The notes beneath the pieces were generated by a model. It made no database searches. It was not told the origin of the DNA and saw nothing but the letters and a program-made list of their open reading frames with translations. Of a stretch of DNA of 61,961 bases, positions 1-61,961 are shown one piece after another (within the stretch, counting starts at the first letter, position 1; each line of letters begins with the position of its first letter). Location of the stretch: the NCBI GenBank assembly GCA_042570405.1, contig JBHPGR010000005.1, positions 1-61,961 on the forward strand, read 5' to 3'. Source of the DNA: Candidatus Omnitrophota bacterium. Its GTDB lineage: Bacteria; Omnitrophota; Gorgyraeia; Gygaellales; Profunditerraquicolaceae. The position numbers were made by a program, and so were the translations under genes.

Positions 1-182
1 AGCCCCTGCCACCCTTAGGGCCTCAGCCAACCGCTCAGAGGAGGAGATAATACCCATACTTACAAAGATCTTTAACCTGGCAGGGCAATTCAGAGATGAT
101 CCAGCAAGAAATTCCTTCCTCAAATACACAGCCCCTGCCACCCTTAGGGCCTCAGCCAACCGCTCAGAGGAGGAGATAATAC
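1..182 (+). repeat. 53-bp direct repeat pair (1-53 and 130-182) inside the giant ORF, encoding APATLRASANRSEEEII twice
   Basis: agcccctgccacccttagggcctcagccaaccgctcagaggaggagataatac occurs identically at both positions, in frame. Confidence 0.9.
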
Positions 183-3100
183 AATCGTTTCGACAGCTCC
201 TTAGGGGGAAAACTAAAGACAATCTACCTCCCTACACCGGCTCAGGTGATACCTCAGTCCATAAGGCCTTTGATGATATAAATGCAAAGATTGAAAGAAG
301 GGATTTCGTTGGCGCCAGACGACTACTTGATGAATTACTCCTTGACCTAGAGGCAGTTAGAGATACCAATGATATAAGATCGCTGATGGAGAAGTGGAAC
401 AGGCGCTATCCTTCTGAGTTACCTGTTGACCTTCAACTTAAAGATATTCCTGGAGCTATAGAGATTGCAAAGAGAGCTGTTGATAGGATTGAGGATAAGC
501 CGCCCGCCGCCTACTCGCCCATCGTCAGAAATCCTCAACTCGAACAGGAGTTGGGCATATTAGATTCTTTGATGAAGAATCCGGCATTTTTGGAAACTAT
601 GGCTGGGGCTTTGCTGTCAGCATATAATGAACACGCTAATACAGACTATAGGATAACTCAAGATACAGATGCGACTGTTTTTACAAAAGAGGATTTAGAT
701 AGGACGCAGAATTTAGCGGGTTTAATAGGGGTGGAGGTAGGAACGAGTGCTTTATTAGCAACAACTCGTAAGGGCAATTCTTTGGTTAGCGTCTTGAAAG
801 CCATTACAGAGGATATGTTAACAGAAAAGGAAATGAGATTATTAGCGCTCTTTGCCAACGCCACCTGGAAAGCCGGGGTTCCCTTTAGAGTCAAGACTGG
901 CTCAGATGGGGAAAGTTTGGGGCCCTATAGTCTAATGCAATCTCATCCCGATTTTGTGCCGGTTGTTTTAGCCAGGGAGGAAGTTGCCGAAGAGGATATA
1001 TTACAGATGAAAGTAGCGGCTCACAAATTGCTTTCTGCTATTCAACATATTGATGATCCGCAAGAGCAACTTGATAGGCTAGAATTCCTTCTTAAGAATA
1101 AGGGTTTTCTTGAGCTGCTGGCCCGCGAAAGCCTACAGGCTTACAATAGCCGTCATGGAACAAAGCATTCTATCAGCACAGACCAGACTTTGACCGGCCT
1201 TACAAAAAGAGATTTGGATATTGCTATGAATTTGCTCGGCTTTATTGCTTTAGAGGTCGGCGTAGGCGCTCTACTAGAGTTGACGCGTCAAGGACAGAGC
1301 ATGAGCGATGTTCTGAATGCTATTGTCGAGGGCAGGCTAACGGGCGAGGAAGAAACGTTATTAGCTCTCTTTGCCAACGCCACCTGGAAGGCCGGGGTTC
1401 CCTTTAGAGTCAAGACCGGCTCAGATGGGAGGAGTCTGGGACCCTATTTCAGGATTATGGAGCATCCTGATTTTCGCAGATGGGCACAATTGCCAGTTGA
1501 TGAACAGTTGAAAGATCTTATTCAGGTTCATGCTGCCGCAGCACAGCTTCTCTTAAGCGCAATAGAAGAACATAAGCAAGATGATCATCTATCCGCCTCC
1601 ACGCCTGCAGAGGATAAGAAGCCGCCCGCCGACCCTGCCGGTCGCCTTTCTGGGGCGAGGATTTTGGTAGTAGATGATGATAAAGTGGACCGCATGGCGG
1701 CTAAGCGCACTTTAGAGCTGGAGGGAGCAAAAGTAGTAACGGCTAATAATCCACAGGCTGCCTTAGCGGCATTTCAATCAAAAGACCCATTTGACGTTGT
1801 TATTACGGATAACGATATGGGGAAAGGAATAGACGGTCTTATTTTAGCTAACCAGATAAGGTCACTAAGCAATCAGCAGGTGCCGGTAGTAATGATGACC
1901 GGAAGCGTAGAGAGTGCGCAGAAAGGATTGGCTGAAGGAAGCATTGGTGAGCTTATAGATAAAGGCTTTGATAGCGATAAGTTAGCAAGAGCGTTGGTAG
2001 AAGCCGTAGCACGGCTGACAAAAGAACAAAAGCCCGCCGCCCCCTCGCCCGGCGCCGCCTCCCAGATGGCGCAAGACAAGGAGCTGGCTTCAAGCATAAT
2101 AGACTACCTGAACGGCGATTCGGATAACGCCCCTAAGACGGTATCAGATGGAGAAAATATATACACATTATCTGCTCAGCCCACTGAGATTCATACAGAT
2201 AAAATATATCGTCTGGGAGTCAGGGTTGCCTTGCGCAGGGAGAGCGATCAAGCGCTCGGTTATTTTCTGCGTTTTAGCATAAAAGAAGGCACGATACGCC
2301 GTCTGGATGTGACCCTGGGTAACGTAAGATTTGCCGGTTCTTCAGAGGAAGCCGATTTGACCGGCGAGGGATTAGGGCATCAGGTATTTAAAATTTTAGG
2401 CCGGATTATACCGCAGGGCACCGGAATAGACCTTTACATTACGAATAAAAAAACCAAGAGTCAGTTAGCAGAGGGATATTATTTTGATGCCGCAGGCCAA
2501 GTTAAAAAACAGGTTTCGAAAAATGAAAAAAGAGCTGATGATCCGCAGGTAACTGACAAAGATATGCCGGCAGTTATCCGGGATACTCTTTGGGGAGACA
2601 TATTGCATGGGGCGAAATTCGGAGATTTTCAGCTGACCATCCGTAACCGCAAAAAAGAGGCCCCTAACGATGAAGAAGAGATTATTGCTAAAGACCTGGA
2701 CGCCTTGAAATGGATGATCAGTAATCCGCAAGGAGCGGTAGGCAGGTTAGTTTATATCAGCGCCGTCAAGAAAGGCGCCGCCGCGCCCGCCGACTCCTCG
2801 CCTGCTACCACAATTGATGAATTATTGAATAGGAAGGATAAAACGATTACTTTTTCTACTTCACCTGATCCTTCCCGGGCATATACGATTCATGTACAAA
2901 AAGATTTTGTGGACCCAGACATTCTTTTCTCCGTAGACGATACTCCGCAATATATGCTATATGTAAATCAAGTTAACAATGAGGAAGAGGAATCCGAATA
3001 TCCAGTTGGGTTCGTCTCGGGTATTAAGATGGCTAAAGATAAAATAATGAATCTTGGCTGGGTGATTATCTTAGATTATCCCGGCATCCTTAAGGAGCTT

Positions 3101-6100
3101 GAAAGATTTCATAAAGAACGGGTCATAAAGCCTACCCCGCTTCTTGATTTAATGGGAATACATGTAGTCTTTGGACCTCATAGCGAATATTCGTCTCAAA
3201 TCAAGTTTTTGTACGGTTATTTAACCAATAGATCATCATTAAAGACGGATGAAGAAATAAGAGAATTTTTCCGGAAGGCCCCCCAAGATTATAGAAACCA
3301 ACTTATTGGACCGGCGGTAATTGAATTTTGTAATAGCTTTGTACCGGTTGGGGCCAAGATTAGGATTGCTCTAGCCCATAGAAAATCTTTAGAATTACTA
3401 AGATCAGGCGTAGCGTTTGAGGATACCTCGCTCGGGCGTTGGTTTAAGAGGTCTGGTTACGGGGTTGTTCGTGTCGAAGAGCAACCTGACAAGCTTCCAA
3501 TTTGTATTCTAGTCAAGAAACGCCTAGTACATCTTAGAGCTAATTGGCATAACCCAAAGGTACTCGGTAGGCATTATTCCGCTAAATCAGCCTCCTCGCT
3601 TAACCCCTCGCCTGCAGAGGATAAGAAGCCGCCCGCCGCCGAAGCGAGTGAAGCGAGCGAAGTCCCGAGTGCCGATCGGAGAAGTGCGGAAATGAGGGGC
3701 CCCTCGTCTGCCACAGCCGCGTCCGCACCGCGCGCCGCCTCCACGTCTATCCAGCCCGCGCAAGAGGAGTCAATGTTTACCGGAATAGAAGTCAGGGAAT
3801 ATGTCCGCCCTCCTAAACACGGGCTTGTAGAAGGCAAACGCAAATTAGTTGGGCAAAACAAAGGCGTGTTTAACGAAGGGCGCATTGAGACGCCAGGGGT
3901 CGCCAATTGTGTAGCCCTGATTATTATCAATGAAGATACGGGAGAACAATTTGTTGCCCATCTCGATGCTAGCTCAAGACTTAGTCATGCTGAAGGCTTG
4001 CCAGATAAACTGCTTTCTTGGAAGTCCAAGAAAGCAGTTTTAACAGGCGGTATGCAGAATATGGGGTCCGACGATATAGTCAAACACGCCTTAGGATTTT
4101 TGACAAAGATAATATCCATTCCCACTAACAATATATACGGCTACAAATTATTAATAGACGATTATGAGCCCTTTGACATTGCTTCTATACCAGTTCTCTT
4201 AGAAAATGGTAAATACGATGTATATTTAACCACAGATACAAAAATTACTAGCCTTGAAGCATACCATGTAATAAAGGAGGGGCTTGAAAACGCGGGGAGG
4301 AGGCTTGAGGTTGTCGGAGGCGTTTCTTCGTCCGCCGCCGCCGAGCCGCCTGTCCCGAGCGCTGCCCCGGGAGAAGCGAACGCCGCCGCGCCCGCTGCCG
4401 AATCTCCTCTTCCGCTGCGGAGATCTGTCGGCGCAGCAAGGCCCGAGCATTACTTACCGTCAGCCCATGAGTATTGGCAGGAGGCGGAGGAGACATTGGC
4501 TAAGGCTGATTTAGGCGAGAAGGATATCGCAGATGCGCTAGAACTATTAGAGACTGTCATTAGTTACTGCTATTCCATCGCTCATGCTCAACCCCCAAAA
4601 GAGATCCTTATAAAGACAACGGAGCTTTTAATAAAAGCCAACCGCAGATATGCCAAGTTAGTATTGGAACACCCGGAACTTTTTGAGCCGGAGGCAGGGC
4701 TGAAGCCTATGGAAAAAGATCAGGCGCAGAAACTGATGGATGATTTCTTAGAGGCGCAGGGGGAGGAGGCCGACTCCATCTATCGCCCCAAGTATATAGA
4801 TGACGAAAGCCAGGAGCAGGTTGCGGCAGTACTTGATTTGACCAGCCTGCCTGAGGATACAGAGTATATTCTTGTGGGAGACTTGCACTCTCGCCTTGGC
4901 AATCTGATAAAGATCCTGAATACCAACGACAACTTCCAGAAGCTCAAAGACGGCAGGGCGGTTTTGATTATTTTGGGTGATGCCGTGCATCCTGAACCTG
5001 CCCCCGAAGAGGTGGAGGCCTTTATTAACTTGCTCGCTGAGAATCCAGAAGATGACGAATGGAAGGCACTGGTCGGCGAATTTCTCAAGGTAATCATGGA
5101 GGATAAGTCCATGGACCCTTCAGTAGCCACCATGCAGTTTATTATGCGCTTAAAGACTATGTTGCCTTTTAATGTCTTTTATATCTTAGGTAATCATGAC
5201 TATCTTACGGACAATGTAGTAAAGGGCGGCGTTAAGCAGGGGATACAGTATAAAAAAAGATTGGGCGAGCTTTACGGCAGGCTTTACGCTGAAGATGATT
5301 ATCAGGCTTTTATTAACGACAGCCCGATTGCAGTGGTCGGCGATGGATTTGTGGCAACTCATGCTGCGCCTCCGCCTATGATCGTCGGGCGGGTCAAGGG
5401 CAAGCTGAGGGATCCTACTATCATTGACCATATCTATGCGGCTGAAGCTGGCAATGAAGACGATCCGATCACCGTCGGGCTAATCGACGGCAGGATAGAA
5501 TTTAGCGAGGTATCAGGCAAGCTGCAAGAGATTTATTTGACTACTCCTGAGAAGGATACTGGGTATACCCTAGAGGATGTCGGGACTTTTCTGGAGACGA
5601 TGGGGCAGCCCGGAGGCACGATGTTCGTCGGCCACGGCGCCCTGGCAGATGGAGGCTGGCACTGGGATTTCTCCGGCAAAGACGTAAAACACCACATGAT
5701 CTATGCTGCCCGCGACCGGGTCGGCTATGCCTCGGTGAAGGCAGGTAAGGTCGAGTTTATCGAAGCCAGTGGTGCCTCTGCGCAGATCGAGACTGCTCCT
5801 CAGCCGTCTGCTTCAGCAGAGACCCCAGCACAGGCCGCAAAGGTCAACGGCATTATCGCTAGCAATGAAAAGACCGGTCGTTACATAGTAGCCAAGCTAC
5901 AAGAGATGGAGGCCTTTGTGGAGGGAGAACAGCAGGACGCTCAGGCCTTGGCTGAGAGGCAGGCTAAACTTGCTGAGATGATAGAGAACCATCAGGCCTA
6001 CCGCTTTGGAGATAGCCGGGTTCCCTTTATCCCGATTAAGGGGCTATTGAAGAATACCGGCCAATTCGCCCACATCGGATTAGGGAATGCCTATGGGGAG

Positions 6101-9100
6101 CCGGTGGTTTACATCGATGCTGATTATGCATATATTGGACCGGAACATCATGTCGATTATGCCGATTTAGAATTTAAGATACAGGTTTGGGGTCCTGAAC
6201 AATATGTAGAAGGTATCCAGGTAGCATACCGTAAGATCATCCATCGCCATGAACTAGAAGAGATAAGGCTGTGGGAAGAGGAGATAAGGGTGTCGGAAAG
6301 CGGGACTAGAGTTAATCCGTATTTACAAGGTATCTCTTCTCTCAGCGATGTCAGAAACTGGATGCGCGACCATATAAATGATGCCATATGGCTTACCGAG
6401 TACCTGCATAATCAGGCAAATAATATAGCCAATGTGGGGGCAATTTACAGGCAGGGCAATAAACGGGAATATAAATGGGGCATCCGGCAATTGGCCTGGT
6501 CGTCACTTAAGGAGACCCCCAGCATTGCCGCCAGCCCCTCGCCCGCCGAGACGAAGCCGCCCGCCGCCGATCCGACAGAGCCGGACAGAATAAAACGGGT
6601 CAGCGATTTATTGGCTTCGGCAAGAACAAGCAGGCCCGAGCCGGAAGAGATAGTTGGCCTGACGGAAAAAGAAATCTTAGAGGGCTTACGGCAAAGCCGG
6701 TTTTTCGGTGACAACAGCGAAATAGCCATCACTGCCATCCTGAATTCGCTGACTATGCGAGAATTAAGCAGCCTCATAGGACAACAATATATCCCTCTGG
6801 TTGTAACGGAGATGCTTAAAATCCTGCCCCGGTACGATAAGGTTCTTATTGCCGGAAGGGATGGCGAATTATTTTATGATGCGTTGAAGACGGTATTGCA
6901 GGGGATGCCCCAGGAAAATAAGGTTGTACTCTTCCCGGGCAGTTTTGCACTGATGGAAAGTCTTGCCTCCCGTGAAGCAAACGCAGACGCCAGACGCTTT
7001 TTAGCGCAGTTCGGTATTACCGAGGAGGTAATTCTTGGAGGAGGAAAGATACTGGTTTTTGACACCGGTTTTTCTGGTTCTGTGGGGGGCATTTTACGTA
7101 CTACTGTGTTTAGATTATTCGGCAGCGGCGAAGGTTTGGAAAGCAAGTTAATTGCTACGCAGAAAAATAATGTCCGGGCTGCGGAGATCACTGGCTTTGC
7201 CACCGAAGCTGATGCGCTCTACCGGCAATTCCCCAAGACTCTACCTTTTATCATCCAGGAAGGATATCCCTGGAGGACTTCTTATCAGACGCCGGCAAAT
7301 TTTGTCGTCGCTTCTGCCCTGCAGTTATTACCGCATTACCACGGTCATTATAGATTAGGCAGAGATGCGGCCGGGAATTTAATAGCCATTCCCGAAAGAG
7401 CTGCTATCACCGAAGACATCGACGGCATATATAAGAAATTGGGGGTAAATGCTTCTGTAGTCAATCCGGCGGCAGCCATGCTTGTACAGCGCCGGGTAAT
7501 AGAATATTTTAAACAGCGCCGCCAAGAAGTTTTAGCCGCAGCAGGCCTGGTTGCCCCGGCGTTACCCGTTACTACCCTAGCCGCGCCGCCCGCCGCCGCG
7601 GCCGCGCCCGCCGCTGAAGACGTACCCAGCACATTAGCCCGGGCCATCGCTCAGCTACACGAAAGTCCGATAGGCGAAAATTTTACCATCGGAGGTAAAC
7701 CAGCGGATGCGGATTATATCATCCGGGTAGAAGAAAACCATGGTGTATTGTACGATACCCGCATTGTGCTACGCCGGCGCGCGGATAATAGGACAATGGT
7801 CTACTTAGAGATAAGTACGCAAGACGGAACTAATGTCAAGATGGGTTGGATAAAAACACCGGATGCGCAGGATCGGCGTAAAGGCATGGCCTCTTTACTG
7901 CTTGCAAAATTAAGAGAGGTGTTTCCTGACGGCAGATACCTGGAGACTGAGATAGCCGAAGAAGAGACCTTAAGGGGGGTGAGAAAAAATACTCGCTTTA
8001 CCTTTGCCATTACGCCGCTCTTCGGGTTATTTAGAGGCGCTGGCTGGGAAGCAGTAGAGGTGTATTATGTGGATCGCAATGGTAATCACCGACCCGACAT
8101 TCAAAAAGCCATGGAGGAAGACTTAAGAGAATTTAGACGGGCGGGGGGCCGTGGCCTTGATGATAGGGCGTATGGCCGAGTATGGTTAAAAGTCCGACCG
8201 AAAGGCCAAGAAGATGAATTTGATCCGAGTCTGGACGATCGGGAAATCGATGATGATGCAGACGCCGCCGCCGCGCCGAGGGCTGCCGATGCAAAAAAAG
8301 AATATTCCTCGATCCGCGAAAGAAGAACTGCTTATCTTACTGCCGCTAGAAATATTTATTATAGCATACACCCAGCCTTAGTAAGGAGCATCGAAGAAAA
8401 AGGATACGATTTTGCCGATATGGTAGCTACCCTGTACCCGGACTATTCCTCCGACTCCGATGGTTTTATCTTTCCATCAAGAGTAAGGGCTAATTATCCA
8501 AAGCTGGATGATAACGATAGGCGGGGGCTTAAGGATATAATGCAAAATAAGCTTGGGTCAGATGCAGAACAAGAGGAATTTGCTATGCAACAATTAGGGC
8601 GGGCATACGCTATTTGGCTCATCGAAAAAAGCGGGCTCGACCCCAATCATTGGAAACGGGTCCTTTCTGGCAACAAAAATCCTAATTATACGCCAGAATT
8701 TCAAAGGCCGTTTTTTGATTTAGGCGCGGGCACTAATCCTATCTTCTGTCTGCAGAATCTTTTATCAGTCCGTAGTTACTTTTTTGTAGATAGCTCTCCT
8801 TTTGTAAGGACATTTTTGGATGAGGCTATAAATATTTTAGGATTAGACCGTAATAAAGTACAGGCGATACAAGCCGATATAACAAAACCGGAAATATTCG
8901 AATCTTATCTTAAAGAAGGTAGCGTAGGGACCTTAAGGATATCAAATATAGGACCTTATTTACAAGATCAGGAGATGCCAGAGGGTTGGTACGACAGGAT
9001 TATAAAATGCATTGCTCCCGGAGGCCAACTTATTATAGAAACACTCGCACTTCGTGAGCCACTCATAGATACTAATCTACTAATTTTAAGAGAGTTTGAA

Positions 9101-10207
9101 AAGAGAACCGGTACAGGATGGACGCAGGAGTTCGGCCATTATGATGAGAGAGACGGAGAATTCATAAGAGGCCAAGATGGCTCTCATGCTACGCGGCCTT
9201 ATTCCGCGTATGTTTTTACCCGGTCTTCAGATAAAAATGCCCCCGCGCCCGCCGCCGAGCCCGCGCCGCAGAATCTTTTTACTGTAGCCGAAATATTGGG
9301 GACGATGCAGAGAGATTCGCAATGGCGGTTTGCGCGTGACTACCACCGTTTAGATTTATATTCAAAAGCCTTCGTTTCTTTTCAATATAAAGCCAGAGAC
9401 TTAATCACTGCAGGGCAAGAGTCTGTAGTAATAGAATTAGAAAACGGCAATATCCTGAAGATTTCCGCGTTAGACTTTTTTGGCAAAAGAGACTTTAATT
9501 CTGATTTCGATGCGGCCTGCCTGGAAAGTGGCAAATTTACCGTTAAGGAAGGACAAGACAATATAGATATTTATTACATTATTCAACCCAAACTCGAAAT
9601 GACAGCTACCTTGGCAGATGCATGGCGTTTTATGGAAAGCCTGCCGTCAGGCTATAGAATGGGAGATATTCCTAAGGCAAGCAATATCGGATTTGATCCG
9701 GTTAAGAAGCGGTGGTTTTTGGTAGATACTTTTGCCGTTGAGGGGTCAGCCAGCGGCAAAGACAAAGATGACAATGATCCGCCGGCAGGTAGCTCAGCTA
9801 TGCCAACAAGCACTAGGGATCCTACAGACCAAGGCCCTGGTGGTATCGACTTCCGCGCCTTAGCGATTACTATTCAGCCGATGACGGCTATTCAGGGGCA
9901 GCCTGCTTTAGGGACAGTCCCCTTCGGGGACAGTCCCTTATCTGGCGAGTGGCTGCAGATCCAGCAGATGGTAGATAGAGGCATTATGCCGTCGGTTGAG
10001 AGGATTAAGGATGAGCTTAAGGCGCGCTGTGAAGATGATAATTTTGACAAGAATGTGTTGGCGGCGCTCTCCTGTATAGCTTCGATACTGCGCCTTGAAG
10101 AGGATAACTGTTGCTCGACTAATGCCTCCTTGAGGGGGCTATTAGTTTTATTGGAATCAGGAAGATCAGCCGGCGAGTTGAAGCTGGCATTAGATAATCA
10201 GATTTAG
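2..10207 (+). CDS. Giant modular multi-enzyme protein, 5'-partial (continues upstream of the window)
   Basis: I translated frame 2 by hand from nt 2 to the ATG at 386 and found no stop codon, so the track start at 386 is only the first in-frame ATG. The ORF is uninterrupted to TAG at 10205-10207. Recognisable enzyme motifs are separated by Pro/Ala-rich linkers. Confidence 0.9.
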   Translation, partial: APATLRASANRSEEEIIPILTKIFNLAGQFRDDPARNSFLKYTAPATLRASANRSEEEIIQSFRQLLRGKTKDNLPPYTGSGDTSVHKAFDDINAKIERRDFVGARRLLDELLLDLEAVRDTNDIRSLMEKWNRRYPSELPVDLQLKDIPGAIEIAKRAVDRIEDKPPAAYSPIVRNPQLEQELGILDSLMKNPAFLETMAGALLSAYNEHANTDYRITQDTDATVFTKEDLDRTQNLAGLIGVEVGTSALLATTRKGNSLVSVLKAITEDMLTEKEMRLLALFANATWKAGVPFRVKTGSDGESLGPYSLMQSHPDFVPVVLAREEVAEEDILQMKVAAHKLLSAIQHIDDPQEQLDRLEFLLKNKGFLELLARESLQAYNSRHGTKHSISTDQTLTGLTKRDLDIAMNLLGFIALEVGVGALLELTRQGQSMSDVLNAIVEGRLTGEEETLLALFANATWKAGVPFRVKTGSDGRSLGPYFRIMEHPDFRRWAQLPVDEQLKDLIQVHAAAAQLLLSAIEEHKQDDHLSASTPAEDKKPPADPAGRLSGARILVVDDDKVDRMAAKRTLELEGAKVVTANNPQAALAAFQSKDPFDVVITDNDMGKGIDGLILANQIRSLSNQQVPVVMMTGSVESAQKGLAEGSIGELIDKGFDSDKLARALVEAVARLTKEQKPAAPSPGAASQMAQDKELASSIIDYLNGDSDNAPKTVSDGENIYTLSAQPTEIHTDKIYRLGVRVALRRESDQALGYFLRFSIKEGTIRRLDVTLGNVRFAGSSEEADLTGEGLGHQVFKILGRIIPQGTGIDLYITNKKTKSQLAEGYYFDAAGQVKKQVSKNEKRADDPQVTDKDMPAVIRDTLWGDILHGAKFGDFQLTIRNRKKEAPNDEEEIIAKDLDALKWMISNPQGAVGRLVYISAVKKGAAAPADSSPATTIDELLNRKDKTITFSTSPDPSRAYTIHVQKDFVDPDILFSVDDTPQYMLYVNQVNNEEEESEYPVGFVSGIKMAKDKIMNLGWVIILDYPGILKELERFHKERVIKPTPLLDLMGIHVVFGPHSEYSSQIKFLYGYLTNRSSLKTDEEIREFFRKAPQDYRNQLIGPAVIEFCNSFVPVGAKIRIALAHRKSLELLRSGVAFEDTSLGRWFKRSGYGVVRVEEQPDKLPICILVKKRLVHLRANWHNPKVLGRHYSAKSASSLNPSPAEDKKPPAAEASEASEVPSADRRSAEMRGPSSATAASAPRAASTSIQPAQEESMFTGIEVREYVRPPKHGLVEGKRKLVGQNKGVFNEGRIETPGVANCVALIIINEDTGEQFVAHLDASSRLSHAEGLPDKLLSWKSKKAVLTGGMQNMGSDDIVKHALGFLTKIISIPTNNIYGYKLLIDDYEPFDIASIPVLLENGKYDVYLTTDTKITSLEAYHVIKEGLENAGRRLEVVGGVSSSAAAEPPVPSAAPGEANAAAPAAESPLPLRRSVGAARPEHYLPSAHEYWQEAEETLAKADLGEKDIADALELLETVISYCYSIAHAQPPKEILIKTTELLIKANRRYAKLVLEHPELFEPEAGLKPMEKDQAQKLMDDFLEAQGEEADSIYRPKYIDDESQEQVAAVLDLTSLPEDTEYILVGDLHSRLGNLIKILNTNDNFQKLKDGRAVLIILGDAVHPEPAPEEVEAFINLLAENPEDDEWKALVGEFLKVIMEDKSMDPSVATMQFIMRLKTMLPFNVFYILGNHDYLTDNVVKGGVKQGIQYKKRLGELYGRLYAEDDYQAFINDSPIAVVGDGFVATHAAPPPMIVGRVKGKLRDPTIIDHIYAAEAGNEDDPITVGLIDGRIEFSEVSGKLQEIYLTTPEKDTGYTLEDVGTFLETMGQPGGTMFVGHGALADGGWHWDFSGKDVKHHMIYAARDRVGYASVKAGKVEFIEASGASAQIETAPQPSASAETPAQAAKVNGIIASNEKTGRYIVAKLQEMEAFVEGEQQDAQALAERQAKLAEMIENHQAYRFGDSRVPFIPIKGLLKNTGQFAHIGLGNAYGEPVVYIDADYAYIGPEHHVDYADLEFKIQVWGPEQYVEGIQVAYRKIIHRHELEEIRLWEEEIRVSESGTRVNPYLQGISSLSDVRNWMRDHINDAIWLTEYLHNQANNIANVGAIYRQGNKREYKWGIRQLAWSSLKETPSIAASPSPAETKPPAADPTEPDRIKRVSDLLASARTSRPEPEEIVGLTEKEILEGLRQSRFFGDNSEIAITAILNSLTMRELSSLIGQQYIPLVVTEMLKILPRYDKVLIAGRDGELFYDALKTVLQGMPQENKVVLFPGSFALMESLASREANADARRFLAQFGITEEVILGGGKILVFDTGFSGSVGGILRTTVFRLFGSGEGLESKLIATQKNNVRAAEITGFATEADALYRQFPKTLPFIIQEGYPWRTSYQTPANFVVASALQLLPHYHGHYRLGRDAAGNLIAIPERAAITEDIDGIYKKLGVNASVVNPAAAMLVQRRVIEYFKQRRQEVLAAAGLVAPALPVTTLAAPPAAAAAPAAEDVPSTLARAIAQLHESPIGENFTIGGKPADADYIIRVEENHGVLYDTRIVLRRRADNRTMVYLEISTQDGTNVKMGWIKTPDAQDRRKGMASLLLAKLREVFPDGRYLETEIAEEETLRGVRKNTRFTFAITPLFGLFRGAGWEAVEVYYVDRNGNHRPDIQKAMEEDLREFRRAGGRGLDDRAYGRVWLKVRPKGQEDEFDPSLDDREIDDDADAAAAPRAADAKKEYSSIRERRTAYLTAARNIYYSIHPALVRSIEEKGYDFADMVATLYPDYSSDSDGFIFPSRVRANYPKLDDNDRRGLKDIMQNKLGSDAEQEEFAMQQLGRAYAIWLIEKSGLDPNHWKRVLSGNKNPNYTPEFQRPFFDLGAGTNPIFCLQNLLSVRSYFFVDSSPFVRTFLDEAINILGLDRNKVQAIQADITKPEIFESYLKEGSVGTLRISNIGPYLQDQEMPEGWYDRIIKCIAPGGQLIIETLALREPLIDTNLLILREFEKRTGTGWTQEFGHYDERDGEFIRGQDGSHATRPYSAYVFTRSSDKNAPAPAAEPAPQNLFTVAEILGTMQRDSQWRFARDYHRLDLYSKAFVSFQYKARDLITAGQESVVIELENGNILKISALDFFGKRDFNSDFDAACLESGKFTVKEGQDNIDIYYIIQPKLEMTATLADAWRFMESLPSGYRMGDIPKASNIGFDPVKKRWFLVDTFAVEGSASGKDKDDNDPPAGSSAMPTSTRDPTDQGPGGIDFRALAITIQPMTAIQGQPALGTVPFGDSPLSGEWLQIQQMVDRGIMPSVERIKDELKARCEDDNFDKNVLAALSCIASILRLEEDNCCSTNASLRGLLVLLESGRSAGELKLALDNQI
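521..1480 (+). repeat. Tandem duplication of a novel protein module of about 150-170 aa (two copies)
   Basis: Copy 1 contains LLALFANATWKAGVPFRVKTGSDGESLGPY...HPDF and copy 2 contains LLALFANATWKAGVPFRVKTGSDGRSLGPY...HPDF. The nt cores 841-929 and 1361-1449 are nearly identical while the flanks have diverged. Confidence 0.8.
1655..2020 (+). other. Response-regulator receiver (REC) domain embedded in the giant protein
   Basis: ARILVVDDDKVDR...FDVVITDNDMG...VPVVMMTGS...LIDKGF shows the acidic pocket DD, a phospho-acceptor Asp, and conserved T and K in canonical order. Confidence 0.8.
2070..2760 (+). other. GNAT-like module 1 (tentative)
   Basis: A beta-strand-rich run (IYRLGVRVALRR...LGYFLRFSIKEGTIRRLDVTLGNV) is followed by TGEGLGHQVFKIL, which resembles GNAT motif A. 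It is paralogous in layout to 7630-8230. Confidence 0.35.
3776..4310 (+). other. CheD/CNF1-type cysteine hydrolase (deamidase)-like module
   Basis: In IETPGVANCVALIIINEDTGEQFVAHLD, Thr is 6 residues before Cys and His is 17 residues after Cys. As I recall, this matches the spacing of the CheD catalytic residues. Confidence 0.45.
4860..5700 (+). other. Calcineurin-like / PPP-type metallophosphatase domain
   Basis: Ordered motifs are GDLHS (4877-4891), GDAVH (4976-4990), GNHD (5189-5200), ATHAAPP (about 5357) and GHG (5630-5638). Confidence 0.8.
7630..8230 (+). other. GNAT-like acyltransferase module
   Basis: MVYLEISTQDGTNVKMGWIKTPDAQDRRKGMASLLLAKLREVF contains RRKGMA, which fits the R-x-x-G-x-A acetyl-CoA binding motif A (nt 7871-7900). 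Confidence 0.5.
8690..9130 (+). other. Class I SAM-dependent methyltransferase domain
   Basis: Motif I is FFDLGAGTNP (8716-8733). It is followed by an acidic post-I residue (FFVDSSP), QADITKP and IAPGGQLIIE. Confidence 0.75.
9275..9745 (+). other. Protein-kinase-like module (tentative, atypical)
   Basis: AGQESVV (Gly-loop-like), NILKIS (Lys), YYIIQPKLE (hinge-like), GDIPKASNIG (catalytic-loop-like, with one extra residue versus D-x4-N) and LVDTF (DFG-like). Confidence 0.3.
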
Positions 10208-10280
10208 GGGGGGTACGCGCCCCTGCCTTTTGGTTTATCAGCCGTAAAGGGTCAGATACGGCGCTACCCCTACCTAATTA

Positions 10281-10763
10281 TTAAAGTGACCTATCCAGGC
10301 TTCTATATTGTATTGCCTCTGAAATATGCCCGGCCAGGATCATATCAGAATCTGCTAAATCTGCGATAGTACGTCCTACCTTTAGGATCTTATTGTATGC
10401 CCGCGCTGAGAATTCCAGCTCTGCCATCGCCATCTTCAGCAGTTCCTGCGCTGCATCCTCCAGAAGACAATATTTTTTGATCAGCCCTGTATCCATCTGA
10501 GAGTTGTAGAAGATCCCCTCTGACTTAAAGCGCTCCCTTTGCAGGTTATGGGTTCTTGCCACACGCTCCTTGATCATCCTGGAGGGCTCAGCATCTTTTT
10601 GATCGCTGAGCTCCTTATATTTTACAGGCGGGACCTCGATGTGCATATCGATCCGATCCATCAGAGGGCCAGAGATCTTACTCATGTAGCTGTGGATCTT
10701 AGTAGTAGAGCATTGGCAGGCCTTAGTGGGGTGGGTGTAGTATCCGCATGGGCAGGGGTTCAT
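10281..10763 (-). pseudogene. comM: comM/yifB (Mg-chelatase-like AAA+ competence protein), C-terminal fragment detached by the island insertion
   Basis: It starts exactly at MNPCPCGYYTHPTKACQC...MDRIDMHIEV...FSARAYNKILKVGRTIADL, the canonical ComM C-terminus. The N-terminal fragment at 22345-23403 ends with the same AMNPCPCG. Confidence 0.85.
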
Positions 10764-10764
10764 T
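10743..10764. repeat. Left attachment-site core (attL)
   Basis: tccgcatgggcaggggttcatt is identical to 22345-22366. Confidence 0.8.
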
Positions 10765-10849
10765 CCTCAATTACAACCTCATAACCTTTTTCCTTCCAAC
10801 AAGTTAAAAATCTCAATTCTCAGCATTTCTCCCCCGAAAGGAGAACCTC

Positions 10850-11542
10850 ATGATACAGAATGATCCCAGGGTTAGGAATGGATTTGTTAAGCTCCCTCAT
10901 AACTTTTTTCACATTACGAGAGAGCTATCGGTAGCGGAAAAGTTTTTTCTTGTCTATTTGTTAAGCATGGACAATTTTTTCGGCGATAAAGGAGAAGTTT
11001 ACTTCACAGATGAAGAGGCCCGGAAGGATCTAAGAGTGGGGCGTAGCAGTATTAAACGATGGAGAGAGCGTCTCAAAACGACACTCTTTATTGATTATCT
11101 CCCCGGTAAATATAAAGGCATCGCAACGACTTACAACGTAAAGGGTATCAAAATGATGCTCTCTAATGAAAAGGAAAGGGGAAGGGTATCAAAACGAGAC
11201 GCGAAGCGTGCCAAAATGAATCATAAAGCGTATCAAGATGAACCAGAGAGGGTATCAAAATGGCACAACACTAAAGAAGTAAAAGAAGAAGTAAAGGAAG
11301 AAGGAAAGAAAGAGCCAAGCGAAGGCTCGGCTTCGGCTTGTCTGGTGAGCCAAGCCTCGCCTTCCTTAGGCCAAGACCTTAAAAACGGGTCTATAAGGGA
11401 AGATCTTAAAAAGGAGGCAGAGTCTTTACTTAGAGACAAGGGTCCCGATGAAGCGATAGGGTTTCTTCAGGGGCAGGGTGATCTTACACACTCAGAGGCC
11501 TACAATACTATTCTTGAGCTTCGGGGCGCGCAAGGTAAATAA
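10850..11542 (+). CDS. Island protein, probable winged-helix DNA-binding (replication- or regulator-like) with a Lys/Glu-rich tail
   Basis: An aggagaacctc Shine-Dalgarno sequence precedes the ATG. The N-terminus LSVAEKFFLVYLLSM...FTDEEARKDLRVGRSSIKRWRERL looks like phage or plasmid HTH proteins. No specific family was recognised. Confidence 0.45.
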   Translation: MIQNDPRVRNGFVKLPHNFFHITRELSVAEKFFLVYLLSMDNFFGDKGEVYFTDEEARKDLRVGRSSIKRWRERLKTTLFIDYLPGKYKGIATTYNVKGIKMMLSNEKERGRVSKRDAKRAKMNHKAYQDEPERVSKWHNTKEVKEEVKEEGKKEPSEGSASACLVSQASPSLGQDLKNGSIREDLKKEAESLLRDKGPDEAIGFLQGQGDLTHSEAYNTILELRGAQGK

Positions 11543-11570
11543 TTTAATGATTTAGTATATTCTGAGACTT

Positions 11571-11993
11571 ATGGGTAGAGAAAAGTGGTCAAGAAGGTAT
11601 ACGGTTGAGGATTGTGAGGTGATCAGCGTTACTGAACTTAAACACGGAGGACATCTTACAGATATTTCTGGAACTCTGCACGAGGTTCGCCTGCATTATT
11701 ACCGGAAGATAATGGCTGGGGAGTTTGAAGAATACGATTATCGTATTAAGCTAGAGCCTACACCTTGCTTCTTTGGAGGGCGTAGGTGGTGGTTTATATG
11801 TTGTAAGAATCCAGATGGCGTTTTCTGTGGTAATAGGGTTGGTAGGTTATATCTGCCTCCAAGGGCCAGATACTATAGCTGTAGGCATTGTCACAACTTA
11901 ACTTATACGAGTTGTAGGAAAAGCCACGATTTGGATAGCATATATAGATTAATAACTAGACTGGTAGGAGGAAAGGGGAGGATCCGGATATAA
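11571..11993 (+). CDS. Island zinc-ribbon protein of unknown function
   Basis: Cys clusters are PCFFGGRRWWFICC...FCGNRV...YYSCRHCHNLTY. This pattern is common in uncharacterised proteins of mobile elements. Confidence 0.5.
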   Translation: MGREKWSRRYTVEDCEVISVTELKHGGHLTDISGTLHEVRLHYYRKIMAGEFEEYDYRIKLEPTPCFFGGRRWWFICCKNPDGVFCGNRVGRLYLPPRARYYSCRHCHNLTYTSCRKSHDLDSIYRLITRLVGGKGRIRI

Positions 11994-12183
11994 TCCGAAG
12001 CATTGTAAAACAATGAATAGCAATAATCCTGAGTTTACCAACACTATAAAAAAGGTATGTAAATTACGCCTATTTACGGAGTTTAGTTACACTATAAAAA
12101 AGGGGGAAAGGTGGCAAACAATCCCCCCGGTCATTTATGAGGGGTTTTAACGAGGGGATATAGGGCAGTAAACAAACGAAGGT

Positions 12184-12738
12184 TTATTTAGAGAGGTTTG
12201 CTTTTAAAGCCTCAATGAGCTTTTGCCTTGCGAGTTCTTTATGTTCAGCGAGGAAACCTTTATATCTAATTATATTTGAACAATTGCATCTTGTCTGTCC
12301 ATCATTTTCAATAATGTCTGAATTGCATTTTAAACAGTAAATCTTGGCTTCTACGGTATTGGCAATCTCATAAGGTGTGAGATGAGGATATTTATCAGGA
12401 TTAGGGTAATAGAGGATTACCTGAGTACCCCCCCAATCATATGAGGTGCTGGTTTTCTCCTTGGGGCTACGCTCCTTGTTTAGCTCCTTCTTATAAAAAA
12501 TAGCAAAAAAAACGGAGATTAGGAGTGCTAAAAAATATGCTAATCTGGGTATTGTCTTTAGGATTTGCTCTATGGCTGAGGCGTAAACAAATATATCGTG
12601 AGCAATCTTTGCTCTCAGTTCTTCACCAAGGAATAATGATAGGAGTGTTCCTACTATTATTCCAATTGTTGTTCCAAGGGCTGTGGATGTACTTCTTGAC
12701 AGTATTTTCTTAAAAAAACTCATAGTCAATTTAACCAC
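12184..12738 (-). CDS. Island membrane-anchored protein with a C-terminal Cys cluster
   Basis: Two N-terminal hydrophobic helices are followed by YCLKCNSDIIENDGQTRCNCSN. Confidence 0.5.
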   Translation of the reverse strand: MVKLTMSFFKKILSRSTSTALGTTIGIIVGTLLSLFLGEELRAKIAHDIFVYASAIEQILKTIPRLAYFLALLISVFFAIFYKKELNKERSPKEKTSTSYDWGGTQVILYYPNPDKYPHLTPYEIANTVEAKIYCLKCNSDIIENDGQTRCNCSNIIRYKGFLAEHKELARQKLIEALKANLSK

Positions 12739-12790
12739 AAATTAACCCTTAAATCAACAAAAAGGGTGGTTTATTTGATAAGGAGGAACA

Positions 12791-12955
12791 ATGGCTTTAA
12801 GCGGAGTAAACACACTTTGTAAGGATTGCATCCAAGAGTGCAAGCAATGGAAGCAGATCACGGTTGTCAGGTGTCCGTTCTATCAACGCAAGCCGGATGC
12901 CAAGTTTGAAGATGTGCAGATTCCAAGCACAGCAGAATGGCAAAGAGGCTCGTAG
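12791..12955 (+). CDS. Unlisted 54-aa Cys-rich small ORF
   Basis: aaggagga lies 3 nt upstream of the ATG. The product is MALSGVNTLCKDCIQECKQWKQITVVRCPFYQRKPDAKFEDVQIPSTAEWQRGS, with TAG at 12953-12955. It falls below the size cut-off of the ORF track. Confidence 0.4.
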   Translation: MALSGVNTLCKDCIQECKQWKQITVVRCPFYQRKPDAKFEDVQIPSTAEWQRGS

Positions 12956-13036
12956 CGAGGCGATAATTAGGATTTAAGCGTTTATCGTATGTACGGCTTC
13001 TGGGGAGGGATCGTTCGTTGTAGGGCAGATTTAGGG

Positions 13037-13435
13037 CTATTGGCTTTTGCCGTACTCTCTTAATTGGTTCATGCCCTCTACTATCTGGTAACCAATTGCC
13101 ATCCAAATTATCGGCCTAATAATGTTTCCCCAAGAAAATGAGGCAATCAAGAACCTAACAGACCAAGACCCTTCATAGAATCCGACAAAGCATCCGTAAG
13201 GGTAGGGAAGAAATACCATAAAGGTAAAAAGCATATTTCTCCAAGACCTTTTGTTATCAATAGTGACAGCCAGAAAAGTTATAATCCCTACAAACGAGAG
13301 CAAAGCACCTATTACGAGTGTCCATCCCTCCCAATCGTTAGAGCTGTATCTGAATAGGCGGATTAAGCCATATATAAATGGGGGAATACAGGGCACTATA
13401 GCTTTAGCACTTAACTCAGTAGTATCTGTTTTCAT
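13037..13435 (-). CDS. Island polytopic membrane protein (about 4 TM)
   Basis: The profile is hydrophobic throughout. It is co-oriented with its neighbours, and its stop codon lies inside the 22-bp repeat at 13019-13040. Confidence 0.55.
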   Translation of the reverse strand: MKTDTTELSAKAIVPCIPPFIYGLIRLFRYSSNDWEGWTLVIGALLSFVGIITFLAVTIDNKRSWRNMLFTFMVFLPYPYGCFVGFYEGSWSVRFLIASFSWGNIIRPIIWMAIGYQIVEGMNQLREYGKSQ

Positions 13436-13470
13436 AAGTTAATCTTCTCTCCTGTAGGGCAGATTTAGGG

Positions 13471-14079
13471 CTATCGCTTAATTGTCCATCGGGTAAATCT
13501 TATTAAGGAGTAAGCAGGATAAGAAATTAATCCAAGAAGAGCAAGGAAAGAGAAGATTTGATAACAGATGCTTCTTATCTTTGCTATTTTTCTGTTGATG
13601 TTAAATCGCTTTTCCAGTTCCATTTGAACTTGTTGCTCAGGCATTCCATCTATGCTTTTGCCCAACACTCTCTCTATGGGCTTTTTATTCTCTTCTGTCA
13701 TTTCTACTTTATAGTTTTCGTCTACCGTCATTGATGTATTGATATCAAACTCAGGGAGCTTGAAAGCTGATGCGAGACCAAAGAATAATCCAGCTAATAC
13801 CAAAGATCCAACTATTAATGAGCCTTCTCTAATGAAAGTTTTCTTATGTTTCATAAATATATTCTTTAATTTAGATTTCACCCCTAAAACCTTTATCGCC
13901 CACATGACAAAACGGATGGCTCCATAAATAGACAAGACTAATATGGTATAGTAGAAAAAGCGATCCCGTCCCATGTTTGTGGAATAATAAAAAACAGTAA
14001 CAATCTTTCTAATTACAATAATCCCTAATACGATTAGTCCTTCTTTGGCAATTTTTCTTTGAAGCTTGCTCTTATCCAT
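13471..14079 (-). CDS. Island membrane protein (4 TM with a soluble loop)
   Basis: It has hydrophobic helices, and its stop codon lies inside the 22-bp repeat at 13453-13474. Confidence 0.55.
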   Translation of the reverse strand: MDKSKLQRKIAKEGLIVLGIIVIRKIVTVFYYSTNMGRDRFFYYTILVLSIYGAIRFVMWAIKVLGVKSKLKNIFMKHKKTFIREGSLIVGSLVLAGLFFGLASAFKLPEFDINTSMTVDENYKVEMTEENKKPIERVLGKSIDGMPEQQVQMELEKRFNINRKIAKIRSICYQIFSFLALLGLISYPAYSLIRFTRWTIKR

Positions 14080-14082
14080 ATC

Positions 14083-14364
14083 CTAATTGGTTGTTTTTCT
14101 ATTCTTTACTATTTTCATCCCGACCAAAAAAGTAATTATTACAAGGGGTATTGACAAAAAGCTATCAACTTTTTGTATATCAAAACTATTTTTTTCAAGG
14201 ATTTTTAAAAACCTTTCAAAGCCAATAGCTAATATAAATAATACTATGCCTTTAACAAGACCTGTCCAAGTAGCTTTTAAGTTTTTAAAGGACACTTTTT
14301 TAATAAAGAAATACATGCCCCAACCAAACAGGATTAGGGATGATAGGTGTGATGGCAGATTCAT
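14083..14364 (-). CDS. Island small membrane protein (3 TM)
   Basis: Its stop is 3 nt upstream of the next gene's start (operon-like). The mirror ORF at 14087-14371 on the + strand translates to low-complexity junk. Confidence 0.5.
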   Translation of the reverse strand: MNLPSHLSSLILFGWGMYFFIKKVSFKNLKATWTGLVKGIVLFILAIGFERFLKILEKNSFDIQKVDSFLSIPLVIITFLVGMKIVKNRKTTN

Positions 14365-14458
14365 ATTTTAATTATACCCCCAAAGGAGCCTTATTCCAAT
14401 AAAGAAAATTAGTTAGATTCCTTCATCCCCTGCGTCTATTGTATTAGGAGGTGGGGAG

Positions 14459-14608
14459 ATGAAGCTTACCAGGAAGCTAATTCAAGAAACTAAGGCGCTG
14501 ATCCGGCTACAACTATTCCTACAACACGAAGTAGGGCTAAAAGAGGATTTATCTCTTAAGGGCCTAAGGGTGCTTCTAAATGCCCTAAAACAGCAAAAAA
14601 AGGGTTGA
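14459..14608 (+). CDS. Unlisted 49-aa small ORF (helical, Leu/Lys-rich)
   Basis: aggaggtgggg precedes the ATG. The product is MKLTRKLIQETKALIRLQLFLQHEVGLKEDLSLKGLRVLLNALKQQKKG. Confidence 0.3.
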   Translation: MKLTRKLIQETKALIRLQLFLQHEVGLKEDLSLKGLRVLLNALKQQKKG

Positions 14609-14733
14609 TTTTAGCATATGGGAGGAGGATAATATCATTTACTACAAAGGGGTAGTTATGGATTTAAATCGGGTAAATTTAAGGCAATTCTCTAAAAAGG
14701 GGGTTGTCTTTTTTATTTGGAAGGAGAGGTAAA

Positions 14734-15138
14734 ATGAAAAAAATATACTGGTTGTTGTTGGGTGCATTATTTCTTACTGGTTGTTCTACCGCTGGCTCTC
14801 ACCTGAAGTCAGTTCAATCTGATAAAGCTGATAGGATAACTGTAGGAAAAGTCCAGCGTGAAATCCGTATTGGAATGCCATCCGCTAAAGTTATTGAAGC
14901 TTTGGGGTCTCCCAATATTGTGTCAACCGATGAAAATAGGTTAGAGGTTTGGGTATATGATAAGATTGCTACTGATATATCCTATTCAAGCAGCGAAGGT
15001 GGAGTTTGGTTGATACTTGGTAGTGTCGGAGGAAGTTCAGGAGCAACCTCAACTTCCCAGAGAACGCTGACTATAGTTGTAAAGTTTGACGCCGATAATA
15101 AAGTTCGTGATTTCGCTTATCATTCATCAAGCTTCTAG
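14734..15138 (+). CDS. BamE/SmpA-OmlA-like lipoprotein
   Basis: ggaaggagaggtaaa precedes the ATG. The lipobox is LFLTGC. KVQREIRIGMPSAKVIEALGSPN...VWVY resembles the SmpA/OmlA fold signature. The track start at 14704 is too far upstream. Confidence 0.55.
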   Translation: MKKIYWLLLGALFLTGCSTAGSHLKSVQSDKADRITVGKVQREIRIGMPSAKVIEALGSPNIVSTDENRLEVWVYDKIATDISYSSSEGGVWLILGSVGGSSGATSTSQRTLTIVVKFDADNKVRDFAYHSSSF

Positions 15139-15155
15139 GCGCAGCAGGCAATCAT

Positions 15156-15716
15156 ATGAGAAAAATTGTTAATCCTTTAAGGCGAGTCAGCATTATCATT
15201 ATATGCTTAGGCATAGTTGGATGCGCAAGTATTCCTACGGGGTTTCTAAAGCCAAGCGAAGGGTATTTAGAAGCAAGAGAATTACAAATGAGGCAATATG
15301 ATACAACTGAGCAGAAAAAGATCATAACTTCTGTTGCTGGGGTATTACAAGACTTGGGTTTCACTTTGGATGCAAGCGAAACGGAGGTAGGCTTTGTGGC
15401 GGCTTCAAAGAGAGCCGATGCAACTAGTAAAGGGCAGATGTTTTGGGCAGGATTCGCAGATGTTTTAAGTGCTTTAGGGGGCAGCTCTTCAAACGCGATG
15501 GCAGCGTGTGATTCTGTTCAAGTTATTAAGGCTTCAGTTATTAGTAAACTTAGTTTAGATGGTAGCAAAACAGTAGTGAGGGTGACTTTTCAACGCTTAG
15601 TCTGGAATGTAGGCGGTCAAATTAACAAAGTGGAAACCCTTAGCGATCCGGAAATATATCAAAAGTTTTACGATAACTTATCTAAAGCAATATTCTTGGA
15701 GGCCCAGAAAATATGA
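15156..15716 (+). CDS. Island lipoprotein, paralogue A
   Basis: The lipobox is GIVGCAS. The core RQYDTTEQKKIITSVAGVLQDLGFTLD aligns with the next gene. Confidence 0.6.
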   Translation: MRKIVNPLRRVSIIIICLGIVGCASIPTGFLKPSEGYLEARELQMRQYDTTEQKKIITSVAGVLQDLGFTLDASETEVGFVAASKRADATSKGQMFWAGFADVLSALGGSSSNAMAACDSVQVIKASVISKLSLDGSKTVVRVTFQRLVWNVGGQINKVETLSDPEIYQKFYDNLSKAIFLEAQKI

Positions 15717-16147
15717 GGAAACTAAAAAATTATTGTGGTATCATTTTAACATTATTACTGATTATTACATTATCTGGATGTGCAACACCAGCTATTAGGG
15801 CTTTTGAAATGACTGAAAGCCAGGTTAAATTAAGAAGCATACAGACGAGAGCTTTTGATACATCTGATAAGAAGAAAATGATGCAGACTGTAATAAGCGC
15901 GATGCAAGATTTAGACTTTGTGATTGATAAGGCTGATTTAATGCTTGGTTCAGTAAGTGGTTCTAAGTTCCTTGGGTATGCGGTCGTTACTATGACTGTA
16001 ATTGTTAGGCCAAGGGGGGAGAAGCAACTGTTAGTACGGGCAAATGCTCAGCATGGAATTAAATCTGTAGAAGATCCTCTAACATACCAAGATTTCTTTA
16101 CTGTATTAGAAAAAGCTTTATTCTTAACGGCTCATCAGGTTGATTAA
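15713..16147 (+). CDS. Island lipoprotein, paralogue B
   Basis: The lipobox is TLSGCAT. RAFDTSDKKKMMQTVISAMQDLDFVID and the C-terminal FLEAQ/FLTAHQ match paralogue A. It overlaps the previous gene by 4 nt. Confidence 0.6.
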   Translation: MRKLKNYCGIILTLLLIITLSGCATPAIRAFEMTESQVKLRSIQTRAFDTSDKKKMMQTVISAMQDLDFVIDKADLMLGSVSGSKFLGYAVVTMTVIVRPRGEKQLLVRANAQHGIKSVEDPLTYQDFFTVLEKALFLTAHQVD

Positions 16148-16232
16148 AAGTGGAAATCGGTTAGCAGGGTAGTATTAGATTTAGGGCTACTCTCTGTATG
16201 GGGGTTGCCTTATTTATTTGAATAAGGAGGGG

Positions 16233-16778
16233 ATGATGAAAGAAAAATCTTTAATAGTATTATCTGTTTTAATGCTTTGTTTTACTTGTTTTGCTCTTGC
16301 GGAAGAAGAAACATCTGATATTCCATCTCCATTAGATATTACAATAGAAGGAGCATTGCGGGATGCAAAAAGAGAACCAGGCATTAATATCAATCAACCG
16401 ATTTCAGTAGGAGATTATATTTACCAAGGAGCTCTTGGTTCAGTTATTAAAGCAGCCACATATATTTATGAAGGGGTTGAGAATAATGCAATAAAAACTA
16501 AAGTGAAATATTGTTCTCGGTTTAGTGATGAGTGTGACTTCAAGAAAGAGGCTAACTTAACGCAGTTAGATAGCTTTGGTATAGCTATTATGCGTGTTAG
16601 TGAAGGGGTGACCGTTGGTCCTGCGGGAGGTAGATGGTTGTTAGTTCAGGTTGTAGATGATACAAATAGGATAATCGTATTTGAGCTTACAATTAAACCA
16701 GACTCACGCATTAAATACGATAAAGAATATCAGGAACAATTATACGAAGAAGCTCTTACTCCAGATGTGTTTTATTAA
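16233..16778 (+). CDS. Island secreted protein, unknown function
   Basis: aaggaggggATGATG start context. The signal peptide is LIVLSVLMLCFTCFALA. Confidence 0.55.
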   Translation: MMKEKSLIVLSVLMLCFTCFALAEEETSDIPSPLDITIEGALRDAKREPGININQPISVGDYIYQGALGSVIKAATYIYEGVENNAIKTKVKYCSRFSDECDFKKEANLTQLDSFGIAIMRVSEGVTVGPAGGRWLLVQVVDDTNRIIVFELTIKPDSRIKYDKEYQEQLYEEALTPDVFY

Positions 16779-16848
16779 ATAAACTAATGGCACTCTATCA
16801 GAAAAAAGGTAATTGGTGTTGGAAGCAGTGGAGAGGGAAAAGGAGGGG

Positions 16849-17742
16849 ATGATGAAGAAGATTATCTTAGTAGCTATTCTATTAGCATTACCTTTAGCTT
16901 GTTTTGCTGAGACTGTTACTCTTAAATCTGGTGAAACTATAGAAGGTAAGATAGTTGAGAAGACAGATAAATATATAAAGATAGATTTTGAGGGTGTGTC
17001 TTTGACTTATTGGCTTGAGGATATAGAAAGCATTGGTGGTCAGCCTCTTTTATCTCCAGCGATTACTATAGATAAAGAACATCCGATTGCAAAAACAAAC
17101 ACGAAAACGGAAGATTTTACAGAAGATTCAAGTAGGGTCATTTCCAATGACCATAAAGATATTTTTGAAGAAAGACTCACCAAATTCCTAAAACAGCCAT
17201 CAGGTATAGCTGCTTTTATGCTTTTAAAGTTCTCTAAAGATTATCCCGATAGTAAATTTGCTCCTGACGCCGAATATTTTATTAAGTTTCTACAATATAT
17301 TGGAGCTGTAGGAGCAAGGGATAAAGAAGTGGCTTTAAAGTATTACAAAGAAATAGAGGAATTCGTTAATCTTCACCCAGATGGTTCATTGGATGAATTC
17401 ACTTGTAAAAAATATCTAGAGTTTGGAGGAGAAGGTTCATCTAGAACAGTATATATCCCTTATAGGAATATTTTGCAATTTATGCGTGGTGATATGGGGT
17501 TTTGGTTCATGGATCATCAGTCAGTCATTGATAATTTTTCTTTATTAAAAGATGAGCTGGACTTTAGTAAAGATAAGACAGGAATGCTTGCCTACGAGAT
17601 TTATTTCCCATTAGCGACAGCTTACAAGCAAACCAATAGATTAAACGATTGGAATAATATTGCTAAAGAAGCAGCAGAAAGATTACCGAATACGCTATGG
17701 CAGAGAATACAAGGAGTTTTTGATAAAAATAAATCTCAATAA
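16849..17742 (+). CDS. Island secreted protein, unknown function
   Basis: It has the same aaggaggggATGATGAAGAA start context. The signal peptide is ILVAILLALPLACFA. The N-terminal VTLKSGETIEGKIVEKTDKYIKIDFEGVSLTYWLEDIESI looks like a small beta domain. Confidence 0.55.
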   Translation: MMKKIILVAILLALPLACFAETVTLKSGETIEGKIVEKTDKYIKIDFEGVSLTYWLEDIESIGGQPLLSPAITIDKEHPIAKTNTKTEDFTEDSSRVISNDHKDIFEERLTKFLKQPSGIAAFMLLKFSKDYPDSKFAPDAEYFIKFLQYIGAVGARDKEVALKYYKEIEEFVNLHPDGSLDEFTCKKYLEFGGEGSSRTVYIPYRNILQFMRGDMGFWFMDHQSVIDNFSLLKDELDFSKDKTGMLAYEIYFPLATAYKQTNRLNDWNNIAKEAAERLPNTLWQRIQGVFDKNKSQ

Positions 17743-17843
17743 AGTATTCACTCGCTCCACCGTAAAGGAGCAGTTTAAGTAATGGCAATCTATCAGAAAA
17801 GAGGTAATTGGTGCTGGAAGCAGTGGAGGAGGAAAAGGAGGGG

Positions 17844-18218
17844 ATGATGAAGAAAAGGTCAATAGTATTAACAGCGATTGGGTTGTTGTTAATCATTGTT
17901 CCTATTTCCAATGTCTTTATACATTTTGTTTGCTATCAAAAGATTGCACAACCAGTATTTGTAACAATTTTATTGTTTTGTATATCGGTTCTTTCTGGAG
18001 CAGGGGTATTGCTTCTAAAGGAATGGGGCAGGAAGTTGGCAGTTATCTTGTCTGTTTTTGGTGTCATTGTCGGTTTAGGAGCTGCTTTTGTAATTCCAGG
18101 GATGGTTTTAGGCCATCCACTGGGGTTGATAATTACTTTATCGGGGACAGTCTACTTTGGTTTAATTTTGTATTACTTAACCCGTCCCCAAGTAAAAATC
18201 CAGTTTAAGAAGGAGTAG
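17844..18218 (+). CDS. Island membrane protein (4 TM)
   Basis: It has the same conserved leader and start context, and the product is hydrophobic throughout. Confidence 0.55.
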   Translation: MMKKRSIVLTAIGLLLIIVPISNVFIHFVCYQKIAQPVFVTILLFCISVLSGAGVLLLKEWGRKLAVILSVFGVIVGLGAAFVIPGMVLGHPLGLIITLSGTVYFGLILYYLTRPQVKIQFKKE

Positions 18219-18294
18219 CAGTGGCAATCTATCAGAAAAAGGGTAATGACTGTCCTAACGAAGAAACTATGGCTCAGTTTAAGAAGGAGGAGTG

Positions 18295-18696
18295 ATGGGA
18301 AAGGGATGGATAAATAATCCTATTGTCAGAAGTATCGTTAGCGTTGCTTTGGGCGCAATAATTGGTAGTATAATTACAGGTACATATCAGATCTATATTT
18401 ATAATAAACAAAAAGCAGAATTAAATAGCACCAAGATGGTAGTTGAAGATAAAAACCTAGAAATCGCCGAATTCAGGAAAGAGCTGCGCGAATGTCAAAA
18501 GAAAATGCCAGAGATGCCTGTTACAGTGGTAGATCCTGCTACCGGGAATCAGTTATATATCGGTAGGCCTATCGGGAAAGAGCTGCACTATGAATTTCCG
18601 ATAACCCTAAATGACGGACAGGGTTCGTACAGGATAGATCAGTATAGGTTATTGAATGAATTTGAGGGCAAATTAATTATTCTAAGAAAGAAATGA
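18295..18696 (+). CDS. Island single-pass membrane protein
   Basis: aagaaggaggagtg precedes the ATG. The N-terminal TM is IVRSIVSVALGAIIGSIITG. Confidence 0.5.
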   Translation: MGKGWINNPIVRSIVSVALGAIIGSIITGTYQIYIYNKQKAELNSTKMVVEDKNLEIAEFRKELRECQKKMPEMPVTVVDPATGNQLYIGRPIGKELHYEFPITLNDGQGSYRIDQYRLLNEFEGKLIILRKK

Positions 18697-18911
18697 AGAA
18701 TCCTATGATTACGGTTATAGCTTCAGTTTTATTTATTATCTGGACTGTTCTTTGCGGAGGAATGGGGTATGTAATCAATCAATATCTCAAAGATAATTAT
18801 TTTGGCGGATTTCCCTATGAGCATATTTTGAAAGCAAGTCCTTTTGTAGCACTTGTACTCGGAATATACGCAATATCAACCCTACTTAGAAGATTTCACC
18901 AGGAGAAATGA
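18693..18911 (+). CDS. Island small 2-TM protein
   Basis: It shows 4-nt overlap coupling on both sides and has two hydrophobic helices. Confidence 0.5.
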   Translation: MKNPMITVIASVLFIIWTVLCGGMGYVINQYLKDNYFGGFPYEHILKASPFVALVLGIYAISTLLRRFHQEK

Positions 18912-19339
18912 ATAGAAATAGTCCATCAGAAGGCACCTTAGTTTCCGATAAACAATGGAGCGTGGTTGAGAGTGAGGTGTGCAGGGCTACTAATTTTGAT
19001 GATACTGCTACCATTCAGATTGAGTGTAGAAAAATACCCCATAAGATAAAAGGTTTTATTTCTCACAAGGAAGACCTTATGCATCTAAGGGAGGCGTTTG
19101 ATGCAGCAGATGCAAAGAAGGACTTGTTAGAGGTGTTGGTTATTTGGACGAAGACACACTATAAGAATGGTCTGTTTAGGCTTATGTCGTTTTCTATGCC
19201 CAAACTAATAGTATGGGTCTGTAAGAAGGGTGCCTATGAATTCATCAATTACCCAGCCCACAAGCCAGAATTACAAGGCGAAGCAAGATTTGAAATGCAG
19301 AAGCCAGTTGTTGAATTTAAGCCAGGAGTAATGGGGTAG
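18908..19339 (+). CDS. Island soluble protein, unknown function
   Basis: It is translationally coupled to the previous gene. No motif was recognised. Confidence 0.45.
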   Translation: MNRNSPSEGTLVSDKQWSVVESEVCRATNFDDTATIQIECRKIPHKIKGFISHKEDLMHLREAFDAADAKKDLLEVLVIWTKTHYKNGLFRLMSFSMPKLIVWVCKKGAYEFINYPAHKPELQGEARFEMQKPVVEFKPGVMG

Positions 19340-19417
19340 ACGATTAGGGTACTAAAGGAGAAATGAAATGAAAAGGTAGTAAGCTGGTATATTAGTTTTG
19401 ATAGTGCTGGGCTGGAC

Positions 19418-19849
19418 TTAACCGTTCAGCCCTTTTTTATTTAGTCTTTTTTCTTCAATTTTTTTAGCGCGTTTTATTTTACGAGCGAAGGAAGGATGGT
19501 TTTTAACAAGGAAATCCCTAAATAAACCCTCTGTTTTTTTATAGTTAGGGAATTTTTTTTCCATAAATTTATCTTCCAGTTCAAGCCAAGTATATATGTC
19601 AATATCCAGGTGTTTAATTATTTTTAGGAATGTTTCGGGAGAAGGGAGCTTGTAGCCTTTTTCAATTTGGGTAATATAGACAGGATTTACCTTGACCAGC
19701 TTAGCCAATTCGTAAACCTTTAATCCTTTTCTCTGCCGGTTAGAACGCAGTAGTTGACCGATTGTTAGCTTCCCCAAGACCTCTAAATCCCTTGAGGATC
19801 CTACCTTCTTTTTAATCATACCAATATTATACAAGAACAACCTAACCAT
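19418..19849 (-). CDS. XRE-family HTH regulator (cI-like repressor candidate)
   Basis: LTIGQLLRSNRQRKGLKVYELAKLVKVNPVYITQIEKGYKLPSPETFLKI is a classic HTH_3 motif. It is divergent from a second XRE gene. Confidence 0.7.
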   Translation of the reverse strand: MVRLFLYNIGMIKKKVGSSRDLEVLGKLTIGQLLRSNRQRKGLKVYELAKLVKVNPVYITQIEKGYKLPSPETFLKIIKHLDIDIYTWLELEDKFMEKKFPNYKKTEGLFRDFLVKNHPSFARKIKRAKKIEEKRLNKKGLNG

Positions 19850-19866
19850 TCAAGGCATTTATTTAC

Positions 19867-19896
19867 TTGACAAACTAGCTAAATATATGTTATACT
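19867..19896 (+). promoter_or_regulatory. Near-consensus sigma70-type promoter facing the Cro-like gene
   Basis: TTGACA (19867-19872), an 18-nt spacer, then TATACT (19891-19896). Confidence 0.5.
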
Positions 19897-20027
19897 AACT
19901 AACAAGGTTAGGCAGTATCAGCTTGATAGACGAGGAAACAGGGGCAAGTCAACGGAACGCTGGGTCGGAAGGTAAAATTTTTTACCTTGGGCATTACGAA
20001 AAACATATTTTAAGGAGGTGAGGCTAG

Positions 20028-20231
20028 ATGATAAGAGTAAATACAGCATTAAAGTTAGCTCGGATAAGTCGCAACCTTAGACAAATTGATTTAGCCCGGG
20101 AACTTGGGGTATCCGAAAATTTGGTTAGTGCTTGGGAGACTAGCAGGGCGATCCCCCTTCCTGATATGCGTTACCGAATAGCTAAGGTTTTGGGGTCAAC
20201 CCCTGAGGTGTTATTCAAAGAGCGTTATTAA
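20028..20231 (+). CDS. XRE-family HTH regulator (Cro-like)
   Basis: ALKLARISRNLRQIDLARELGVSENLVSAWETSRAIP. A taaggaggtgagg Shine-Dalgarno sequence precedes the start. Confidence 0.75.
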   Translation: MIRVNTALKLARISRNLRQIDLARELGVSENLVSAWETSRAIPLPDMRYRIAKVLGSTPEVLFKERY

Positions 20232-20244
20232 CCTGGAGGCTATA

Positions 20245-20766
20245 ATGAAAATCTGTTTGTACTGCAGGGTAAGTAAAAGATTAGGCCAAACAGTTGAAAA
20301 TCAGATCCCAATTTTGGAGAATTGGGCTAAACAGCAGAGGTTTGACTATGAGATCTTAACAGAGGCTGAAAGCACTCGTAACGCAAGGCCTGTCAGGGAG
20401 AGCATTGTCCAGAAGTTAAGAAACCGAGAAGCTGATGGGGTTGCCTGCGTCCGGTTAGATCGCTGGCTGAGGAGTTTTACTGATGTAGTGGTGGTTAAAG
20501 AGCTTGTTGACCGGGGTTGTTCTTTCTACTTCGTTAATCAGGGCTTTCACTTCTGCCGGGATAATAATAACGCTATGACAAGCTTGCAGCTTAATATGCT
20601 GAGCGCATTCGCAGAGTTTGAGCGGGAACTGATCCGGGAACGCACCTTTGAGGGTTTAGACCGGGCGAAAGCTGAGGGCAAAAAATTAGGCAGAAAAGTC
20701 GGTAGTAAGGATAAAAAAGAAAGGCGTAAAAGCGGTTATTGGAGAAGATACAGTAAGGACAAATAG
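20245..20766 (+). CDS. Small serine recombinase (resolvase/invertase catalytic domain, with a basic tail instead of a clear HTH)
   Basis: It has N-terminal CLYCRVSKRLGQTVENQ (the Y-x-R-V-S nucleophile motif) and the conserved EFERELIRERT helix E. Confidence 0.75.
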   Translation: MKICLYCRVSKRLGQTVENQIPILENWAKQQRFDYEILTEAESTRNARPVRESIVQKLRNREADGVACVRLDRWLRSFTDVVVVKELVDRGCSFYFVNQGFHFCRDNNNAMTSLQLNMLSAFAEFERELIRERTFEGLDRAKAEGKKLGRKVGSKDKKERRKSGYWRRYSKDK

Positions 20767-20777
20767 GGAGGTAAGAG

Positions 20778-20888
20778 ATGGCAAGCAAACTTTCAATTAA
20801 GGTGGTAAGGACAATCAAGTTGCAAGATGGTGAACGGAAAAAGCGCAGGGAGAAGATTCTTGAAGCACTCTTAAAACAAAATGGCTAA
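20778..20888 (+). CDS. Unlisted 36-aa basic small ORF overlapping the integrase start (possible directionality-factor-like protein; speculative)
   Basis: gggaggtaagag precedes the ATG. The product is [36 protein letters not shown]. Its stop overlaps the ATG region of 20881. Confidence 0.25.
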   Translation: MASKLSIKVVRTIKLQDGERKKRREKILEALLKQNG

Positions 20889-22338
20889 GATTCAGGCGCT
20901 TTATAGTAGGGTTTCTACTGATATGCAGAGGGAGAAGAACTTTTCGGTTCCTCGCCAGAAGAAGTGGCTTGATGAAAAAGCTAAACAATTAGGCTTTAAG
21001 AACACCAAGCATTATACCGATAATGGCTACTCTGCAACAGATTCAGACCGCCCTGCTTACAGCCGACTTATTGAGAACATTGGGGTAGGATTAGTTGATA
21101 CTGTATTAGTTTATAAAAACGACAGAATTGCAAGGGGGATCAGGGATTTAATAACTTTCTTGGATCTACTCAGCAACTATGGCGTAAAGTTTATCTCTAT
21201 TACGGAAAACTTTAATACATCTACCCCTACGGGTAACGCAATGATGATGTTTGCTGGGGTATTGGCTCAATGGGAAAGGGATATGGTTGTTGAGCGAGTT
21301 AAGGACGCTATGTGGGATATGGCAAGAGCGGGGAAATTTTGCGGTGGGCAACCACCATACGGGTATGATGTTAAGGATAAAAACCTCGTTCCCAACAAGG
21401 AGCAAGCAGATATACTTAACCAGATGTTTAGAATGTTTCCTGAAAAAAAATCCTTTAGAAGCATTGTTCATTGGCTTAATAAGCAAGGATATACTACGAA
21501 GCGAGGAACTTCTTTTGCTCAATCAACGATACGCAGGTATCTTACTAACCCGATCTACAGGGGGTATTTTACATATGGCAAGCGAGCAGGGAATTCAAAG
21601 AAAGTTCTGCCAAAAGAAGAATGGCTTACTATTAAGGGTAGTTTTGAACCGATAATATCCGAAGAACTTTTTGATCAGGTACAAGCAATCATTAGGCAAC
21701 GAGATTATGTAAGGCAAGACCTGACGGGTGAAGTCTATCTTTTGTCTGGCTTAATCAGGTGTGGTCAATGTGGTGGCAGGATGGCTGGATCTTACGCACA
21801 GAAAGAAAATGGCAAAAGATATTTCTACTATAAGTGCCATAACCATGATTCTAAGGGGGAATCAATTTGTGAGGGAAATACTGTAAGGCGGGATTATATT
21901 GAGGAGCAAGTGCTAGAAGAAGTCAATAGTTATGCAATCCAATTTGAAGAGGGCGAAGCGAAGAATATTATGGCTCATCACAATACCACAAACGAATTAA
22001 AACGGATAAATGCTACTATCAGTAGCTTGGAAAGGAAGCAGAATAAAGCCCTTGATTTGGCTCTTGATGGGGCATTACCTAAAAAACTACTCGTAAAGAG
22101 GATGGATGAATTAACAGAGGATCTTGATAGAGCAAAGTTACAGAAGGATAGGCTTACGATAGAAGCAGGAAATCACTCACGAAATAAGCGCGTTAATGTG
22201 TTGGAGCGGGTCAATCAGCTCAACGGAAAACTCAAAACGCTTCCAAGAACTACACAGAAAGAGATACTCAGGCAGCTAATTAAGGAAATTAGATATTATA
22301 AAACAGGGGAGATAGAAATTGAGAAATATGAGTTGTAA
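20881..22338 (+). CDS. Large serine recombinase (integrase)
   Basis: It has [11 protein letters not shown] at the N-terminus, a resolvase domain, a recombinase domain and a zinc ribbon (CGQCGG...YYKCHNH...C), followed by a coiled coil. The gene ends 7 nt from attR. Confidence 0.9.
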
Positions 22339-23403
22339 GCCCGTTCCGCATGGGCAGGGGTTCATTGCGCAGGCTAACATAAAGGAGGCAGGGAAGGTTA
22401 GCGTCCTGGCGATCCTTGAGACGCGCATGCTCCCATCCTCCAATGGCTGCCTTAGTGCCTCAAGGCACGCCCGCCTAAACTCAGGGAATTCATCTAAAAA
22501 GAGAACCCCGCGGTGGGCAAGGCTGATCTCACCCGGCTGGGGAAGTGAGCCTCCGCCGGTAAAGGCGGCGTCTGATATATTGTGGTGAGGGTTGCGGAAG
22601 GGCCTGGTGGCTAATATACCTTTTTTAAGGAGCCTGGCTACAGAGTGTATGGTAGTGATCTCCAGCGCCTCAGGTAAAGATAGCTCCGGCATAATGCTGG
22701 GGATCCTTTTTGCCAGCATAGTCTTGCCGCTCCCCGGAGGGCCGATAAATAGGATATTGTGCATCCCGCTAGCCGCCACCTCCAGCGCCCTTTTAGCCAG
22801 GCGCTGGCCCTTGACCTCTGCAAAATCCACCCGATAGTGTGCGTTGCGTCTAAATTGCTCCTGCCAGTTTATTCGGAAGGGCTTAAAGAGCCCGGGCTCA
22901 TTTAAGAAGTGTACGCTCTCTGCCAGGGTCTTGGTTGGCCAGGCATTGATTTCAGTGATTATGGCTGCCTCCGGAGCGTTCTGCCAGGGCAGGATTATGT
23001 TCTTTAGGCTGCTCTTTGCCAGCGCCGTGCAGACCGGCAGGATCCCCGGGGTGGGGCGAAGGCTGCCATCCAGGGATAGTTCACCGAGGATACAGTATTC
23101 AGGTAGATGCAGGCTGTTCATTTGGCCGGTTGCAGCCAGTATCCCCAGGGCGATCGCCAGGTCAAAGCTTGCCCCCTCCTTTCTGATGTCAGAGGGGGCC
23201 AGGTTTATAGTGATACGTGCCTGCGGCCACTTGAACCCTGAGTTTTTTATGGCGGATTTGATCCGCTGCCTGCTCTCTCTTACGCAGATATCAGGCAGGC
23301 CCACCAGCGTTACCGCCGGCAGGCCGGAAGCCACATCTATTTCAATATCAACCGGATAAGCCTCAATTCCCAATAGCCCGAAACTCCTCGCTCTTGCCAG
23401 CAT
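22276..23403 (-). pseudogene. comM: comM/yifB N-terminal fragment. Genuine comM sequence ends at about 22345, and the last roughly 23 codons are read-through into the island.
   Basis: It has a Lon-like N-domain ([17 protein letters not shown]), Walker A GPPGSGKT, and LFLDEFPEF. After ...[10 protein letters not shown] the sequence switches to the unrelated [11 protein letters not shown]. Confidence 0.85.
22345..22366. repeat. Right attachment-site core (attR)
   Basis: tccgcatgggcaggggttcatt is identical to 10743-10764. Confidence 0.8.
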
Positions 23404-23743
23404 CCTTTCCTCCTTAATGAGCCCCGCCTTTGGCGGGGCGAATTAATCCCGGCGAATGCGGCAAAATTATCAAAGAGAATTTTGCCACGGCTTATGAGCC
23501 GGGAAGTTCGGACCGATGTTCTTACTTATAATAGACGTAGGGTAAGAAGTTTTCTAACGCAGGATTTTACCCTGCCAAAAAAGCCTTGCTTTTAGAGATG
23601 CCTAATATATAATATTGATACTTCGGCGGTTTCCAAATTTTTGCCTTTAGGCCGAAATAAGTAGAAATCGCTCAGTATCAACTCTGAGCAAGCCCCGAGA
23701 TTAAGTCCCGAGGCGCGTCGAATGGGTTGATTTACGGAGAATA

Positions 23744-24190
23744 ATGGATAATATCTTTACTCAGATCATCGAAAATAAGATCTTTATGGTTACCCTGCTT
23801 GCCTGGGCGGCTGCGCAGGCCATAAAGGTACTCATCGATATCATCCGCGAGAGGAGATTTGATTTCCGCTGGTTCGTAGGTACAGGCGGGATGCCTTCAA
23901 GCCACGCCTCGGGAGCAGCCTGTTTGGCAACAAGTATAGGCTTGTACTACGGCTTTAACAGCGTTTATTTTGCGTTGGCTGCCTCTTTTGCGCTTGTGGT
24001 AATGTTTGATGCGCAGGGTGTGCGCCGAGCTTCAGGAAGACAGGCGCGGATATTAAACCAGATCACTAAGGATATTTACTGGAAGGGAAGGATGCAGGAG
24101 GGGAGCCTGCGCGAACTTATCGGGCACACTCCCGTAGAGGTCTTAGCGGGATTCGCACTGGGTACTCTGATCGCCTTTCTGGCGCGATAG
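23744..24190 (+). CDS. Divergent PAP2-family membrane protein (YuiD-like)
   Basis: Motifs are GGMPSSHAS, MFDAQGVRRASGRQA and GHTPVEVLAG. Confidence 0.75.
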   Translation: MDNIFTQIIENKIFMVTLLAWAAAQAIKVLIDIIRERRFDFRWFVGTGGMPSSHASGAACLATSIGLYYGFNSVYFALAASFALVVMFDAQGVRRASGRQARILNQITKDIYWKGRMQEGSLRELIGHTPVEVLAGFALGTLIAFLAR

Positions 24191-24201
24191 AAGGAGATTT
24201 C

Positions 24202-25026
24202 GTGAGGAATAAGTCAATAATCATCATTCTTGCGGTTGTAGTAGTTCTTGTAGCGGTATTTCTGCTCGCCGGAGTCAAGAGAGGGGCTCTTTGTCCGATA
24301 CAGATCGGTACTGTTACTGAGCCGGCAGCGGGGCTGGTAAAGCAGGCTGAAGAGGCAGAAAACTCCGGTAATTTATTAGAAGCCAAGAGTATATATCAGG
24401 CGTTGGCAGATGACTTTCCCGGCTCAGGGCGCGCTATTGACTGGCAGAGTAAGGCTGAAGAATTGAATATACGCCTCCTCTTCTCTGCGACGATAACCCC
24501 GGGCAGCGAACTTTACGAGATAAAACCCGGTGATTCCCTTTCTAAAATCGCCAAAAAATTTAATACCACCGCAGGACTGATCCGGCGCAGCAACCGTATC
24601 ACCGGAGACAAGATATACCCCGGCAGGAAGATCAAGGTCCGCACCGCCGGTTTTACGATCGCGGTGGATAAATCCCAGAATATCCTCTTTTTAAAGAGCG
24701 ACGAAGAAATAGTCAAGACCTATAATGTCGCCACCGGCGAGAATAATTGTACTCCCGTCGGGACCTTTAAAATAGTCAATAAGCTTATTGATCCTCCGTG
24801 GCACAAGGAAGGCGTAGGCGAGGCCATACCTGCCGGGGACCCCAGGAATATCCTGGGTTCGCGCTGGATGGGCATTGACCGCCCCGGTTACGGCATACAC
24901 GGCACGACCGACCCCGGGTCTCTGGGCAGGCAGGTCACCGACGGGTGCATCCGCATGTCTAACCGTGATGCCGAGGAGCTCTACGCAATCGTTCCTATGG
25001 GCACGGAAGTCACGGTATTCGATTAA
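24202..25026 (+). CDS. LysM-domain L,D-transpeptidase (YkuD family)
   Basis: The LysM motif is [25 protein letters not shown]. The catalytic motif is [22 protein letters not shown]. It has a GTG start. Confidence 0.85.
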
Positions 25027-25039
25027 TCCCCCCAAAAAT

Positions 25040-25987
25040 ATGAACGGATTAGATTTTGAAAAACCGATTAATGAGCTTGAGAAGAAGATCAAGGATCTCA
25101 AGGGTTTTGTCTCTGAGAAGAAGATAGACCTTTCTTCAGAGATCGGGCGCCTCGACGAGAAGCTTCAGAGGTTAAAGAAGGATACCTACGACAGCCTCTC
25201 TGCCTGGCAGAAGGTGCAGTTGGCGCGCCATCCCCAGAGACCGCATTCTATGGATTATATAAATATGATTATTTCCGATTTTCTGGAGTTGCACGGGGAT
25301 AGGTATTTCGCCGATGACCACGCTTTAATCGCAGGCTTCGGGACGTTAGAGGGGCGCAGGGTGATGGTGATCGGGCACCAGAAGGGCAGGGATATCAAGG
25401 CCAATATCAAATGCAACTTCGGCTGCGCGCATCCGGAGGGTTACCGTAAGGCATTGCGCCTGATGCGCCTGGCGGAAAAATTCAAGCTACCGGTAATGAT
25501 ACTGATCGATACTCCGGGAGCCTACCCCGGGATCGGGGCAGAGGAGCGCGGCCAGGCCCATGCTATAGCACTTAATCTGCGGGAGATGACCGGCTTAAAG
25601 ATCCCGATTGTATCCGTCGTCATCGGAGAGGGCGGCTCAGGGGGAGCACTGGGTATCGGCATAGCGGACAGGGTCTGCGTGCTTGAGAACGCGTATTATT
25701 CAGTCATATCTCCGGAGGGGTGCGCAGCGATTCTCTGGAAGAGCGGCTCCAAGGCGCCCGAGGCAGCGGAGGCCTTAAAATTGACTGCGCAGGACCTCCT
25801 GGATAACCGGATCATCGATGAGGTGATCTCTGAGCCGCTGGGTGGAGCCCACCGCGATGCAGAAAAAGCGGCAGAGGAGGTAAAAGAAGCCCTGACCAGG
25901 AATCTGAATGAGCTGGAGGCATTCTCCGTCGATGAACTCCTGAAGCGCAGATACAAGAAGTTCAGGAAGATCGGATCTATACAATGA
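25040..25987 (+). CDS. accA: Acetyl-CoA carboxylase carboxyltransferase alpha subunit
   Basis: [17 protein letters not shown]...ARHPQRPH...IDTPGAYPG...GEGGSGGAL. The ATG at 25040 follows the ldt stop. The track start at 24875 overlaps the previous gene. Confidence 0.9.
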
Positions 25988-26502
25988 TCGGAAACGAATT
26001 ATTACTCCTGGGGCTGCTTAAGGAGGGCCCGAAGCACGGATATAAGATAAAGAGTAAAACCAGGGAGATCCTCTCTCTCTTTGCCGGAGTGGATTTAAAG
26101 TCTATCTATTACCCGCTGCGCGTCATGGAGCGTAAAGGGCTGGTGTCAAAACGCATAAGCAAAAAGGGCAGGCGTCCGCAGCGGTTAGTTTACGAATTGA
26201 CAAGGAAGGGTCAGGCGCGCTTTCAGGAGTTGCTTAACAGGAGCTTCCTGGATTTTAAGCGGCCGCAGTTCAGCCTGGACTTGAGCCTTTATTTCTTAAG
26301 TTATGCTTTCCCCAGGGTAAGGCGCAGGCGCCTGCGCGGGCGCATATTTATCCTAAATAAGCTAAGCAAAGACATGAAGAAGATACTCAACAATAAGAAA
26401 GAGAAGGGCCTTCCAGCTAATCTTTTGCCGATCCTGCAGCACAATGTCAAGATGCTGGAGGCAGAATCCAGCTTTTTATCCCGCCTGGTAAAAACACTCT
26501 AA
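25984..26502 (+). CDS. PadR-family transcriptional regulator
   Basis: [18 protein letters not shown]...[16 protein letters not shown]. Confidence 0.7.
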
Positions 26503-26526
26503 CTTCAGAACCGTCCCCAGTTCTTC

Positions 26527-26555
26527 TTGACAGGGAAGATTCTATATAGTATACT
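26527..26555 (+). promoter_or_regulatory. Consensus-like promoter of the MarR-TolC-RND operon
   Basis: TTGACA (26527-26532), a 17-nt spacer, then TATACT (26550-26555). AT-rich dyads around the -10 element are possible MarR operators. Confidence 0.5.
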
Positions 26556-26601
26556 TAATATAGTTAATAATTAAGGTAGTTAAATGTTAAGGGAGTTAAA
26601 T

Positions 26602-27063
26602 ATGGCAGAGCTATCTCTCACCGAATTTGCTGACAGGCTGAACAGTGTCATGCCGGCAGTGATCAAGGGGTTCTCTCAGCGTCAGGCGGTCGAACTATAT
26701 AAAGGTATAATCACCCTACCCCAGTTTCTGGTGCTGGATTTCCTAAACCAAAAGAGCGATTCCCGGATGACTGATATAGCTAATTTTTTGAAGGTGACTA
26801 CGGCGGCGATGACCGGAATAGTAGGGCGTTTAGTTAAATACGGCTATGTTGCCAGGGCATTCGATGCCGATGACAGACGGATCATAAAGGTAAGGCTTAC
26901 CGGCAAGGGCAGTGACCTGGTAAGGAGGATCAACCGCCGGAGGAGGCGGATGATCATAGATGTCTTTGGCCAGATCTCAGATAAAGAGCGCAAAGATTAC
27001 CTGGGGATCTTGATGCATGTACACCGGATCCTTGCCCAGGCAGAGAAGAGTGTTAGGGGATGA
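26602..27063 (+). CDS. MarR-family transcriptional regulator
   Basis: LPQFLVLDFLNQKSDSRMTDIANFLKVTTAAMTGIVGRLVKYGYVAR...DRRIIKVRLTGKG. The ATG at 26602 has a better Shine-Dalgarno sequence than the one at 26584. Confidence 0.85.
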   Translation: MAELSLTEFADRLNSVMPAVIKGFSQRQAVELYKGIITLPQFLVLDFLNQKSDSRMTDIANFLKVTTAAMTGIVGRLVKYGYVARAFDADDRRIIKVRLTGKGSDLVRRINRRRRRMIIDVFGQISDKERKDYLGILMHVHRILAQAEKSVRG

Positions 27064-28550
27064 AGAGATTGATGATCCTTAGACAGATTCTGGCTGCTTT
27101 TTTACTTCTGGGATGGACGCAAGCAGCCCATGCTCAGGATAATCAGTCTTTTGCGCCACCCGTTGTAATTGAGTTGTCCCTGGATGAGGTGACTGATCTT
27201 GCCCTGGCCAACTCCTTAGATATTCAGATCGCCAAATACAATGCCTATATAGAGAGGACTTCGTTGGAGAAGGAGGAGTCTCTCTTCGATACATATTTTA
27301 ATGCTGAGGCCTCATTCAGTCGGGACAGGGGCGAACAGGCGAGCAGTCTTGCCGCCGCAGAGGAGAAGAAGCACGCTCTGACCGCCGGACTGGAGAAGAA
27401 ATTACCTACAGGCACCACCCTTGAGTTGGATCTGACCGATGAAAAGGTCAGGACAGAGAGTCCGTTTGCCACCCTCAATCCCTATAATGAAGCATCGGTC
27501 AAGCTCGCCGTGACCCAGGAGCTGGGGAAGAACTTTTTTGGCTTAGCCGACCGTTCAAATATCAAGATCACCAAGCTCGATATTGAAAATGCTGATTTTA
27601 CATCTCTGGATGATATCGAGGACGCCATATCTGAGGTACAGAGATCTTACTGGAAGATAGCCCTTAAGGAGGCGCAACTTGCAATAGCCTGGGATATGCT
27701 CAAAAAAGCCCGGCAACTTTACAGGATCTATCAGGATAAGTATTCCCTCGGTACGGCTGAAGAAAGCGAGCTTCTGGCTATCCAGGCATTAGCGATCGCC
27801 AGGGAGAGTGAGGTCTTTATCATCGAGATGGAGCGGGATGCTGCTAAGAACGACCTCTTGTTTTTGATCAATAAGGGAGATTTCGAGCAGGATATTAGGG
27901 CAAAGGATGCCCTCACCTGCAGCGCAAAGAGCGTTTATCTGTATGAAGCATTGACAGAGGCGGTAGAGAACCGGCGTGATCACAGGCGTTTCAAGAATAA
28001 GCTTAAGAGTAAGAATATAGATATTGTGATCAAAGAGAACGCCCTCTGGCCGGAGATAGATCTCGAGGCCTCCTTTGCCCGCAATAATATCGATATTAGC
28101 CGGTCAGATGCCTGGGGAGAGCTGGCTAACAGCAGTAATGACGATATCTCGGTGAAGATAAAGTTCGAGATCCCGCTTGAAAACAGGGGGGCGCGATCTG
28201 CGCTTAAAAAATCAAGGCTCGAGAAATTGAAGTCGCTGGTCGAGCTTAAGCGCAGCGAGCGCTTGATCTTAAGGGAGATCAATGACAGGGTCAACCGGCT
28301 AAATACCATAGGCAATCAGGTCGAGCTCTTTGAGGAGATGGTCAAGGTACACACAGAGAAACTCCAAGAGCAAGTTAAGCGCCTCAATTATGGGCGCTCG
28401 GATTCAGATACCCTGATCCGCTATGAGGAGGATCTTCTGCAGGCGCGCCGCTCTCTCGCTAATTATCAATTTGATTACAGGGTAAGTCTTATAGAGCTTG
28501 ATTCGGCAAAGGATTCTCTGCTTGCCAAATACTGGAAGGGGCCGTTATAA
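27060..28550 (+). CDS. TolC-family outer-membrane efflux protein
   Basis: It has a signal peptide and the two-repeat helical/beta architecture typical of outer-membrane factors (LSLDEVTDLALANSLDIQIA...). Its start overlaps the marR stop. Confidence 0.8.
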   Translation: MKRLMILRQILAAFLLLGWTQAAHAQDNQSFAPPVVIELSLDEVTDLALANSLDIQIAKYNAYIERTSLEKEESLFDTYFNAEASFSRDRGEQASSLAAAEEKKHALTAGLEKKLPTGTTLELDLTDEKVRTESPFATLNPYNEASVKLAVTQELGKNFFGLADRSNIKITKLDIENADFTSLDDIEDAISEVQRSYWKIALKEAQLAIAWDMLKKARQLYRIYQDKYSLGTAEESELLAIQALAIARESEVFIIEMERDAAKNDLLFLINKGDFEQDIRAKDALTCSAKSVYLYEALTEAVENRRDHRRFKNKLKSKNIDIVIKENALWPEIDLEASFARNNIDISRSDAWGELANSSNDDISVKIKFEIPLENRGARSALKKSRLEKLKSLVELKRSERLILREINDRVNRLNTIGNQVELFEEMVKVHTEKLQEQVKRLNYGRSDSDTLIRYEEDLLQARRSLANYQFDYRVSLIELDSAKDSLLAKYWKGPL

Positions 28551-28563
28551 GAGGCGTAAGACA

Positions 28564-31500
28564 ATGAAGATATCGGAATTTTCAGTTAAGCATTCGCTTC
28601 TGGTGAACATGATCTCGGTGTTCATACTGATCGCCGGATTCTACACCCTCTATATTTATCAGATCAGGCGGGAGGCGTTTCCGGAAGTTTCATTTGATAT
28701 GGTGGTAGTAAGCACCGCCTATCCCGGCGCCCCTCCGGAGGAGACCGAGAAGCTGGTCACCGTCCCGATCGAAAAGGAGCTTAAGGGTGTTGACGGGATC
28801 GAAGAGATGCAGTCTGCATCGATGGAGAACTCTTCCACGGTTCTGCTTAAGATCAGCCAGGACGTAAAGGACAAAGATAAAGTCGTTGATGATATCCAGC
28901 AGGCAGTTGACCGGGTGCAGGACCTGCCCGCAGATGCCGAAGAGCCTTATGTCACCGAGGTGACATCGGGGGAGATACCGGTGATCGAAGTAGCCTTAAG
29001 CGGCAGCCTCTCCGAAAAACAACTTCAAGGGCTGGCAGAGGCCCTGGAGGGCATCCTTGAAGATATCCCCGGGGTCTCGCGGGTCTCCCGGCGCGGCTGG
29101 AGGGATAGAGAGGTCTGGGTGGAGGTCGATCCAGAGAAGATCAGAGATGCCTATCTGAGCCTGGAAGAGGTGATGGAAGCTTTAGCTAAGAGAAATATCA
29201 GTATCCCCGGAGGGAAACTGCGCGGAGAGAAGGAGTTCAGTATCCGCACAACAGGGGAGTTCTATACAAAGGAGGAGATCGAGAATGTGGTGATCCGGGC
29301 AAATGAGGCCGGCAACTGGCTGCGGATCAGGGATATCGCCTCCGTAAAGTTCGCCTTTGAAGACGAAGATGTGATCAACAAAAGCTTCGGGACCCGCTCG
29401 ATTAATCTTACGGTGATCAAACGCGCCACCGGTGATTCGGTCAAGATCGTCAGCCAGGTAAAGCAAGAGACCGCGCAATTTTTAAAGAGTGCTCCATCCG
29501 GGCTAAAGGCTTCTTACATCAATGATATCGCATTTTACATCACGCGCAGACTAGGGGTATTAAAGAATAACGGGATCCTGGGATTATTTTTGGTCTGCGG
29601 GGTCTTGATGCTGTTCTTGAATCTGCGGGTAGCTCTTTTGACCGCCCTGGGTCTTCCGATCGCCTTCTGCGCCACCCTGGCGATCATGGGTTTCTTAGGT
29701 ATCAGCGTGAACCTGATCACAATGTTCGGGCTGATCGTAGTCCTCGGGATGCTCGTCGATGACGGGATCATCGTTTCGGAAAACTGTTCGCGCTATTTGG
29801 AGCAGGGGATGGACCCGCGGCAGGCAGCAATAGTCGGGACCCAGGAAGTGGTCAAGCCGGTCACCACAACCATCATCACTACGATCGCCGCATTTGCTCC
29901 GCTTATGTTTATGGAGGGGATGCTCGGCAAGTTTATCTGGGGGATCCCCCTGGTGGTGATCATTGCTTTAAGCGCATCCTTATTCGAGGCGCTGGTGATA
30001 TTGCCATCGCACTTTGCCGGCTTTGTCCGCCTGCGCAAGGGTTTCAAATCCAGGAAGGAGGCGCCCTGGTTTAAGAGGCTTTTAGGAGGATATACTGCCC
30101 TGGTAAAGGCAGCGCTTAATAAGAGGTATCTATCGATCCTGGGGCTTGTCTTGGTATTTATATCGACGATCTTTCTGGCCAGCCGGATGCGCTTTGTGCT
30201 CTTCAGCTCTGAAGAGGGGGTGGAGCAGTTTTATGTTCGGGTAGAGGCTCCGGTAGGCACCAATCTTTATACGACTAATAAATTACTCAGCGAGATCGAG
30301 AAGAAGATCGGCGAGTTGCCGAAGGATGAGTTAGACGCATATACTACGCAGGTCGGGACGCTGGGTGAGACCTGGATGTTTGATCCTTACGGCAAGTCCG
30401 GGAGCCACATCGCCCAGATAACTGTATTTGTCACTCCGCATCGGCAGCGCAAGAGAAAGATCAGCGAGATCATCGATGGCCTCCGGGAAGAGGTTAAGGA
30501 CGTAAAGGGATTTGAAAAGATATATTTTGAAAAGGAGCATGAAGGCCCGCCGACAGGCAAGCCCGTAGCGGTCAAGATCCGCGGGGAGGATTTTTCTGTT
30601 TTGCAGCAGATCGCAGAGAAGATAAGCTCCTTCCTGGATAAGATGACGGGAGTAACTGATGTTACTTCGGATTATGAGGTGGGTAGGGGCGAGATCAGGA
30701 TCATAATCGATGAAGAGCGCGCCACCCAGGCATATCTTTCGGTAAGAGAGATCGCTTCCTCCATCCGTAACTCCTTTAAGGGCGGGGTGGCGACATCGAT
30801 CAGGCCGGTGAAGGCAGAGGAAGAGATCGATGTGCTGGTGCGTTTCCCCGAAGAGTACCGCGATAAAAAGGATATGTTTAACCAGATCCATATCCCCAAC
30901 CGCTTTGGGAATCTGGTGCCGCTTAAAGAGATCGCCCGCCAGGAGGAATTGGTCTCTGTAGAGCGCATCCGGCACTTAGACGGCAAGAGGGTGATCACTG
31001 TCAGGGCTGATGTAGATAATAAAGAGATCACTTCTTTGAAAGCAAATCAGCTTTTGCAAAATGAATTTAAGGATGTTTCCCGCGAATTCCCCGGATACCG
31101 GCTGGAATACGGCGGTGAGCAGGAGGAGAACGTCCGCTCGATGAAAAGTTTTGCCAAGGCGTTCGGGTTGGCGTTCTTCCTGATATTTCTGATCCTGGCT
31201 ACTAATTTTAATTCTCTGATCCAGCCGCTGATCGTGATGACCGCGATCCCCTTCGGCCTGATCGGAGTGATCTGGGCATTCTTCTTCCACGGGATGAGCA
31301 TGAGCTTCTTTATGCTTATGGGCGTCGTGGGCCTCACCGGTGTCGTAGTAAATGATTCTATCGTCCTGGTAGATTTTATCAACAACCTGCGGCGCAAGGG
31401 TGTTGCCAGGCGCGATTCGATCGTGCAGGCAGGGCAGTTAAGGCTGCGTCCGGTATTGTTGACCACGATCACCACCGCCCTGGGGTTGACCCCTACGGCC

Positions 31501-31671
31501 TACGGCCTGTGGGGAGGGGATCCTTTCCTGCGGCCGATGGCGCTTACCATCGTCTGGGGGATCATTTGTGCCACTGTCTTGACTCTGGTAGCTATCCCCT
31601 GCATTTACGCGATCATCGATGATGTCGCCTTAAAGGTCTCCGGCCACGCAACGATAGAGAAAGATAGTTGA
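28564..31671 (+). CDS. RND efflux transporter (AcrB/HAE family, 12 TM)
   Basis: MKISEFSVKHSLLVNMISVFILIAG...; the 1036-aa product has two large periplasmic loops and conserved TM4/TM10 regions. Confidence 0.9.
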   Translation: MKISEFSVKHSLLVNMISVFILIAGFYTLYIYQIRREAFPEVSFDMVVVSTAYPGAPPEETEKLVTVPIEKELKGVDGIEEMQSASMENSSTVLLKISQDVKDKDKVVDDIQQAVDRVQDLPADAEEPYVTEVTSGEIPVIEVALSGSLSEKQLQGLAEALEGILEDIPGVSRVSRRGWRDREVWVEVDPEKIRDAYLSLEEVMEALAKRNISIPGGKLRGEKEFSIRTTGEFYTKEEIENVVIRANEAGNWLRIRDIASVKFAFEDEDVINKSFGTRSINLTVIKRATGDSVKIVSQVKQETAQFLKSAPSGLKASYINDIAFYITRRLGVLKNNGILGLFLVCGVLMLFLNLRVALLTALGLPIAFCATLAIMGFLGISVNLITMFGLIVVLGMLVDDGIIVSENCSRYLEQGMDPRQAAIVGTQEVVKPVTTTIITTIAAFAPLMFMEGMLGKFIWGIPLVVIIALSASLFEALVILPSHFAGFVRLRKGFKSRKEAPWFKRLLGGYTALVKAALNKRYLSILGLVLVFISTIFLASRMRFVLFSSEEGVEQFYVRVEAPVGTNLYTTNKLLSEIEKKIGELPKDELDAYTTQVGTLGETWMFDPYGKSGSHIAQITVFVTPHRQRKRKISEIIDGLREEVKDVKGFEKIYFEKEHEGPPTGKPVAVKIRGEDFSVLQQIAEKISSFLDKMTGVTDVTSDYEVGRGEIRIIIDEERATQAYLSVREIASSIRNSFKGGVATSIRPVKAEEEIDVLVRFPEEYRDKKDMFNQIHIPNRFGNLVPLKEIARQEELVSVERIRHLDGKRVITVRADVDNKEITSLKANQLLQNEFKDVSREFPGYRLEYGGEQEENVRSMKSFAKAFGLAFFLIFLILATNFNSLIQPLIVMTAIPFGLIGVIWAFFFHGMSMSFFMLMGVVGLTGVVVNDSIVLVDFINNLRRKGVARRDSIVQAGQLRLRPVLLTTITTALGLTPTAYGLWGGDPFLRPMALTIVWGIICATVLTLVAIPCIYAIIDDVALKVSGHATIEKDS

Positions 31672-31696
31672 AAAATACCCTCCTGATGTTAAACTA

Positions 31697-32734
31697 ATGG
31701 ATACTATGCGCACGGCAGTCTATTACAGCAATAAGGATATCCGGATCGAGGATAGGCCCAGGCCTAAGGCCGGACCGGGAGAGCTGCTTGTCAGGATCGA
31801 AGCATCGGGTATCTGCGGCAGTGATGTAATGCAGTGGTATCGCATCCACAGGGTACCTTTGGTCCTGGGGCATGAGATCGCAGGCGTGATCGAAGAGGCC
31901 GGCGATGGAATCAGTGCCCATAAAAAAGGCGATAGAGTGACCTGCGCCCACCATGTGCCATGCGGTAAGTGCCGCTATTGCCTGGCCGGCCATGAGAGCG
32001 TATGCGATACCCTGCGTAAGACTAACTTTGATCCGGGAGGCTTTTGCGAATATCTGCGCCTGCCTAAGATCAATGTTGACCTGGGAGTGCTGGCTTTGCC
32101 AAAAAATGTATCCTTCGAAGAAGCCACATTCGTTGAGCCCTTAGCCTGCGTCTTAAGGGGGCAGAGGCTGGCGAAATTTAAAAAAGGACAGAGCGTTCTG
32201 GTGTTAGGTTGCGGTATCGCCGGGTTGCTGCATATCCGCCTGGCAAAGGCGATGGGCGCAGGGTTGATCATTGCTACGGATATCAATGATTACCGTCTTG
32301 AGGCCGCCAGGACGAGCGGGGCAGATAAAGCGATTCCTGCCAAGGATTATTCACCCGAGGAATTACGCGGCCTGAATGAAGAGCGGCTGGCTGACCTGGT
32401 GATCGTTTGCACCGGGGCTCTGCCGGCTGTAAAGCAGGCGCTTGATTCCGTCGAGCGCGGGGGCACGATCCTATTCTTTGCCCCTAGCGAAAAGGATAAA
32501 GAGGTCACGATACCTTTCAATAGATTGTTTTGGCGTAATGAGATCACCCTTACCAGCTCCTACGCCGGCAGCCCTGAGGATTGCAAGGGGGCACTGGGGC
32601 TGATAGCTGATGCTAAGATCAAAGTATCTGATCTGATCACGCACAGATTGGGCTTGACAGAAAGCTTATTGGGCTTTAAATTGGTGGCGGAAGCAAAAGA
32701 GTCGCTGAAGGTGATCATAAATCCGCAGAAGTAG
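31697..32734 (+). CDS. Zinc-dependent alcohol/polyol dehydrogenase (MDR family)
   Basis: GICGSDV, GHEIAGVIEE, a structural-zinc Cys cluster CGKCRYCLAG, and GCGIAGL in the Rossmann fold. Confidence 0.85.
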   Translation: MDTMRTAVYYSNKDIRIEDRPRPKAGPGELLVRIEASGICGSDVMQWYRIHRVPLVLGHEIAGVIEEAGDGISAHKKGDRVTCAHHVPCGKCRYCLAGHESVCDTLRKTNFDPGGFCEYLRLPKINVDLGVLALPKNVSFEEATFVEPLACVLRGQRLAKFKKGQSVLVLGCGIAGLLHIRLAKAMGAGLIIATDINDYRLEAARTSGADKAIPAKDYSPEELRGLNEERLADLVIVCTGALPAVKQALDSVERGGTILFFAPSEKDKEVTIPFNRLFWRNEITLTSSYAGSPEDCKGALGLIADAKIKVSDLITHRLGLTESLLGFKLVAEAKESLKVIINPQK

Positions 32735-32747
32735 AAAGGAGCATCAT

Positions 32748-33542
32748 ATGGATTGGGGAATGAAGAACCGGATGAAGAGGATCTTTAAGGATGATGGCAA
32801 TACCGTGATGTTAGCGTTAGACCACGGCTATTTTTTGGGGCCGGTAAAACGCCTGGAAGAACCTAAAAAGACTATTGAGCCGCTGGTCCCCTATGTGGAT
32901 GCGCTGATGCTGACCAGAGGGGTATTACGCAACTGCATCGATGCCGGGCACAATATCCCGGTAGTGCTTCGCGCTTCAGGCGGCAATAGTATTTTGAATC
33001 AGGAGCTCTCTAATGAGAGCATGGTCCTCTCTATCGAGGATGCGATCAGGCTTAATGCCTCGGCTGTAGCGCTCTCTATTTATGTCGGGGCTCCCCACGA
33101 GCACCAGACGCTCCTGGCTCTATCAGAGCTGATCAATCAGGCGCAAGGTTATGGTATTCCGGTTTTGGCGGTTACTGCCGTGGGCAAAGAATTAGAAAAA
33201 CGCGATGCCAGATATCTTTCTCTATCCTGCCGGATCGCCGCTGAACTTGGTGCGCACGTGGTCAAGACCTACTATTGCGAAGATTTCCATAAAGTAGTCC
33301 AGTATTGCCCCGTCCCCCTGGTGATCGCCGGAGGGCCAAAGATGAAGAGCGAGCTGGATATCTTCGAGGTCGCTTATAACGCTATTGCCGCAGGGGCAAA
33401 GGGCGTGGATATGGGCAGAAACGTCTGGCAGTCAGATGCTCCAATAGCGATGATCTCGGCCATCCGCAGCATCGTGCATGAAAAGGCAACGGCAAAGAAG
33501 GCCTTGGAACTTTTTAAGAGCTTGAAGGATAAGGGTAGATAG
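32748..33542 (+). CDS. Class I aldolase of the DhnA/FbaB/LsrF family
   Basis: MLALDHGYFLGP...VLRASGGNSIL...VVKTYY...VIAGGPK. Confidence 0.75.
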   Translation: MDWGMKNRMKRIFKDDGNTVMLALDHGYFLGPVKRLEEPKKTIEPLVPYVDALMLTRGVLRNCIDAGHNIPVVLRASGGNSILNQELSNESMVLSIEDAIRLNASAVALSIYVGAPHEHQTLLALSELINQAQGYGIPVLAVTAVGKELEKRDARYLSLSCRIAAELGAHVVKTYYCEDFHKVVQYCPVPLVIAGGPKMKSELDIFEVAYNAIAAGAKGVDMGRNVWQSDAPIAMISAIRSIVHEKATAKKALELFKSLKDKGR

Positions 33543-33604
33543 GCGCCTGCCTCTTGGACGCAACTCCAACAGTATTATAAGCTTTCGTTCCTGCTAAAAA
33601 TTCC

Positions 33605-33634
33605 TTGACAGGGGCTATTCCTTCCCCTTATAAT
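33605..33634 (+). promoter_or_regulatory. Consensus promoter of the acyl-CoA ligase/MMPL operon
   Basis: TTGACA (33605-33610), an 18-nt spacer, then TATAAT (33629-33634). Confidence 0.55.
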
Positions 33635-33645
33635 GATAAAAATTA

Positions 33646-33665
33646 AATAGTAAAATTTTACTATT
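33646..33665. promoter_or_regulatory. Perfect 20-bp palindrome (candidate operator)
   Basis: aatagtaaaattttactatt lies 12 nt downstream of the -10 element. Confidence 0.5.
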
Positions 33666-33677
33666 CCTGCCAAGGAT

Positions 33678-35186
33678 ATGAATCTAGCAAAGCGACTAAT
33701 AGGCAATGCCGAAAAATACGGCGAAAGTCACGCCTTTATATTTAGGGGCCAACCAGTAAGTTTTATCCAGCTAAAAAGATCCTCCCTCAAGTTAGCCAAC
33801 AGCCTCAAGAATCTGGGAGTCCAAAAGGGCGATAAGGTTGCGGTCTATCTGCCTAATTGCCCGCAATATATATATGCCTATGCAGCGCTCTGGTCTATCG
33901 GCGCAACCATAGTCCCACTGGACTATATGCTCACCGAGGAGGAGTTGGCATCCTGCCTGAGCCACTCTGGAACGAAGCTTCTTGTTACTAAACAAAAGAC
34001 TCAACTTTCCCTTGATTCACTCAAAGCAAGATGCCCGGATTTAAAGGATATTGCCCTTTGCGATCAAGAGGCAGGAAAATTTTTATCCTTTGATAAGCTT
34101 ATCGGCAATGGCGCGGAGGAAGAACTGCCCGCTGATATTAAGGATGAGGATTACGCCTGTATCTTTTATACTTCCGGTACTACCGGCAGGCCTAAGGGGG
34201 TCTTGATCAATTACCGCCAGGTAGGAGCGCCGCATCTTGCGATGAGGCATTTTGTAGGCTTGTGTGATCAGGATACTGCTTTGTGTGCATTGCCGCTTTC
34301 GCATTTAGGCGGCCTGGTTTTTCTGCAGAGTATGATATTTCTCGGATCAAAGATGATATTGATGGAGCGTTTCAACCCGGTAGAATTCTTAAAGAATATC
34401 CAGGAGCAAAAGGTTAACTGTTTTTGGCTGGTCCCGCCGATGTATTATGCGATCTTACAGCTAAAGGAATTCGAGAAGTTTGATCTTTCCGGCCTGAAAT
34501 GGATCGTGGTTTTCGGAGCGCCCAGCTCTCCTGATCAGTTACGCAGGTTCCACAAGTATTGCCCCGGTGCGGATTTTGTTAACGGCTGGGGGATGACTGA
34601 AACGCAGGGCCCTGCAATAGTAATCCCCCGGGGATCCACAAAGATAGAAAGCATCGGGCTTCCTGCTCCCTGGATGGAGGTAAAGGTGTTCGATGAAAGC
34701 GATAAAGAAGTACCGCAGGGTGAGATTGGTGAAATAGTGATACGCAGCTGGGTGGTTACAGACGGCTATTACAAGGATCCTGAGGCGACAACCCGGGTAA
34801 AGCGTAACGGCTGGTTTCACACCGGCGACCTGGGTAGGGTCGATCGGGATGGGTACTTTTATATCGTCGGAAGAAAGAGGGAGATGATCAAGGTCGGCGG
34901 AGAGTTGGTTTTTGAACCCGAGGTAGAGTTCGCCATCCACAAGCACCCGGATGTTGCAGAGGTGGCGGTGATCGGTGTTGCCGATAAATTAAGGGGTGAA
35001 GTGCCCAAGGCGATCATTGCGATGAAGGAGGGTAAGTCAATAACTGATCAGGAAATGCGTCAGTTTTGCAAGAAACAGCTGGCTCACTTTAAGATCCCCC
35101 GCTATTTTGAATTCGCACCCAGCCTTCCCAAGAACCGCGCCGGTAAAATAGACAAAACTAGCCTTAGAGGAGAATTGAACCGTTGA
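33678..35186 (+). CDS. AMP-dependent acyl-CoA synthetase/ligase
   Basis: YTSGTTGRPKGV, GWGMTE, TGDLGRVDRDGYFYIVGRKREMIK. Confidence 0.9.
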   Translation: MNLAKRLIGNAEKYGESHAFIFRGQPVSFIQLKRSSLKLANSLKNLGVQKGDKVAVYLPNCPQYIYAYAALWSIGATIVPLDYMLTEEELASCLSHSGTKLLVTKQKTQLSLDSLKARCPDLKDIALCDQEAGKFLSFDKLIGNGAEEELPADIKDEDYACIFYTSGTTGRPKGVLINYRQVGAPHLAMRHFVGLCDQDTALCALPLSHLGGLVFLQSMIFLGSKMILMERFNPVEFLKNIQEQKVNCFWLVPPMYYAILQLKEFEKFDLSGLKWIVVFGAPSSPDQLRRFHKYCPGADFVNGWGMTETQGPAIVIPRGSTKIESIGLPAPWMEVKVFDESDKEVPQGEIGEIVIRSWVVTDGYYKDPEATTRVKRNGWFHTGDLGRVDRDGYFYIVGRKREMIKVGGELVFEPEVEFAIHKHPDVAEVAVIGVADKLRGEVPKAIIAMKEGKSITDQEMRQFCKKQLAHFKIPRYFEFAPSLPKNRAGKIDKTSLRGELNR

Positions 35187-37525
35187 TCAAGAGGAAGATC
35201 ACTAGATTTGTCCACTGGTTCAGCCACGGGCTGATCCGTTACCGCAACGGATTTCTGATCCTCTGTATTGCGATCAGTCTCTTCTTTGCCTACCAATTAA
35301 AGGACCTTTCATTTGAGACGAACCTGGGAGATTTTTATCCCCTGAGGCACCCCTATCTCCAGATCCAGAACCGCCTGAATGATGTTTTCGGCGGCCTTAA
35401 TCAGGTCTCGATATCTATCGAAGTAAAGAAGGGCACGATCCTGAATCCGGAGACTTTAAATAAGGTCTGGCAGATCACTCAGGAGCTCTATCTTACCGAG
35501 GGCATAAACGCAGGGCGGGTGGTTTCTCTATCGGCGCGGAAAGTCAAATACATCGAGGCCGATGATGAAGGGTTTGTCACTGACTGGATGATGCATGATC
35601 CGCCTCAAGGGATGGGCCAGGTCGATGAATTGAGGCAGAGAATACTAAGGAGCCCGATGGTCTACGGCCCGATCGTCTCCGAGGACTTCAAGGCGACGAT
35701 GATCCAGGCGGATTTTGAATCAGATGTTTCGGCGCGTAAGATCTTCAGGATATTGCAGGGAGTAGAAGAGCGCTACCGTGATAACAATCACAAGATCCAC
35801 ATCTCCGGACAGCCCGTGCTTCAGGGCTGGCTTGATTATTATCTGCCGCGGATGACCAGGCTTTCGGCGATCACCATACTGGTGATGTCCCTGGCATTAT
35901 GGTTCGCCTTTAAATCCAAGCGGGGCGTCTTTCTGCCATTGATCTCTGCTTTTATGTCAACGCTTTGGGGTTTGGGCCTGATCTCACTCTTCGGATATAA
36001 ACTTACTCCTTCAACGATGCTGGCGCCTTTTTTAGTCTTTGCCCTCGGGGTGAGCCATTCGGTGCAGTTTATCAAGCTGTATTATGAATACATGAGCAAG
36101 CATAAGTATAACTCAAAGGCAGCGGCGATCTACATCACCCGGGTTTTATTCGTCCCGGGGTTTACCGGCTTGTTTACCGACGGGATCGCGCCATTTGCCC
36201 TCTTGGCTGTCCCGCTGATGATGGTCAGGAGCCTGGCGGTCGCCATCGGTTTTGGCATATTAAGTATATTCTTCACTACGATCATCCTGGTACCGAACCT
36301 GCTTTCTTTTATGCACCCTCCTAAGCGCCTTGAGGTGATAAAGGAGGAGAGGACAACGTTGACCAATAAGATCCTTGCTTACTTTGCGAAGCTGGCTATA
36401 AACAAGAGATCCCGCTGGACAGTGATCCTCATCTTCTTTGCCCTGACCGGGGTGGCATTGTTCGGGACAAGCCTGCTGAGAGTAGGAGATAAGAAGCCGG
36501 GGACCTCCCTGCTTTACAGTAACAGTCCTTACAACAAAGCGGAGAAGTTCAATAGTGAGAAATTCGCCACTGCCGACCCTTACTATATCTTTGTAGAAGG
36601 AAGGGACGAGGATGCCTTGGTCAGTACAGAGGTGCTTAAAGAGATGGATAGCCTGCAGCGTTATTTGGAGCAGGAGGTCGAGGGGGTCGGGCGCAGCCTC
36701 TCTCTTGTAGAATATATCAAAGGTATGAATATGGTGATGTTTTCAGGCCAGCGCCGCGAATTCAAGATACCCGACAAGGAACAGACAGTCGCCGAATACC
36801 TATTTTTGTATTCCTTGACCGGATTCCCCGGTGATTTTGACCCGGTGGTAAATTACAACTATAAATTCGCTAATATCAAGGTGGACCTTCGCGACCACAA
36901 GACAGAGACGATCGATCAGGTGATAGAAAAGACTGAAGAGTGGATCAAGCAAAACCACAAGACAGAGTTGGCGGATTTCTCCTATGCCGGCGGGAGTATC
37001 GGGATGACCGCAGCAGTCAATGAGATAGTCGAGACGATGCTCCCCAGGAGCTCCCTTACTACTACGTTTCTCGTCTTCTTGTGCCTGATGCTGGCATACG
37101 GTTCTTTTGTCGCCGGCTGGCTCTTGATCATCCCGTTATTCTTCCGTACCCTCCTGGTCTTCGGGATCTTGGGTTTTATGAGGGTGGGAATGACCGCAGA
37201 GATGATCCCGATGGTCGCTTTAGGGATCGGTTTTGGGGATGATTTCGGATTGTATATCGTATCACGCGTTCAGGATGTTTTAAGAGAAGGAGGTGGTGCT
37301 TTAAAGGATGCGTTAGTGGAGGCGATGTCTACTTCGGGCAAAGCCGTATTTTTCACCGGCCTGACGCTTACCATCGGTATAGCTACTTGGATGTTCTCCG
37401 ATATTCTGATGCAGGCCAGGCTTGGGGCGCTCTTGGCGTTTTTTATATTCTTCAACGCCATCGGCACTCTGATTGTTTTACCTTCGATGATCATGACGGT
37501 AAAACCGAAGTTTTTGAAAAGATAA
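35183..37525 (+). CDS. MMPL/SSD-type RND-superfamily exporter (COG1033-like)
   Basis: The 780-aa product has two 6-TM bundles, each preceded by a soluble loop. It is start/stop coupled to the ligase gene. Confidence 0.8.
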   Translation: MIKRKITRFVHWFSHGLIRYRNGFLILCIAISLFFAYQLKDLSFETNLGDFYPLRHPYLQIQNRLNDVFGGLNQVSISIEVKKGTILNPETLNKVWQITQELYLTEGINAGRVVSLSARKVKYIEADDEGFVTDWMMHDPPQGMGQVDELRQRILRSPMVYGPIVSEDFKATMIQADFESDVSARKIFRILQGVEERYRDNNHKIHISGQPVLQGWLDYYLPRMTRLSAITILVMSLALWFAFKSKRGVFLPLISAFMSTLWGLGLISLFGYKLTPSTMLAPFLVFALGVSHSVQFIKLYYEYMSKHKYNSKAAAIYITRVLFVPGFTGLFTDGIAPFALLAVPLMMVRSLAVAIGFGILSIFFTTIILVPNLLSFMHPPKRLEVIKEERTTLTNKILAYFAKLAINKRSRWTVILIFFALTGVALFGTSLLRVGDKKPGTSLLYSNSPYNKAEKFNSEKFATADPYYIFVEGRDEDALVSTEVLKEMDSLQRYLEQEVEGVGRSLSLVEYIKGMNMVMFSGQRREFKIPDKEQTVAEYLFLYSLTGFPGDFDPVVNYNYKFANIKVDLRDHKTETIDQVIEKTEEWIKQNHKTELADFSYAGGSIGMTAAVNEIVETMLPRSSLTTTFLVFLCLMLAYGSFVAGWLLIIPLFFRTLLVFGILGFMRVGMTAEMIPMVALGIGFGDDFGLYIVSRVQDVLREGGGALKDALVEAMSTSGKAVFFTGLTLTIGIATWMFSDILMQARLGALLAFFIFFNAIGTLIVLPSMIMTVKPKFLKR

Positions 37526-37545
37526 TCTAACCAGAGGAGGTAGGT

Positions 37546-38430
37546 ATGAAGAAACTGATTTTGCTGATCGCGGCGGTAGCCTTGATCTCTGGCTCCGCCC
37601 TGGCCATGGACGTTGAGTATCATGTGGTCTGTAAGCCTAAAGCAGGCATGAGCGCCGAGGAGATCATGGAGATCAAGTATATCAACAAATATTCCCTGTT
37701 CGCCCGCGACTATGAGTCGATCGGTGACGTTATCTTCATCGAGAAGAACGGCCAGCAGAGGAACCGCCGCTTCCTCCGCCAGAGGATCATTCTGGGTAGG
37801 GGGACGGATGATGTATCTTATAAGGATATGGTCATGTTTACCCAGCCGACTTCCGTTAAGGGGCTGGCTACGATGAGCTGGAGCTATATGAACCCGCAGC
37901 GCGACCAGGATACCTGGTTGTGGCTGCCTTCTTTGCGTAAGATCCGCAAGGTCTCAGCCGGCCAGGCCGACGATTCTTTTATGGGCAGCGATTTTACCCA
38001 GGAAGAGATCACCTCGCGACAGTTCGAAGATGAAACATATGAGCTGATCGGCGAAGAAAACTTTAAGGGCTACACCTCTATATACGATGGGAAAACATAT
38101 CACACAGGAGAGCCGGTTTATGTCATAGAATGTAAGCCCAAGAAAAGCCCCTGGTATTATTCCAAGAGAATCATCTATGTTTCTAAGAACTTCGGAGGCA
38201 ACGTCCTTGATGAGATATATGATTCCAACGGTAAGATGTACCGCACCCTTTTCAGGGGCTGGGTGGTCATAGATGTCAACGGAAAAGAGTATCCTGCCCA
38301 GAACCGCGTAGAGGGTCATGATCTGAATACCGGGCATAAAACCGTGATCATCTTTGACGATATCAAGTTTGATCAGGGACTTAAGGAAGACATATTTACC
38401 CAGAAGAACCTGTCAAGGCAGAGATGGTGA
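37546..38430 (+). CDS. LolA-like outer-membrane lipoprotein-sorting / lipid-carrier protein (DUF1329/LolA_like type)
   Basis: It has a signal peptide and the hallmark DTWLWLPSLRKIRKVSAGQADDSFMGSDFTQEEI. Confidence 0.7.
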   Translation: MKKLILLIAAVALISGSALAMDVEYHVVCKPKAGMSAEEIMEIKYINKYSLFARDYESIGDVIFIEKNGQQRNRRFLRQRIILGRGTDDVSYKDMVMFTQPTSVKGLATMSWSYMNPQRDQDTWLWLPSLRKIRKVSAGQADDSFMGSDFTQEEITSRQFEDETYELIGEENFKGYTSIYDGKTYHTGEPVYVIECKPKKSPWYYSKRIIYVSKNFGGNVLDEIYDSNGKMYRTLFRGWVVIDVNGKEYPAQNRVEGHDLNTGHKTVIIFDDIKFDQGLKEDIFTQKNLSRQRW

Positions 38431-38459
38431 TCTTGAAGAAAAAGAATAGGAGGTGTTGT

Positions 38460-39941
38460 ATGCGTTTTAAGCTCAAATTAATACTTCTACTGTTAGTCTC
38501 CTCCCTGCTTCTGGTTTCTACTGCCGAGGCGGCGCTGGAGATTGACAGGGGGCCGGTCTACGGCCTATTACGTAAGGCTCTGCCTTTTGAGAACCTGGAA
38601 TTCGCTGGTTTCTTGAAGAATGAGACATCGTTGCGCATCGCCCACGGATTTGATGAGTTCATGAAGGAATCAAACATCGTTCAGCTTGAGGCGGAATACA
38701 GGTTTAATGATAATATCCAGTTTTTTACGATCCTGAATTGGTTTTACGATGCCACTCTCGAGCTGGAAAATAAATACGATAGCGATCCCAGGTGGGAGTC
38801 AAAGACCAATAAGAAGCTAAAATATCCGGAGAAGATGCAATGGCTAAGAGAGTGCTATCTGGATATTTTAACTGACCGGCTCGATATCAGGGCAGGAAAA
38901 CAGCAGGTGGTCTGGGGTACGGCAGACGGCGTAAGGATCCTGGATATGGTCAACCCCCTGGATTACCGGGAGTGGACCCTGAAGAACTATATTGAATCCC
39001 GGGTTCCTTTGTGGATGATCAACATTGAGGGGCAGCTGATGATGAACGGTCACCTGCAGCTATTGCTGATCCCTGACTGGCAGGCGAATTACTACGCACC
39101 TGCCGGCGCGCCATTCACGTTAAGAACGGTAAGGATCGGCGCAGAGGGCGTAGCAGCGCTGACAGAGGCAGGTGTAACAGTCAGCACCTTTGATGAGAAA
39201 CCCGCGCACACCATTGAAAACACCAAGATAGGCCTGCGCTGGCGCAATATCATCGAGGGGCATGCATTTGAGTACACCCTGAACTACCTGCACACCTACA
39301 ACTTTGCATCTTCAGCTTATACGCTCTTCACATTTACCCCGCCTAGGCAGTTTAATTTCCGGCTCACCCGTCGCGTTGAGCAGATCGAGGTATTGGGGGG
39401 CACATTTTCAAAGACGATCACCGAAGGCGTCGTAATCCCCGGTTTAGCCAAGGGCTGGACATTAAGGGGCGAGTTAGCTTTTATCAAAGGTAACTCTATG
39501 AACTACGGAACAGACGAAAACATCGTAGGAACTGTAGATGTGGACCAGCTTAACTATGTCCTGGGTTTTGACAAGACGTTCTTGACGAATTGGAATTTCA
39601 GTTTCCAGTTCATACAGATGTGGGCTAAGGATAGAGAGGATATTGACGATAGCCGCTATACATTACTCCAAGGCCCGACCCGAGGTCCATTGGATGAGTG
39701 CGAGACGATACTGACGTTGATGGTTTCCACTGATTTTCTGCATGACAGGCTAAAGCCTCAAGTGTTGATCCTCTACGGAGATGATGACGACTGGCGCGTA
39801 AGCCCCAAGGTCAGCTATGAGATCAGCGACCAGTGGCTGGTGACCGCAGGAGTACACGTATTTTCAGGAGATGAACAGCATTTAAACGGCCAGTTTGACA
39901 AGAACGACCAGGTCTTCTGCGAGGTAAAGTACACCTTCTAA
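38460..39941 (+). CDS. DUF1302-like outer-membrane beta-barrel protein
   Basis: ataggaggtg precedes the ATG at 38460. It has a signal peptide, RAGKQQVVWGTADGVRILDMVNPLD, and a C-terminal aromatic residue (YTF). Confidence 0.6.
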   Translation: MRFKLKLILLLLVSSLLLVSTAEAALEIDRGPVYGLLRKALPFENLEFAGFLKNETSLRIAHGFDEFMKESNIVQLEAEYRFNDNIQFFTILNWFYDATLELENKYDSDPRWESKTNKKLKYPEKMQWLRECYLDILTDRLDIRAGKQQVVWGTADGVRILDMVNPLDYREWTLKNYIESRVPLWMINIEGQLMMNGHLQLLLIPDWQANYYAPAGAPFTLRTVRIGAEGVAALTEAGVTVSTFDEKPAHTIENTKIGLRWRNIIEGHAFEYTLNYLHTYNFASSAYTLFTFTPPRQFNFRLTRRVEQIEVLGGTFSKTITEGVVIPGLAKGWTLRGELAFIKGNSMNYGTDENIVGTVDVDQLNYVLGFDKTFLTNWNFSFQFIQMWAKDREDIDDSRYTLLQGPTRGPLDECETILTLMVSTDFLHDRLKPQVLILYGDDDDWRVSPKVSYEISDQWLVTAGVHVFSGDEQHLNGQFDKNDQVFCEVKYTF

Positions 39942-39947
39942 CAACTA

Positions 39948-40062
39948 GGGACACCCAATTTGCCAATCGGGGGACACCCAATCAGCCAAAGCTAAGGGTG
40001 TCCCCCTTTTTCTTCTTTTATTATTTAGGGGACACCCCGCCGATTAGTTGATTGGGTGTCCC
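39948..40062. repeat. Cluster of GGGACACCCAAT 12-mers (3 exact copies, one of them inverted, plus 2 partial copies)
   Basis: Exact copies lie at 39948-39959, 39971-39982 and 40051-40062 (inverted). Partial copies lie at 39996-40006 (inverted) and 40027-40037. Confidence 0.85.
39969..40019 (+). terminator. Rho-independent terminator
   Basis: An 11-bp stem pairs gggggacaccc (39969-39979) with gggtgtccccc (39996-40006), followed by tttttcttctttt. Confidence 0.7.
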
Positions 40063-40105
40063 TGGCCATTGTGGTATAATAACGCTGCAAAAGCGAGGTG
40101 TGTAT

Positions 40106-40849
40106 ATGGATAGAGAGTGGCGGGGGTACTCTAAAAGGCTTAAGGAGCTTTTGGGTTTGGAGTTAAGTCCGGTGGCAGTCAGTTGCCTCAAAGATCCGGT
40201 TGTTCATGATGCCGCGAAGAAGGTGCGTATCTGCCGGGCGATCTTAGATGCCGGCAGGGGTCAGATCCTGCAGGTGGATAAAAAAAACAATGCCTGTTTT
40301 GGGGCAGGCTGGCATTTGGGACTTCATAGGCTTAAGGATCCCCTGATCGCAAAGATGGTAAAGAAGTTCGTCGTAGAAGGAGAGAAACTCTTCTCTTCCT
40401 ATGATACCATGGATAAGTTGATCTTGCAGATGGGGGAGGTTCCGGATAACTCCGCCTCTTACTTTGTCCTGGCCCCTCTTGAGAAATGCGGCTTTGACCC
40501 GCAACTGGTGATCTTTATCTGTAATGCAGAGGCCGCCTGCCGCCTGCTCACTCTGGCTACCTTTATCGACGGGATGATGCCGAAGATCAAGATCGGAGGC
40601 CCCACCTGCAGGATGAGCATAATCTATCCGCTTCTCACAGGCGAGATCAATCTCTCTTTTTACGATTACACTGCGCGTAAGATCTGCGGCGTCAAAAAGG
40701 ATCAGCTGCTGATCACTATTCCCTATAAAAAGATCCCGGGAATAGTCGATAGCATAGACAAATGCTCTGCCGGCACCGCAAAGATAGAATTTCCTCCGGA
40801 ATTCCGCTCCTTCCTGCAGCAGGGCCTGGCAGGAGAAGGGAAGAGTTAA
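40106..40849 (+). CDS. DUF169-family protein
   Basis: LGLELSPVAVSCLKD...CRAILDAGRG...NACFGAGWHLG is the typical DUF169 N-terminus. The ATG at 40106 is preferred over the upstream alternative start. Confidence 0.6.
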   Translation: MDREWRGYSKRLKELLGLELSPVAVSCLKDPVVHDAAKKVRICRAILDAGRGQILQVDKKNNACFGAGWHLGLHRLKDPLIAKMVKKFVVEGEKLFSSYDTMDKLILQMGEVPDNSASYFVLAPLEKCGFDPQLVIFICNAEAACRLLTLATFIDGMMPKIKIGGPTCRMSIIYPLLTGEINLSFYDYTARKICGVKKDQLLITIPYKKIPGIVDSIDKCSAGTAKIEFPPEFRSFLQQGLAGEGKS

Positions 40850-41878
40850 ATGCAGGACATCAAAGAGCTTACCTCTAAGGAATTAGAGAAGGCCTTAGCA
40901 GCGTGGAAGGAATCCCCCTATCATTGCAGGCAGATACTCTCCTGGATTTATAAGAAGGGGGTCCTTGATTTTGGCAAGATGAGCGATCTCTCTGCTGTTT
41001 TGAGGGGGCGACTAAAGGAGAATTTCTATATATCGGCCCTGAGCCTCGTTGAGAGGGTAAGTTCAGCGGATGGAACGGAAAAATTCCTGCTCAGACTCAA
41101 GGATGGCAATCTGATCGAGGCAGTGGCCATCCCCGCCAAAGGCCGGCTTACCGGGTGTATCTCTACGCAGGCCGGATGCAGGTTCGCCTGCAGGTTCTGT
41201 GCCAGCGGCGCAGCCGGCTTTAAGAGGAACTTAAGCTGCGCAGAGATCATCGAGCAACTCTTATTCTTGAATAACCCTGCAGAGAATAAGCTGAGCCATG
41301 TTGTTTTTATGGGTATCGGAGAGCCGCTGGATAACTATGAGAATCTTTTAAAGGGCATCAGGATCATAAATTCTGCGCATGCTTTTAATATCGGGGCAAG
41401 AAGGATCACTATCTCGACCTGCGGCATCATCCCCGGGATCAAAAGATTGTCCGGAGAGAAGCTTCAAATAGAGCTATCTGTTTCCCTGCATGCCGGAGAT
41501 GACAAGATAAGGTCAAGCTTGATGCCGGTTAATAGAAAATATCCCCTGAAGGACCTGATCGCTGCCTGCGGAGAGTACATCAAAAATACCCGCCGCCAGG
41601 TGACCTTCGAGTATGTATTGATCAAAGGGATAAATTCTGATTTGCAAAGCGCGGTAAATTTGAGTAGAATATTAAGAGGTCTGCGGCTTTGCAAGGTTAA
41701 TCTGATCCCTGCTAACTATATACCGGAGTCAAAGATAGAGCCGCCGAATAAATTAGAGTTATTATTCTTCAGGGATCATCTCTTAAAACAGGGTATTAAG
41801 GTAACGCTGCGAAAACCGCGCGGTCAGGATATTACAGCTGCCTGCGGGCAATTGAGGCTAAGGTATGAAAAGAAATAG
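40850..41878 (+). CDS. rlmN: 23S rRNA/tRNA adenine-C2 methyltransferase (radical SAM)
   Basis: It has QAGCRFACRFCASG (C-x3-C-x2-C), GIGEPLDN, and C-terminal ACGQL. Confidence 0.9.
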   Translation: MQDIKELTSKELEKALAAWKESPYHCRQILSWIYKKGVLDFGKMSDLSAVLRGRLKENFYISALSLVERVSSADGTEKFLLRLKDGNLIEAVAIPAKGRLTGCISTQAGCRFACRFCASGAAGFKRNLSCAEIIEQLLFLNNPAENKLSHVVFMGIGEPLDNYENLLKGIRIINSAHAFNIGARRITISTCGIIPGIKRLSGEKLQIELSVSLHAGDDKIRSSLMPVNRKYPLKDLIAACGEYIKNTRRQVTFEYVLIKGINSDLQSAVNLSRILRGLRLCKVNLIPANYIPESKIEPPNKLELLFFRDHLLKQGIKVTLRKPRGQDITAACGQLRLRYEKK

Positions 41879-42509
41879 TTTGCTCCTTGCTGCGCTTTTA
41901 GGGTTGTGCATGCTGGCTGCCGGATGCACCAGATGCCCTGTCGCAAACATCGATTCTAAAGGTACACAGATCATCTGTTTTGGGGACAGCATCACCTTTG
42001 GTTACGGCGCGCACCCGGGTGAGGATTATCCGGCGGTATTGGCGGAATTAGTAGAGTATCCGGTGATCAACGCCGGCATCGACGGTGATACTACTGTTGA
42101 AGGGATCAAGCGCTTTAAGTCCGATGTGTTGGATAGAGATCCGCTCCTGGTGATCATCGAATTCGGGGGGAATGATTTCCTGCGTAAGATCCCTAAGCAG
42201 ACGACATTAGCGAATCTCGAAGATATGATCGATAAATCTTTGGCAAGAGGCTCGATGGTTGCGATCGTTGACATTAGCGCCGGCCCTTTACTTAAGGAGT
42301 ACCGTTTTGCCTATCGCCGTATGGCAAAGGAGAAGGGCGTTATATTCATACCGAGCGTACTCAGCCGGATCGTCACTAACCCCGAACTAAAGAGTGATTT
42401 TATGCATCCTAATGCCGGCGGTTACAAGGTGATCGCCCAGCGCATCCATCATTTCATTACTCCCCACCTTAACCAGAATAAGATCAAGAGGGAACTCCCC
42501 GAAAAATAA
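41865..42509 (+). CDS. SGNH/GDSL hydrolase lipoprotein (TesA-like arylesterase/lipase)
   Basis: The lipobox is LAAGC. IICFGDSITFGYG (block I), GGNDF, and HPNAGGY (block V). Confidence 0.8.
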   Translation: MKRNSLLLAALLGLCMLAAGCTRCPVANIDSKGTQIICFGDSITFGYGAHPGEDYPAVLAELVEYPVINAGIDGDTTVEGIKRFKSDVLDRDPLLVIIEFGGNDFLRKIPKQTTLANLEDMIDKSLARGSMVAIVDISAGPLLKEYRFAYRRMAKEKGVIFIPSVLSRIVTNPELKSDFMHPNAGGYKVIAQRIHHFITPHLNQNKIKRELPEK

Positions 42510-42547
42510 AAGGGACCCTCTTCCGATTAGCAAAAGGAGCGTCCCTT
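42510..42547. terminator. Hairpin between convergent genes (possible bidirectional terminator)
   Basis: aagggac pairs with gtccctt across a 24-nt loop, followed by atttt. Confidence 0.35.
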
Positions 42548-42556
42548 ATTTTACAG

Positions 42557-42642
42557 TGGTGCCGAGGGTGGGAGTTGAACCCACACGAGGTTGCCCTCAA
42601 CGGTTTTTGAGACCGCCGCGTAAGCCATTCCGCCACCTCGGC
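42557..42642 (-). tRNA. tRNA-Leu (anticodon CAA), type II with long variable arm, CCA encoded
   Basis: Hand-folded: GCCGAGG acceptor, anticodon stem GCGGT/ACCGT with loop CTCAAAA, variable arm GAGG-GCAA-CCTC, T arm GTGGG-TTCAACT-CCCAC, and 3' ACCA. Confidence 0.85.
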
Positions 42643-42700
42643 AATATTTAGTTGACGTAGTTCATTTTATATTCTAAAATAGCAACGGTCAATATAAATT

Positions 42701-42957
42701 ATGGGGCTGTCCCTCGTACCTACAGGTAAACAATGGGTGCTCGGGATGCGCCAAGATGGAATTTAATACTTTGGTGGCTGTCCTTCGCGTCTTCAGTGTT
42801 TGAATGACGCTCAGGATGCGCCCCAGAGGTAACTAATAGCTATGGGGCTGTCCTCCGGAAATGATAGGGGTGGGACGCCCCAGTGATAACCAATAGATAT
42901 GGGGCTGTCCTCCGGAAATGATAGGGGTGGGACGCCCCAGTGATAACCAATAGATAT
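42701..42957 (+). repeat. Tandem array of 4 units (71, 70, 57 and 57 bp), each beginning with the first 8-10 nt of tRNA-Ala
   Basis: atggggctgtcc occurs at 42701, 42842 and 42899, with a degenerate copy (ggtggctgtcc) at 42772. Units 42842-42898 and 42899-42955 are identical. The same atggggctgt then starts the real tRNA at 42956/42958. Confidence 0.85.
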
Positions 42958-43032
42958 GGGGCTGTAGCTCAGTTGGGAGAGCGCCTGCATGGCATGCAGG
43001 AGGATTCGAGGGTTCAAACCCCTCCAGCTCCA
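42958..43032 (+). tRNA. tRNA-Ala (anticodon GGC), no encoded CCA, apparent 7-nt variable region
   Basis: Hand-folded: acceptor GGGGCTG/CAGCTCC with G3:U70, D arm GCTC-AGTTGGGA-GAGC, anticodon stem CCTGC/GCAGG with loop ATGGCAT, and T arm GAGGG-TTCAAAC-CCCTC. Confidence 0.8.
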
Positions 43033-43727
43033 CTTTTTATTATTATTTCACCGATTGATTGTAGTTGAAATTGAAACGAAGTATTTGAATATTGTATCGC
43101 GCATATGCCTTTATAATCTCTCCGTAACGTAGGCTTTCCTTTGGTCCGCTTATCAGGCTTAGTTTTGAAGAATTGCTCTAGAGGTATCCCCGTTACATTT
43201 GACCAATATTTGTTGAGTTTTTTGATGTCTTGATCCCACCTATGCATTACTCGACAACGCAATTTATCTTCCTTAATATCGAAAAACCTTCTTAATAATC
43301 TAAGGAAACAACGTATTATAAGTGGGTCAGAATTAGCAAATATTAATCCCCTGGTAGAGGGATATTTTGCCCCTTCGCACAGGTATAATAAGCCGCAAAT
43401 AAGTTTTCCTATTCCTGGATTCTGAAGAGATAATTGTCCGAAATGTTTTACCTCGTTTCTTATCCCATTTTTCCAAGTTTCCATCTTTTTCTTCAGACAT
43501 TTTGCCGCTAATGGCCTGCCTAGCGCGGCACAGGTCAATTCTTTTTCCTTTATCCTTTTTCTTTGCTTTAAAGTAAGTCGAATATCTTTAACCCAACCAG
43601 AAATGGTATTCTTAGGGACGGCAATCTTTAAGCTGATTTCTCCTAGGGACCAGCCGTGGGCTCTTAAATGACGCGCTTTTTCTTTTTTCCTTCTTGAATA
43701 TATCCTTGTCATTCTCTTCTTTACCAT
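43014..43727 (-). CDS. LAGLIDADG-like homing endonuclease with an N-terminal HTH
   Basis: KLICGLLYLCEGAKYP...IFANSDPLIIRCFLRLLRRFF shows the LAGLIDADG-type pattern. The HTH is GWSLGEISLKIAVPKNTISGWVK. The gene is AT-rich, and its last 19 nt overlap the 3' end of tRNA-Ala. Confidence 0.5.
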   Translation of the reverse strand: MVKKRMTRIYSRRKKEKARHLRAHGWSLGEISLKIAVPKNTISGWVKDIRLTLKQRKRIKEKELTCAALGRPLAAKCLKKKMETWKNGIRNEVKHFGQLSLQNPGIGKLICGLLYLCEGAKYPSTRGLIFANSDPLIIRCFLRLLRRFFDIKEDKLRCRVMHRWDQDIKKLNKYWSNVTGIPLEQFFKTKPDKRTKGKPTLRRDYKGICAIQYSNTSFQFQLQSIGEIIIKSGAGGV

Positions 43728-43875
43728 AAACCCCCCTATAATAATAGACGTAAAAAACCAACTTTTCTCACAAAAAATTATAGATTTTTTAAAATATTAT
43801 TGTATAATATAAAAGTAGGTTGCTAGATATATTAATACATATATACTAATACGAATATACAATAAGTCAAGTTAA

Positions 43876-44079
43876 ATGTTAGCGCAAAATATAAGAAAAC
43901 TTAGGTTAAAAAAGGGCTTATCGCAGGAGAAGCTCGCCCGTTTGGCGGATATCTCAAATGCAACGCTCGTAAAGATTGAGTCTGGTGTTGCAAAGGAGCC
44001 CACCATTACAACAGTCGCAAAAATCGCTATTGCTTTAAGTATTTCTGTGGATGAATTAATTGGTAAAACAAAGAAGTAG
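43876..44079 (+). CDS. XRE-family HTH regulator
   Basis: IRKLRLKKGLSQEKLARLADISNATLVKIESG. Confidence 0.75.
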   Translation: MLAQNIRKLRLKKGLSQEKLARLADISNATLVKIESGVAKEPTITTVAKIAIALSISVDELIGKTKK

Positions 44080-44100
44080 AGTTAGGTTCTATTCGATTCT

Positions 44101-44946
44101 ATGCTTTTAGGCGTACATATTTCTACCGGCGGCAGGCTCCACGAGGCTTATGACCGGGCGCATGAGCTGGGTTGTAACACGATGCAGATTTTTGCGCGCA
44201 ACCCTCAGCGCTGGCGCGATAAGTTTCTCGATGCCAAAGACATAGAAGAGTTCGTGCGCAGGCAGGAGAGGTTTGAGATAAAGCCTCTTTTTTTGCACAT
44301 TTCGTATCTGATTAATCTCGCCTCACCCAACCCCAGGCTTTATGAGGCGTCAATCGATGCCTATATTGAAGATATCCTGGAGGCGCACCTCTTAAAGGCA
44401 GATTATATTGTTACCCACATGGGCAGCCATAAGCAGACCTCGGAGGCAGCGGGGATCAAGAGGTTGATCAAGGCGCTGAATACGATCATAGAGAGGACCA
44501 AGAACACTAAGGTCGGGATCCTCCTGGAGAATACTGCCGGCTCAGGCTCCTGGCTGGGCTATAAGTTCGCACACCACAAGGAGATTCTGAACGGCCTGGA
44601 AAATAAAGAGCGCGTAGGTTTATGCTTCGATACCGCCCACGCTTACCTGGCAGGTTATAATATCGCCACTAAAAAAGGGCTTGAAGAAGCTCTTGAAGAA
44701 ATCGACAAGTCGGTTGGCCTTAAGCTGCTTAAGCTCATCCATCTGAATGACGCTAAGGGTAAATTGGGCAGCCATCATGACCGGCACGACCATATCGGTA
44801 AGGGGGGTATCGGCGTGCAGGGGATGAAGCGGATCATCAATCACCCAAACTTAAGGAATTTACCCTTTATTCTTGAGACGCCCAAAGAGCACGAAGGAGT
44901 GGATGAAAAGAACCTGGAAGTTGTCAGAAGCCTGAGGAGCAAATAA
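44101..44946 (+). CDS. nfo: Endonuclease IV (AP endonuclease)
   Basis: LLGVHISTGG...CNTMQIFARNPQRW...HMGSH...LENTAG...CFDTAHAY...HLNDAK...HDRHDHIGKG. Confidence 0.9.
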   Translation: MLLGVHISTGGRLHEAYDRAHELGCNTMQIFARNPQRWRDKFLDAKDIEEFVRRQERFEIKPLFLHISYLINLASPNPRLYEASIDAYIEDILEAHLLKADYIVTHMGSHKQTSEAAGIKRLIKALNTIIERTKNTKVGILLENTAGSGSWLGYKFAHHKEILNGLENKERVGLCFDTAHAYLAGYNIATKKGLEEALEEIDKSVGLKLLKLIHLNDAKGKLGSHHDRHDHIGKGGIGVQGMKRIINHPNLRNLPFILETPKEHEGVDEKNLEVVRSLRSK

Positions 44947-44959
44947 AAAGGAGAGATCC

Positions 44960-45352
44960 ATGGCTTATAAGTTATTGCTTGTCGATGACGATAAGGAGAT
45001 CATAGAGACTTTAAGGCCTCGCTTGATAAAGGAGGGTTATGATGTGGTGGTGGCCTATGACGGGGAGGAGGCGCTTTTAAAGGTAAAGCAGGATGATCCT
45101 GATCTCCTGCTGTTGGATCTGATGATGCCTAAACTTAATGGTTTTGAAGTGCTAAAAGAGGTAAGACAGAAGTGCAAGGATAAATGGAGGCCGGTGATTA
45201 TTATCAGCGCTCGCGGTGAATTAGAGACGGTAGAGAAGTGTTACGATTTGGAGGCTGACCACTATCTGAAGAAGCCCTGCAGCATTGATACTATCCTGCG
45301 CGGTATCCAGACGATGGTCTCCCTGATCCCGTTAAGAAAAAAACAGGAGTAA
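44960..45352 (+). CDS. Single-domain response regulator (CheY-like)
   Basis: LLVDDDKEI...DLLLLDLMMPKLNG...VIIISARG...YLKKP. Confidence 0.85.
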   Translation: MAYKLLLVDDDKEIIETLRPRLIKEGYDVVVAYDGEEALLKVKQDDPDLLLLDLMMPKLNGFEVLKEVRQKCKDKWRPVIIISARGELETVEKCYDLEADHYLKKPCSIDTILRGIQTMVSLIPLRKKQE

Positions 45353-45353
45353 A

Positions 45354-47753
45354 GTGAGTTATCCCTTCAAAAGAATCGAACCTAAGTGGCAGAAGTTCTG
45401 GCAGAGGAAGGGGATCTTCCGGGCTAAAGAGGATCCCAAGAGGAAGAAATACTATCTTCTGGAGATGTTTCCCTATCCATCGGGTAAGATCCATATGGGT
45501 CACGTGCGCAATTATACTATCGGCGATGTGGCGGCGCGCTTTAAGATGATGCAGGGATTTAATGTGCTGCATCCGATGGGATTTGACGCCTTTGGCCAGC
45601 CGGCTGAGAACGCCGCGATCAAGAACAAGACTAAACCCGGCACCTGGACACATAAGTGCATCGATTGGATGAAGAAGGAATTAGGGAAGATGGGTTTCTC
45701 TTATGATTGGCAGCGGGAGGTCTCTACCTGCGACGATGATTATTATAAATGGAATCAGTGGATATTCCTGAAGATGTTCGAGCGCGGCCTCGCCTATAAA
45801 AAAGGGTCTAACGTAAACTGGTGCCCGAAGTGCGAGACTACCCTGGCCAATGAAGAGGTAGTCGATGGAGGATGTTGGCGCTGTAACGCCTTGGTCGAAC
45901 AAAAAGACCTGGAGCAGTGGTTTTTAAAGATCACCGATTATAAAGAGCGCCTCCTGGATGATCTGCAAGAGTTAAAAGATTGGCCGCAGAGGGTAATCTC
46001 CATGCAGAGGAATTGGATCGGCAGAAGCCAGGGTGTCCAGATATACTTCTCCATTAAAGGCAGTAAAAAGATCATCCCTGTTTTTACTACGCGTGCCGAT
46101 ACGATCTTTGGCGCGACATATGTGGTCCTGGCGCCCGAACATCCTATCGTAAAAGAGTTGATCAGGGGGAAGACGCAGGAGAAGGATGCCTTAGAATTTA
46201 TCGAGAAGGTCAGTAAAGAGAGCAAGGTCGTACGCACTGCAGGTGACGTAAAGAAGGAGGGCGTCTTTACCGGAGCATATGCCGTTAACCCTGTAAATAA
46301 CGAGGAGATACCGATCTGGATAGCGGATTATGTATTGATGGAGTACGGCACCGGCGCGATCATGGCAGTTCCCACGCATGACCAGAGGGATTTTCTCTTC
46401 GCCAAAGAGCACGATCTTTCTATGCGCCTAGTAATCCAGCCCCGTAACTTAAAACTCACAACTTGCGACTCATTGACCGAAGCTTACGAAGGTGACGGTG
46501 TGCAGGTTAATTCCGCGCAGTTTGACGGATTACCAAACCAAGAGGCAAAGATAAAGATCGCCGAGTGGATGGAGGACGAAAAGACCGGGAAGATCAAGGC
46601 GCACTGGCGTCTTAGGGACTGGTTAATCTCGCGCCAGCGCTACTGGGGGACACCGATCCCGATCATCTACTGTGACAAATGCGGTATTGTGCCGGTGCCC
46701 CATAAAGACCTGCCGGTGAAATTGCCTAAGGATGCTCCCTTTACCGGAGAGGGGGGCAGCCCCCTCGGCAAAGTAAAAAAGTTTGTCAATGTAAAGTGCC
46801 CCGGATGCAAGTCAGCTGCCCGCCGGGAAACAGATACCATGGCTACCTTCTTTGATTCCTCATGGTATTTTTTAAGGTTCTGTTCTCCTAAATCCAGTAA
46901 AGCGCCAGTTGAACGGGATTCGGTCTCCTACTGGATGCCGGTTGACCAGTACATCGGAGGGATCGAACATGCGATTTTGCATCTTCTTTATGCGCGCTTC
47001 TTCACCAAGTTCTTTAAGGACTTAGGAGAGATCGGATTTGTAGAACCTTTTAGCCGTCTTTTAACCCAGGGGATGGTCTTGAAAGACGGCGAGGTGATGT
47101 CGAAGTCACGCGGTAATATCGTTGACCCCGATTCGATCATCAAGAAGTACGGGGCAGACACCTTAAGGCTTTTTATCCTCTTTGCCGCGCCTCCGCAGAC
47201 GGAACTGGATTGGGATGACCGCGGCATCGAAGGAGCATTCCGCTTTTTAAACCGTGTTTGGCGCATCAAGGATAATCTTAAAGAAGAAACTCAACCCCAG
47301 CTGACCAAAGTGATGCATAAAACAGTAAAAAAGGTCAGTGAAGATATAGCAAGTTTTAAATTTAATACCGCTATCGCGTGCCTGATGGAATTTGTCAATA
47401 CGATCTATCAGCTGGGGGCTGATAAAGAGGTGTTCTCTAAATTGATCCTTCTACTTGCCCCCTTTGTTCCGCATTTCTCCGAGGAACTATGGCAGTCCAT
47501 CGGCAATAAAGAGAGCATCTTTAAAGCAGGCTGGCCTGAATATGATGCCGCAAGCCTGGTTGAAGATACCGTTACTATCGCGGTGCAGGTCAACGGTAAA
47601 CTACGCTCCAGGATCGATGTTCCTACCGGCATCCCCGAAGATAAGCTTAAGGAATTAGTCTCAGCCGATGAGAGGCTGCAGCCATGGATACAGGGAAAGC
47701 CGGTTAAAAAATTCATCTACGTCCCCAACAAACTCCTCAACCTCGTCGTATAA
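45354..47753 (+). CDS. leuS: Leucyl-tRNA synthetase
   Basis: PYPSGKIHMGHVRNY (HIGH-type) and VMSKSRGN (KMSKS). The product is 799 aa with a GTG start. Confidence 0.95.
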   Translation: MSYPFKRIEPKWQKFWQRKGIFRAKEDPKRKKYYLLEMFPYPSGKIHMGHVRNYTIGDVAARFKMMQGFNVLHPMGFDAFGQPAENAAIKNKTKPGTWTHKCIDWMKKELGKMGFSYDWQREVSTCDDDYYKWNQWIFLKMFERGLAYKKGSNVNWCPKCETTLANEEVVDGGCWRCNALVEQKDLEQWFLKITDYKERLLDDLQELKDWPQRVISMQRNWIGRSQGVQIYFSIKGSKKIIPVFTTRADTIFGATYVVLAPEHPIVKELIRGKTQEKDALEFIEKVSKESKVVRTAGDVKKEGVFTGAYAVNPVNNEEIPIWIADYVLMEYGTGAIMAVPTHDQRDFLFAKEHDLSMRLVIQPRNLKLTTCDSLTEAYEGDGVQVNSAQFDGLPNQEAKIKIAEWMEDEKTGKIKAHWRLRDWLISRQRYWGTPIPIIYCDKCGIVPVPHKDLPVKLPKDAPFTGEGGSPLGKVKKFVNVKCPGCKSAARRETDTMATFFDSSWYFLRFCSPKSSKAPVERDSVSYWMPVDQYIGGIEHAILHLLYARFFTKFFKDLGEIGFVEPFSRLLTQGMVLKDGEVMSKSRGNIVDPDSIIKKYGADTLRLFILFAAPPQTELDWDDRGIEGAFRFLNRVWRIKDNLKEETQPQLTKVMHKTVKKVSEDIASFKFNTAIACLMEFVNTIYQLGADKEVFSKLILLLAPFVPHFSEELWQSIGNKESIFKAGWPEYDAASLVEDTVTIAVQVNGKLRSRIDVPTGIPEDKLKELVSADERLQPWIQGKPVKKFIYVPNKLLNLVV

Positions 47754-47764
47754 CTCCACACCTC

Positions 47765-47880
47765 AAGAACGTTTCTTGTGCCAATCGAAGAACTGCTTAT
47801 TAAAGTATTATTATAATCACCAGGGGAACATTTCTTCCTTTGGCATGAGAAACGTTCTTGCCTTGGGTTGAGAAACGTTT
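47765..47880. promoter_or_regulatory. Three copies of an 11-nt box, AGAAACGTTCT (one inverted), upstream of comEA
   Basis: agaacgtttct at 47765-47775 is the exact reverse complement of agaaacgttct at 47847-47857. agaaacgtttt lies at 47870-47880. tgagaaacgtt is repeated exactly, 23 bp apart. Confidence 0.45.
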
Positions 47881-47931
47881 TTAGTTAGATGGGGGGTATT
47901 TTTGCGTCTATTGGAATCGAGGGGGAATTCT

Positions 47932-48261
47932 ATGTTCAGTTTGACCAGGCAGGAGCGCGGGGTAGTCCTATTCTTGGTGACCGTAGCTCTTGCAGGCATA
48001 GGAATCAATTATCTGCGCAAGAGCCATCCGCGGGTCAAGGCGCTTGCCTCGGCAGAGTTTTCTTTTGATAGGATAAATATCAATAAGGCGGATCGCGAGG
48101 CGTTGATGAGTGTCTCAGGGATCGGGGAGAAGTTATCAGAGCGGATAATCGACTATAGGCAGGAGCATGGTGGTTTCAGGGGCACAGAGGAGATCAAGCA
48201 GGTCAAGGGCTTTGGCGGATACCGTTATGAAAAGGTAAAGCAGTATTTGACGGTCGAATGA
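47932..48261 (+). CDS. comEA: ComEA-type DNA-binding competence protein (helix-hairpin-helix)
   Basis: It has an N-terminal TM, then INKADREALMSVSGIGEKLSERIIDYRQEHGGF...IKQVKGFG. Confidence 0.8.
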   Translation: MFSLTRQERGVVLFLVTVALAGIGINYLRKSHPRVKALASAEFSFDRININKADREALMSVSGIGEKLSERIIDYRQEHGGFRGTEEIKQVKGFGGYRYEKVKQYLTVE

Positions 48262-49679
48262 CGAAACATCCTTTATGCGCTTTGGCAATTGCTTTGACAT
48301 CGGGGATCTTATTTGTCAGCAGGGTCCGGATATCCTTCCCCTTCTTCTATCTGATTTCTTTGATAATGCTATTTTTTTCTTTCTTCTTTTTTAAAAAGGA
48401 TAAAATCTGCGGTTTTCTAACGCTTACCATGATATTCCTATTGGGCGCACTGCTGATGAAGAATACCTATCTACTCTCTCCGGAGCATGTTTCCAGGTTG
48501 ATCCCGTATAAGAGCAGCGATGTTGTAGCAGCAGGGATTATTGATGACGTATCCTTTAAGGAGGGCCTCCCTTCTTTTGTCCTTAGAATTGAAAGCCTGA
48601 AATCTCATGGAAAATGGCGTAATAGCTCAGGCAAGATCCTGATAAGAGTTGGGAGCAGATATTTAGGCCCTAAAGAGGATCTTTTTTACGGTGACAAACT
48701 GCTTATACAAGGTAAGATCCATAAGCCGTATTATTCTGCCAAGGGCAGCCGGCTCAATTACGGGCGATACCTAAGGGACAAAGGTATCTATGCTATCCTC
48801 AATCCCCAGAGAATAAAAATATTGTCTTCAGGCAACGGGAATCCTGTGCTCGGAAGAATATTCCGGATCAGTAGGAGTTTTAAGCGGAGGATGGAAGATA
48901 ATTTCTCTCCTTTGACTGCCTCTATATTCTGCGCGATCATCCTCGGGCAAAGGCAGGACCTGGATAGGCCGGTCAAGGAGATACTGGTCAGGACCGGCAC
49001 TATGCATATCATCGCTATATCGGGCCTGCACCTTGGCATTGTTTCGTTTATCATCCTGCTGATCCTGAAGATCATGAGGTTTCCGCGCAGGGTACGCTTT
49101 ATGCTCACAATATTCTTTCTGTTGTTCTATTGTATCCTCACCGGATGCAATACTCCGGTATTAAGGGCCACTATAATGGCTTCGATTCTCCTGATCGGAT
49201 ATACTATCAAGCGTGATGCGGATATCCTGAATTTATTAGCGTTTGCCGCGATAGTGATATTGTCAATTAACCCCCGTCAGCTCTTTTCGCTGAGCTTTCA
49301 GCTTTCTTTTGCCAGTATAATCTCGATCGTGCTCCTGACGCCTAAGATAGAGCTCATTTTCGGTTGCCTTAAATGGCCGCGCAGCCTGAATCTTGTGCCT
49401 AAGGCTCTTTCAGTCTCCCTGGCTGCCTGGCTCGGCCTGACTCCTCTGATCGCCTATAACTTCAGGGTAATCTCACCCATTGCCATACTGGCAAATGTCA
49501 TAGTAGTCCCTTATCTGGGCCTGGTGATCGCCTCCGGATTCACCTTTTTGGCGGCCAGCTATCTCCTCCCGCAGCTTGGCCCAATATTGGCTTCCAGTGC
49601 CGAAGTATCGATCCTGGCGCTCTTGAGATTCCTCTATTTCCTAAGCTGCCTACCCTTAGCCTACCTTCGCCTGCCTTAA
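48258..49679 (+). CDS. comEC: ComEC/Rec2 DNA-uptake channel (DUF4131 plus competence domain; no metallo-beta-lactamase domain)
   Basis: It has an OB-like GDKLLIQGKIHKP and a polytopic core containing TGTMHIIAISGLHLGIV. The product is 473 aa. Confidence 0.8.
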   Translation: MTKHPLCALAIALTSGILFVSRVRISFPFFYLISLIMLFFSFFFFKKDKICGFLTLTMIFLLGALLMKNTYLLSPEHVSRLIPYKSSDVVAAGIIDDVSFKEGLPSFVLRIESLKSHGKWRNSSGKILIRVGSRYLGPKEDLFYGDKLLIQGKIHKPYYSAKGSRLNYGRYLRDKGIYAILNPQRIKILSSGNGNPVLGRIFRISRSFKRRMEDNFSPLTASIFCAIILGQRQDLDRPVKEILVRTGTMHIIAISGLHLGIVSFIILLILKIMRFPRRVRFMLTIFFLLFYCILTGCNTPVLRATIMASILLIGYTIKRDADILNLLAFAAIVILSINPRQLFSLSFQLSFASIISIVLLTPKIELIFGCLKWPRSLNLVPKALSVSLAAWLGLTPLIAYNFRVISPIAILANVIVVPYLGLVIASGFTFLAASYLLPQLGPILASSAEVSILALLRFLYFLSCLPLAYLRLP

Positions 49680-49687
49680 TTACATTG

Positions 49688-49726
49688 CCCCGCTTTTCTT
49701 GCCAGTAATATCCTGGAAAAGCGGGG
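49688..49726 (+). terminator. 11-bp-stem hairpin after comEC (no clear T-tract)
   Basis: ccccgcttttc pairs with gaaaagcgggg across a 17-nt loop. Confidence 0.4.
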
Positions 49727-49755
49727 TTGACAAACCTATACCCCTGTGATAGATT
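49727..49755 (+). promoter_or_regulatory. Promoter of the bamD-lptE-holA operon
   Basis: TTGACA (49727-49732), a 17-nt spacer, then TAGATT (49750-49755). Confidence 0.45.
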
Positions 49756-49764
49756 TATCCTACT

Positions 49765-50706
49765 ATGAAGCGGCTGATTTTGATCGTTATCTGCATGGTT
49801 TTGTTCTCCGCAACCCCTGCGCATCCCTTCTGGATCTGGACCCCCAAGTCGAAGAAGTTTGTCAACCCCAAACACGCCCCAAGGTCAAGTCCCTCGGAGC
49901 AGTTTGATTACGCAAAAGGCCTCTATGAAGGGAAGGATTATAAGGAGGCAAGGGTAGAATTCATCAGGCTGATGCAGAAATACCCCAAGTCATTTGAGGC
50001 CTCGGAGTCACAGTATTATCTGGGCTTGATCGAGGAAGCCCAGGGCAGGCTATACGAGGCATACCTGGCTTACCAGAAGGTAATCGATAAATACCCGTTC
50101 TCCGAGCGGATTCAGGAGATCATTGAGCGGGAATACGAGATCGCAGAGAGCTTTATAGAGGGGAAGAAACGCAGGGCGCTGGGGATCAATCTGCCGGTTG
50201 AAAACCCGGCTATAGAGATCTTATCCCGGGTGATCGAGAACTCCACCTACGGGTCCCTTGCTCCCAAGGCGCAGTATAAGTTAGGGCTGGTATTAAAGAG
50301 TCTCTTGCGCTATTATGAGGCTGAGGAGGCCTTTGAAAAGGTAGTCTCAAATTATCCTGACAGCGAGTGGGTGGGTGCGGCAAAGTTCCAGATTGCCTCC
50401 TGCCGCGCAGCAGTATCCAGGGGGCCAGATTATGACCAGGAGGCGGTAAGGGAGGCTAAAAAGCAATTTGAAGAGTTTGTCATTGAACACCCCGATGCGC
50501 AACTCTCCGATAAGGCATTAGAGAATATAGGGCAGTTAGAGGATAAAGAGGCGCAGAGTAGTTATGAAATCGGCAGGTTTTACGAAAAACAAAGAGCCTG
50601 GGAATCAGCCAGGATGTATTATCAGGGTGTGATAGATGATGCGCCGGAAAGTATCTGGGCCATAAAGTCCCTGGAGAGGTTACAAGCCATGGAGAAGATA
50701 AAATGA
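49765..50706 (+). CDS. bamD: BamD/YfiO-like TPR outer-membrane assembly protein
   Basis: It has an N-terminal signal sequence and the TPR-like YAKGLYEGKDYKEARVEFIRLMQKYPKS...AQYKLGLV. No canonical lipobox was seen. Confidence 0.65.
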   Translation: MKRLILIVICMVLFSATPAHPFWIWTPKSKKFVNPKHAPRSSPSEQFDYAKGLYEGKDYKEARVEFIRLMQKYPKSFEASESQYYLGLIEEAQGRLYEAYLAYQKVIDKYPFSERIQEIIEREYEIAESFIEGKKRRALGINLPVENPAIEILSRVIENSTYGSLAPKAQYKLGLVLKSLLRYYEAEEAFEKVVSNYPDSEWVGAAKFQIASCRAAVSRGPDYDQEAVREAKKQFEEFVIEHPDAQLSDKALENIGQLEDKEAQSSYEIGRFYEKQRAWESARMYYQGVIDDAPESIWAIKSLERLQAMEKIK

Positions 50707-51260
50707 GACGGTCAAGATTATTAGTATCGTTCCTGCTAAGTTTTCTGACAGTTCTTGCCGCAGGCTGTGGCTATACGACCCGCTCGGCGATCGTCAGCAG
50801 ATTTCAGAACATCTATGTGGCGCAGTTCGTCAATAAGATCGATATCACCCAGGATAGTGACGTTGGAAACAAATACCGGATCTACAGGCCGATGCTTGAA
50901 ACCGATATCACCAGGGCGGTGATCAATAAATATCTGCTTGACGGAAATCTGCGGCCGATAAAAGAGGAATCAGCTGATGTCAGCCTGACAGGGGAGCTGG
51001 TAGAGTTCCGTAAAGACCCACTAAAATACACCGATAATGACGAAGTCGAAGAGTACCGGGTGAATGTGGCAGTGAATCTCAGGCTTTGGGATAACAAGTC
51101 AAATGAGCTTGTCTGGGAGGAAAACAGGTTCACCGGGGATGCGACCTATTTTACAAGTTACTCCAGGACAGAGACCCCTACCTCCGAGAGCGCGGCGATC
51201 ACTGAAGCGATAACTGATCTGGCGCGCAGGATCGTCGAGCGCACTGTCGAAGAATGGTAA
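50703..51260 (+). CDS. lptE: LptE-like LPS-assembly lipoprotein
   Basis: The lipobox is LAAGCGYTTRS. Its size and its position between leuS/bamD and holA match the conserved leuS-lptE-holA neighbourhood. Confidence 0.6.
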   Translation: MRRSRLLVSFLLSFLTVLAAGCGYTTRSAIVSRFQNIYVAQFVNKIDITQDSDVGNKYRIYRPMLETDITRAVINKYLLDGNLRPIKEESADVSLTGELVEFRKDPLKYTDNDEVEEYRVNVAVNLRLWDNKSNELVWEENRFTGDATYFTSYSRTETPTSESAAITEAITDLARRIVERTVEEW

Positions 51261-51910
51261 GAAAAGACCCGCCCGCATACCTTTTAATCGGCCAGGATGC
51301 CCCCGCCAAAGATATAAAACTCAATAAGATCAAGGAAGAGCTCATCTTTTCGGATACCCGGGATTTTAACCTGGATATCCTGCATGCCAGGAAATTGACC
51401 CTGAAAGAGCTGCAGGAGAAGATCCTTTATCTCCCCTTTGGGCCTAAGAAGAGGCTTTTGGTGATCAGGGGGGCGCAGGATCTTAAGGACGAGGTCAAGG
51501 ATTTCATCATCAAATATTTAAGAGGGCCGGATCAGGGAGTGGTCCTGGTCCTTGACATGCTAAGCTATAATCCAAAGGATGGATTCACGAAACAGCTGGA
51601 AAGATTATCCCAGGCTTATCGTTTCCGCGAACCCCTGCGCCCGGATACCTTCGCCTTAAGCAGGCAGATAGAGTCAGGCAGGGCCCAGGCGGCGCTGCGC
51701 ATGCTCAGGCAGTTGCTTGATAGCGGGAACCGGCCGGAGCGCATATTGGGTGGGCTTAGATACAGCTGGGAGAGGAATGCCGCTAATCCGCAGGAGAAGA
51801 GGAGGCGGATCAGTGTCCTCTTAAATTGTGATATCGACATAAAGACGGGAAGGCTTAAGCCCGAATTTGCGCTGGAGAAGCTTGTGGTGAGGCTATGTTG
51901 TTTTGCGTAG
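51254..51910 (+). CDS. holA: DNA polymerase III delta subunit, short form
   Basis: YLLIGQDAPAKDIKLNKIKEE...LLVIRGAQDLKDEV. The product is 218 aa versus about 330 aa typical. Confidence 0.55.
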   Translation: MVRKDPPAYLLIGQDAPAKDIKLNKIKEELIFSDTRDFNLDILHARKLTLKELQEKILYLPFGPKKRLLVIRGAQDLKDEVKDFIIKYLRGPDQGVVLVLDMLSYNPKDGFTKQLERLSQAYRFREPLRPDTFALSRQIESGRAQAALRMLRQLLDSGNRPERILGGLRYSWERNAANPQEKRRRISVLLNCDIDIKTGRLKPEFALEKLVVRLCCFA

Positions 51911-52156
51911 TCTTTTTGTGAGGCGGGATTTCCTGCGCCTGGCCGTATTGGTACGGAGAATACCTTTCTTAGCCGCTTTATCAAGTTGAGAATATACTTT
52001 TTTCAGGTACTCCTTAGCCTCATTGGCGCTCTTTGCCGAAACCAGTTCATGGAACTTCTTTAAAGTCTTTTTAAGCTGCCGTTTTATCCTGATATTACGA
52101 AGGTGCCTTGTCTTATCTGCTCGTTTTCGTTTCAGTGAACTTTTACGCCTTGGCAT
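51893..52156 (-). CDS. rpsT: 30S ribosomal protein S20
   Basis: SSLKRKRADKTRHLRNIRIKRQLKKTLKKF...LDKAAKKGILRTNTARRRKSRL. Confidence 0.9.
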   Translation of the reverse strand: MPRRKSSLKRKRADKTRHLRNIRIKRQLKKTLKKFHELVSAKSANEAKEYLKKVYSQLDKAAKKGILRTNTARRRKSRLTKRLRKTT

Positions 52157-52168
52157 ATTAATCTCCTT

Positions 52169-52199
52169 AAATAAGTTTCGCTAGAATCGAAACTTATTT
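52169..52199. promoter_or_regulatory. Perfect 12-bp inverted repeat in the rpsT leader / rpsT-murJ divergent region
   Basis: aaataagtttcg, then ctagaat, then cgaaacttattt, immediately upstream of the rpsT Shine-Dalgarno sequence (aaggagatta on the minus strand). Confidence 0.5.
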
Positions 52200-52217
52200 A
52201 ACCATAATTACCTATCC

Positions 52218-53777
52218 ATGTCAACAGGCAAATCTCTCCTGAAATCAACCGGGATCATCAGCTCTGGTAATCTTTGCTCCCGCATCTTAGGGCTTATCCG
52301 GGACGTGGTGATCGCCCGGGTATTCGGTGTTTATATCTATGCCCAGGCTTTTGTCATTGCCTTTAAGATACCTAATCTCCTGCGCAATCTGGTGGGGGAG
52401 GGAGCGACTAACGCGGCATTTATTCCGGTTTTCAGTGAGTACGCCGCAAAGCGTAGCAAGGAGGATTTTTGGGAGTTAGCGGGTGTCCTTCTTAATCTGC
52501 TTCTGGTGGTTTTGGCAGGGATTACGCTTTTGGGGGTGATCTTGGCTCCGGTGATCGTCAGGGTGATCGCCCCGGGTTTTATCCAGGATCCGCTTAAATT
52601 AGAGACGACGATAAGGCTTACCCGGATCATCTTTCCCTATATTATCTTGATCAGCCTCTGCGCCTATGGCGTAGCGATACTTAACTCGCTTAAGCACTTC
52701 ACGGTCCCGGCCTTTGCACCCTGCCTTTTGAATATATCAATGATCGTCTTTGTTTTGTTATTCAATAAAGGTATAACCGGCCTTGCCTTAGGAGTTTTGG
52801 TTGGGGGAGTCTTACAGCTTTTGGTCCAGCTCCCTGTTCTACGCAGAAAGGGTTTTAGGCTGAAAATCAGCAGCAGATTCAGGCATCCTGCAGTTAACGA
52901 GATAAAGAAATTGATGCTGCCAAGGATCTTTAGCTACGGGATCTATCAGATAAATAATCTTGTGGATTCGATCTTTGGATCTTTGGCGTGGATCGTGGGC
53001 ACGGGGGGTGTAGCGGTACTCTATTTTGCCTACCGGATAATCCAGTTTCCTATAGGGGTCTTTAGTAACGCGCTTGCGCAGGCGGTCCTTCCTGATCTCT
53101 CGCGCCAGGCGCAGGATGAAGACCGCCAGAAGTTAAAAGACACCCTGTCTTTTTCTTTGCGCAGCGTTTTCCTGGTGTTGCTGCCTTCATCCATCGGCCT
53201 GATGACGTTAGCTGGCCCGATCATCTCCGGCCTGTTTCAGGGTGGGAGGTTCGACGCCTATTCCACTCAGGCAACAGCCAGCGCCCTCTTCTTTTACAGT
53301 GTCGGGCTCTGGGCCTACGGCGGTAAGAAGATCATCCATTCGTGTTTTTTTGCGATGAAAGATACCGCCACCCCGGCAAGGGTATCTTTTCTGGCCCTGC
53401 TGATGAATGTTGCCTTAAATCTTGTGCTGATGTTCCCGTTAAAGATCAGCGGCCTTGCCCTGGCCACTTCTATATCCGGGATCATCTCATTCCTGATCCT
53501 CTTACATATATTAAATAACAGGCTCAAGGCCCTGGATCTGGCGTCGATGGTCTCATCTTTTGCGCGCATCCTGCTGGCAAGCTTATGCATGGGGGCAGTG
53601 TGTTATTTCTTCTCAAGAAGGTTTTTTGTTTTAGCAGATACCATCCCGCAGAGGATAATCAATCTGGCAAGCCTGGTCCTCTTGGGGGTGGCATCTTATA
53701 TTGTTTTTTGTTTTATCTTTAAGATCCGCGAGATGCAGGAGTTGTGGAAGTGGTTGGCAGAAAAGAAGCGCGCATAA
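52218..53777 (+). CDS. murJ: Lipid II flippase MurJ
   Basis: RILGLIRDVVIARVFG...NLLRNLVGEGATNAAFIPVF; 14-TM profile. Confidence 0.9.
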   Translation: MSTGKSLLKSTGIISSGNLCSRILGLIRDVVIARVFGVYIYAQAFVIAFKIPNLLRNLVGEGATNAAFIPVFSEYAAKRSKEDFWELAGVLLNLLLVVLAGITLLGVILAPVIVRVIAPGFIQDPLKLETTIRLTRIIFPYIILISLCAYGVAILNSLKHFTVPAFAPCLLNISMIVFVLLFNKGITGLALGVLVGGVLQLLVQLPVLRRKGFRLKISSRFRHPAVNEIKKLMLPRIFSYGIYQINNLVDSIFGSLAWIVGTGGVAVLYFAYRIIQFPIGVFSNALAQAVLPDLSRQAQDEDRQKLKDTLSFSLRSVFLVLLPSSIGLMTLAGPIISGLFQGGRFDAYSTQATASALFFYSVGLWAYGGKKIIHSCFFAMKDTATPARVSFLALLMNVALNLVLMFPLKISGLALATSISGIISFLILLHILNNRLKALDLASMVSSFARILLASLCMGAVCYFFSRRFFVLADTIPQRIINLASLVLLGVASYIVFCFIFKIREMQELWKWLAEKKRA

Positions 53778-55033
53778 AAAGGAAGGTCAAGGCAATACCA
53801 GAGAGTTGCGGCGTTTATATATTCAAAGATAGGCGCGGCAGGATCCTTTATATCGGTAAAGCCAAATCCCTAAAGAAGCGCGTAAAGTCATATTTTACCC
53901 GTGACCTCTCATCCAAAACTCAAGTTCTGGTCTCTAAGACCGCCGGTATTGAATACCGGGTCACCCGCTCTGAGCACCAGGCGCGGATGCTTGAGGCTTC
54001 GCTCGTCAGAGAGCTTCAGCCCCATTACAACATAGACCTGAAGGATGACAAATCTTTCCCCGTGGTCAGGTTTAGCGGTGAAAAATTTCCTTTAGTCTCC
54101 ATCTGCAGGACGCATTCACTAAAGGGAGCGCAAGGGGAAGTGTATCTTGGCCCCTTTACAGATGCTAAAGCCCTGCGCTCGACCCTGAAGGCGATGCGCC
54201 GCGTCTTTGGCTTCCGCTCCTGTAAGAGCCTACCTAAGAAGCCATGCCTGTATTACCGGCTTAAACTTTGTCCTGCGCCCTGCATTGGTAAGATCAGCGC
54301 GATGGCTTACGGGGAGACGATGAAACAGATACAGTTATTTCTGGAATCAAAATACGAAGATCTGATCGATAGGCTCTCCGCAAGGATGCAACGCGCGGCA
54401 AGGGCTCACAGGTTTGAAGAGGCCGGCAGGATCAGGGATCAGATCAGGACCTTGAGCGTGGCGGGTGAAACCGGTGGAAAGTTTTGGCGGCAGACAAAAG
54501 GTGTAAGATCCGGCTGCCGCACGGAGGTAGAGGACCTAAAGAGGCTGCTTAGATTAAAGAGATTGCCTTTGCGCATAGAGGCCTTTGATATATCCAATAT
54601 TTCTGGAAAAGAGGCCTGTGGCTCTATGGTCAGCTTCTACCTGGGCTCGCCCGATAAGGATAATTACCGGCGCTTTCGCATAAAAACAGTGCATTCAGTC
54701 GATGATTATGCGATGCTCAGAGAAGTGATCTTCCGCCGCTATTTCAGGGTAGCGAGGGAACGGCTTATTTTAGCGGACCTGGCGTTGATCGACGGAGGCA
54801 GGGCGCATCTTTTGACTGCCGCAGGCCAGATCAAAGGGCTAGGCTTAAAGATTCCAGTAGCCAGCATAGCCAAGGAGAAGGAGAATATCTATATTCTCGC
54901 TAAGTCTACTCCGATAAGGCTCAAGAATGATACGCCGGCGCTAAATCTGATCCGCAGAATACGCGATGAGGCGCATCGCTTTGCAATCAAATACCACCAC
55001 TTGTTAAGAAGAAAGAAGCTTATCGGTAAGTAA
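53744..55033 (+). CDS. uvrC: UvrC-like excinuclease lacking the C-terminal (HhH)2 domain
   Basis: It has GIY-YIG (GVYIFKDRRGRILYIGKAKSLKKRVKSYF), a Cys cluster CKSLPKKPCLYYRLKLCPAPC, a UVR motif (RFEEAGRIRDQI), IEAFDISN, and DEAHRFAI near the C-terminus. It has a GTG start, and the exact start is uncertain. Confidence 0.8.
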   Translation: MEVVGRKEARIKRKVKAIPESCGVYIFKDRRGRILYIGKAKSLKKRVKSYFTRDLSSKTQVLVSKTAGIEYRVTRSEHQARMLEASLVRELQPHYNIDLKDDKSFPVVRFSGEKFPLVSICRTHSLKGAQGEVYLGPFTDAKALRSTLKAMRRVFGFRSCKSLPKKPCLYYRLKLCPAPCIGKISAMAYGETMKQIQLFLESKYEDLIDRLSARMQRAARAHRFEEAGRIRDQIRTLSVAGETGGKFWRQTKGVRSGCRTEVEDLKRLLRLKRLPLRIEAFDISNISGKEACGSMVSFYLGSPDKDNYRRFRIKTVHSVDDYAMLREVIFRRYFRVARERLILADLALIDGGRAHLLTAAGQIKGLGLKIPVASIAKEKENIYILAKSTPIRLKNDTPALNLIRRIRDEAHRFAIKYHHLLRRKKLIGK

Positions 55034-55157
55034 ATTTACGACTAGATGCTTGTTAAATACTAAATTGTAAATCCCAATCTTCCAAACAAATTCCAGTTTA
55101 GAACTTAGAGCTTAGAATTTGTTTAGGATTTCGTGTTTAGGATTTAGAATTTAAGAT

Positions 55158-55427
55158 ATGACCGACTTCGCTAAAAAAGTATATAAGATCGTTTCGGGCA
55201 TACCGTTAGGCCAGGTGCGTACCTATAAATGGGTGGCTGAAAGATCCGGTAGCCCGCGCGCCTGCAGGGCGGTCGGCCAGATATTAAAGAAGAACCCGTA
55301 TCCTTTGATCATCCCCTGCCACCGGGTGGTCAAATCCAGCGGAGAATACGGCGGATATTCGGGGGGTAAGGAAAACAAGAAAAATATTATAAATCTTGAG
55401 CGACAAATCAGAAAGTTAATGCTATAA
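55158..55427 (+). CDS. ogt: Methylated-DNA-protein-cysteine methyltransferase, C-terminal (active-site) domain only
   Basis: VYKIVSGIPLGQVRTYKWVA...RAVGQILKKNPYPLIIPCHRVV. The PCHR active site is present. Confidence 0.8.
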   Translation: MTDFAKKVYKIVSGIPLGQVRTYKWVAERSGSPRACRAVGQILKKNPYPLIIPCHRVVKSSGEYGGYSGGKENKKNIINLERQIRKLML

Positions 55428-55442
55428 TATAGCCGGAGGTGG

Positions 55443-56519
55443 ATGATGAGCATAAAGAGTCTTTTGAAGCAGATGGTTGAGAGGGATGCCTCAGATGTCT
55501 TCTACCGAGCCGGCGGTCCGCCGCGCCTGAGGATCGATGGAAACGTAGTAGCCGCAGGTGATAAGGATCTAAGCGTCGAAGATTTAAATCAGGCGGTCGA
55601 GGATCTGGCGACCCCTGAGCAGAGGCAGGCCTTCAAGAAGAAATTAGACGTTGATTTCGGCCTGTATCTGGAGGGGCTTAAGCGGCGCTTCCGGGTGAGT
55701 ATCTTTATGCAGAGAAACTGCCCCTCTATCGTTATCAGAAATATCCGTGATTTCGTAGCGACCTTTGAGGAGCTCAATCTGCCTGCAGATATCCTGAAGA
55801 ATTTATCCCTCGAAAAGAGGGGGGTTGTACTGCTTACGGGAAGCGTGGGTAGCGGAAAATCTACCACCCTGGCCAGCATGATGGAATATATGAACAGCAA
55901 TTGCAACCGGCATGTCCTGACGGTAGAAGAGCCGATCGAGTTTACCTTTAAAGACAAGAACTGTATCATCAACCAGAGAGAGTTAGGGGTGGACGTTACT
56001 GATTACGAGACTGCATTGCGTGGTTTCACGCTGCAGAGCCCCGACGTTATATATATCGCTAATATCAGGGATCAGGATACGATGTCTGCTGCGATAACCG
56101 CAGGGGAGACCGGAGTCCTGGTCTTAAGCACACTGCACACGGTAAATGCAGCCCAGACCGTAGAGAGGATCATAAATTTCTTTCCCCCTCACCAGCACCA
56201 CCAGGTCAGGATGCAGCTTTCCTATCTTTTAAAGGGCGTCGTCTCTCTCAGGCTGGTGCCTTTAAAGTCAGGGACGGGCAGGGTCCCGGCATATGAGGTC
56301 ATGCTGCTTACTCCGACGATCAGCCGCTTGATCAGGGAGGATAAGATCTTTGAGATCCCTAAGTATATCGAAGACGGGTCTATCTTCGGTATGCAATCTT
56401 TTAACCAGTCCCTGGTAAGATTGGTACAGGAAGAAAAGATCAGCAAAGAGCAGGCGATGGAATTTGCGGATAGTAAAGAGGAGTTTTCCCTTGCCTTAAA
56501 GGGGATCAGTAAGAGATAG
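55443..56519 (+). CDS. pilT: Type IV pilus retraction ATPase PilT
   Basis: ASDVFYRAGGPPRLRIDG, Walker A GSVGSGKST, and TLHT. Confidence 0.85.
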   Translation: MMSIKSLLKQMVERDASDVFYRAGGPPRLRIDGNVVAAGDKDLSVEDLNQAVEDLATPEQRQAFKKKLDVDFGLYLEGLKRRFRVSIFMQRNCPSIVIRNIRDFVATFEELNLPADILKNLSLEKRGVVLLTGSVGSGKSTTLASMMEYMNSNCNRHVLTVEEPIEFTFKDKNCIINQRELGVDVTDYETALRGFTLQSPDVIYIANIRDQDTMSAAITAGETGVLVLSTLHTVNAAQTVERIINFFPPHQHHQVRMQLSYLLKGVVSLRLVPLKSGTGRVPAYEVMLLTPTISRLIREDKIFEIPKYIEDGSIFGMQSFNQSLVRLVQEEKISKEQAMEFADSKEEFSLALKGISKR

Positions 56520-56533
56520 AAGGAGACGCGATA

Positions 56534-57644
56534 ATGTTGGAAGGGATAAAGTCAAAACTTACGTCGATTAAGAAACAGCTTGATAATTTAAGAGGTTATC
56601 TTTGACATAGATAACAAGAAGCAGAGGATCGAAGAGCTCTCCCGCCGCATGTCCGACCCCGGATTTTGGCAAGATTCCGCCAACTCCACAAAGACTGTCA
56701 AGGAACTTAAAATTCTAAAAGGACTTGTTGAGCCCTGGGGCAAGGCCTTTAAGAAATACCAGGAGCTTGAAGAGTTATCAGGCGTTTTGAAGGGGGAGGA
56801 TAAGGATTTGATCGGTGAGCTTTCGGCTGGCGTTGAAACGCTCTCGGGAGAGACCGAAAAGCTGGATTTCAAGGCACTTTTTTCCGGTGAGTATGACGGC
56901 AACAACGCGATCCTCAGCATCAATGCCGGAGCCGGAGGCACAGAATCATGCGATTGGGCCCAGATGCTCTTGCGCATGTATACCCGCTATGCAGAGGGGC
57001 AGGGGTATAAAGTAAAGCCAATAGATATCCTTTACGGCGATGAAGCAGGTGTCAAGAACGCCACGATCATGATCGAAGGCGAATATGCTTTTGGGAACCT
57101 GCAATCAGAGCGCGGCGTGCACAGGCTGGTGCGGATATCTCCTTTTGATGCAAATAAGCGCCGCCATACATCCTTTTCTTCTGTGGATGTGATCCCCGAG
57201 ATCGAAGAAGCTGCGGATATTAAGTTAGAGGATAAGGACCTGCGCATCGATGTCTACCGTTCTCAGGGGGCGGGGGGGCAGAGTGTAAATACCACCGACT
57301 CTGCGGTGAGAATCACCCATTTGCCCAGCGGTATAGTAGTCCAGTGCCAGAACGAGCGCTCGCAGTATCAGAATAAACAGACTGCGATGAAGGTCTTGAA
57401 GGCGCGCCTTTTTGAATCAGAGCGGAAAAAGAAGGATGACCAGCTTCAGAAACAATACGGCTCCCAGAAGAAGAAGATCGAGTGGGGAAGTCAGATCCGC
57501 TCTTATGTGATGCATCCTTATAGCCTTGTGAAGGACCATCGCAGCGGATTTGAAAGCGGGGATGTGGCTAAAGTCATGGACGGGGCGATCGGGGGATTAA
57601 TCGAAGCGTATCTTAGAAAATGGACTGCAGATAAATCAAAATAA
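56534..57644 (+). CDS. prfB: Peptide chain release factor 2, join(56534..56602,56604..57644) via a programmed +1 frameshift
   Basis: Frame 0 reads [23 protein letters not shown] and then TGA. The +1 frame continues [22 protein letters not shown]... SPF and GGQ motifs are present downstream. Confidence 0.9.
56591..56606 (+). promoter_or_regulatory. RF2 autoregulatory +1 frameshift site
   Basis: aga ggt tat CTT TGA C: an SD-like agagg lies upstream of the slippery CUU UGA C. Confidence 0.85.
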
Positions 57645-60601
57645 TGTTAAGCTACATAAAGAAACTCAGCCTTAAGCGCAAACAAAACACGATCAAAAAG
57701 AGATTCCCTTCGGTTAATATCGCGCTTCATCCGGATATGCCCGGGCCCTCTGTGGCTAAGATGGTAGAGCTGGCCAGTAGGGTGGCGGAGGTGAATGCGC
57801 TGGAGCCTGTGATCAGCGCCCTCTCCGACGCCCAATTAAAGGCAAAGAGCGAGGAATTCAGAAAACATATCTTAAAGAAATTTAAAGAGCAGGAGAAGGT
57901 TTTTAAAGAGTTGGAGGAGGCTTTATCCCAAGTGGCGATCCCCGAGGAGAAGGATAAGCTTAAGGAGAAGTTAAAGATCAGCAGGAATAGGGTCTTTGAA
58001 GATATACTTCCTGAGGCCTTTGCCGTAGTAAGAGAGGCCTCAAAGCGTACGATCGGCCTGCGGCATTTCGACGTTCAGATCGCCGGAGGAATAGTCCTGC
58101 ACGAGGGAAGGATCGCTGAGATGGCCACAGGCGAGGGAAAGACCCTGGTCGCCACGCTTGCTGCGTATCTCAACGCCCTCCTTGGCCGGGGGATGCATAT
58201 CATCACAGTCAATGATTATCTTGCTCACCGCGACCGGGAGTGGATGGGCCCGATCTATGAGTTCTTAGGCTTAACGGTCGGGGCAATTCAGCATGAGATG
58301 TCGGATGACCAGAGAAAGCAGGCGTATTCCTGCGATATAACATACGGCACGAACAATGAATTCGGCTTTGATTATCTGCGCGACAATATGAAGTATTCAC
58401 TCGACGACCTGGTGCAGAGGCTACCCTTCTATGCTGTCCTTGATGAGGTAGACTCCATATTAGTCGATGAGGCGCGCACTCCGTTGATCATTTCCGGACC
58501 GGCCGAGGAATCAACCGAAAAGTACTATACTGCAAGAAGCATCGTCGGACAACTTAAGGGCAAGCGCATCACCGAGAAGGATGAGATAGAAGCTAAACAT
58601 AAGGGAGAGGATTTATCCCAGGGGTTTGACTATGTGGCCGATGAGAAGGCGCACACCGTTGCCCTGACCGATGACGGAGAAGATAAGGCAGCGCGCTCCT
58701 GGGGGATAGAGAGCCTACACAGTATAGAGACGATGGAGTACCGCCACCATACGATCCAGGCGCTGCGCGCTAAGGAATTCTTTAAGCGCGATGTGGATTA
58801 TGTAATAAAAGAGGGACAGGTAGTGATCGTCGATGAGTTTACCGGAAGGATGATGCCGGGCAGGCGCTGGTCTGACGGCCTGCATCAGGCGGTAGAGGCT
58901 AAGGAGGGGTTGAAGATCGAGCGCGAAAATCAGACTCTGGCCACAGTCACCTTCCAGAACTTTTTCCGCATGTATGAGAAATTAGCCGGTATGACCGGTA
59001 CCGCATACACCGAGGCAAATGAATTCAAGGGGATCTATAGGCTCGATGTTGTAGTTATCCCCACTAACAGGCCCCTGATGCGCACCAATCATCCGGATTG
59101 CGTTTACAGGACGCAGGGTGAGAAATTTAAAGCGGTCGTCGAAGAGATCGCCGAACTGCACAAGCTCGGAAGGCCCGTACTTGTGGGGACGATATCTATC
59201 GAGAGATCAGAATTTCTCTCCGAGATGTTGAAGCAGAGCGGTATCCCGCATCAGGTGCTCAACGCCAAATACCACGAGATGGAAGCGCAGATCATCGCTC
59301 AGGCAGGCAGGTTCCAGGGGGTTACCATCGCTACCAATATGGCTGGCCGCGGCACCGATATAGTGCTTGGCGGCAATGCCGAGTTTATTGCGCGGAATCT
59401 AGCCAGGGATAAATTAAAACCGCATGATCCCGCCTATCAGCAAGAGTACGCTAAATTATTGGAGAGATTTAAGCAGGAGACCGATACAGAGCATAAGAAG
59501 GTCGTATCGGTGGGAGGCCTGCATGTATTAGGTACAGAGCGCCATGAGGCGCGGCGCATCGATAATCAGCTGCGCGGCCGCTCAGGCAGGCAGGGAGATC
59601 CCGGATCATCGAGGTTCTATGTCGCATTAGAGGATGACTTGATGCGCCTTTTTGGTTCAGAGAGGCTGATCGGGATGATGGATAAGCTGGGGCTTGAGGA
59701 GGGGCAGGTGATCGAACACCCCTGGGTGAGTAAATCCATCGAGATCGCCCAAAGGCGCGTAGAGCAGCATAACTTTGAGATCAGAAAGCAGCTCTTGGAG
59801 TATGATAATGTGATGAATAAGCAGAGAGAGGTGATCTACGGGCAGCGGCGCCACATTTTAGGGGGAGCATCTCTGAAGAATGATATCCTGGAGGCATTAG
59901 ATAAATTCATAGATGAATCTTTGGCAATTTATGCAGCCCAAACCCTCGATCCTGCGGATTGGGATTTCGCAGGGATGGTCAACAGCCTCAAATTAAGGTT
60001 TGGAGTAGAACTTGATCAGGGGGCCCTGGAGGGGATGGCCAAAAAAGAGATCAAGGAGAGCCTCTTAAAGAGATTCACTGATTTTTACGAGAAAAAGGAA
60101 GGATCTGTCGGCAAGCCGATGATGCGCCACCTGGAGCAGATGGTCTTCCTGCAGGTCGTAGACAGTAAGTGGAAGGATCATTTATTGGCTATGGATCACC
60201 TGCGCGAGGGAATCGGCCTGCGCGCATACGGCCAGCGTGATCCGCTGATCGAATACAAGCGCGAGGCATTCACGATGTTTTCTCAGATGGTCTCGAGTAT
60301 CGAGGATGAAGCGATAGAAGCGGTATTCAAATTGCAGCCGGTAAAGCCCGAGAGGCTGCGCGGAGTATTCAGCTCCCTCTCTAAGGAGCTCTCTCACCCT
60401 GAGGTAAAAAAGTTTGAACAGGCCGCTCAACATCCTGTTGCCCAGGATGGTCCTCCTGAGTTGCCGCAGCAAAAAATCACGCCGGCAAAAACATCCGGCC
60501 CTAAAGTGGGACGTAACGACCCCTGCCCCTGCGGCAAAATAGATCCTAAAACAGGCAAGCCGCTAAAATACAAAAAATGTTGTTACCTAAAACATGGATG
60601 A
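57644..60601 (+). CDS. secA: Preprotein translocase ATPase SecA
   Basis: [55 protein letters not shown], and a C-terminal zinc motif CPCG...KYKKCC. Confidence 0.95.
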
Positions 60602-61164
60602 GGAGATTTTTGTATCTTAATGAGTTTCTTTTGAAGACGATATATGTCTTTTCTGCTGTTTAAACTAAAATTTCCTTTAGTAACAAGCGTGTGGCAATTA
60701 GGGCAGAGCACCATTAAATTGTTGATTTTATGCAGGCCGCCCTTATTTTTGGGTATAATATGATGACTCTCAACGACTAAGCTATATCCACAGAGCTCAC
60801 ATTTATTTCCATATTTTTTTATCGCTTGCATACGGACCCAAGCCCTGTGCTTTTTTATGTCACCACAAAGATATTTTTTGATTCCTAATTTTCTTCTGCG
60901 GTATCTTATCGTCCATTGAGTAGCTCCTTTAAAACCATTCTTTTTTAATTCTTTAGCGATTTCTTTATCAAGCGATCGTTTACAGTTTTTGCGAATAAAG
61001 TCATCAACAACGGGATGAGGTAATTTTTCTAATTTATGGAAATTTTTTTGTAGACCAGGATGTCCGTGGCGCTTAATTCGAGCCAAATGCATAGGACAAT
61101 AAATCTCTCTTGTTTCTTTGTATCTTGTAGTCTTTGAACATCCTTTTAGCGTGCACTTAGGCAT
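60583..61164 (-). CDS. Free-standing HNH endonuclease (homing-endonuclease-like)
   Basis: [40 protein letters not shown]. The gene is AT-rich, and its last 19 nt overlap the secA 3' end. Confidence 0.7.
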
Positions 61165-61325
61165 ACGTAATATTATAGTACGTTATTTCAACCTGTCAAC
61201 AATGATCTTTAAATTTTTAAAATATAAGAAATGTTGTTAATAATTGGCTGTTAATACGAAATAATTTTTGTAGGAGAGTTACAGTGCGATTGAAAAAAAT
61301 CTTTATAATGGTAAAATACTAACCA

Positions 61326-61955
61326 ATGAAGAGGAATACTTTTTTTGTTTTTCTTTCCGCCGTACTCTTAACCCTTTCTTTTTCCAACTTTAAACTCTGG
61401 GTTTTAGCCTGGTTTGGGTTTGTACCCCTGCTTTTTGCCATAGAAAATAAATCAAAAACAAAAGCTTTTTTCCTTTCATACCTTACCGGGATAATCTTCT
61501 GGTCGGGTACAATCTATTGGTTGATCCATGTAACACTCCTCGGCACGATCATACTTGTTTTATATCTGGCTTTGTTTTTCGGATTATTCGGGTTAATCGT
61601 TACGAAATACGAAATACGAAATACGAAGTACGCAATCGTATTTATTCCTTCAGTCTGGGTTATTTTAGAATTTATCCGGGGGAATCTCTTTACCGGATTC
61701 CCGTGGGCGCTCCTGGGCTACTCTCAGTACCTGAATCTTCCGGCGATCCAGATAGCAGATATCACCGGGGCCTGGGGGGTCTCATTCCTGGTGATGATGG
61801 TCAATATTACAGTTTATTCGATCCTTGATACTCGATACTCGATCCTGGCCGGGAAGAGAAAATATTTAACGACGGTTCTTGCTGTAGTCGTTGTTTTAAT
61901 ATACGGTTATTATAGGATTTATCACAGACCGGGGGGAGGGCCACTTCGGCGCTAA
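61326..61955 (+). CDS. lnt: Apolipoprotein N-acyltransferase, N-terminal membrane domain only (stops before the CN-hydrolase domain, 6 nt from the window end)
   Basis: LSFSNFKLWVLAWFGFVPLLFAI...EFIRGNLFTGFPWALLGYSQY...IQIADITGAWGVSFLV. Confidence 0.75.
   Translation: MKRNTFFVFLSAVLLTLSFSNFKLWVLAWFGFVPLLFAIENKSKTKAFFLSYLTGIIFWSGTIYWLIHVTLLGTIILVLYLALFFGLFGLIVTKYEIRNTKYAIVFIPSVWVILEFIRGNLFTGFPWALLGYSQYLNLPAIQIADITGAWGVSFLVMMVNITVYSILDTRYSILAGKRKYLTTVLAVVVVLIYGYYRIYHRPGGGPLRR
61601..61635 (+). repeat. Heptanucleotide tandem repeat (tacgaaa x3, tacgaag, tacgcaa) inside lnt
   Basis: Read directly. It encodes TKYEIRNTKYA. A second heptamer run, gatactc gatactc gatcc, lies at 61827-61845. Confidence 0.85.
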
Positions 61956-61961
61956 GCGTAG

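Follow-up and report, generated by a model that had tools for sequence, protein, structure and literature searches.

Positions 2-10207 of the analysed stretch of Omnitrophota DNA (61,961 nt, hereafter the window) are the 3′ part, encoding at least 3,401 aa, of a single very long gene. Sequence comparison places its product in a large protein family whose members come almost entirely from Omnitrophota genomes and in which conserved ends enclose a variable string of modules. With slightly better than even confidence, we read these proteins as exported cargo arrays, in which the constant ends would serve export, anchoring or delivery and the variable enzymatic middle would provide effectors. The first-pass annotation of this DNA was confirmed as an observation, while its interpretation was supported in part: the layout and most module labels found some backing, but the claims of novelty, of a CheD-like module and of REC control did not.

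The open frame and the start of the contig

On the forward strand, positions 2..10207 form one stop-free frame of 3,401 codons plus a stop, open at its 5′ end, in line with the uninterrupted frame first described for this 10.2 kb. The other two forward frames contain 262 and 238 stops over the same stretch, and at this base composition a frame of 3,401 codons would stay open by chance with a probability of ~8e-83. The frame continues 5′ of the first ATG: bases 2-385 hold no stops (P ~8e-4) and have a codon-position GC similar to that of the remainder of the ORF. ATG386 itself lacks a preceding Shine-Dalgarno-like sequence. The N-terminal fragment S0 (2..496), for which sequence searches found no relatives, holds an exact 53-nt direct repeat in frame (1-53 = 130-182); the contig starts at this repeat and probably broke inside a repeat.

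About 13 modules follow one another along the visible protein, with 11-12 GC-rich, Pro/Ala-rich linkers between them at the places where they had been claimed, so that the beads-on-a-string layout stands. A 'PAEDKKPPA'-type linker motif occurs four times in the ORF. No convincing TM helix was seen in the visible 3,401 aa, which also lack a protease domain detectable with Pfam and detectable adhesin-type repeats (Ig-like, cadherin, dockerin, discoidin).

Modules of the visible protein

The string is unusually long and comprises the S1/S2 pair, a REC domain, three GNAT-like modules, S6, a metallophosphatase, S8, S9, a SAM-methyltransferase-like module and a small kinase-like module, all on the forward strand. 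Several of these assignments draw on Foldseek matches with E > 1e-3. S1 (497-1036) and S2 (1037-1594), together 497..1594 and ~180 aa each, share the invariant core LLALFANATWKAGVPFRVKTGSDG and are 51% identical (E = 2e-50), which bears out the proposed duplication; neither genome or metagenome pattern scans nor a word-indexed protein search recovered relatives of the pair.

The REC (response-regulator receiver) domain at 1661..1993 (aa 554-664) is well established by its match to PF00072 (1.6e-16) and by receiver matches in NCBIfam and PDB, and as read from the sequence it keeps the acidic pair, the phospho-acceptor Asp, the Thr and the Lys. Control of the polypeptide by REC was assumed: the domain is one of many modules, with one match among the ORFs of 80 loci, and because it is this rare in relatives it cannot be a general controller.

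Three modules are GNAT-like, as had been suggested. S10 (7634..8257), with its RRKGMA loop intact, is predicted to be a GNAT fold: the model (pLDDT 80-94) has a GNAT-like order of elements, and Foldseek returned dozens of GNAT structures (probability 0.98-1.0, target-normalised TM ~0.45, E 0.02-0.1). By profile and sequence comparison, S4 (2069..2776) and S5 (2804..3616) are diverged relatives of S10. S4, which has no Pfam match, reached hhalign probabilities of 77% to S10 and 76% to S5, and a BLASTP E of 5e-4 to S10; S5 reached 94% to S10. The RRNGIGNA loop kept in a homolog of S5 (P0130, aa 1215-1469) is degenerate in the window's protein. The deamidase-like 'CheD' label given to S6 (3749..4336) is unsupported, as this module matched nothing in Pfam, NCBIfam or PDB, and no homolog of it was found.

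S7 (4424..5806) consists of a helical region and a calcineurin-like metallophosphatase, the latter label being borne out by a PF00149 match at aa 1623-1778 (nt 4868-5335; 27.2 bits, cutoff 21.5). All metal-binding motifs (GDLHS, GDAVH, GNHD, H and GH) are present, in paralogs as well, and S7 homologs are conserved in other proteins of the family (P0100 scores 2.7e-13). The adjoining S8 (5834..6526) shares the conserved core GHIGLG..YGEPVVYID...HExxEI..WEE with homologs P0044, L040 and L044; its model has pLDDT below 50 across most of the module, and no fold was predicted. S9 (6584..7561, ~310 aa) is widespread, occurring elsewhere as stand-alone proteins of ~300 aa and inside proteins of up to 7,375 aa. 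It has no Pfam or PDB sequence match, and its Foldseek neighbours are weak (7shg, 8a0m); the model (pLDDT above 90) predicts a Rossmann-like alpha/beta core and, N-terminal to it, a helical subdomain. The R-D and D-T-G-x-x-G-S loops are invariant.

The SAM-methyltransferase assignment of S11 (8294..9241) is carried by an intact motif I (FFDLGAGTNP) and by the homolog P0042, in which a Methyltransf_31 match (3.4e-7, above cutoff) falls inside the homologous region, although S11 itself has no direct Pfam match at E <= 10 and its PDB methyltransferase matches are marginal. For S12 (9269..9766, ~130 aa; homologs P0022, P0045 and P0092), the model (pLDDT 85-95) weakly suggests a small protein-kinase-like module: the best Foldseek matches are consistently, in nearly all cases, protein kinases, but they are weak (E from 6e-3 to 1.5).

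A family with conserved ends

The chain closes with S13 (9833..10204, ~125 aa), the domain that defines the family. It is composed of a linear motif, GGIDFRxLPIxTQP (GGIDFRALAITIQP in the window's protein), invariant in the family and predicted to be disordered, then a variable spacer of ~20 aa and a predicted five-helix bundle. S13 has no Pfam or NCBIfam match; in sequence searches it matches 435 representative proteins at E <= 1e-10, the best being P0005 with 74% identity, and it lies <=17 residues from the C-terminus in 112/112 representatives. The C-terminal domain reported earlier is therefore real and highly conserved, but 'Cys-rich' overstates it because a single Cys is near-invariant in the family alignment. 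Species-representative genomes yielded 129 confirmed S13 loci, with more than one in several genomes, and 62 of the best 80 are labelled Omnitrophota or Omnitrophica; the likeness once drawn to giant proteins of uncultivated nanobacteria is upheld, S13 being nearly confined to Omnitrophota genomes.

Complete members begin with a Sec-type signal peptide and a conserved N-domain of ~340 aa, continue with variable modules and end in S13. The signal peptide and N-domain are common to 31 complete representatives, in which column identity is ~0.8 up to ~aa 340 and then drops to ~0.15. The signal peptide, called by inspection under the von Heijne rule, has the consensus M..RK..KI.S.LLCF.LIFEQSGFAQ|VAG, with n-, h- and c-regions, a 12-residue hydrophobic core and GFA|Q at -3/-1. 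The N-domain has no match in Pfam, NCBIfam or PDB. It shares an ORF with S13 in 48/83 S13 ORFs of the loci; of the remaining 35, 24 begin at a locus edge and at least five more lie just downstream of an N-domain ORF. The window's gene most likely misses its N-domain because the contig begins inside the gene, at the repeat; judged from family membership, its signal peptide and N-domain would lie upstream of the window. These two elements, probably there, and S13 are the most informative features of the protein.

Family members span 0.6 to ~4 kaa, have few or no TM helices, and draw on a module pool shared among paralogs (metallophosphatase, methyltransferase, GNAT, FHA, NUDIX, S9 and others). 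S5, S7, S8, S9, S10, S11 and S12 all recur in other members, where the module orders differ. A Pfam census of 29 members recorded Metallophos, Methyltransf, FHA, GNAT, NUDIX and GGDEF, with LysM and a TAT signal in one member each. No secretion or processing partner is conserved beside the family genes; their recurrent neighbours are pyrimidine-biosynthesis genes. The protein is accordingly no isolated novelty, given a family of hundreds that reuses the same modules in other orders. The family with its conserved ends is apparently undescribed, and we found no description of the N-domain or S13 in the literature.

Known systems and alternative readings

MARTX toxins of Vibrio and relatives have conserved N- and C-terminal regions flanking a strain-variable effector array whose enzymes act inside the target cell; they also have glycine-rich RTX repeats, an autoprocessing cysteine protease domain and a type I secretion route that uses no Sec signal. 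The resemblance to MARTX raised by the first-pass annotation holds for the constant ends around a variable array of enzyme modules, and an effector array is compatible with the signal peptide and conserved termini of the family. It does not extend to the RTX repeats and the cysteine protease, which were not detected in the window's protein, or to the Sec-type signal peptide of the family. Cellulosomal enzymes likewise combine diverse catalytic modules, Pro-rich linkers and a small conserved terminal module, the dockerin, which docks onto a common partner. Pfam recognises dockerins, which are calcium-binding modules with duplicated loops; S13, which has no Pfam match, is not one of them, and we know of no cohesin-like partner for the family.

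Type IX secretion (T9SS) cargo of Bacteroidota (PMC11285876) similarly joins an N-terminal Sec signal to a conserved C-terminal domain of ~100 aa, shared by unrelated enzymes and adhesins within one phylum. That domain is an Ig-like beta-sandwich (PMC11285876), whereas S13 is predicted to be a disordered motif with a five-helix bundle, has no NCBIfam or Pfam match, occurs in another phylum and is accompanied by a conserved N-domain.

Published surveys already include long Omnitrophota proteins joining methyltransferase, GNAT, HAD, HATPase and REC domains. We compared the Archaeovorin-type and dockerin-type giants (West-Roberts et al. 2023, bioRxiv 10.1101/2023.11.21.568195), a long-protein survey (bioRxiv 10.64898/2026.06.07.730766) and Seymour et al. 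2023 (PMC10066038). As here, these giants, of the same phylum to judge from where S13 occurs, are very long and largely Pfam-dark, with methyltransferase/GNAT/phosphatase/NUDIX/GGDEF/REC-type strings. Signal peptides are frequent among them, and it has been proposed that they act on host or prey cells. The published classes differ in being >=10,000 aa and TM-rich, in their content (SecA-like, C39, HEAT, glycosyl-transferase/hydrolase or dockerin/TSP3) and in adjoining T2SS/T4P loci; the family described here is defined by its N-domain and S13.

An unlikely alternative is a cytoplasmic or inner-membrane-tethered signalling megaenzyme, in which the N-terminal hydrophobic segment would be a tether and REC, phosphorylated by a histidine kinase, would tune the attached enzyme modules (acetyltransferase, methyltransferase, phosphatase, kinase-like), which would act on the cell's own proteins. 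The complete set of REC catalytic residues fits this, as do the cytoplasmic cofactors and the module chemistries, which, like the FHA and GGDEF domains of the family, are usual components of signalling in the cytoplasm; the 2026 survey places a methyltransferase/HATPase/GNAT Pfam group under signal transduction and describes TM-only long proteins as cytoplasm-facing (10.64898/2026.06.07.730766). However, the family N-terminus, with its positive n-region, ~12-residue core and small -3/-1 residues, resembles a cleavable signal peptide rather than a 20-residue anchor, positive-inside topology puts the bulk of the protein outside either way, the family has members with LysM or a TAT signal, and the scanned ORFs of the window yielded no histidine kinase.

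We give little credence to a cell-surface coat or adhesin-like scaffold, whose enzyme-like modules would largely be inactive folds that bind or space, with N-domain and S13 anchoring the ends to the envelope and linkers as spacers. Giant Omnitrophota ORFs have been proposed as coat or adhesins (PMC10066038), and the signal peptide, the two conserved termini, the divergence of most modules beyond Pfam and the degenerate S5 loop would suit it; the undiminished motifs of the metallophosphatase (also in paralogs), methyltransferase motif I, the S10 loop and the REC pocket, and the lack of detected adhesin-type repeats, speak against it. About as improbable, though compatible with cargo export, is a polyprotein cut at the PAEDKKPPA or GGIDF motif into separate small enzymes. 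The fourfold linker motif, the stand-alone forms of S9 and S11 (~300-370 aa), the invariant disordered GGIDF motif and literature suggestions of proteolytic processing in Omnitrophota giants favour it, but Pro/Ala-rich linkers are ordinary flexible spacers, the visible protein shows no protease domain, and PAEDKKPPA, absent from 149 other representatives and unique to the window's gene, does not provide a cleavage site common to the family. An assembly chimera or pseudogene is very improbable despite the exact repeat at the contig start, GC-rich linker repeats that could mislead an assembler and frameshift-split family genes in public MAGs, given the vanishing chance of the open frame amid stop-rich alternatives, its closure with the proper C-terminal domain and the many 2,000-4,000 aa members with the same module kinds in independent assemblies.

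Speaking against export are the REC, FHA, GGDEF and kinase-like modules, which typically belong to signalling in the cytoplasm of the cell that makes them; an exported effector would not usually include REC. Sequence and structure searches linked neither S13 nor the N-domain to a relative of known function, so the export or docking roles proposed for them are analogies. In an exported cargo array, the N-terminal signal would direct the chain through the inner membrane, the invariant disordered GGIDF motif and helical bundle may be read by a common partner for anchoring, docking or delivery, and the variable middle would supply the activities. Because these activities need cytoplasmic cofactors (SAM, acetyl-CoA, ATP, phosphorelay), action inside another cell would be most coherent. 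A host-dependent or predatory lifestyle has been proposed for Omnitrophota, and an action on target cells for their giant ORFs (PMC10066038; 10.1101/2023.11.21.568195); the protein may accordingly be the multi-effector cargo of such a bacterium.

Family membership and the shared C-terminal domain

The giant gene (window positions 2–10207, forward strand) was initially taken for a unique megaenzyme; we find instead that it is a long member of a large family with shuffled modules. The last 1,200 residues of its product (aa 2202–3401), searched exhaustively with HMMER against 1.84 billion representative proteins, returned 864 matches at E ≤ 1e-3, including 435 at E ≤ 1e-10. The modules between the Pro/Ala-rich linkers of the giant protein, numbered S0 to S13, were mapped onto the best 150 of the 864 matches. 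Within this set, the C-terminal domain S13 ends 112 different proteins, ranging from 130 to ~4,000 aa, and always lies at most 17 residues from the C-terminus. Module S9 occurs in 36 of the best 150 proteins, at varied positions, both in proteins of up to 7,375 aa and as a stand-alone protein of ~300 aa, and S5, S7, S8, S10, S11 and S12 are found again, in differing orders, in other proteins of the same set that end in S13.

The giant protein shows the same construction: it carries S13 at its extreme C-terminus (aa 3278–3401; 74% identity to the representative protein P0005, E = 2e-44, with hundreds of other proteins also matching), and S5, S7, S8, S9, S10, S11 and S12 are middle modules shared with other members. 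We are thus highly confident that it belongs to this Omnitrophota family. A Pfam census of 29 complete members identified Metallophos in four, SAM methyltransferases in at least three, FHA in three, and GNAT, NUDIX, GGDEF, LysM and a TAT signal in one each, so that a toolbox of modifying and signalling enzymes is a family trait; most of the length of each of these 29 proteins is dark to Pfam.

S13 consists of a near-invariant GGIDFRxLPIxTQP motif, about 20 variable residues, and then EWxxIExMLnaGIxPSxERIKEYL..C...LSCIADILRLEEE...T...L..LVLLES. AlphaFold models the motif as disordered (pLDDT < 50) and the remainder as a confident five-helix bundle (pLDDT > 90), for which Foldseek gave no convincing structural neighbour. 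S13 matches no Pfam (E ≤ 10) or NCBIfam (E ≤ 1) model. Its profile gave a low whole-sequence E-value against designer pentatricopeptide proteins, but each repeat match was weak, and we discounted this hit as a single weak helical-hairpin resemblance.

Scanning the S13 alignment against one genome per GTDB species yielded 129 confirmed loci. The best 80 comprise 62 that are labelled Omnitrophota or Omnitrophica and 18 others, mostly from automatically labelled "uncultured Planctomycetales" assemblies. Several genomes contain two or three S13 copies, and for one relative the annotation reads hypothetical protein, from a Candidatus Omnitrophica bacterium. This distribution points to an Omnitrophota genome as the probable source of the window.

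The conserved N-terminus, the open 5′ end and the genomic setting

Complete S13 proteins begin with M..RK..KI.S.LLCF.LIFEQSGFAQ(V/I)AG, in which a positively charged n-region precedes a hydrophobic core of ~12 residues, with small residues at −3/−1 (GFA|Q); by von Heijne's rule this layout predicts a cleavable Sec-type signal peptide. It is followed by an N-domain of ~340 aa with the consensus DKFRPLHLRYLSYD..NNFKLLLDKGD...FWVNLRPDSPD...LEADLQLKKDTA...IPTLTRPWIVP.EIIIRE...KATLKVMLEQDYLK...LNEYSSQLIRE...LRQVYYSLILAQWFK...GEYN...RSYFSGG, which carries FRPLHLRYL. Column identity is ~0.8 over the N-domain and then drops to ~0.15. The domain has no Pfam, NCBIfam or PDB relative.

In the best 80 of the 129 loci, an N-domain HMM matched 62 ORFs and was found in the same ORF as S13 in 48 of 83 cases. 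Twenty-four of the other 35 S13 ORFs start at the edge of the locus DNA examined; at least five of the final 11 lie directly downstream of an N-domain ORF and therefore look like split genes. Between the two ends, members that have both contain 603 to 3,287 aa (median ~1,660). The giant gene, encoding 3,401 aa even without an N-domain, is among the longest members. The N-domain HMM had no match over the window, and we infer that the N-domain and signal peptide of the giant gene are encoded by its missing 5′ end.

In five Omnitrophota MAG loci (L003, L007, L031, L044 and L077), the family gene is distributed over two or three adjacent or overlapping ORFs bearing the N-domain, the middle and S13, either through assembly frameshift errors or as pseudogenes. 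Two further loci, L055 and L056, come from the two ends of one 28,595-bp contig (VGKM01000005.1); they are oppositely oriented and share the same match coordinates (2696–3043), and the contig has the appearance of a palindromic (inverted-duplicate) assembly artefact.

Translation of the giant gene gives 3,401 codons without interruption, ending in TAA. Read in the other two forward frames, the same 2–10207 interval has 262 and 238 stops, and the chance of so long an open frame at its base composition is ~8e-83. The first ATG is at base 386, with no Shine-Dalgarno-like sequence upstream; bases 2–385 are also stop-free (P ~8e-4), and their GC content by codon position (0.55/0.44/0.45) is similar to that of the remainder of the ORF (0.56/0.40/0.47). 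An exact 53-nt direct repeat (window 1–53 = 130–182) is in frame with the gene and encodes APATLRASANRSEEEII twice. Together these observations bear out the initial description of the gene as 5′-open. Since the first 53 bases of the contig recur exactly at 130–182, the contig most likely breaks inside a repeat within the gene, which the assembler probably failed to resolve.

The protein falls into ~13 modules, set apart by 11–12 linkers that are both Pro/Ala-rich and GC-rich; among these linkers a PAEDKKPPA-type motif occurs four times. Linker DNA coding for PAEDKKPPA at 1599–1631 and 3606–3638 is 97% identical over 33 nt, with a further occurrence at 6537–6569. The near-identity of two linkers ~2 kb apart, while the modules of the gene are otherwise diverged, suggests recent gene conversion or a recombination substrate between linkers. 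The motif was absent from the 149 other representatives and present in only 1 of 2,483 ORFs of the family loci; we therefore rejected it as a family-wide processing site, the motif being peculiar to the giant gene.

The recurrent neighbours of family genes are a PyrR-like phosphoribosyltransferase, PyrB, PyrC and CarB. A member of the family lies directly upstream of the PyrR-like gene, PyrB and PyrC, with CarB nearby, in as many as 17 Omnitrophota genomes (for example L069, 10526–11182; L020, 11126–12247; L001, 12897–14294; and others). This arrangement indicates stable chromosomal synteny for one paralog rather than a dedicated secretion or processing partner, and a conserved secretion or protease partner beside family genes was accordingly rejected. 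At L001, a neighbouring ORF of 866 aa (14562–17159), conserved in 14 loci, matches a Pfam intein splicing domain at 31.6 bits, below the cutoff of 35.8.

The other genes of the window, including LeuRS, SecA, MurJ and an RND pump with its outer-membrane factor, show a diderm bacterial chromosome. Next to the giant gene, comM (Mg-chelatase-like, YifB/ComM) is split into a C-terminal part at 10281–10763 and an N-terminal part at 22276–23403, both on the reverse strand. The intervening ~11.6 kb has a low GC content (0.36–0.38), lies between the two copies of a 22-bp direct repeat (TCCGCATGGGCAGGGGTTCATT; 10743–10764 and 22345–22366), and encodes a large serine recombinase (20881–22338), a small resolvase-like ORF (20245–20766), an HTH ORF and numerous small ORFs for membrane proteins or lipoproteins. 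It is an integrative element inserted in comM, adjacent to the giant gene yet outside it; because its bounding repeat lies inside comM and the whole element is downstream of the giant gene, we rejected the latter as part of this mobile island. PADLOC gave no defence-system match.

Module identities

Over the whole giant protein at E ≤ 1, Pfam listed only REC and Metallophos, and searching the inter-linker segments one by one (Pfam E ≤ 10, NCBIfam E ≤ 1) added nothing. The receiver was also the sole match in a PDB sequence search. The REC domain (PF00072) at aa 554–664 scored 1.6e-16 and 60.9 bits against a curated cutoff of 30.2, and all five pocket residues can be read from the sequence: the DD pair, D (VVITD), T (MMTG) and K (IDKGF). 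The calcineurin-like metallophosphatase S7 (PF00149; aa 1623–1778) scored 27.2 bits against a cutoff of 21.5 and contains the metal-binding motifs GDLHS, GDAVH, GNHD, THAAP and VGHGA, corresponding to the DxH / GD / GNH(D/E) / H / GH pattern and kept in paralogs. S1 and S2 form a tandem duplicate (51% identity, E = 2e-50). Pattern scans for S0–S2 found no match in species genomes or metagenomes, and S6 likewise had no relatives in the searches that included it; the exhaustive HMMER scan covered aa 2202–3401.

Three modules had been labelled from sequence as two GNAT-like units and a related one, a reading that appears essentially right for S4, S5 and S10 as diverged GNAT-like modules. The S10 model (pLDDT 80–94) has a GNAT-like element order with a helix after the RRKGMA loop, and Foldseek matched it to dozens of GNAT acetyltransferases with a probability of 0.98–1.0 and a target-normalised TM-score of ~0.45, at E-values of 0.02–0.1 and none below 1e-3. 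Since hhalign ties S5 (94%) and S4 (77%) to S10, the GNAT-like reading extends to all three; none of them has a Pfam match at E ≤ 10.

S11, labelled a SAM methyltransferase, has no Pfam match at E ≤ 10 and reached PDB methyltransferases only at E ~1. Motif I (DLGAGT) and an acidic strand end (FFVD) are present and both conserved, and in the homologous protein P0042 Methyltransf_31 scores 30.5 bits (cutoff 27) inside the region homologous to S11.

The kinase-like label fits S12 weakly, as a small kinase-like module and putative member of the protein-kinase-like superfamily. Its confident model retrieved a Foldseek list in which nearly all entries are protein kinases (Cdc7, GSK3-beta, PKR, TNIK, CDK12 and MAP4K4), in alignments of only ~130 columns with E-values from 6e-3 to 1.5, the module being roughly half as long as a kinase domain. 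There is no Pfam match at E ≤ 10; candidate residues are Lys (LKIS), Asp (GDIP) and Asp (LVDT).

The model of S9 (pLDDT > 90) combines a helical subdomain with a Rossmann-like core and invariant R-D and D-T-G-x-x-G-S loops. Its best Foldseek neighbours, 7shg and 8a0m (E ~5e-3), are PRPP-dependent polysaccharide ribofuranosyltransferase/phosphatase enzymes; this likeness, and that to Rossmann methyltransferase cores, all at E > 1e-3, we treat as a possible lead and not an assignment. Sequence and profile searches of S6, S7, S9 and the N-domain against the PDB gave nothing useful.

The label of S6 as like the CheD deamidase (PF03975) found no support: it came only from a by-eye resemblance of a short motif, and S6 has no Pfam, NCBIfam or PDB sequence match even at E ≤ 10. 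S8 (window 5834–6526) has a conserved core, GHIGLG..YGEPVVYID...HExxEI..WEE, common to ORFs of the loci L040 and L044 and to aa 470–540 of the representative protein P0044. The motif reads HExxE, unlike the HExxH of zincins, and the model has no confident fold there.

Proposed working and its relation to known systems

In the explanation towards which we lean, family membership is combined with export or delivery through constant ends and an enzymatic, variable middle. The missing 5′ end of the giant gene would supply the N-domain together with the signal peptide; the constant ends would serve export and anchoring, docking or delivery; the invariant, disordered GGIDF motif may be the element read by a partner; and the variable middle would provide the activities. 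SAM, acetyl-CoA, ATP and phosphorelay chemistry would require a cytoplasm, and the family bears an export signal. Because the cofactors need a cytoplasm and the signal peptide is predicted to lead out of the producing one, another cell would be the most coherent site of action. Such action would fit the proposal that Omnitrophota live as host-dependent or predatory bacteria (PMC10066038; 10.1101/2023.11.21.568195). Taken alone, this delivered-effector step is tentative. Equally speculative is its full form, in which the signal peptide, N-domain, GGIDFRxLPIxTQP motif and helical bundle would be the handles of a phylum-specific Omnitrophota sorting or delivery system for hundreds of shuffled multi-enzyme proteins, with the giant gene encoding one of its largest cargoes, a multi-effector that would acetylate, methylate, phosphorylate and dephosphorylate proteins in a host or prey cell.

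Among the alternatives, a cytoplasmic, REC-linked signalling megaenzyme would accommodate the intact receiver pocket and the cofactor chemistry and would have to accommodate the predicted signal peptide of complete members; we regard it as unlikely. Still less probable is a surface scaffold made of inactive folds, which would suit the divergence of most modules from Pfam models and sits poorly with the retained REC pocket and S7 metal-binding residues. A processed polyprotein, which the linkers might suggest and for which the PAEDKKPPA motif offers no family-wide cleavage site, is about as improbable, and would be compatible with the constant-end reading. An assembly artefact, for which the contig break and the split relatives might speak, is very improbable in view of the uninterrupted frame.

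The likeness to MARTX-type toxins drawn in the first-pass annotation holds in logic, with constant ends and variable effectors. MARTX toxins contain RTX repeats, an autoprocessing cysteine protease domain and a type I secretion signal, whereas Pfam at E ≤ 1 listed no RTX or protease domain in the giant protein and the family has a predicted Sec-type signal peptide. Cargo of the T9SS is likewise similar in logic, with a signal peptide and a phylum-specific C-terminal domain; that domain is an Ig-like beta-sandwich (PMC11285876), whereas S13 has no NCBIfam or Pfam match and is modelled as a five-helix bundle.

Published Omnitrophota giants are at least 10,000 aa long and TM-rich, with SecA-like, C39, HEAT or dockerin content and T2SS/T4P neighbours (10.1101/2023.11.21.568195; 10.64898/2026.06.07.730766). 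Those of the Archaeovorin type exceed 10,000 aa and combine many TM helices with SecA-like and C39 domains and glycosyl-transferase/hydrolase content (10.1101/2023.11.21.568195); in the 3,401 aa visible inside the window, by contrast, none of these Pfam domains is detected and there is no convincing TM helix. A 2026 survey listed methyltransferase, HATPase, GNAT, HAD and REC among the commonest Pfam domains of long Omnitrophota proteins (10.64898/2026.06.07.730766), so the general kind, long modular Omnitrophota proteins, is already known. In the searchable literature we found no description of a family with the conserved N-domain and S13, or of its motifs.

The Omnitrophota, a widespread group of uncultivated, ultra-small bacteria, are regarded as dependent on other cells or as their predators. 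Their very long proteins pose a recognised puzzle with few experimental handles, to which the shared ends and shuffled modules of this family add a concrete one. Even on a conservative reading, several module labels are corrected or qualified and the giant gene becomes a long member of a large family with shuffled modules. Should the constant ends act as sorting or docking signals, they would show which proteins are the cargo of an unknown route of export or delivery, provide short testable sequences for reporter fusions and pull-downs, and allow "dark" giant genes to be catalogued as candidate effectors.

Follow-up and report, generated by a model that had tools for sequence, protein, structure and literature searches.

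A probable mobile element with a large serine recombinase interrupts comM in an Omnitrophota chromosome

The insertion of elements into comM by large serine recombinases (LSRs) is an already known habit, of which the Omnitrophota element described here is one more case. Of the predicted site-specific LSRs, 12.4% target the 'magnesium chelatase' gene, and competence genes are enriched among LSR targets (Durrant et al. 2022, PMC10083194). The elements reported there in the ComM/YifB gene share with the present one the enzyme class, the target gene and the result, a gene split in two with a short stretch of att identity. Omnitrophota are not shown to be among the hosts covered there, and the accessory module and the exact site, predicted to be a TG in the NPCPCG codons, were defined in this work. 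In Wolbachia, the LSR of phage WO (sr1WO) integrates into the host magnesium chelatase gene, whose halves flank the prophage (PMC9203015). Phage WO and the present element both contain single-domain HTH_XRE regulators, but the former is a complete tailed phage of tens of kb, whereas the latter has 11.6 kb and no structural genes. Further precedents exist (PMC4774983, PMC12378983). In Listeria, the serine integrase of the A118/phi10403S prophage also splits a competence gene that precise excision restores (PMC3556126; cited in PMC12378983), although in that case a full phage occupies the regulator gene comK and not the helicase gene comM. The initial annotation of this DNA had instead taken the AbaR islands as precedent. 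AbaR and Tn6022-type islands do sit in Acinetobacter comM, and it has been proposed that disrupting the gene keeps transformation from removing the island, but they are Tn7-like transposons (PMC11441513), with no site-specific integrase and with an excision that is not conservative; their mechanism is a different one, and the true precedents are the LSR elements in the magnesium chelatase gene.

We consider it very probable (about 0.88) that the locus is an integrated 11.6-kb mobile element, which its LSR inserted conservatively into comM in an Omnitrophota chromosome. The window, that is, the whole stretch of DNA analysed, is a complete single metagenomic contig of 61,961 bp. In it, TCCGCATGGGCAGGGGTTCATT forms a perfect 22-bp direct repeat at 10743-10764 (junction of the comM C-terminal part and the element) and 22345-22366 (junction of the element and the comM N-terminal part). 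Exactly two copies are present, no third copy with up to 2 mismatches occurs in the window, 100 shuffles yielded none, and identity between the two copies ends at the repeat boundaries. The repeats enclose 11,580 bp of unique DNA (10765-22344; 11,602 bp from repeat start to repeat start) with a GC content of 0.34-0.44, as compared with about 0.50 in the flanks. On the minus strand, the N-terminal fragment of comM (22367-23403) encodes residues 1-346 outside the repeat, its ORF, which starts at 23403, running for 22 extra codons into element DNA, to 22276. The C-terminal fragment (10281-10763, minus strand) is an ORF that begins MNPCPCGYYTHP, MNPCPCGYY, and corresponds to residues 347-506 of the rejoined protein. 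Joining 10281-10764 to 22367-23403 yields 1521 nt in frame, encoding 506 aa with the domains ChlI, Mg_chelatase and Mg_chelatase_C.

The rejoined ComM can be aligned end to end, across the junction, with an intact 506-aa Omnitrophota protein (P0001, recorded as YifB family Mg chelatase-like AAA ATPase) at 88% identity and with 0 gaps. An empty site is found in a second relative (L066), in which an intact comM has the matching neighbours DUF212, LysM/YkuD, ACCA and PadR; upstream, DUF212, LysM/YkuD and ACCA are common to L066 and the window. These results bear out the initial annotation in its reading of a comM split by a serine-integrase element, with a perfect 22-bp att core at both junctions and a frame restored by deleting one repeat plus the insert, and they supply the intact comM in related genomes that it had proposed to look for. 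The rejoined, in-frame ComM with NPCPCGY stands as well, with a length of 506 aa in place of the approximately 507 aa given. When compared with 112 outgroup ComM proteins, the divergence of the split comM is not above that of the intact P0001 (N half +0.8 points and C half -2.2 points relative to P0001), and all its departures from columns conserved at 95% or more are common to P0001. The interrupted gene is a ComM/YifB ortholog, and it shows no decay.

The product of 20881-22338 (plus strand, 485 aa) is a genuine large serine recombinase. It contains the Resolvase domain (PF00239, E 2.1e-34), the Recombinase domain (DBD1; PF07508, E 5.5e-29) and the Zn_ribbon_recom domain (DBD2; PF13408, E 3.1e-17). 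In a 27-member alignment, R10 and the Ser nucleophile S12 are invariant, as are the zinc-ribbon cysteines C294, C297, C319 and C330. The AlphaFold model (pLDDT 83) places helices 369-395 and 401-446 as a hairpin between zinc-domain strands, so that the coiled-coil hairpin inserted in DBD2, as expected of an LSR, is present (369-446). The best structural matches of this model are the SPbeta, Bxb1, PhiC31 and LI integrases (E down to 1e-24); those to SPbeta, Bxb1 and PhiC31 are full-length, the SPbeta integrase being the best. A search of viral contig and phage collections returned no close relatives of the integrase, whose identity to the integrases in phage records does not exceed 32%.

Eight related LSRs (37-68% identity) are found on other Omnitrophota-like contigs (L067, L030/L036, L032, L041, L043, L033-35/L037-38, L039/L040 and L069), and all eight adjoin a comM broken at the NPCPCG codons, showing that comM at NPCPCG is the target across the LSR family. 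In one of them, L039, both junctions are present, and an exact repeat of 19 bp flanks the 11.4-kb insert. The relatives have the integration module alone in common (HTH, recombinase and integrase genes), and their cargo differs.

Comparison with these relatives was used to place the crossover. The reconstructed attP consists of 22285-22366 plus 10765-10845, and the reconstructed attB of 10683-10764 plus 22367-22447. On the attP-derived side, divergence starts in L038 inside the Pro codon immediately 5' of the TG and in L041 immediately 3' of it, and the comparison of junctions brackets the crossover to C(C/T)TG(C/T). The attP arms of the window, GTTGTAA (22332-22338, overlapping the integrase stop codon) and TTACAAC (10771-10777), are a perfect 7-bp inverted repeat, 16 nt from the predicted TG on each side. 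The arms of L039 have another sequence, TGTCT/AGACA, centred on the same TG, making the arms symmetric about TG in two elements, and L067 retains the 16-nt spacing to TTACAAC; the dyad symmetry of attB is weak. Because the junctions of different elements could be compared and the attP arms are symmetric, the crossover is predicted at the TG in the codon for the first Cys of NPCPCG, the centre of CCCTGCCC. This corresponds to 10753-10754 (CA on the plus strand, TG in the comM sense) in the first core copy and to 22355-22356 in the second. A degenerate attB/attP/attL/attR pattern gave 0 matches in a metagenome contig collection; it missed even this contig, and the search is therefore mute on this population.

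Within the element, a DnaD-like replication/helicase-loader protein of 230 aa (10850-11542, plus strand; PHROG 186, E 4.5e-10) is encoded by a gene containing four iteron-like repeats AAGGGTATCAAAATGA (repeat family D6, 11141-11263). It is followed by a 140-aa Cys-rich protein with no family match (11571-11993, plus strand), by four hydrophobic membrane-type cargo ORFs with no assigned function (12184-14364, minus strand) and by a cargo block of lipoprotein/secreted-protein-like ORFs and small membrane proteins (14704-19339, plus strand), in which 78-nt upstream regions are repeated. The lipoprotein/secreted-protein-like ORFs of this block are a weak BamE-like one (14704-15138), two apparent paralogues (15156-15716 and 15713-16147) and two more (16218-16778 and 16813-17742). 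Most cargo proteins have no family match in Pfam or PHROG. An HTH_3 repressor-like gene (19418-19849, minus strand; Pfam) is divergent from the integrase operon, and back-to-back promoter-like sites are present at 19826-19896: TTGACA-18-TATACT on the plus strand (11/12, with an extended -10 TG) and TTGAAT-16-TATAAT on the minus strand (10/12). The operon, on the plus strand, opens with an HTH_3 Cro-like regulator (20028-20231; Pfam) and continues with a small serine recombinase of 173 aa (20245-20766), which has the catalytic domain only and a conserved basic tail instead of an HTH, and with a conserved micro-ORF of 36 aa (20778-20888), whose stop overlaps the integrase start. All nine members of the family have such a micro-ORF (35-64 aa) coupled to the integrase gene, the stop of the one overlapping or adjoining the start of the other. 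All ORFs of the element are open.

A complete temperate tailed phage can be ruled out, because none of the genes has the size needed for a terminase or portal (the largest non-integrase ORF has 309 aa) and the element ORFs have no PHROG or Pfam match to phage structural genes (terminase, portal, capsid, tail). The element resembles phage-inducible chromosomal islands and other satellites in size (about 10-15 kb), in having an integrase, divergent repressors as a pair and an iteron-containing replication gene, and in lacking virion genes. No packaging-redirection, small-terminase or other packaging-hijack genes were recognised in it, most of its cargo having no detectable homology, and its gene order is another one, with the integrase as the last gene of the operon and pointing outwards to att. 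The element would seem to be a small integrative element that replicates, or perhaps a satellite.

In the mechanism that we propose, the LSR would have driven a conservative attP x attB recombination into comM (YifB), with the crossover (slash) at AAC CCC TG/C CCA TGC, within the codon for the first Cys of the conserved motif MNPCPCG. The attP of the element would mimic comM over 10 bp to the left and 10 bp to the right of the crossover dinucleotide, which would explain the identical 22-bp core at both junctions. As a target, comM offers an exceptionally conserved DNA stretch. Excision would proceed by attL x attR recombination by the same LSR, with a directionality factor, and would rejoin comM exactly. 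The divergent repressor/Cro-like pair would control the operon that runs from the Cro-like gene through the small recombinase and the micro-ORF to the integrase, and in the circularised element this operon would read across attP into the DnaD-like replication gene with its iterons. With ComM disabled, the element might be expected, by extension from other phyla, to be safe from removal by transformation. Disruption of comM lowers transformation in Acinetobacter and Vibrio (PMC11441513, PMC12378983), and a loss of transformation by the same route may reasonably be expected in Omnitrophota. The anatomy of the locus, the family of the enzyme, the target site common to that family and the absence of decay in comM are shown by the data, and the current activity of the element, its regulation, the identity of its directionality factor and the phenotype are what we infer.

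Excision of the LSR type (attL x attR) needs a directionality factor (PMC12286644). Pfam and further family searches detected no recognisable excisionase in the element, and the conserved micro-ORF coupled to the integrase is the candidate for this factor. Sister elements with a tyrosine integrase have an HTH_17 Xis-like gene in the slot of the micro-ORF. Tentatively, and with the odds against it, the micro-protein could be the cognate directionality factor, the smallest known, and would then form with the integrase a 1.6-kb reversible insertion/excision cassette, through which ComM might be reversibly controlled in Omnitrophota.

An element that integrated once and then lost excision, for example through lack of a functional directionality factor, would leave comM a pseudogene in the making. 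Such an immobilised remnant would agree with the lack of a recognisable excisionase and of structural or transfer genes, and with the failure to find attB or attP forms among metagenome contigs using the degenerate pattern, a pattern that missed this contig too. We nevertheless consider it improbable, since the element ORFs are all open and the repeats perfect, the integrase has kept its catalytic and Zn residues, the conserved micro-ORF is intact, and comM shows no decay.

Less probable still is that the element serves its host and is kept so that regulated, reversible excision toggles ComM, in the manner of the 'active lysogeny' of the Listeria comK phage or of skin and SPbeta in B. subtilis. 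Reversible excision of the Listeria comK prophage during infection was reportedly shown by experiment by Rabinovich et al. in 2012. In B. subtilis, LSR excision of skin (SpoIVCA/sigK) and SPbeta (SprA-SprB/spsM) likewise rebuilds an interrupted gene, and takes place under the sporulation programme of the host, in a terminal cell. A switch would be consistent with two intact comM halves free of extra divergence, with the intact integrase and att cores, with a conserved micro-ORF, possibly a directionality factor, coupled to the integrase, and with the presence in the window, as the initial annotation had stated, of comEA (ComEA-like ORF, 47902-48261) and comEC (ComEC-like gene, 48258-49679; Pfam Competence). 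However, all these features also agree with a selfish insertion that is recent or remains active, no host regulatory signal was found, and the close orthologs P0001 and L066 are uninterrupted. Unlike in skin and SPbeta, the control region (repressor/Cro-like) is the element's own, as is the replication gene, and the cargo of relatives sharing only the integration module is variable, giving no sign of domestication or of a stable association with the host lineage. Own control and replication genes and variable cargo argue for a self-interested mobile element and not a domesticated one, and a host-controlled switch like skin or SPbeta is not favoured.

That a separate circular element was fused with comM during assembly via the shared 22 bp, which a short repeat on a single metagenomic contig might permit, is scarcely credible, since it would take two independent false joins for the element to fall precisely between two parts of a single gene, the same architecture recurs in independent assemblies for eight related integrases (one with both junctions), and typical assembly k-mers exceed 22.

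Insertion of a self-interested element by its LSR, the reading that we prefer, extends the known preference of LSRs for comM/YifB to the little-studied Omnitrophota, a phylum whose bacteria are very small and may depend on hosts, and in this the main result is confirmatory. The insertion point is narrowed, by prediction, to one dinucleotide within the most conserved codons of comM. For annotation, "truncated Mg-chelatase" genes next to recombinases should lead one to expect att junctions and not pseudogenes. If comM disruption blocks transformation as in Proteobacteria, Omnitrophota would be a further party to the conflict that sets mobile elements against natural competence. Should the micro-ORF be the directionality factor, the cassette would be aimed at a 22-bp sequence that is the same in comM of many phyla, and integrase, micro-ORF and cross-phylum target could make up a compact integration tool. 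Across distant phyla, 28 genomes carry this 22-mer unchanged in comM.

The comM (yifB) gene of the window is interrupted by an insert of 11,580 bp, with a GC content of 0.34-0.44 inside versus about 0.50 outside. The window contains exactly two copies of the 22-mer TCCGCATGGGCAGGGGTTCATT (10743-10764 and 22345-22366), with abrupt boundaries where identity stops at both ends of the core; no near-copies occur in the window, and none would be expected by chance. The split by an element with an exact 22-bp core, as described in the initial annotation, was therefore recovered at the same positions. When 10281-10764 and 22367-23403 are joined, they form 1521 nt in frame that encode a protein of 506 aa with ChlI, Mg_chelatase and Mg_chelatase_C domains. 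Its top database match, P0001, is an intact Candidatus Omnitrophota protein of 506 aa, named 'YifB family Mg chelatase-like AAA ATPase', and the two align at 88% identity, with 0 gaps and straight through the junction. This alignment shows that the two comM pieces are halves of one gene and not paralogues, the alternative that had been raised, and that excision would restore the reading frame as proposed. The coordinates and description of the initial annotation hold except for minor points, namely the predicted length of about 507 aa and the extent of the N-terminal ORF: the C-terminal ORF runs from 10763 to 10281 (minus strand) and starts with MNPCPCGYYTHP, and the N-terminal ORF, which starts at 23403 (minus strand), extends 22 codons into element DNA, to 22276. 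The interruption is real and precise, its mechanism is clear, and its category is already known.

All of the best 120 ComM matches bearing a name belong to Omnitrophota. A search for related genomes with an intact comM yielded, besides P0001 (88%), the locus L066, in which an uninterrupted comM (70% identical) is accompanied on its upstream side by DUF212, LysM/YkuD, ACCA and PadR genes. The same genes are present in the window at 23744-26502, beyond the N-terminal fragment of comM, so this fragment has kept its native position, and relatives possess the locus in uninterrupted form. Neither an excised nor an empty form of the window's own element turned up among metagenome contigs, a collection without the source contig; a degenerate 42-nt pattern covering attB, attP, attL and attR had no matches there, and the 22-bp core had none in viral contigs. 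In a relative-rate check with 112 intact ComM proteins as reference, the split comM has diverged no more than intact P0001 (split minus P0001, +0.8 points in the N half and -2.2 points in the C half). The seven departures of the split comM from columns conserved at 95% or more are all common to P0001. Such a lack of extra divergence means that the insertion is either recent or reversible, neither of which is favoured by the data.

The ORF at 20881-22338 contains Resolvase, Recombinase and Zn_ribbon_recom domains, and when 27 relatives are aligned, R10, S12 and four cysteines of the zinc ribbon show no variation. Its AlphaFold model (mean pLDDT 83) shows a catalytic domain, a long connecting helix, DBD1 and a zinc domain broken by a helical hairpin (369-446). 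The closest structural matches are the full-length SPbeta, Bxb1, PhiC31 and LI integrases (E down to 1e-24), in agreement with the sequence matches to solved structures. The product is a genuine large serine recombinase. A phage origin receives no support from phage records, whose integrases are at most 32% identical, or from IMG/VR viral contigs, where a scan with the integrase family profile retrieved relatives only at 29% identity or less.

Every integrase relative that we traced (37-68% identity) adjoins a comM broken at the same codons as in the window. These are found in contigs L067 (68%), L030/L036 (57%), L032 (48%), L033-35/L037-38 (46%), L039/L040 (45%), L043 (40%), L041 (39%) and L069 (37%, labelled Dehalococcoidales). 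Contig L039 holds both junctions, with an exact 19-bp repeat, ATGAACCCCTGCCCGTGCG, at 4821-4839 and 16245-16263 and an insert of 11.4 kb. Only the integrase, a small recombinase and an HTH gene are common to the elements of the family, and the cargo varies. The integrase is convergent with comM in six of nine elements (window, L067, L036, L032, L041 and L043) and co-directional in three (L038, L039 and L069); both kinds are interleaved in a rough integrase tree, and attP seems to have changed its orientation with respect to the integrase gene on more than one occasion. In L043, a 142-aa ORF (9923-10351) directly upstream of the micro-ORF (see below) and the integrase shares about 50% identity with the N-terminal catalytic region of the window integrase, and looks like a duplicated or truncated recombinase fragment.

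To locate the crossover we compared the junctions in the comM sense, AAC CCC TGC CCN TGC GG. The element-derived side of L038 reads GAACGCT before TGCCCGTGCGG and leaves comM within the Pro codon, and that of L069 leaves one codon further upstream. In L041 the host side is ATGAATCCGTG and the element side goes on TGGTTGC, a departure directly after TG, and in L032 and L067 identity extends to ...CCCGTGC. If the position is common to the whole family, the exchange would be bracketed to C(C/T)TG(C/T). As independent support, the reconstructed attP of the window shows perfect 7-bp arms (GTTGTAA and TTACAAC) at a distance of 16 nt on either side of the TG, a spacing kept in L067; in the attP of L039, the same TG is flanked at 19 nt by other arms, TGTCT and AGACA. 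For attB, generic scoring of dyad symmetry gave no clear result. Taken together, the junction bracket and the symmetry of the attP arms place the predicted crossover at TG (CA on the plus strand, 10753-10754 and 22355-22356). On either side of this TG, 10 bp of the window element are identical to comM, hence the 22-bp core; since relatives carry less, the long core is a feature of the window element and not a requirement of the enzyme.

The exact 22-mer is present in 29 genomes of very distant phyla, including Bacteroidales, Clostridia, Saccharimonadia, Nitrospirota, Campylobacterales, Pseudomonadales and others, and in 28 of them it lies within an uninterrupted ...MNPCPCG... reading frame. 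At the protein level, MNPCPCGY is found in 93 of 119 close ComM proteins. Judged from these sequences, conservation of the core at the nucleotide level is unusually strong for a protein-coding stretch, and DNA so invariant makes a dependable landing site. A Bacteroidales MAG locus (L017) contains the C-terminal fragment of comM only (3518-4030), and its sequence parts from comM after ...IIMLVASMNPCPCG, some 20 nt upstream of the motif. No integrase is present in the 3.5 kb upstream, the neighbour being a DUF5916/CBM9 gene; either an insertion of another kind or a deletion may account for this locus.

A basic micro-ORF of 35-64 aa, with a stop that overlaps or adjoins the integrase start, precedes the integrase in all nine family members (window, 20778-20888, plus strand; L067, 203-358; L036, 9877-10008; L032, 9862-10011; L041, 9799-9993; L043, 10348-10455; L038, 10506-10631; L039, 8067-8180; L069, 5901-6011). 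These ORFs share the motif [IV]K[IV]..[IV]K[IVL]...E.KKRR.KILE.L, and their nucleotide differences per codon position (0.44, 0.43 and 0.66) follow the pattern expected of a translated gene, which indicates that the micro-ORF is translated. A single-sequence structure model gave one long helix and was uninformative. Contigs L070 (1252-3274) and L071 (1-2011) carry HTH_3 and small-recombinase genes 80-87% identical to their counterparts in 20028-22338 of the window, followed, in place of the micro-ORF and the serine integrase, by an HTH_17 gene overlapping the start of a tyrosine integrase. HTH_17 is the Pfam excisionase-type helix-turn-helix family. On a common backbone, one integration module has thus apparently been exchanged for the other, and the micro-ORF, which occupies the slot of the Xis-like gene of these sister elements, is by analogy a candidate directionality factor. 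Known directionality factors have no common fold and mostly bind the DBD2/coiled-coil junction (PMC12286644).

The small serine recombinase (window, 20245-20766, plus strand, upstream of the micro-ORF; L038, 9950-10504; L039, 7535-8065; L069, 5383-5904; L070, 1431-1958; L071, 199-720; L068, 343-912) belongs to a large family, with 2294 matches at E<=1e-8. Its members, of 170-200 aa, have intact catalytic residues and, where an HTH is usual, a conserved basic tail (GKxLGRPxGSKDKKxRRKSGY), and they are found upstream of serine integrases, upstream of tyrosine integrases, or alone. We set aside a role as integrase-specific partner or directionality factor, because the close homologs in L070 and L071 precede tyrosine integrases and others, as in L068, have no integrase nearby. 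A possible role of the small recombinase is the resolution of multimers of the circular form.

Read from the comM-C side, the element begins with a DnaD-like helicase-loader gene (PHROG 186, E 4.5e-10), within which four iteron-like repeats, AAGGGTATCAAAATGA, lie at 11141-11263 with spacings of 41, 44 and 22 nt, an arrangement like that of phage or plasmid origins that lie inside their initiator gene. It continues with a 140-aa Cys-rich ORF, four membrane-type ORFs on the minus strand, a series of ORFs of lipoprotein or secreted-protein type whose upstream regions are repeated, and, on the minus strand, an HTH_3 repressor-like gene. Next come two promoter-like sites placed back to back at 19826-19896 (the plus-strand site scoring 11/12), and then a plus-strand series formed by a Cro-like HTH_3 gene, the 173-aa catalytic-domain-only serine recombinase, the 36-aa micro-ORF and the integrase. 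A perfect 9-bp palindrome, AAGGTAAAA-TT-TTTTACCTT (19969-19988), which may be an operator or hairpin, lies between the Cro-like gene and the strong promoter-like site of the plus strand. Since there is no terminator-like site between the integrase and the att core, and no promoter-like site in the 85 bp that separate the DnaD-like gene from the other copy of the core, we infer that in the circularised element transcription of the integrase operon would cross attP into this replication gene.

Within the cargo, successive genes are preceded by copies, 92% identical, of a 78-nt upstream region that takes in the ribosome-binding site and the first codons (16782-16859, 17777-17854 and 18217-18247), and two membrane ORFs on the minus strand are each followed by a perfect 22-nt repeat, TGTAGGGCAGATTTAGGGCTAT (13019-13040 and 13453-13474). 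This organization suggests that the cargo arose by cassette-like duplication. Two adjacent lipobox-bearing ORFs (15156-15716 and 15713-16147) look like paralogues because their C-terminal ends are similar (…DP..YQ.F…L.KA.FL.A…). In the L039 element there is a DUF4136 lipoprotein-PDZ gene (14002-14967), and the cargo of the family seems biased to envelope proteins. The element has no credible defence genes (PADLOC) and no tRNAs or known RNAs (Rfam and tRNA scans). A complete tailed phage is ruled out, since there are no virion genes and the largest ORF other than the integrase has 309 aa; among the available labels, that of a small replicative integrative element, perhaps a satellite, fits best.

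Among the genes targeted by large serine recombinases, competence genes are over-represented, and 12.4% of the predicted site-specific enzymes target the magnesium chelatase gene (PMC10083194); the sr1WO recombinases of Wolbachia phage WO integrate into a magnesium chelatase gene (PMC9203015). Diverse elements inserted in comM have been catalogued for many Proteobacteria, where the insertion is read as guarding the element against removal by transformation (PMC4774983, PMC12378983, PMC11441513). With such insertions documented in other bacteria, the window element is a further example of a known category; we found no literature report of a large serine recombinase element in comM for Omnitrophota, and the 22-bp core sequence is absent from the supplementary text of Durrant et al. 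(PMC10083194). Several features point to an ordinary active mobile element: the regulation and replication genes belong to the element itself, the cargo is variable among related elements, and uninterrupted comM orthologs exist. The data as a whole are also compatible with a comM switch that serves the host through regulated excision, though this reading is very improbable. Elsewhere in the window, the ComEC-like protein (48258-49679) is short, with 473 aa, DUF4131 and Competence domains and no detected metallo-beta-lactamase domain. Finally, a giant ORF adjoins the C-terminal end of comM both in the window (386-10207, plus strand, 3273 aa) and in L069 (8010-13482, minus strand, >2515 aa).
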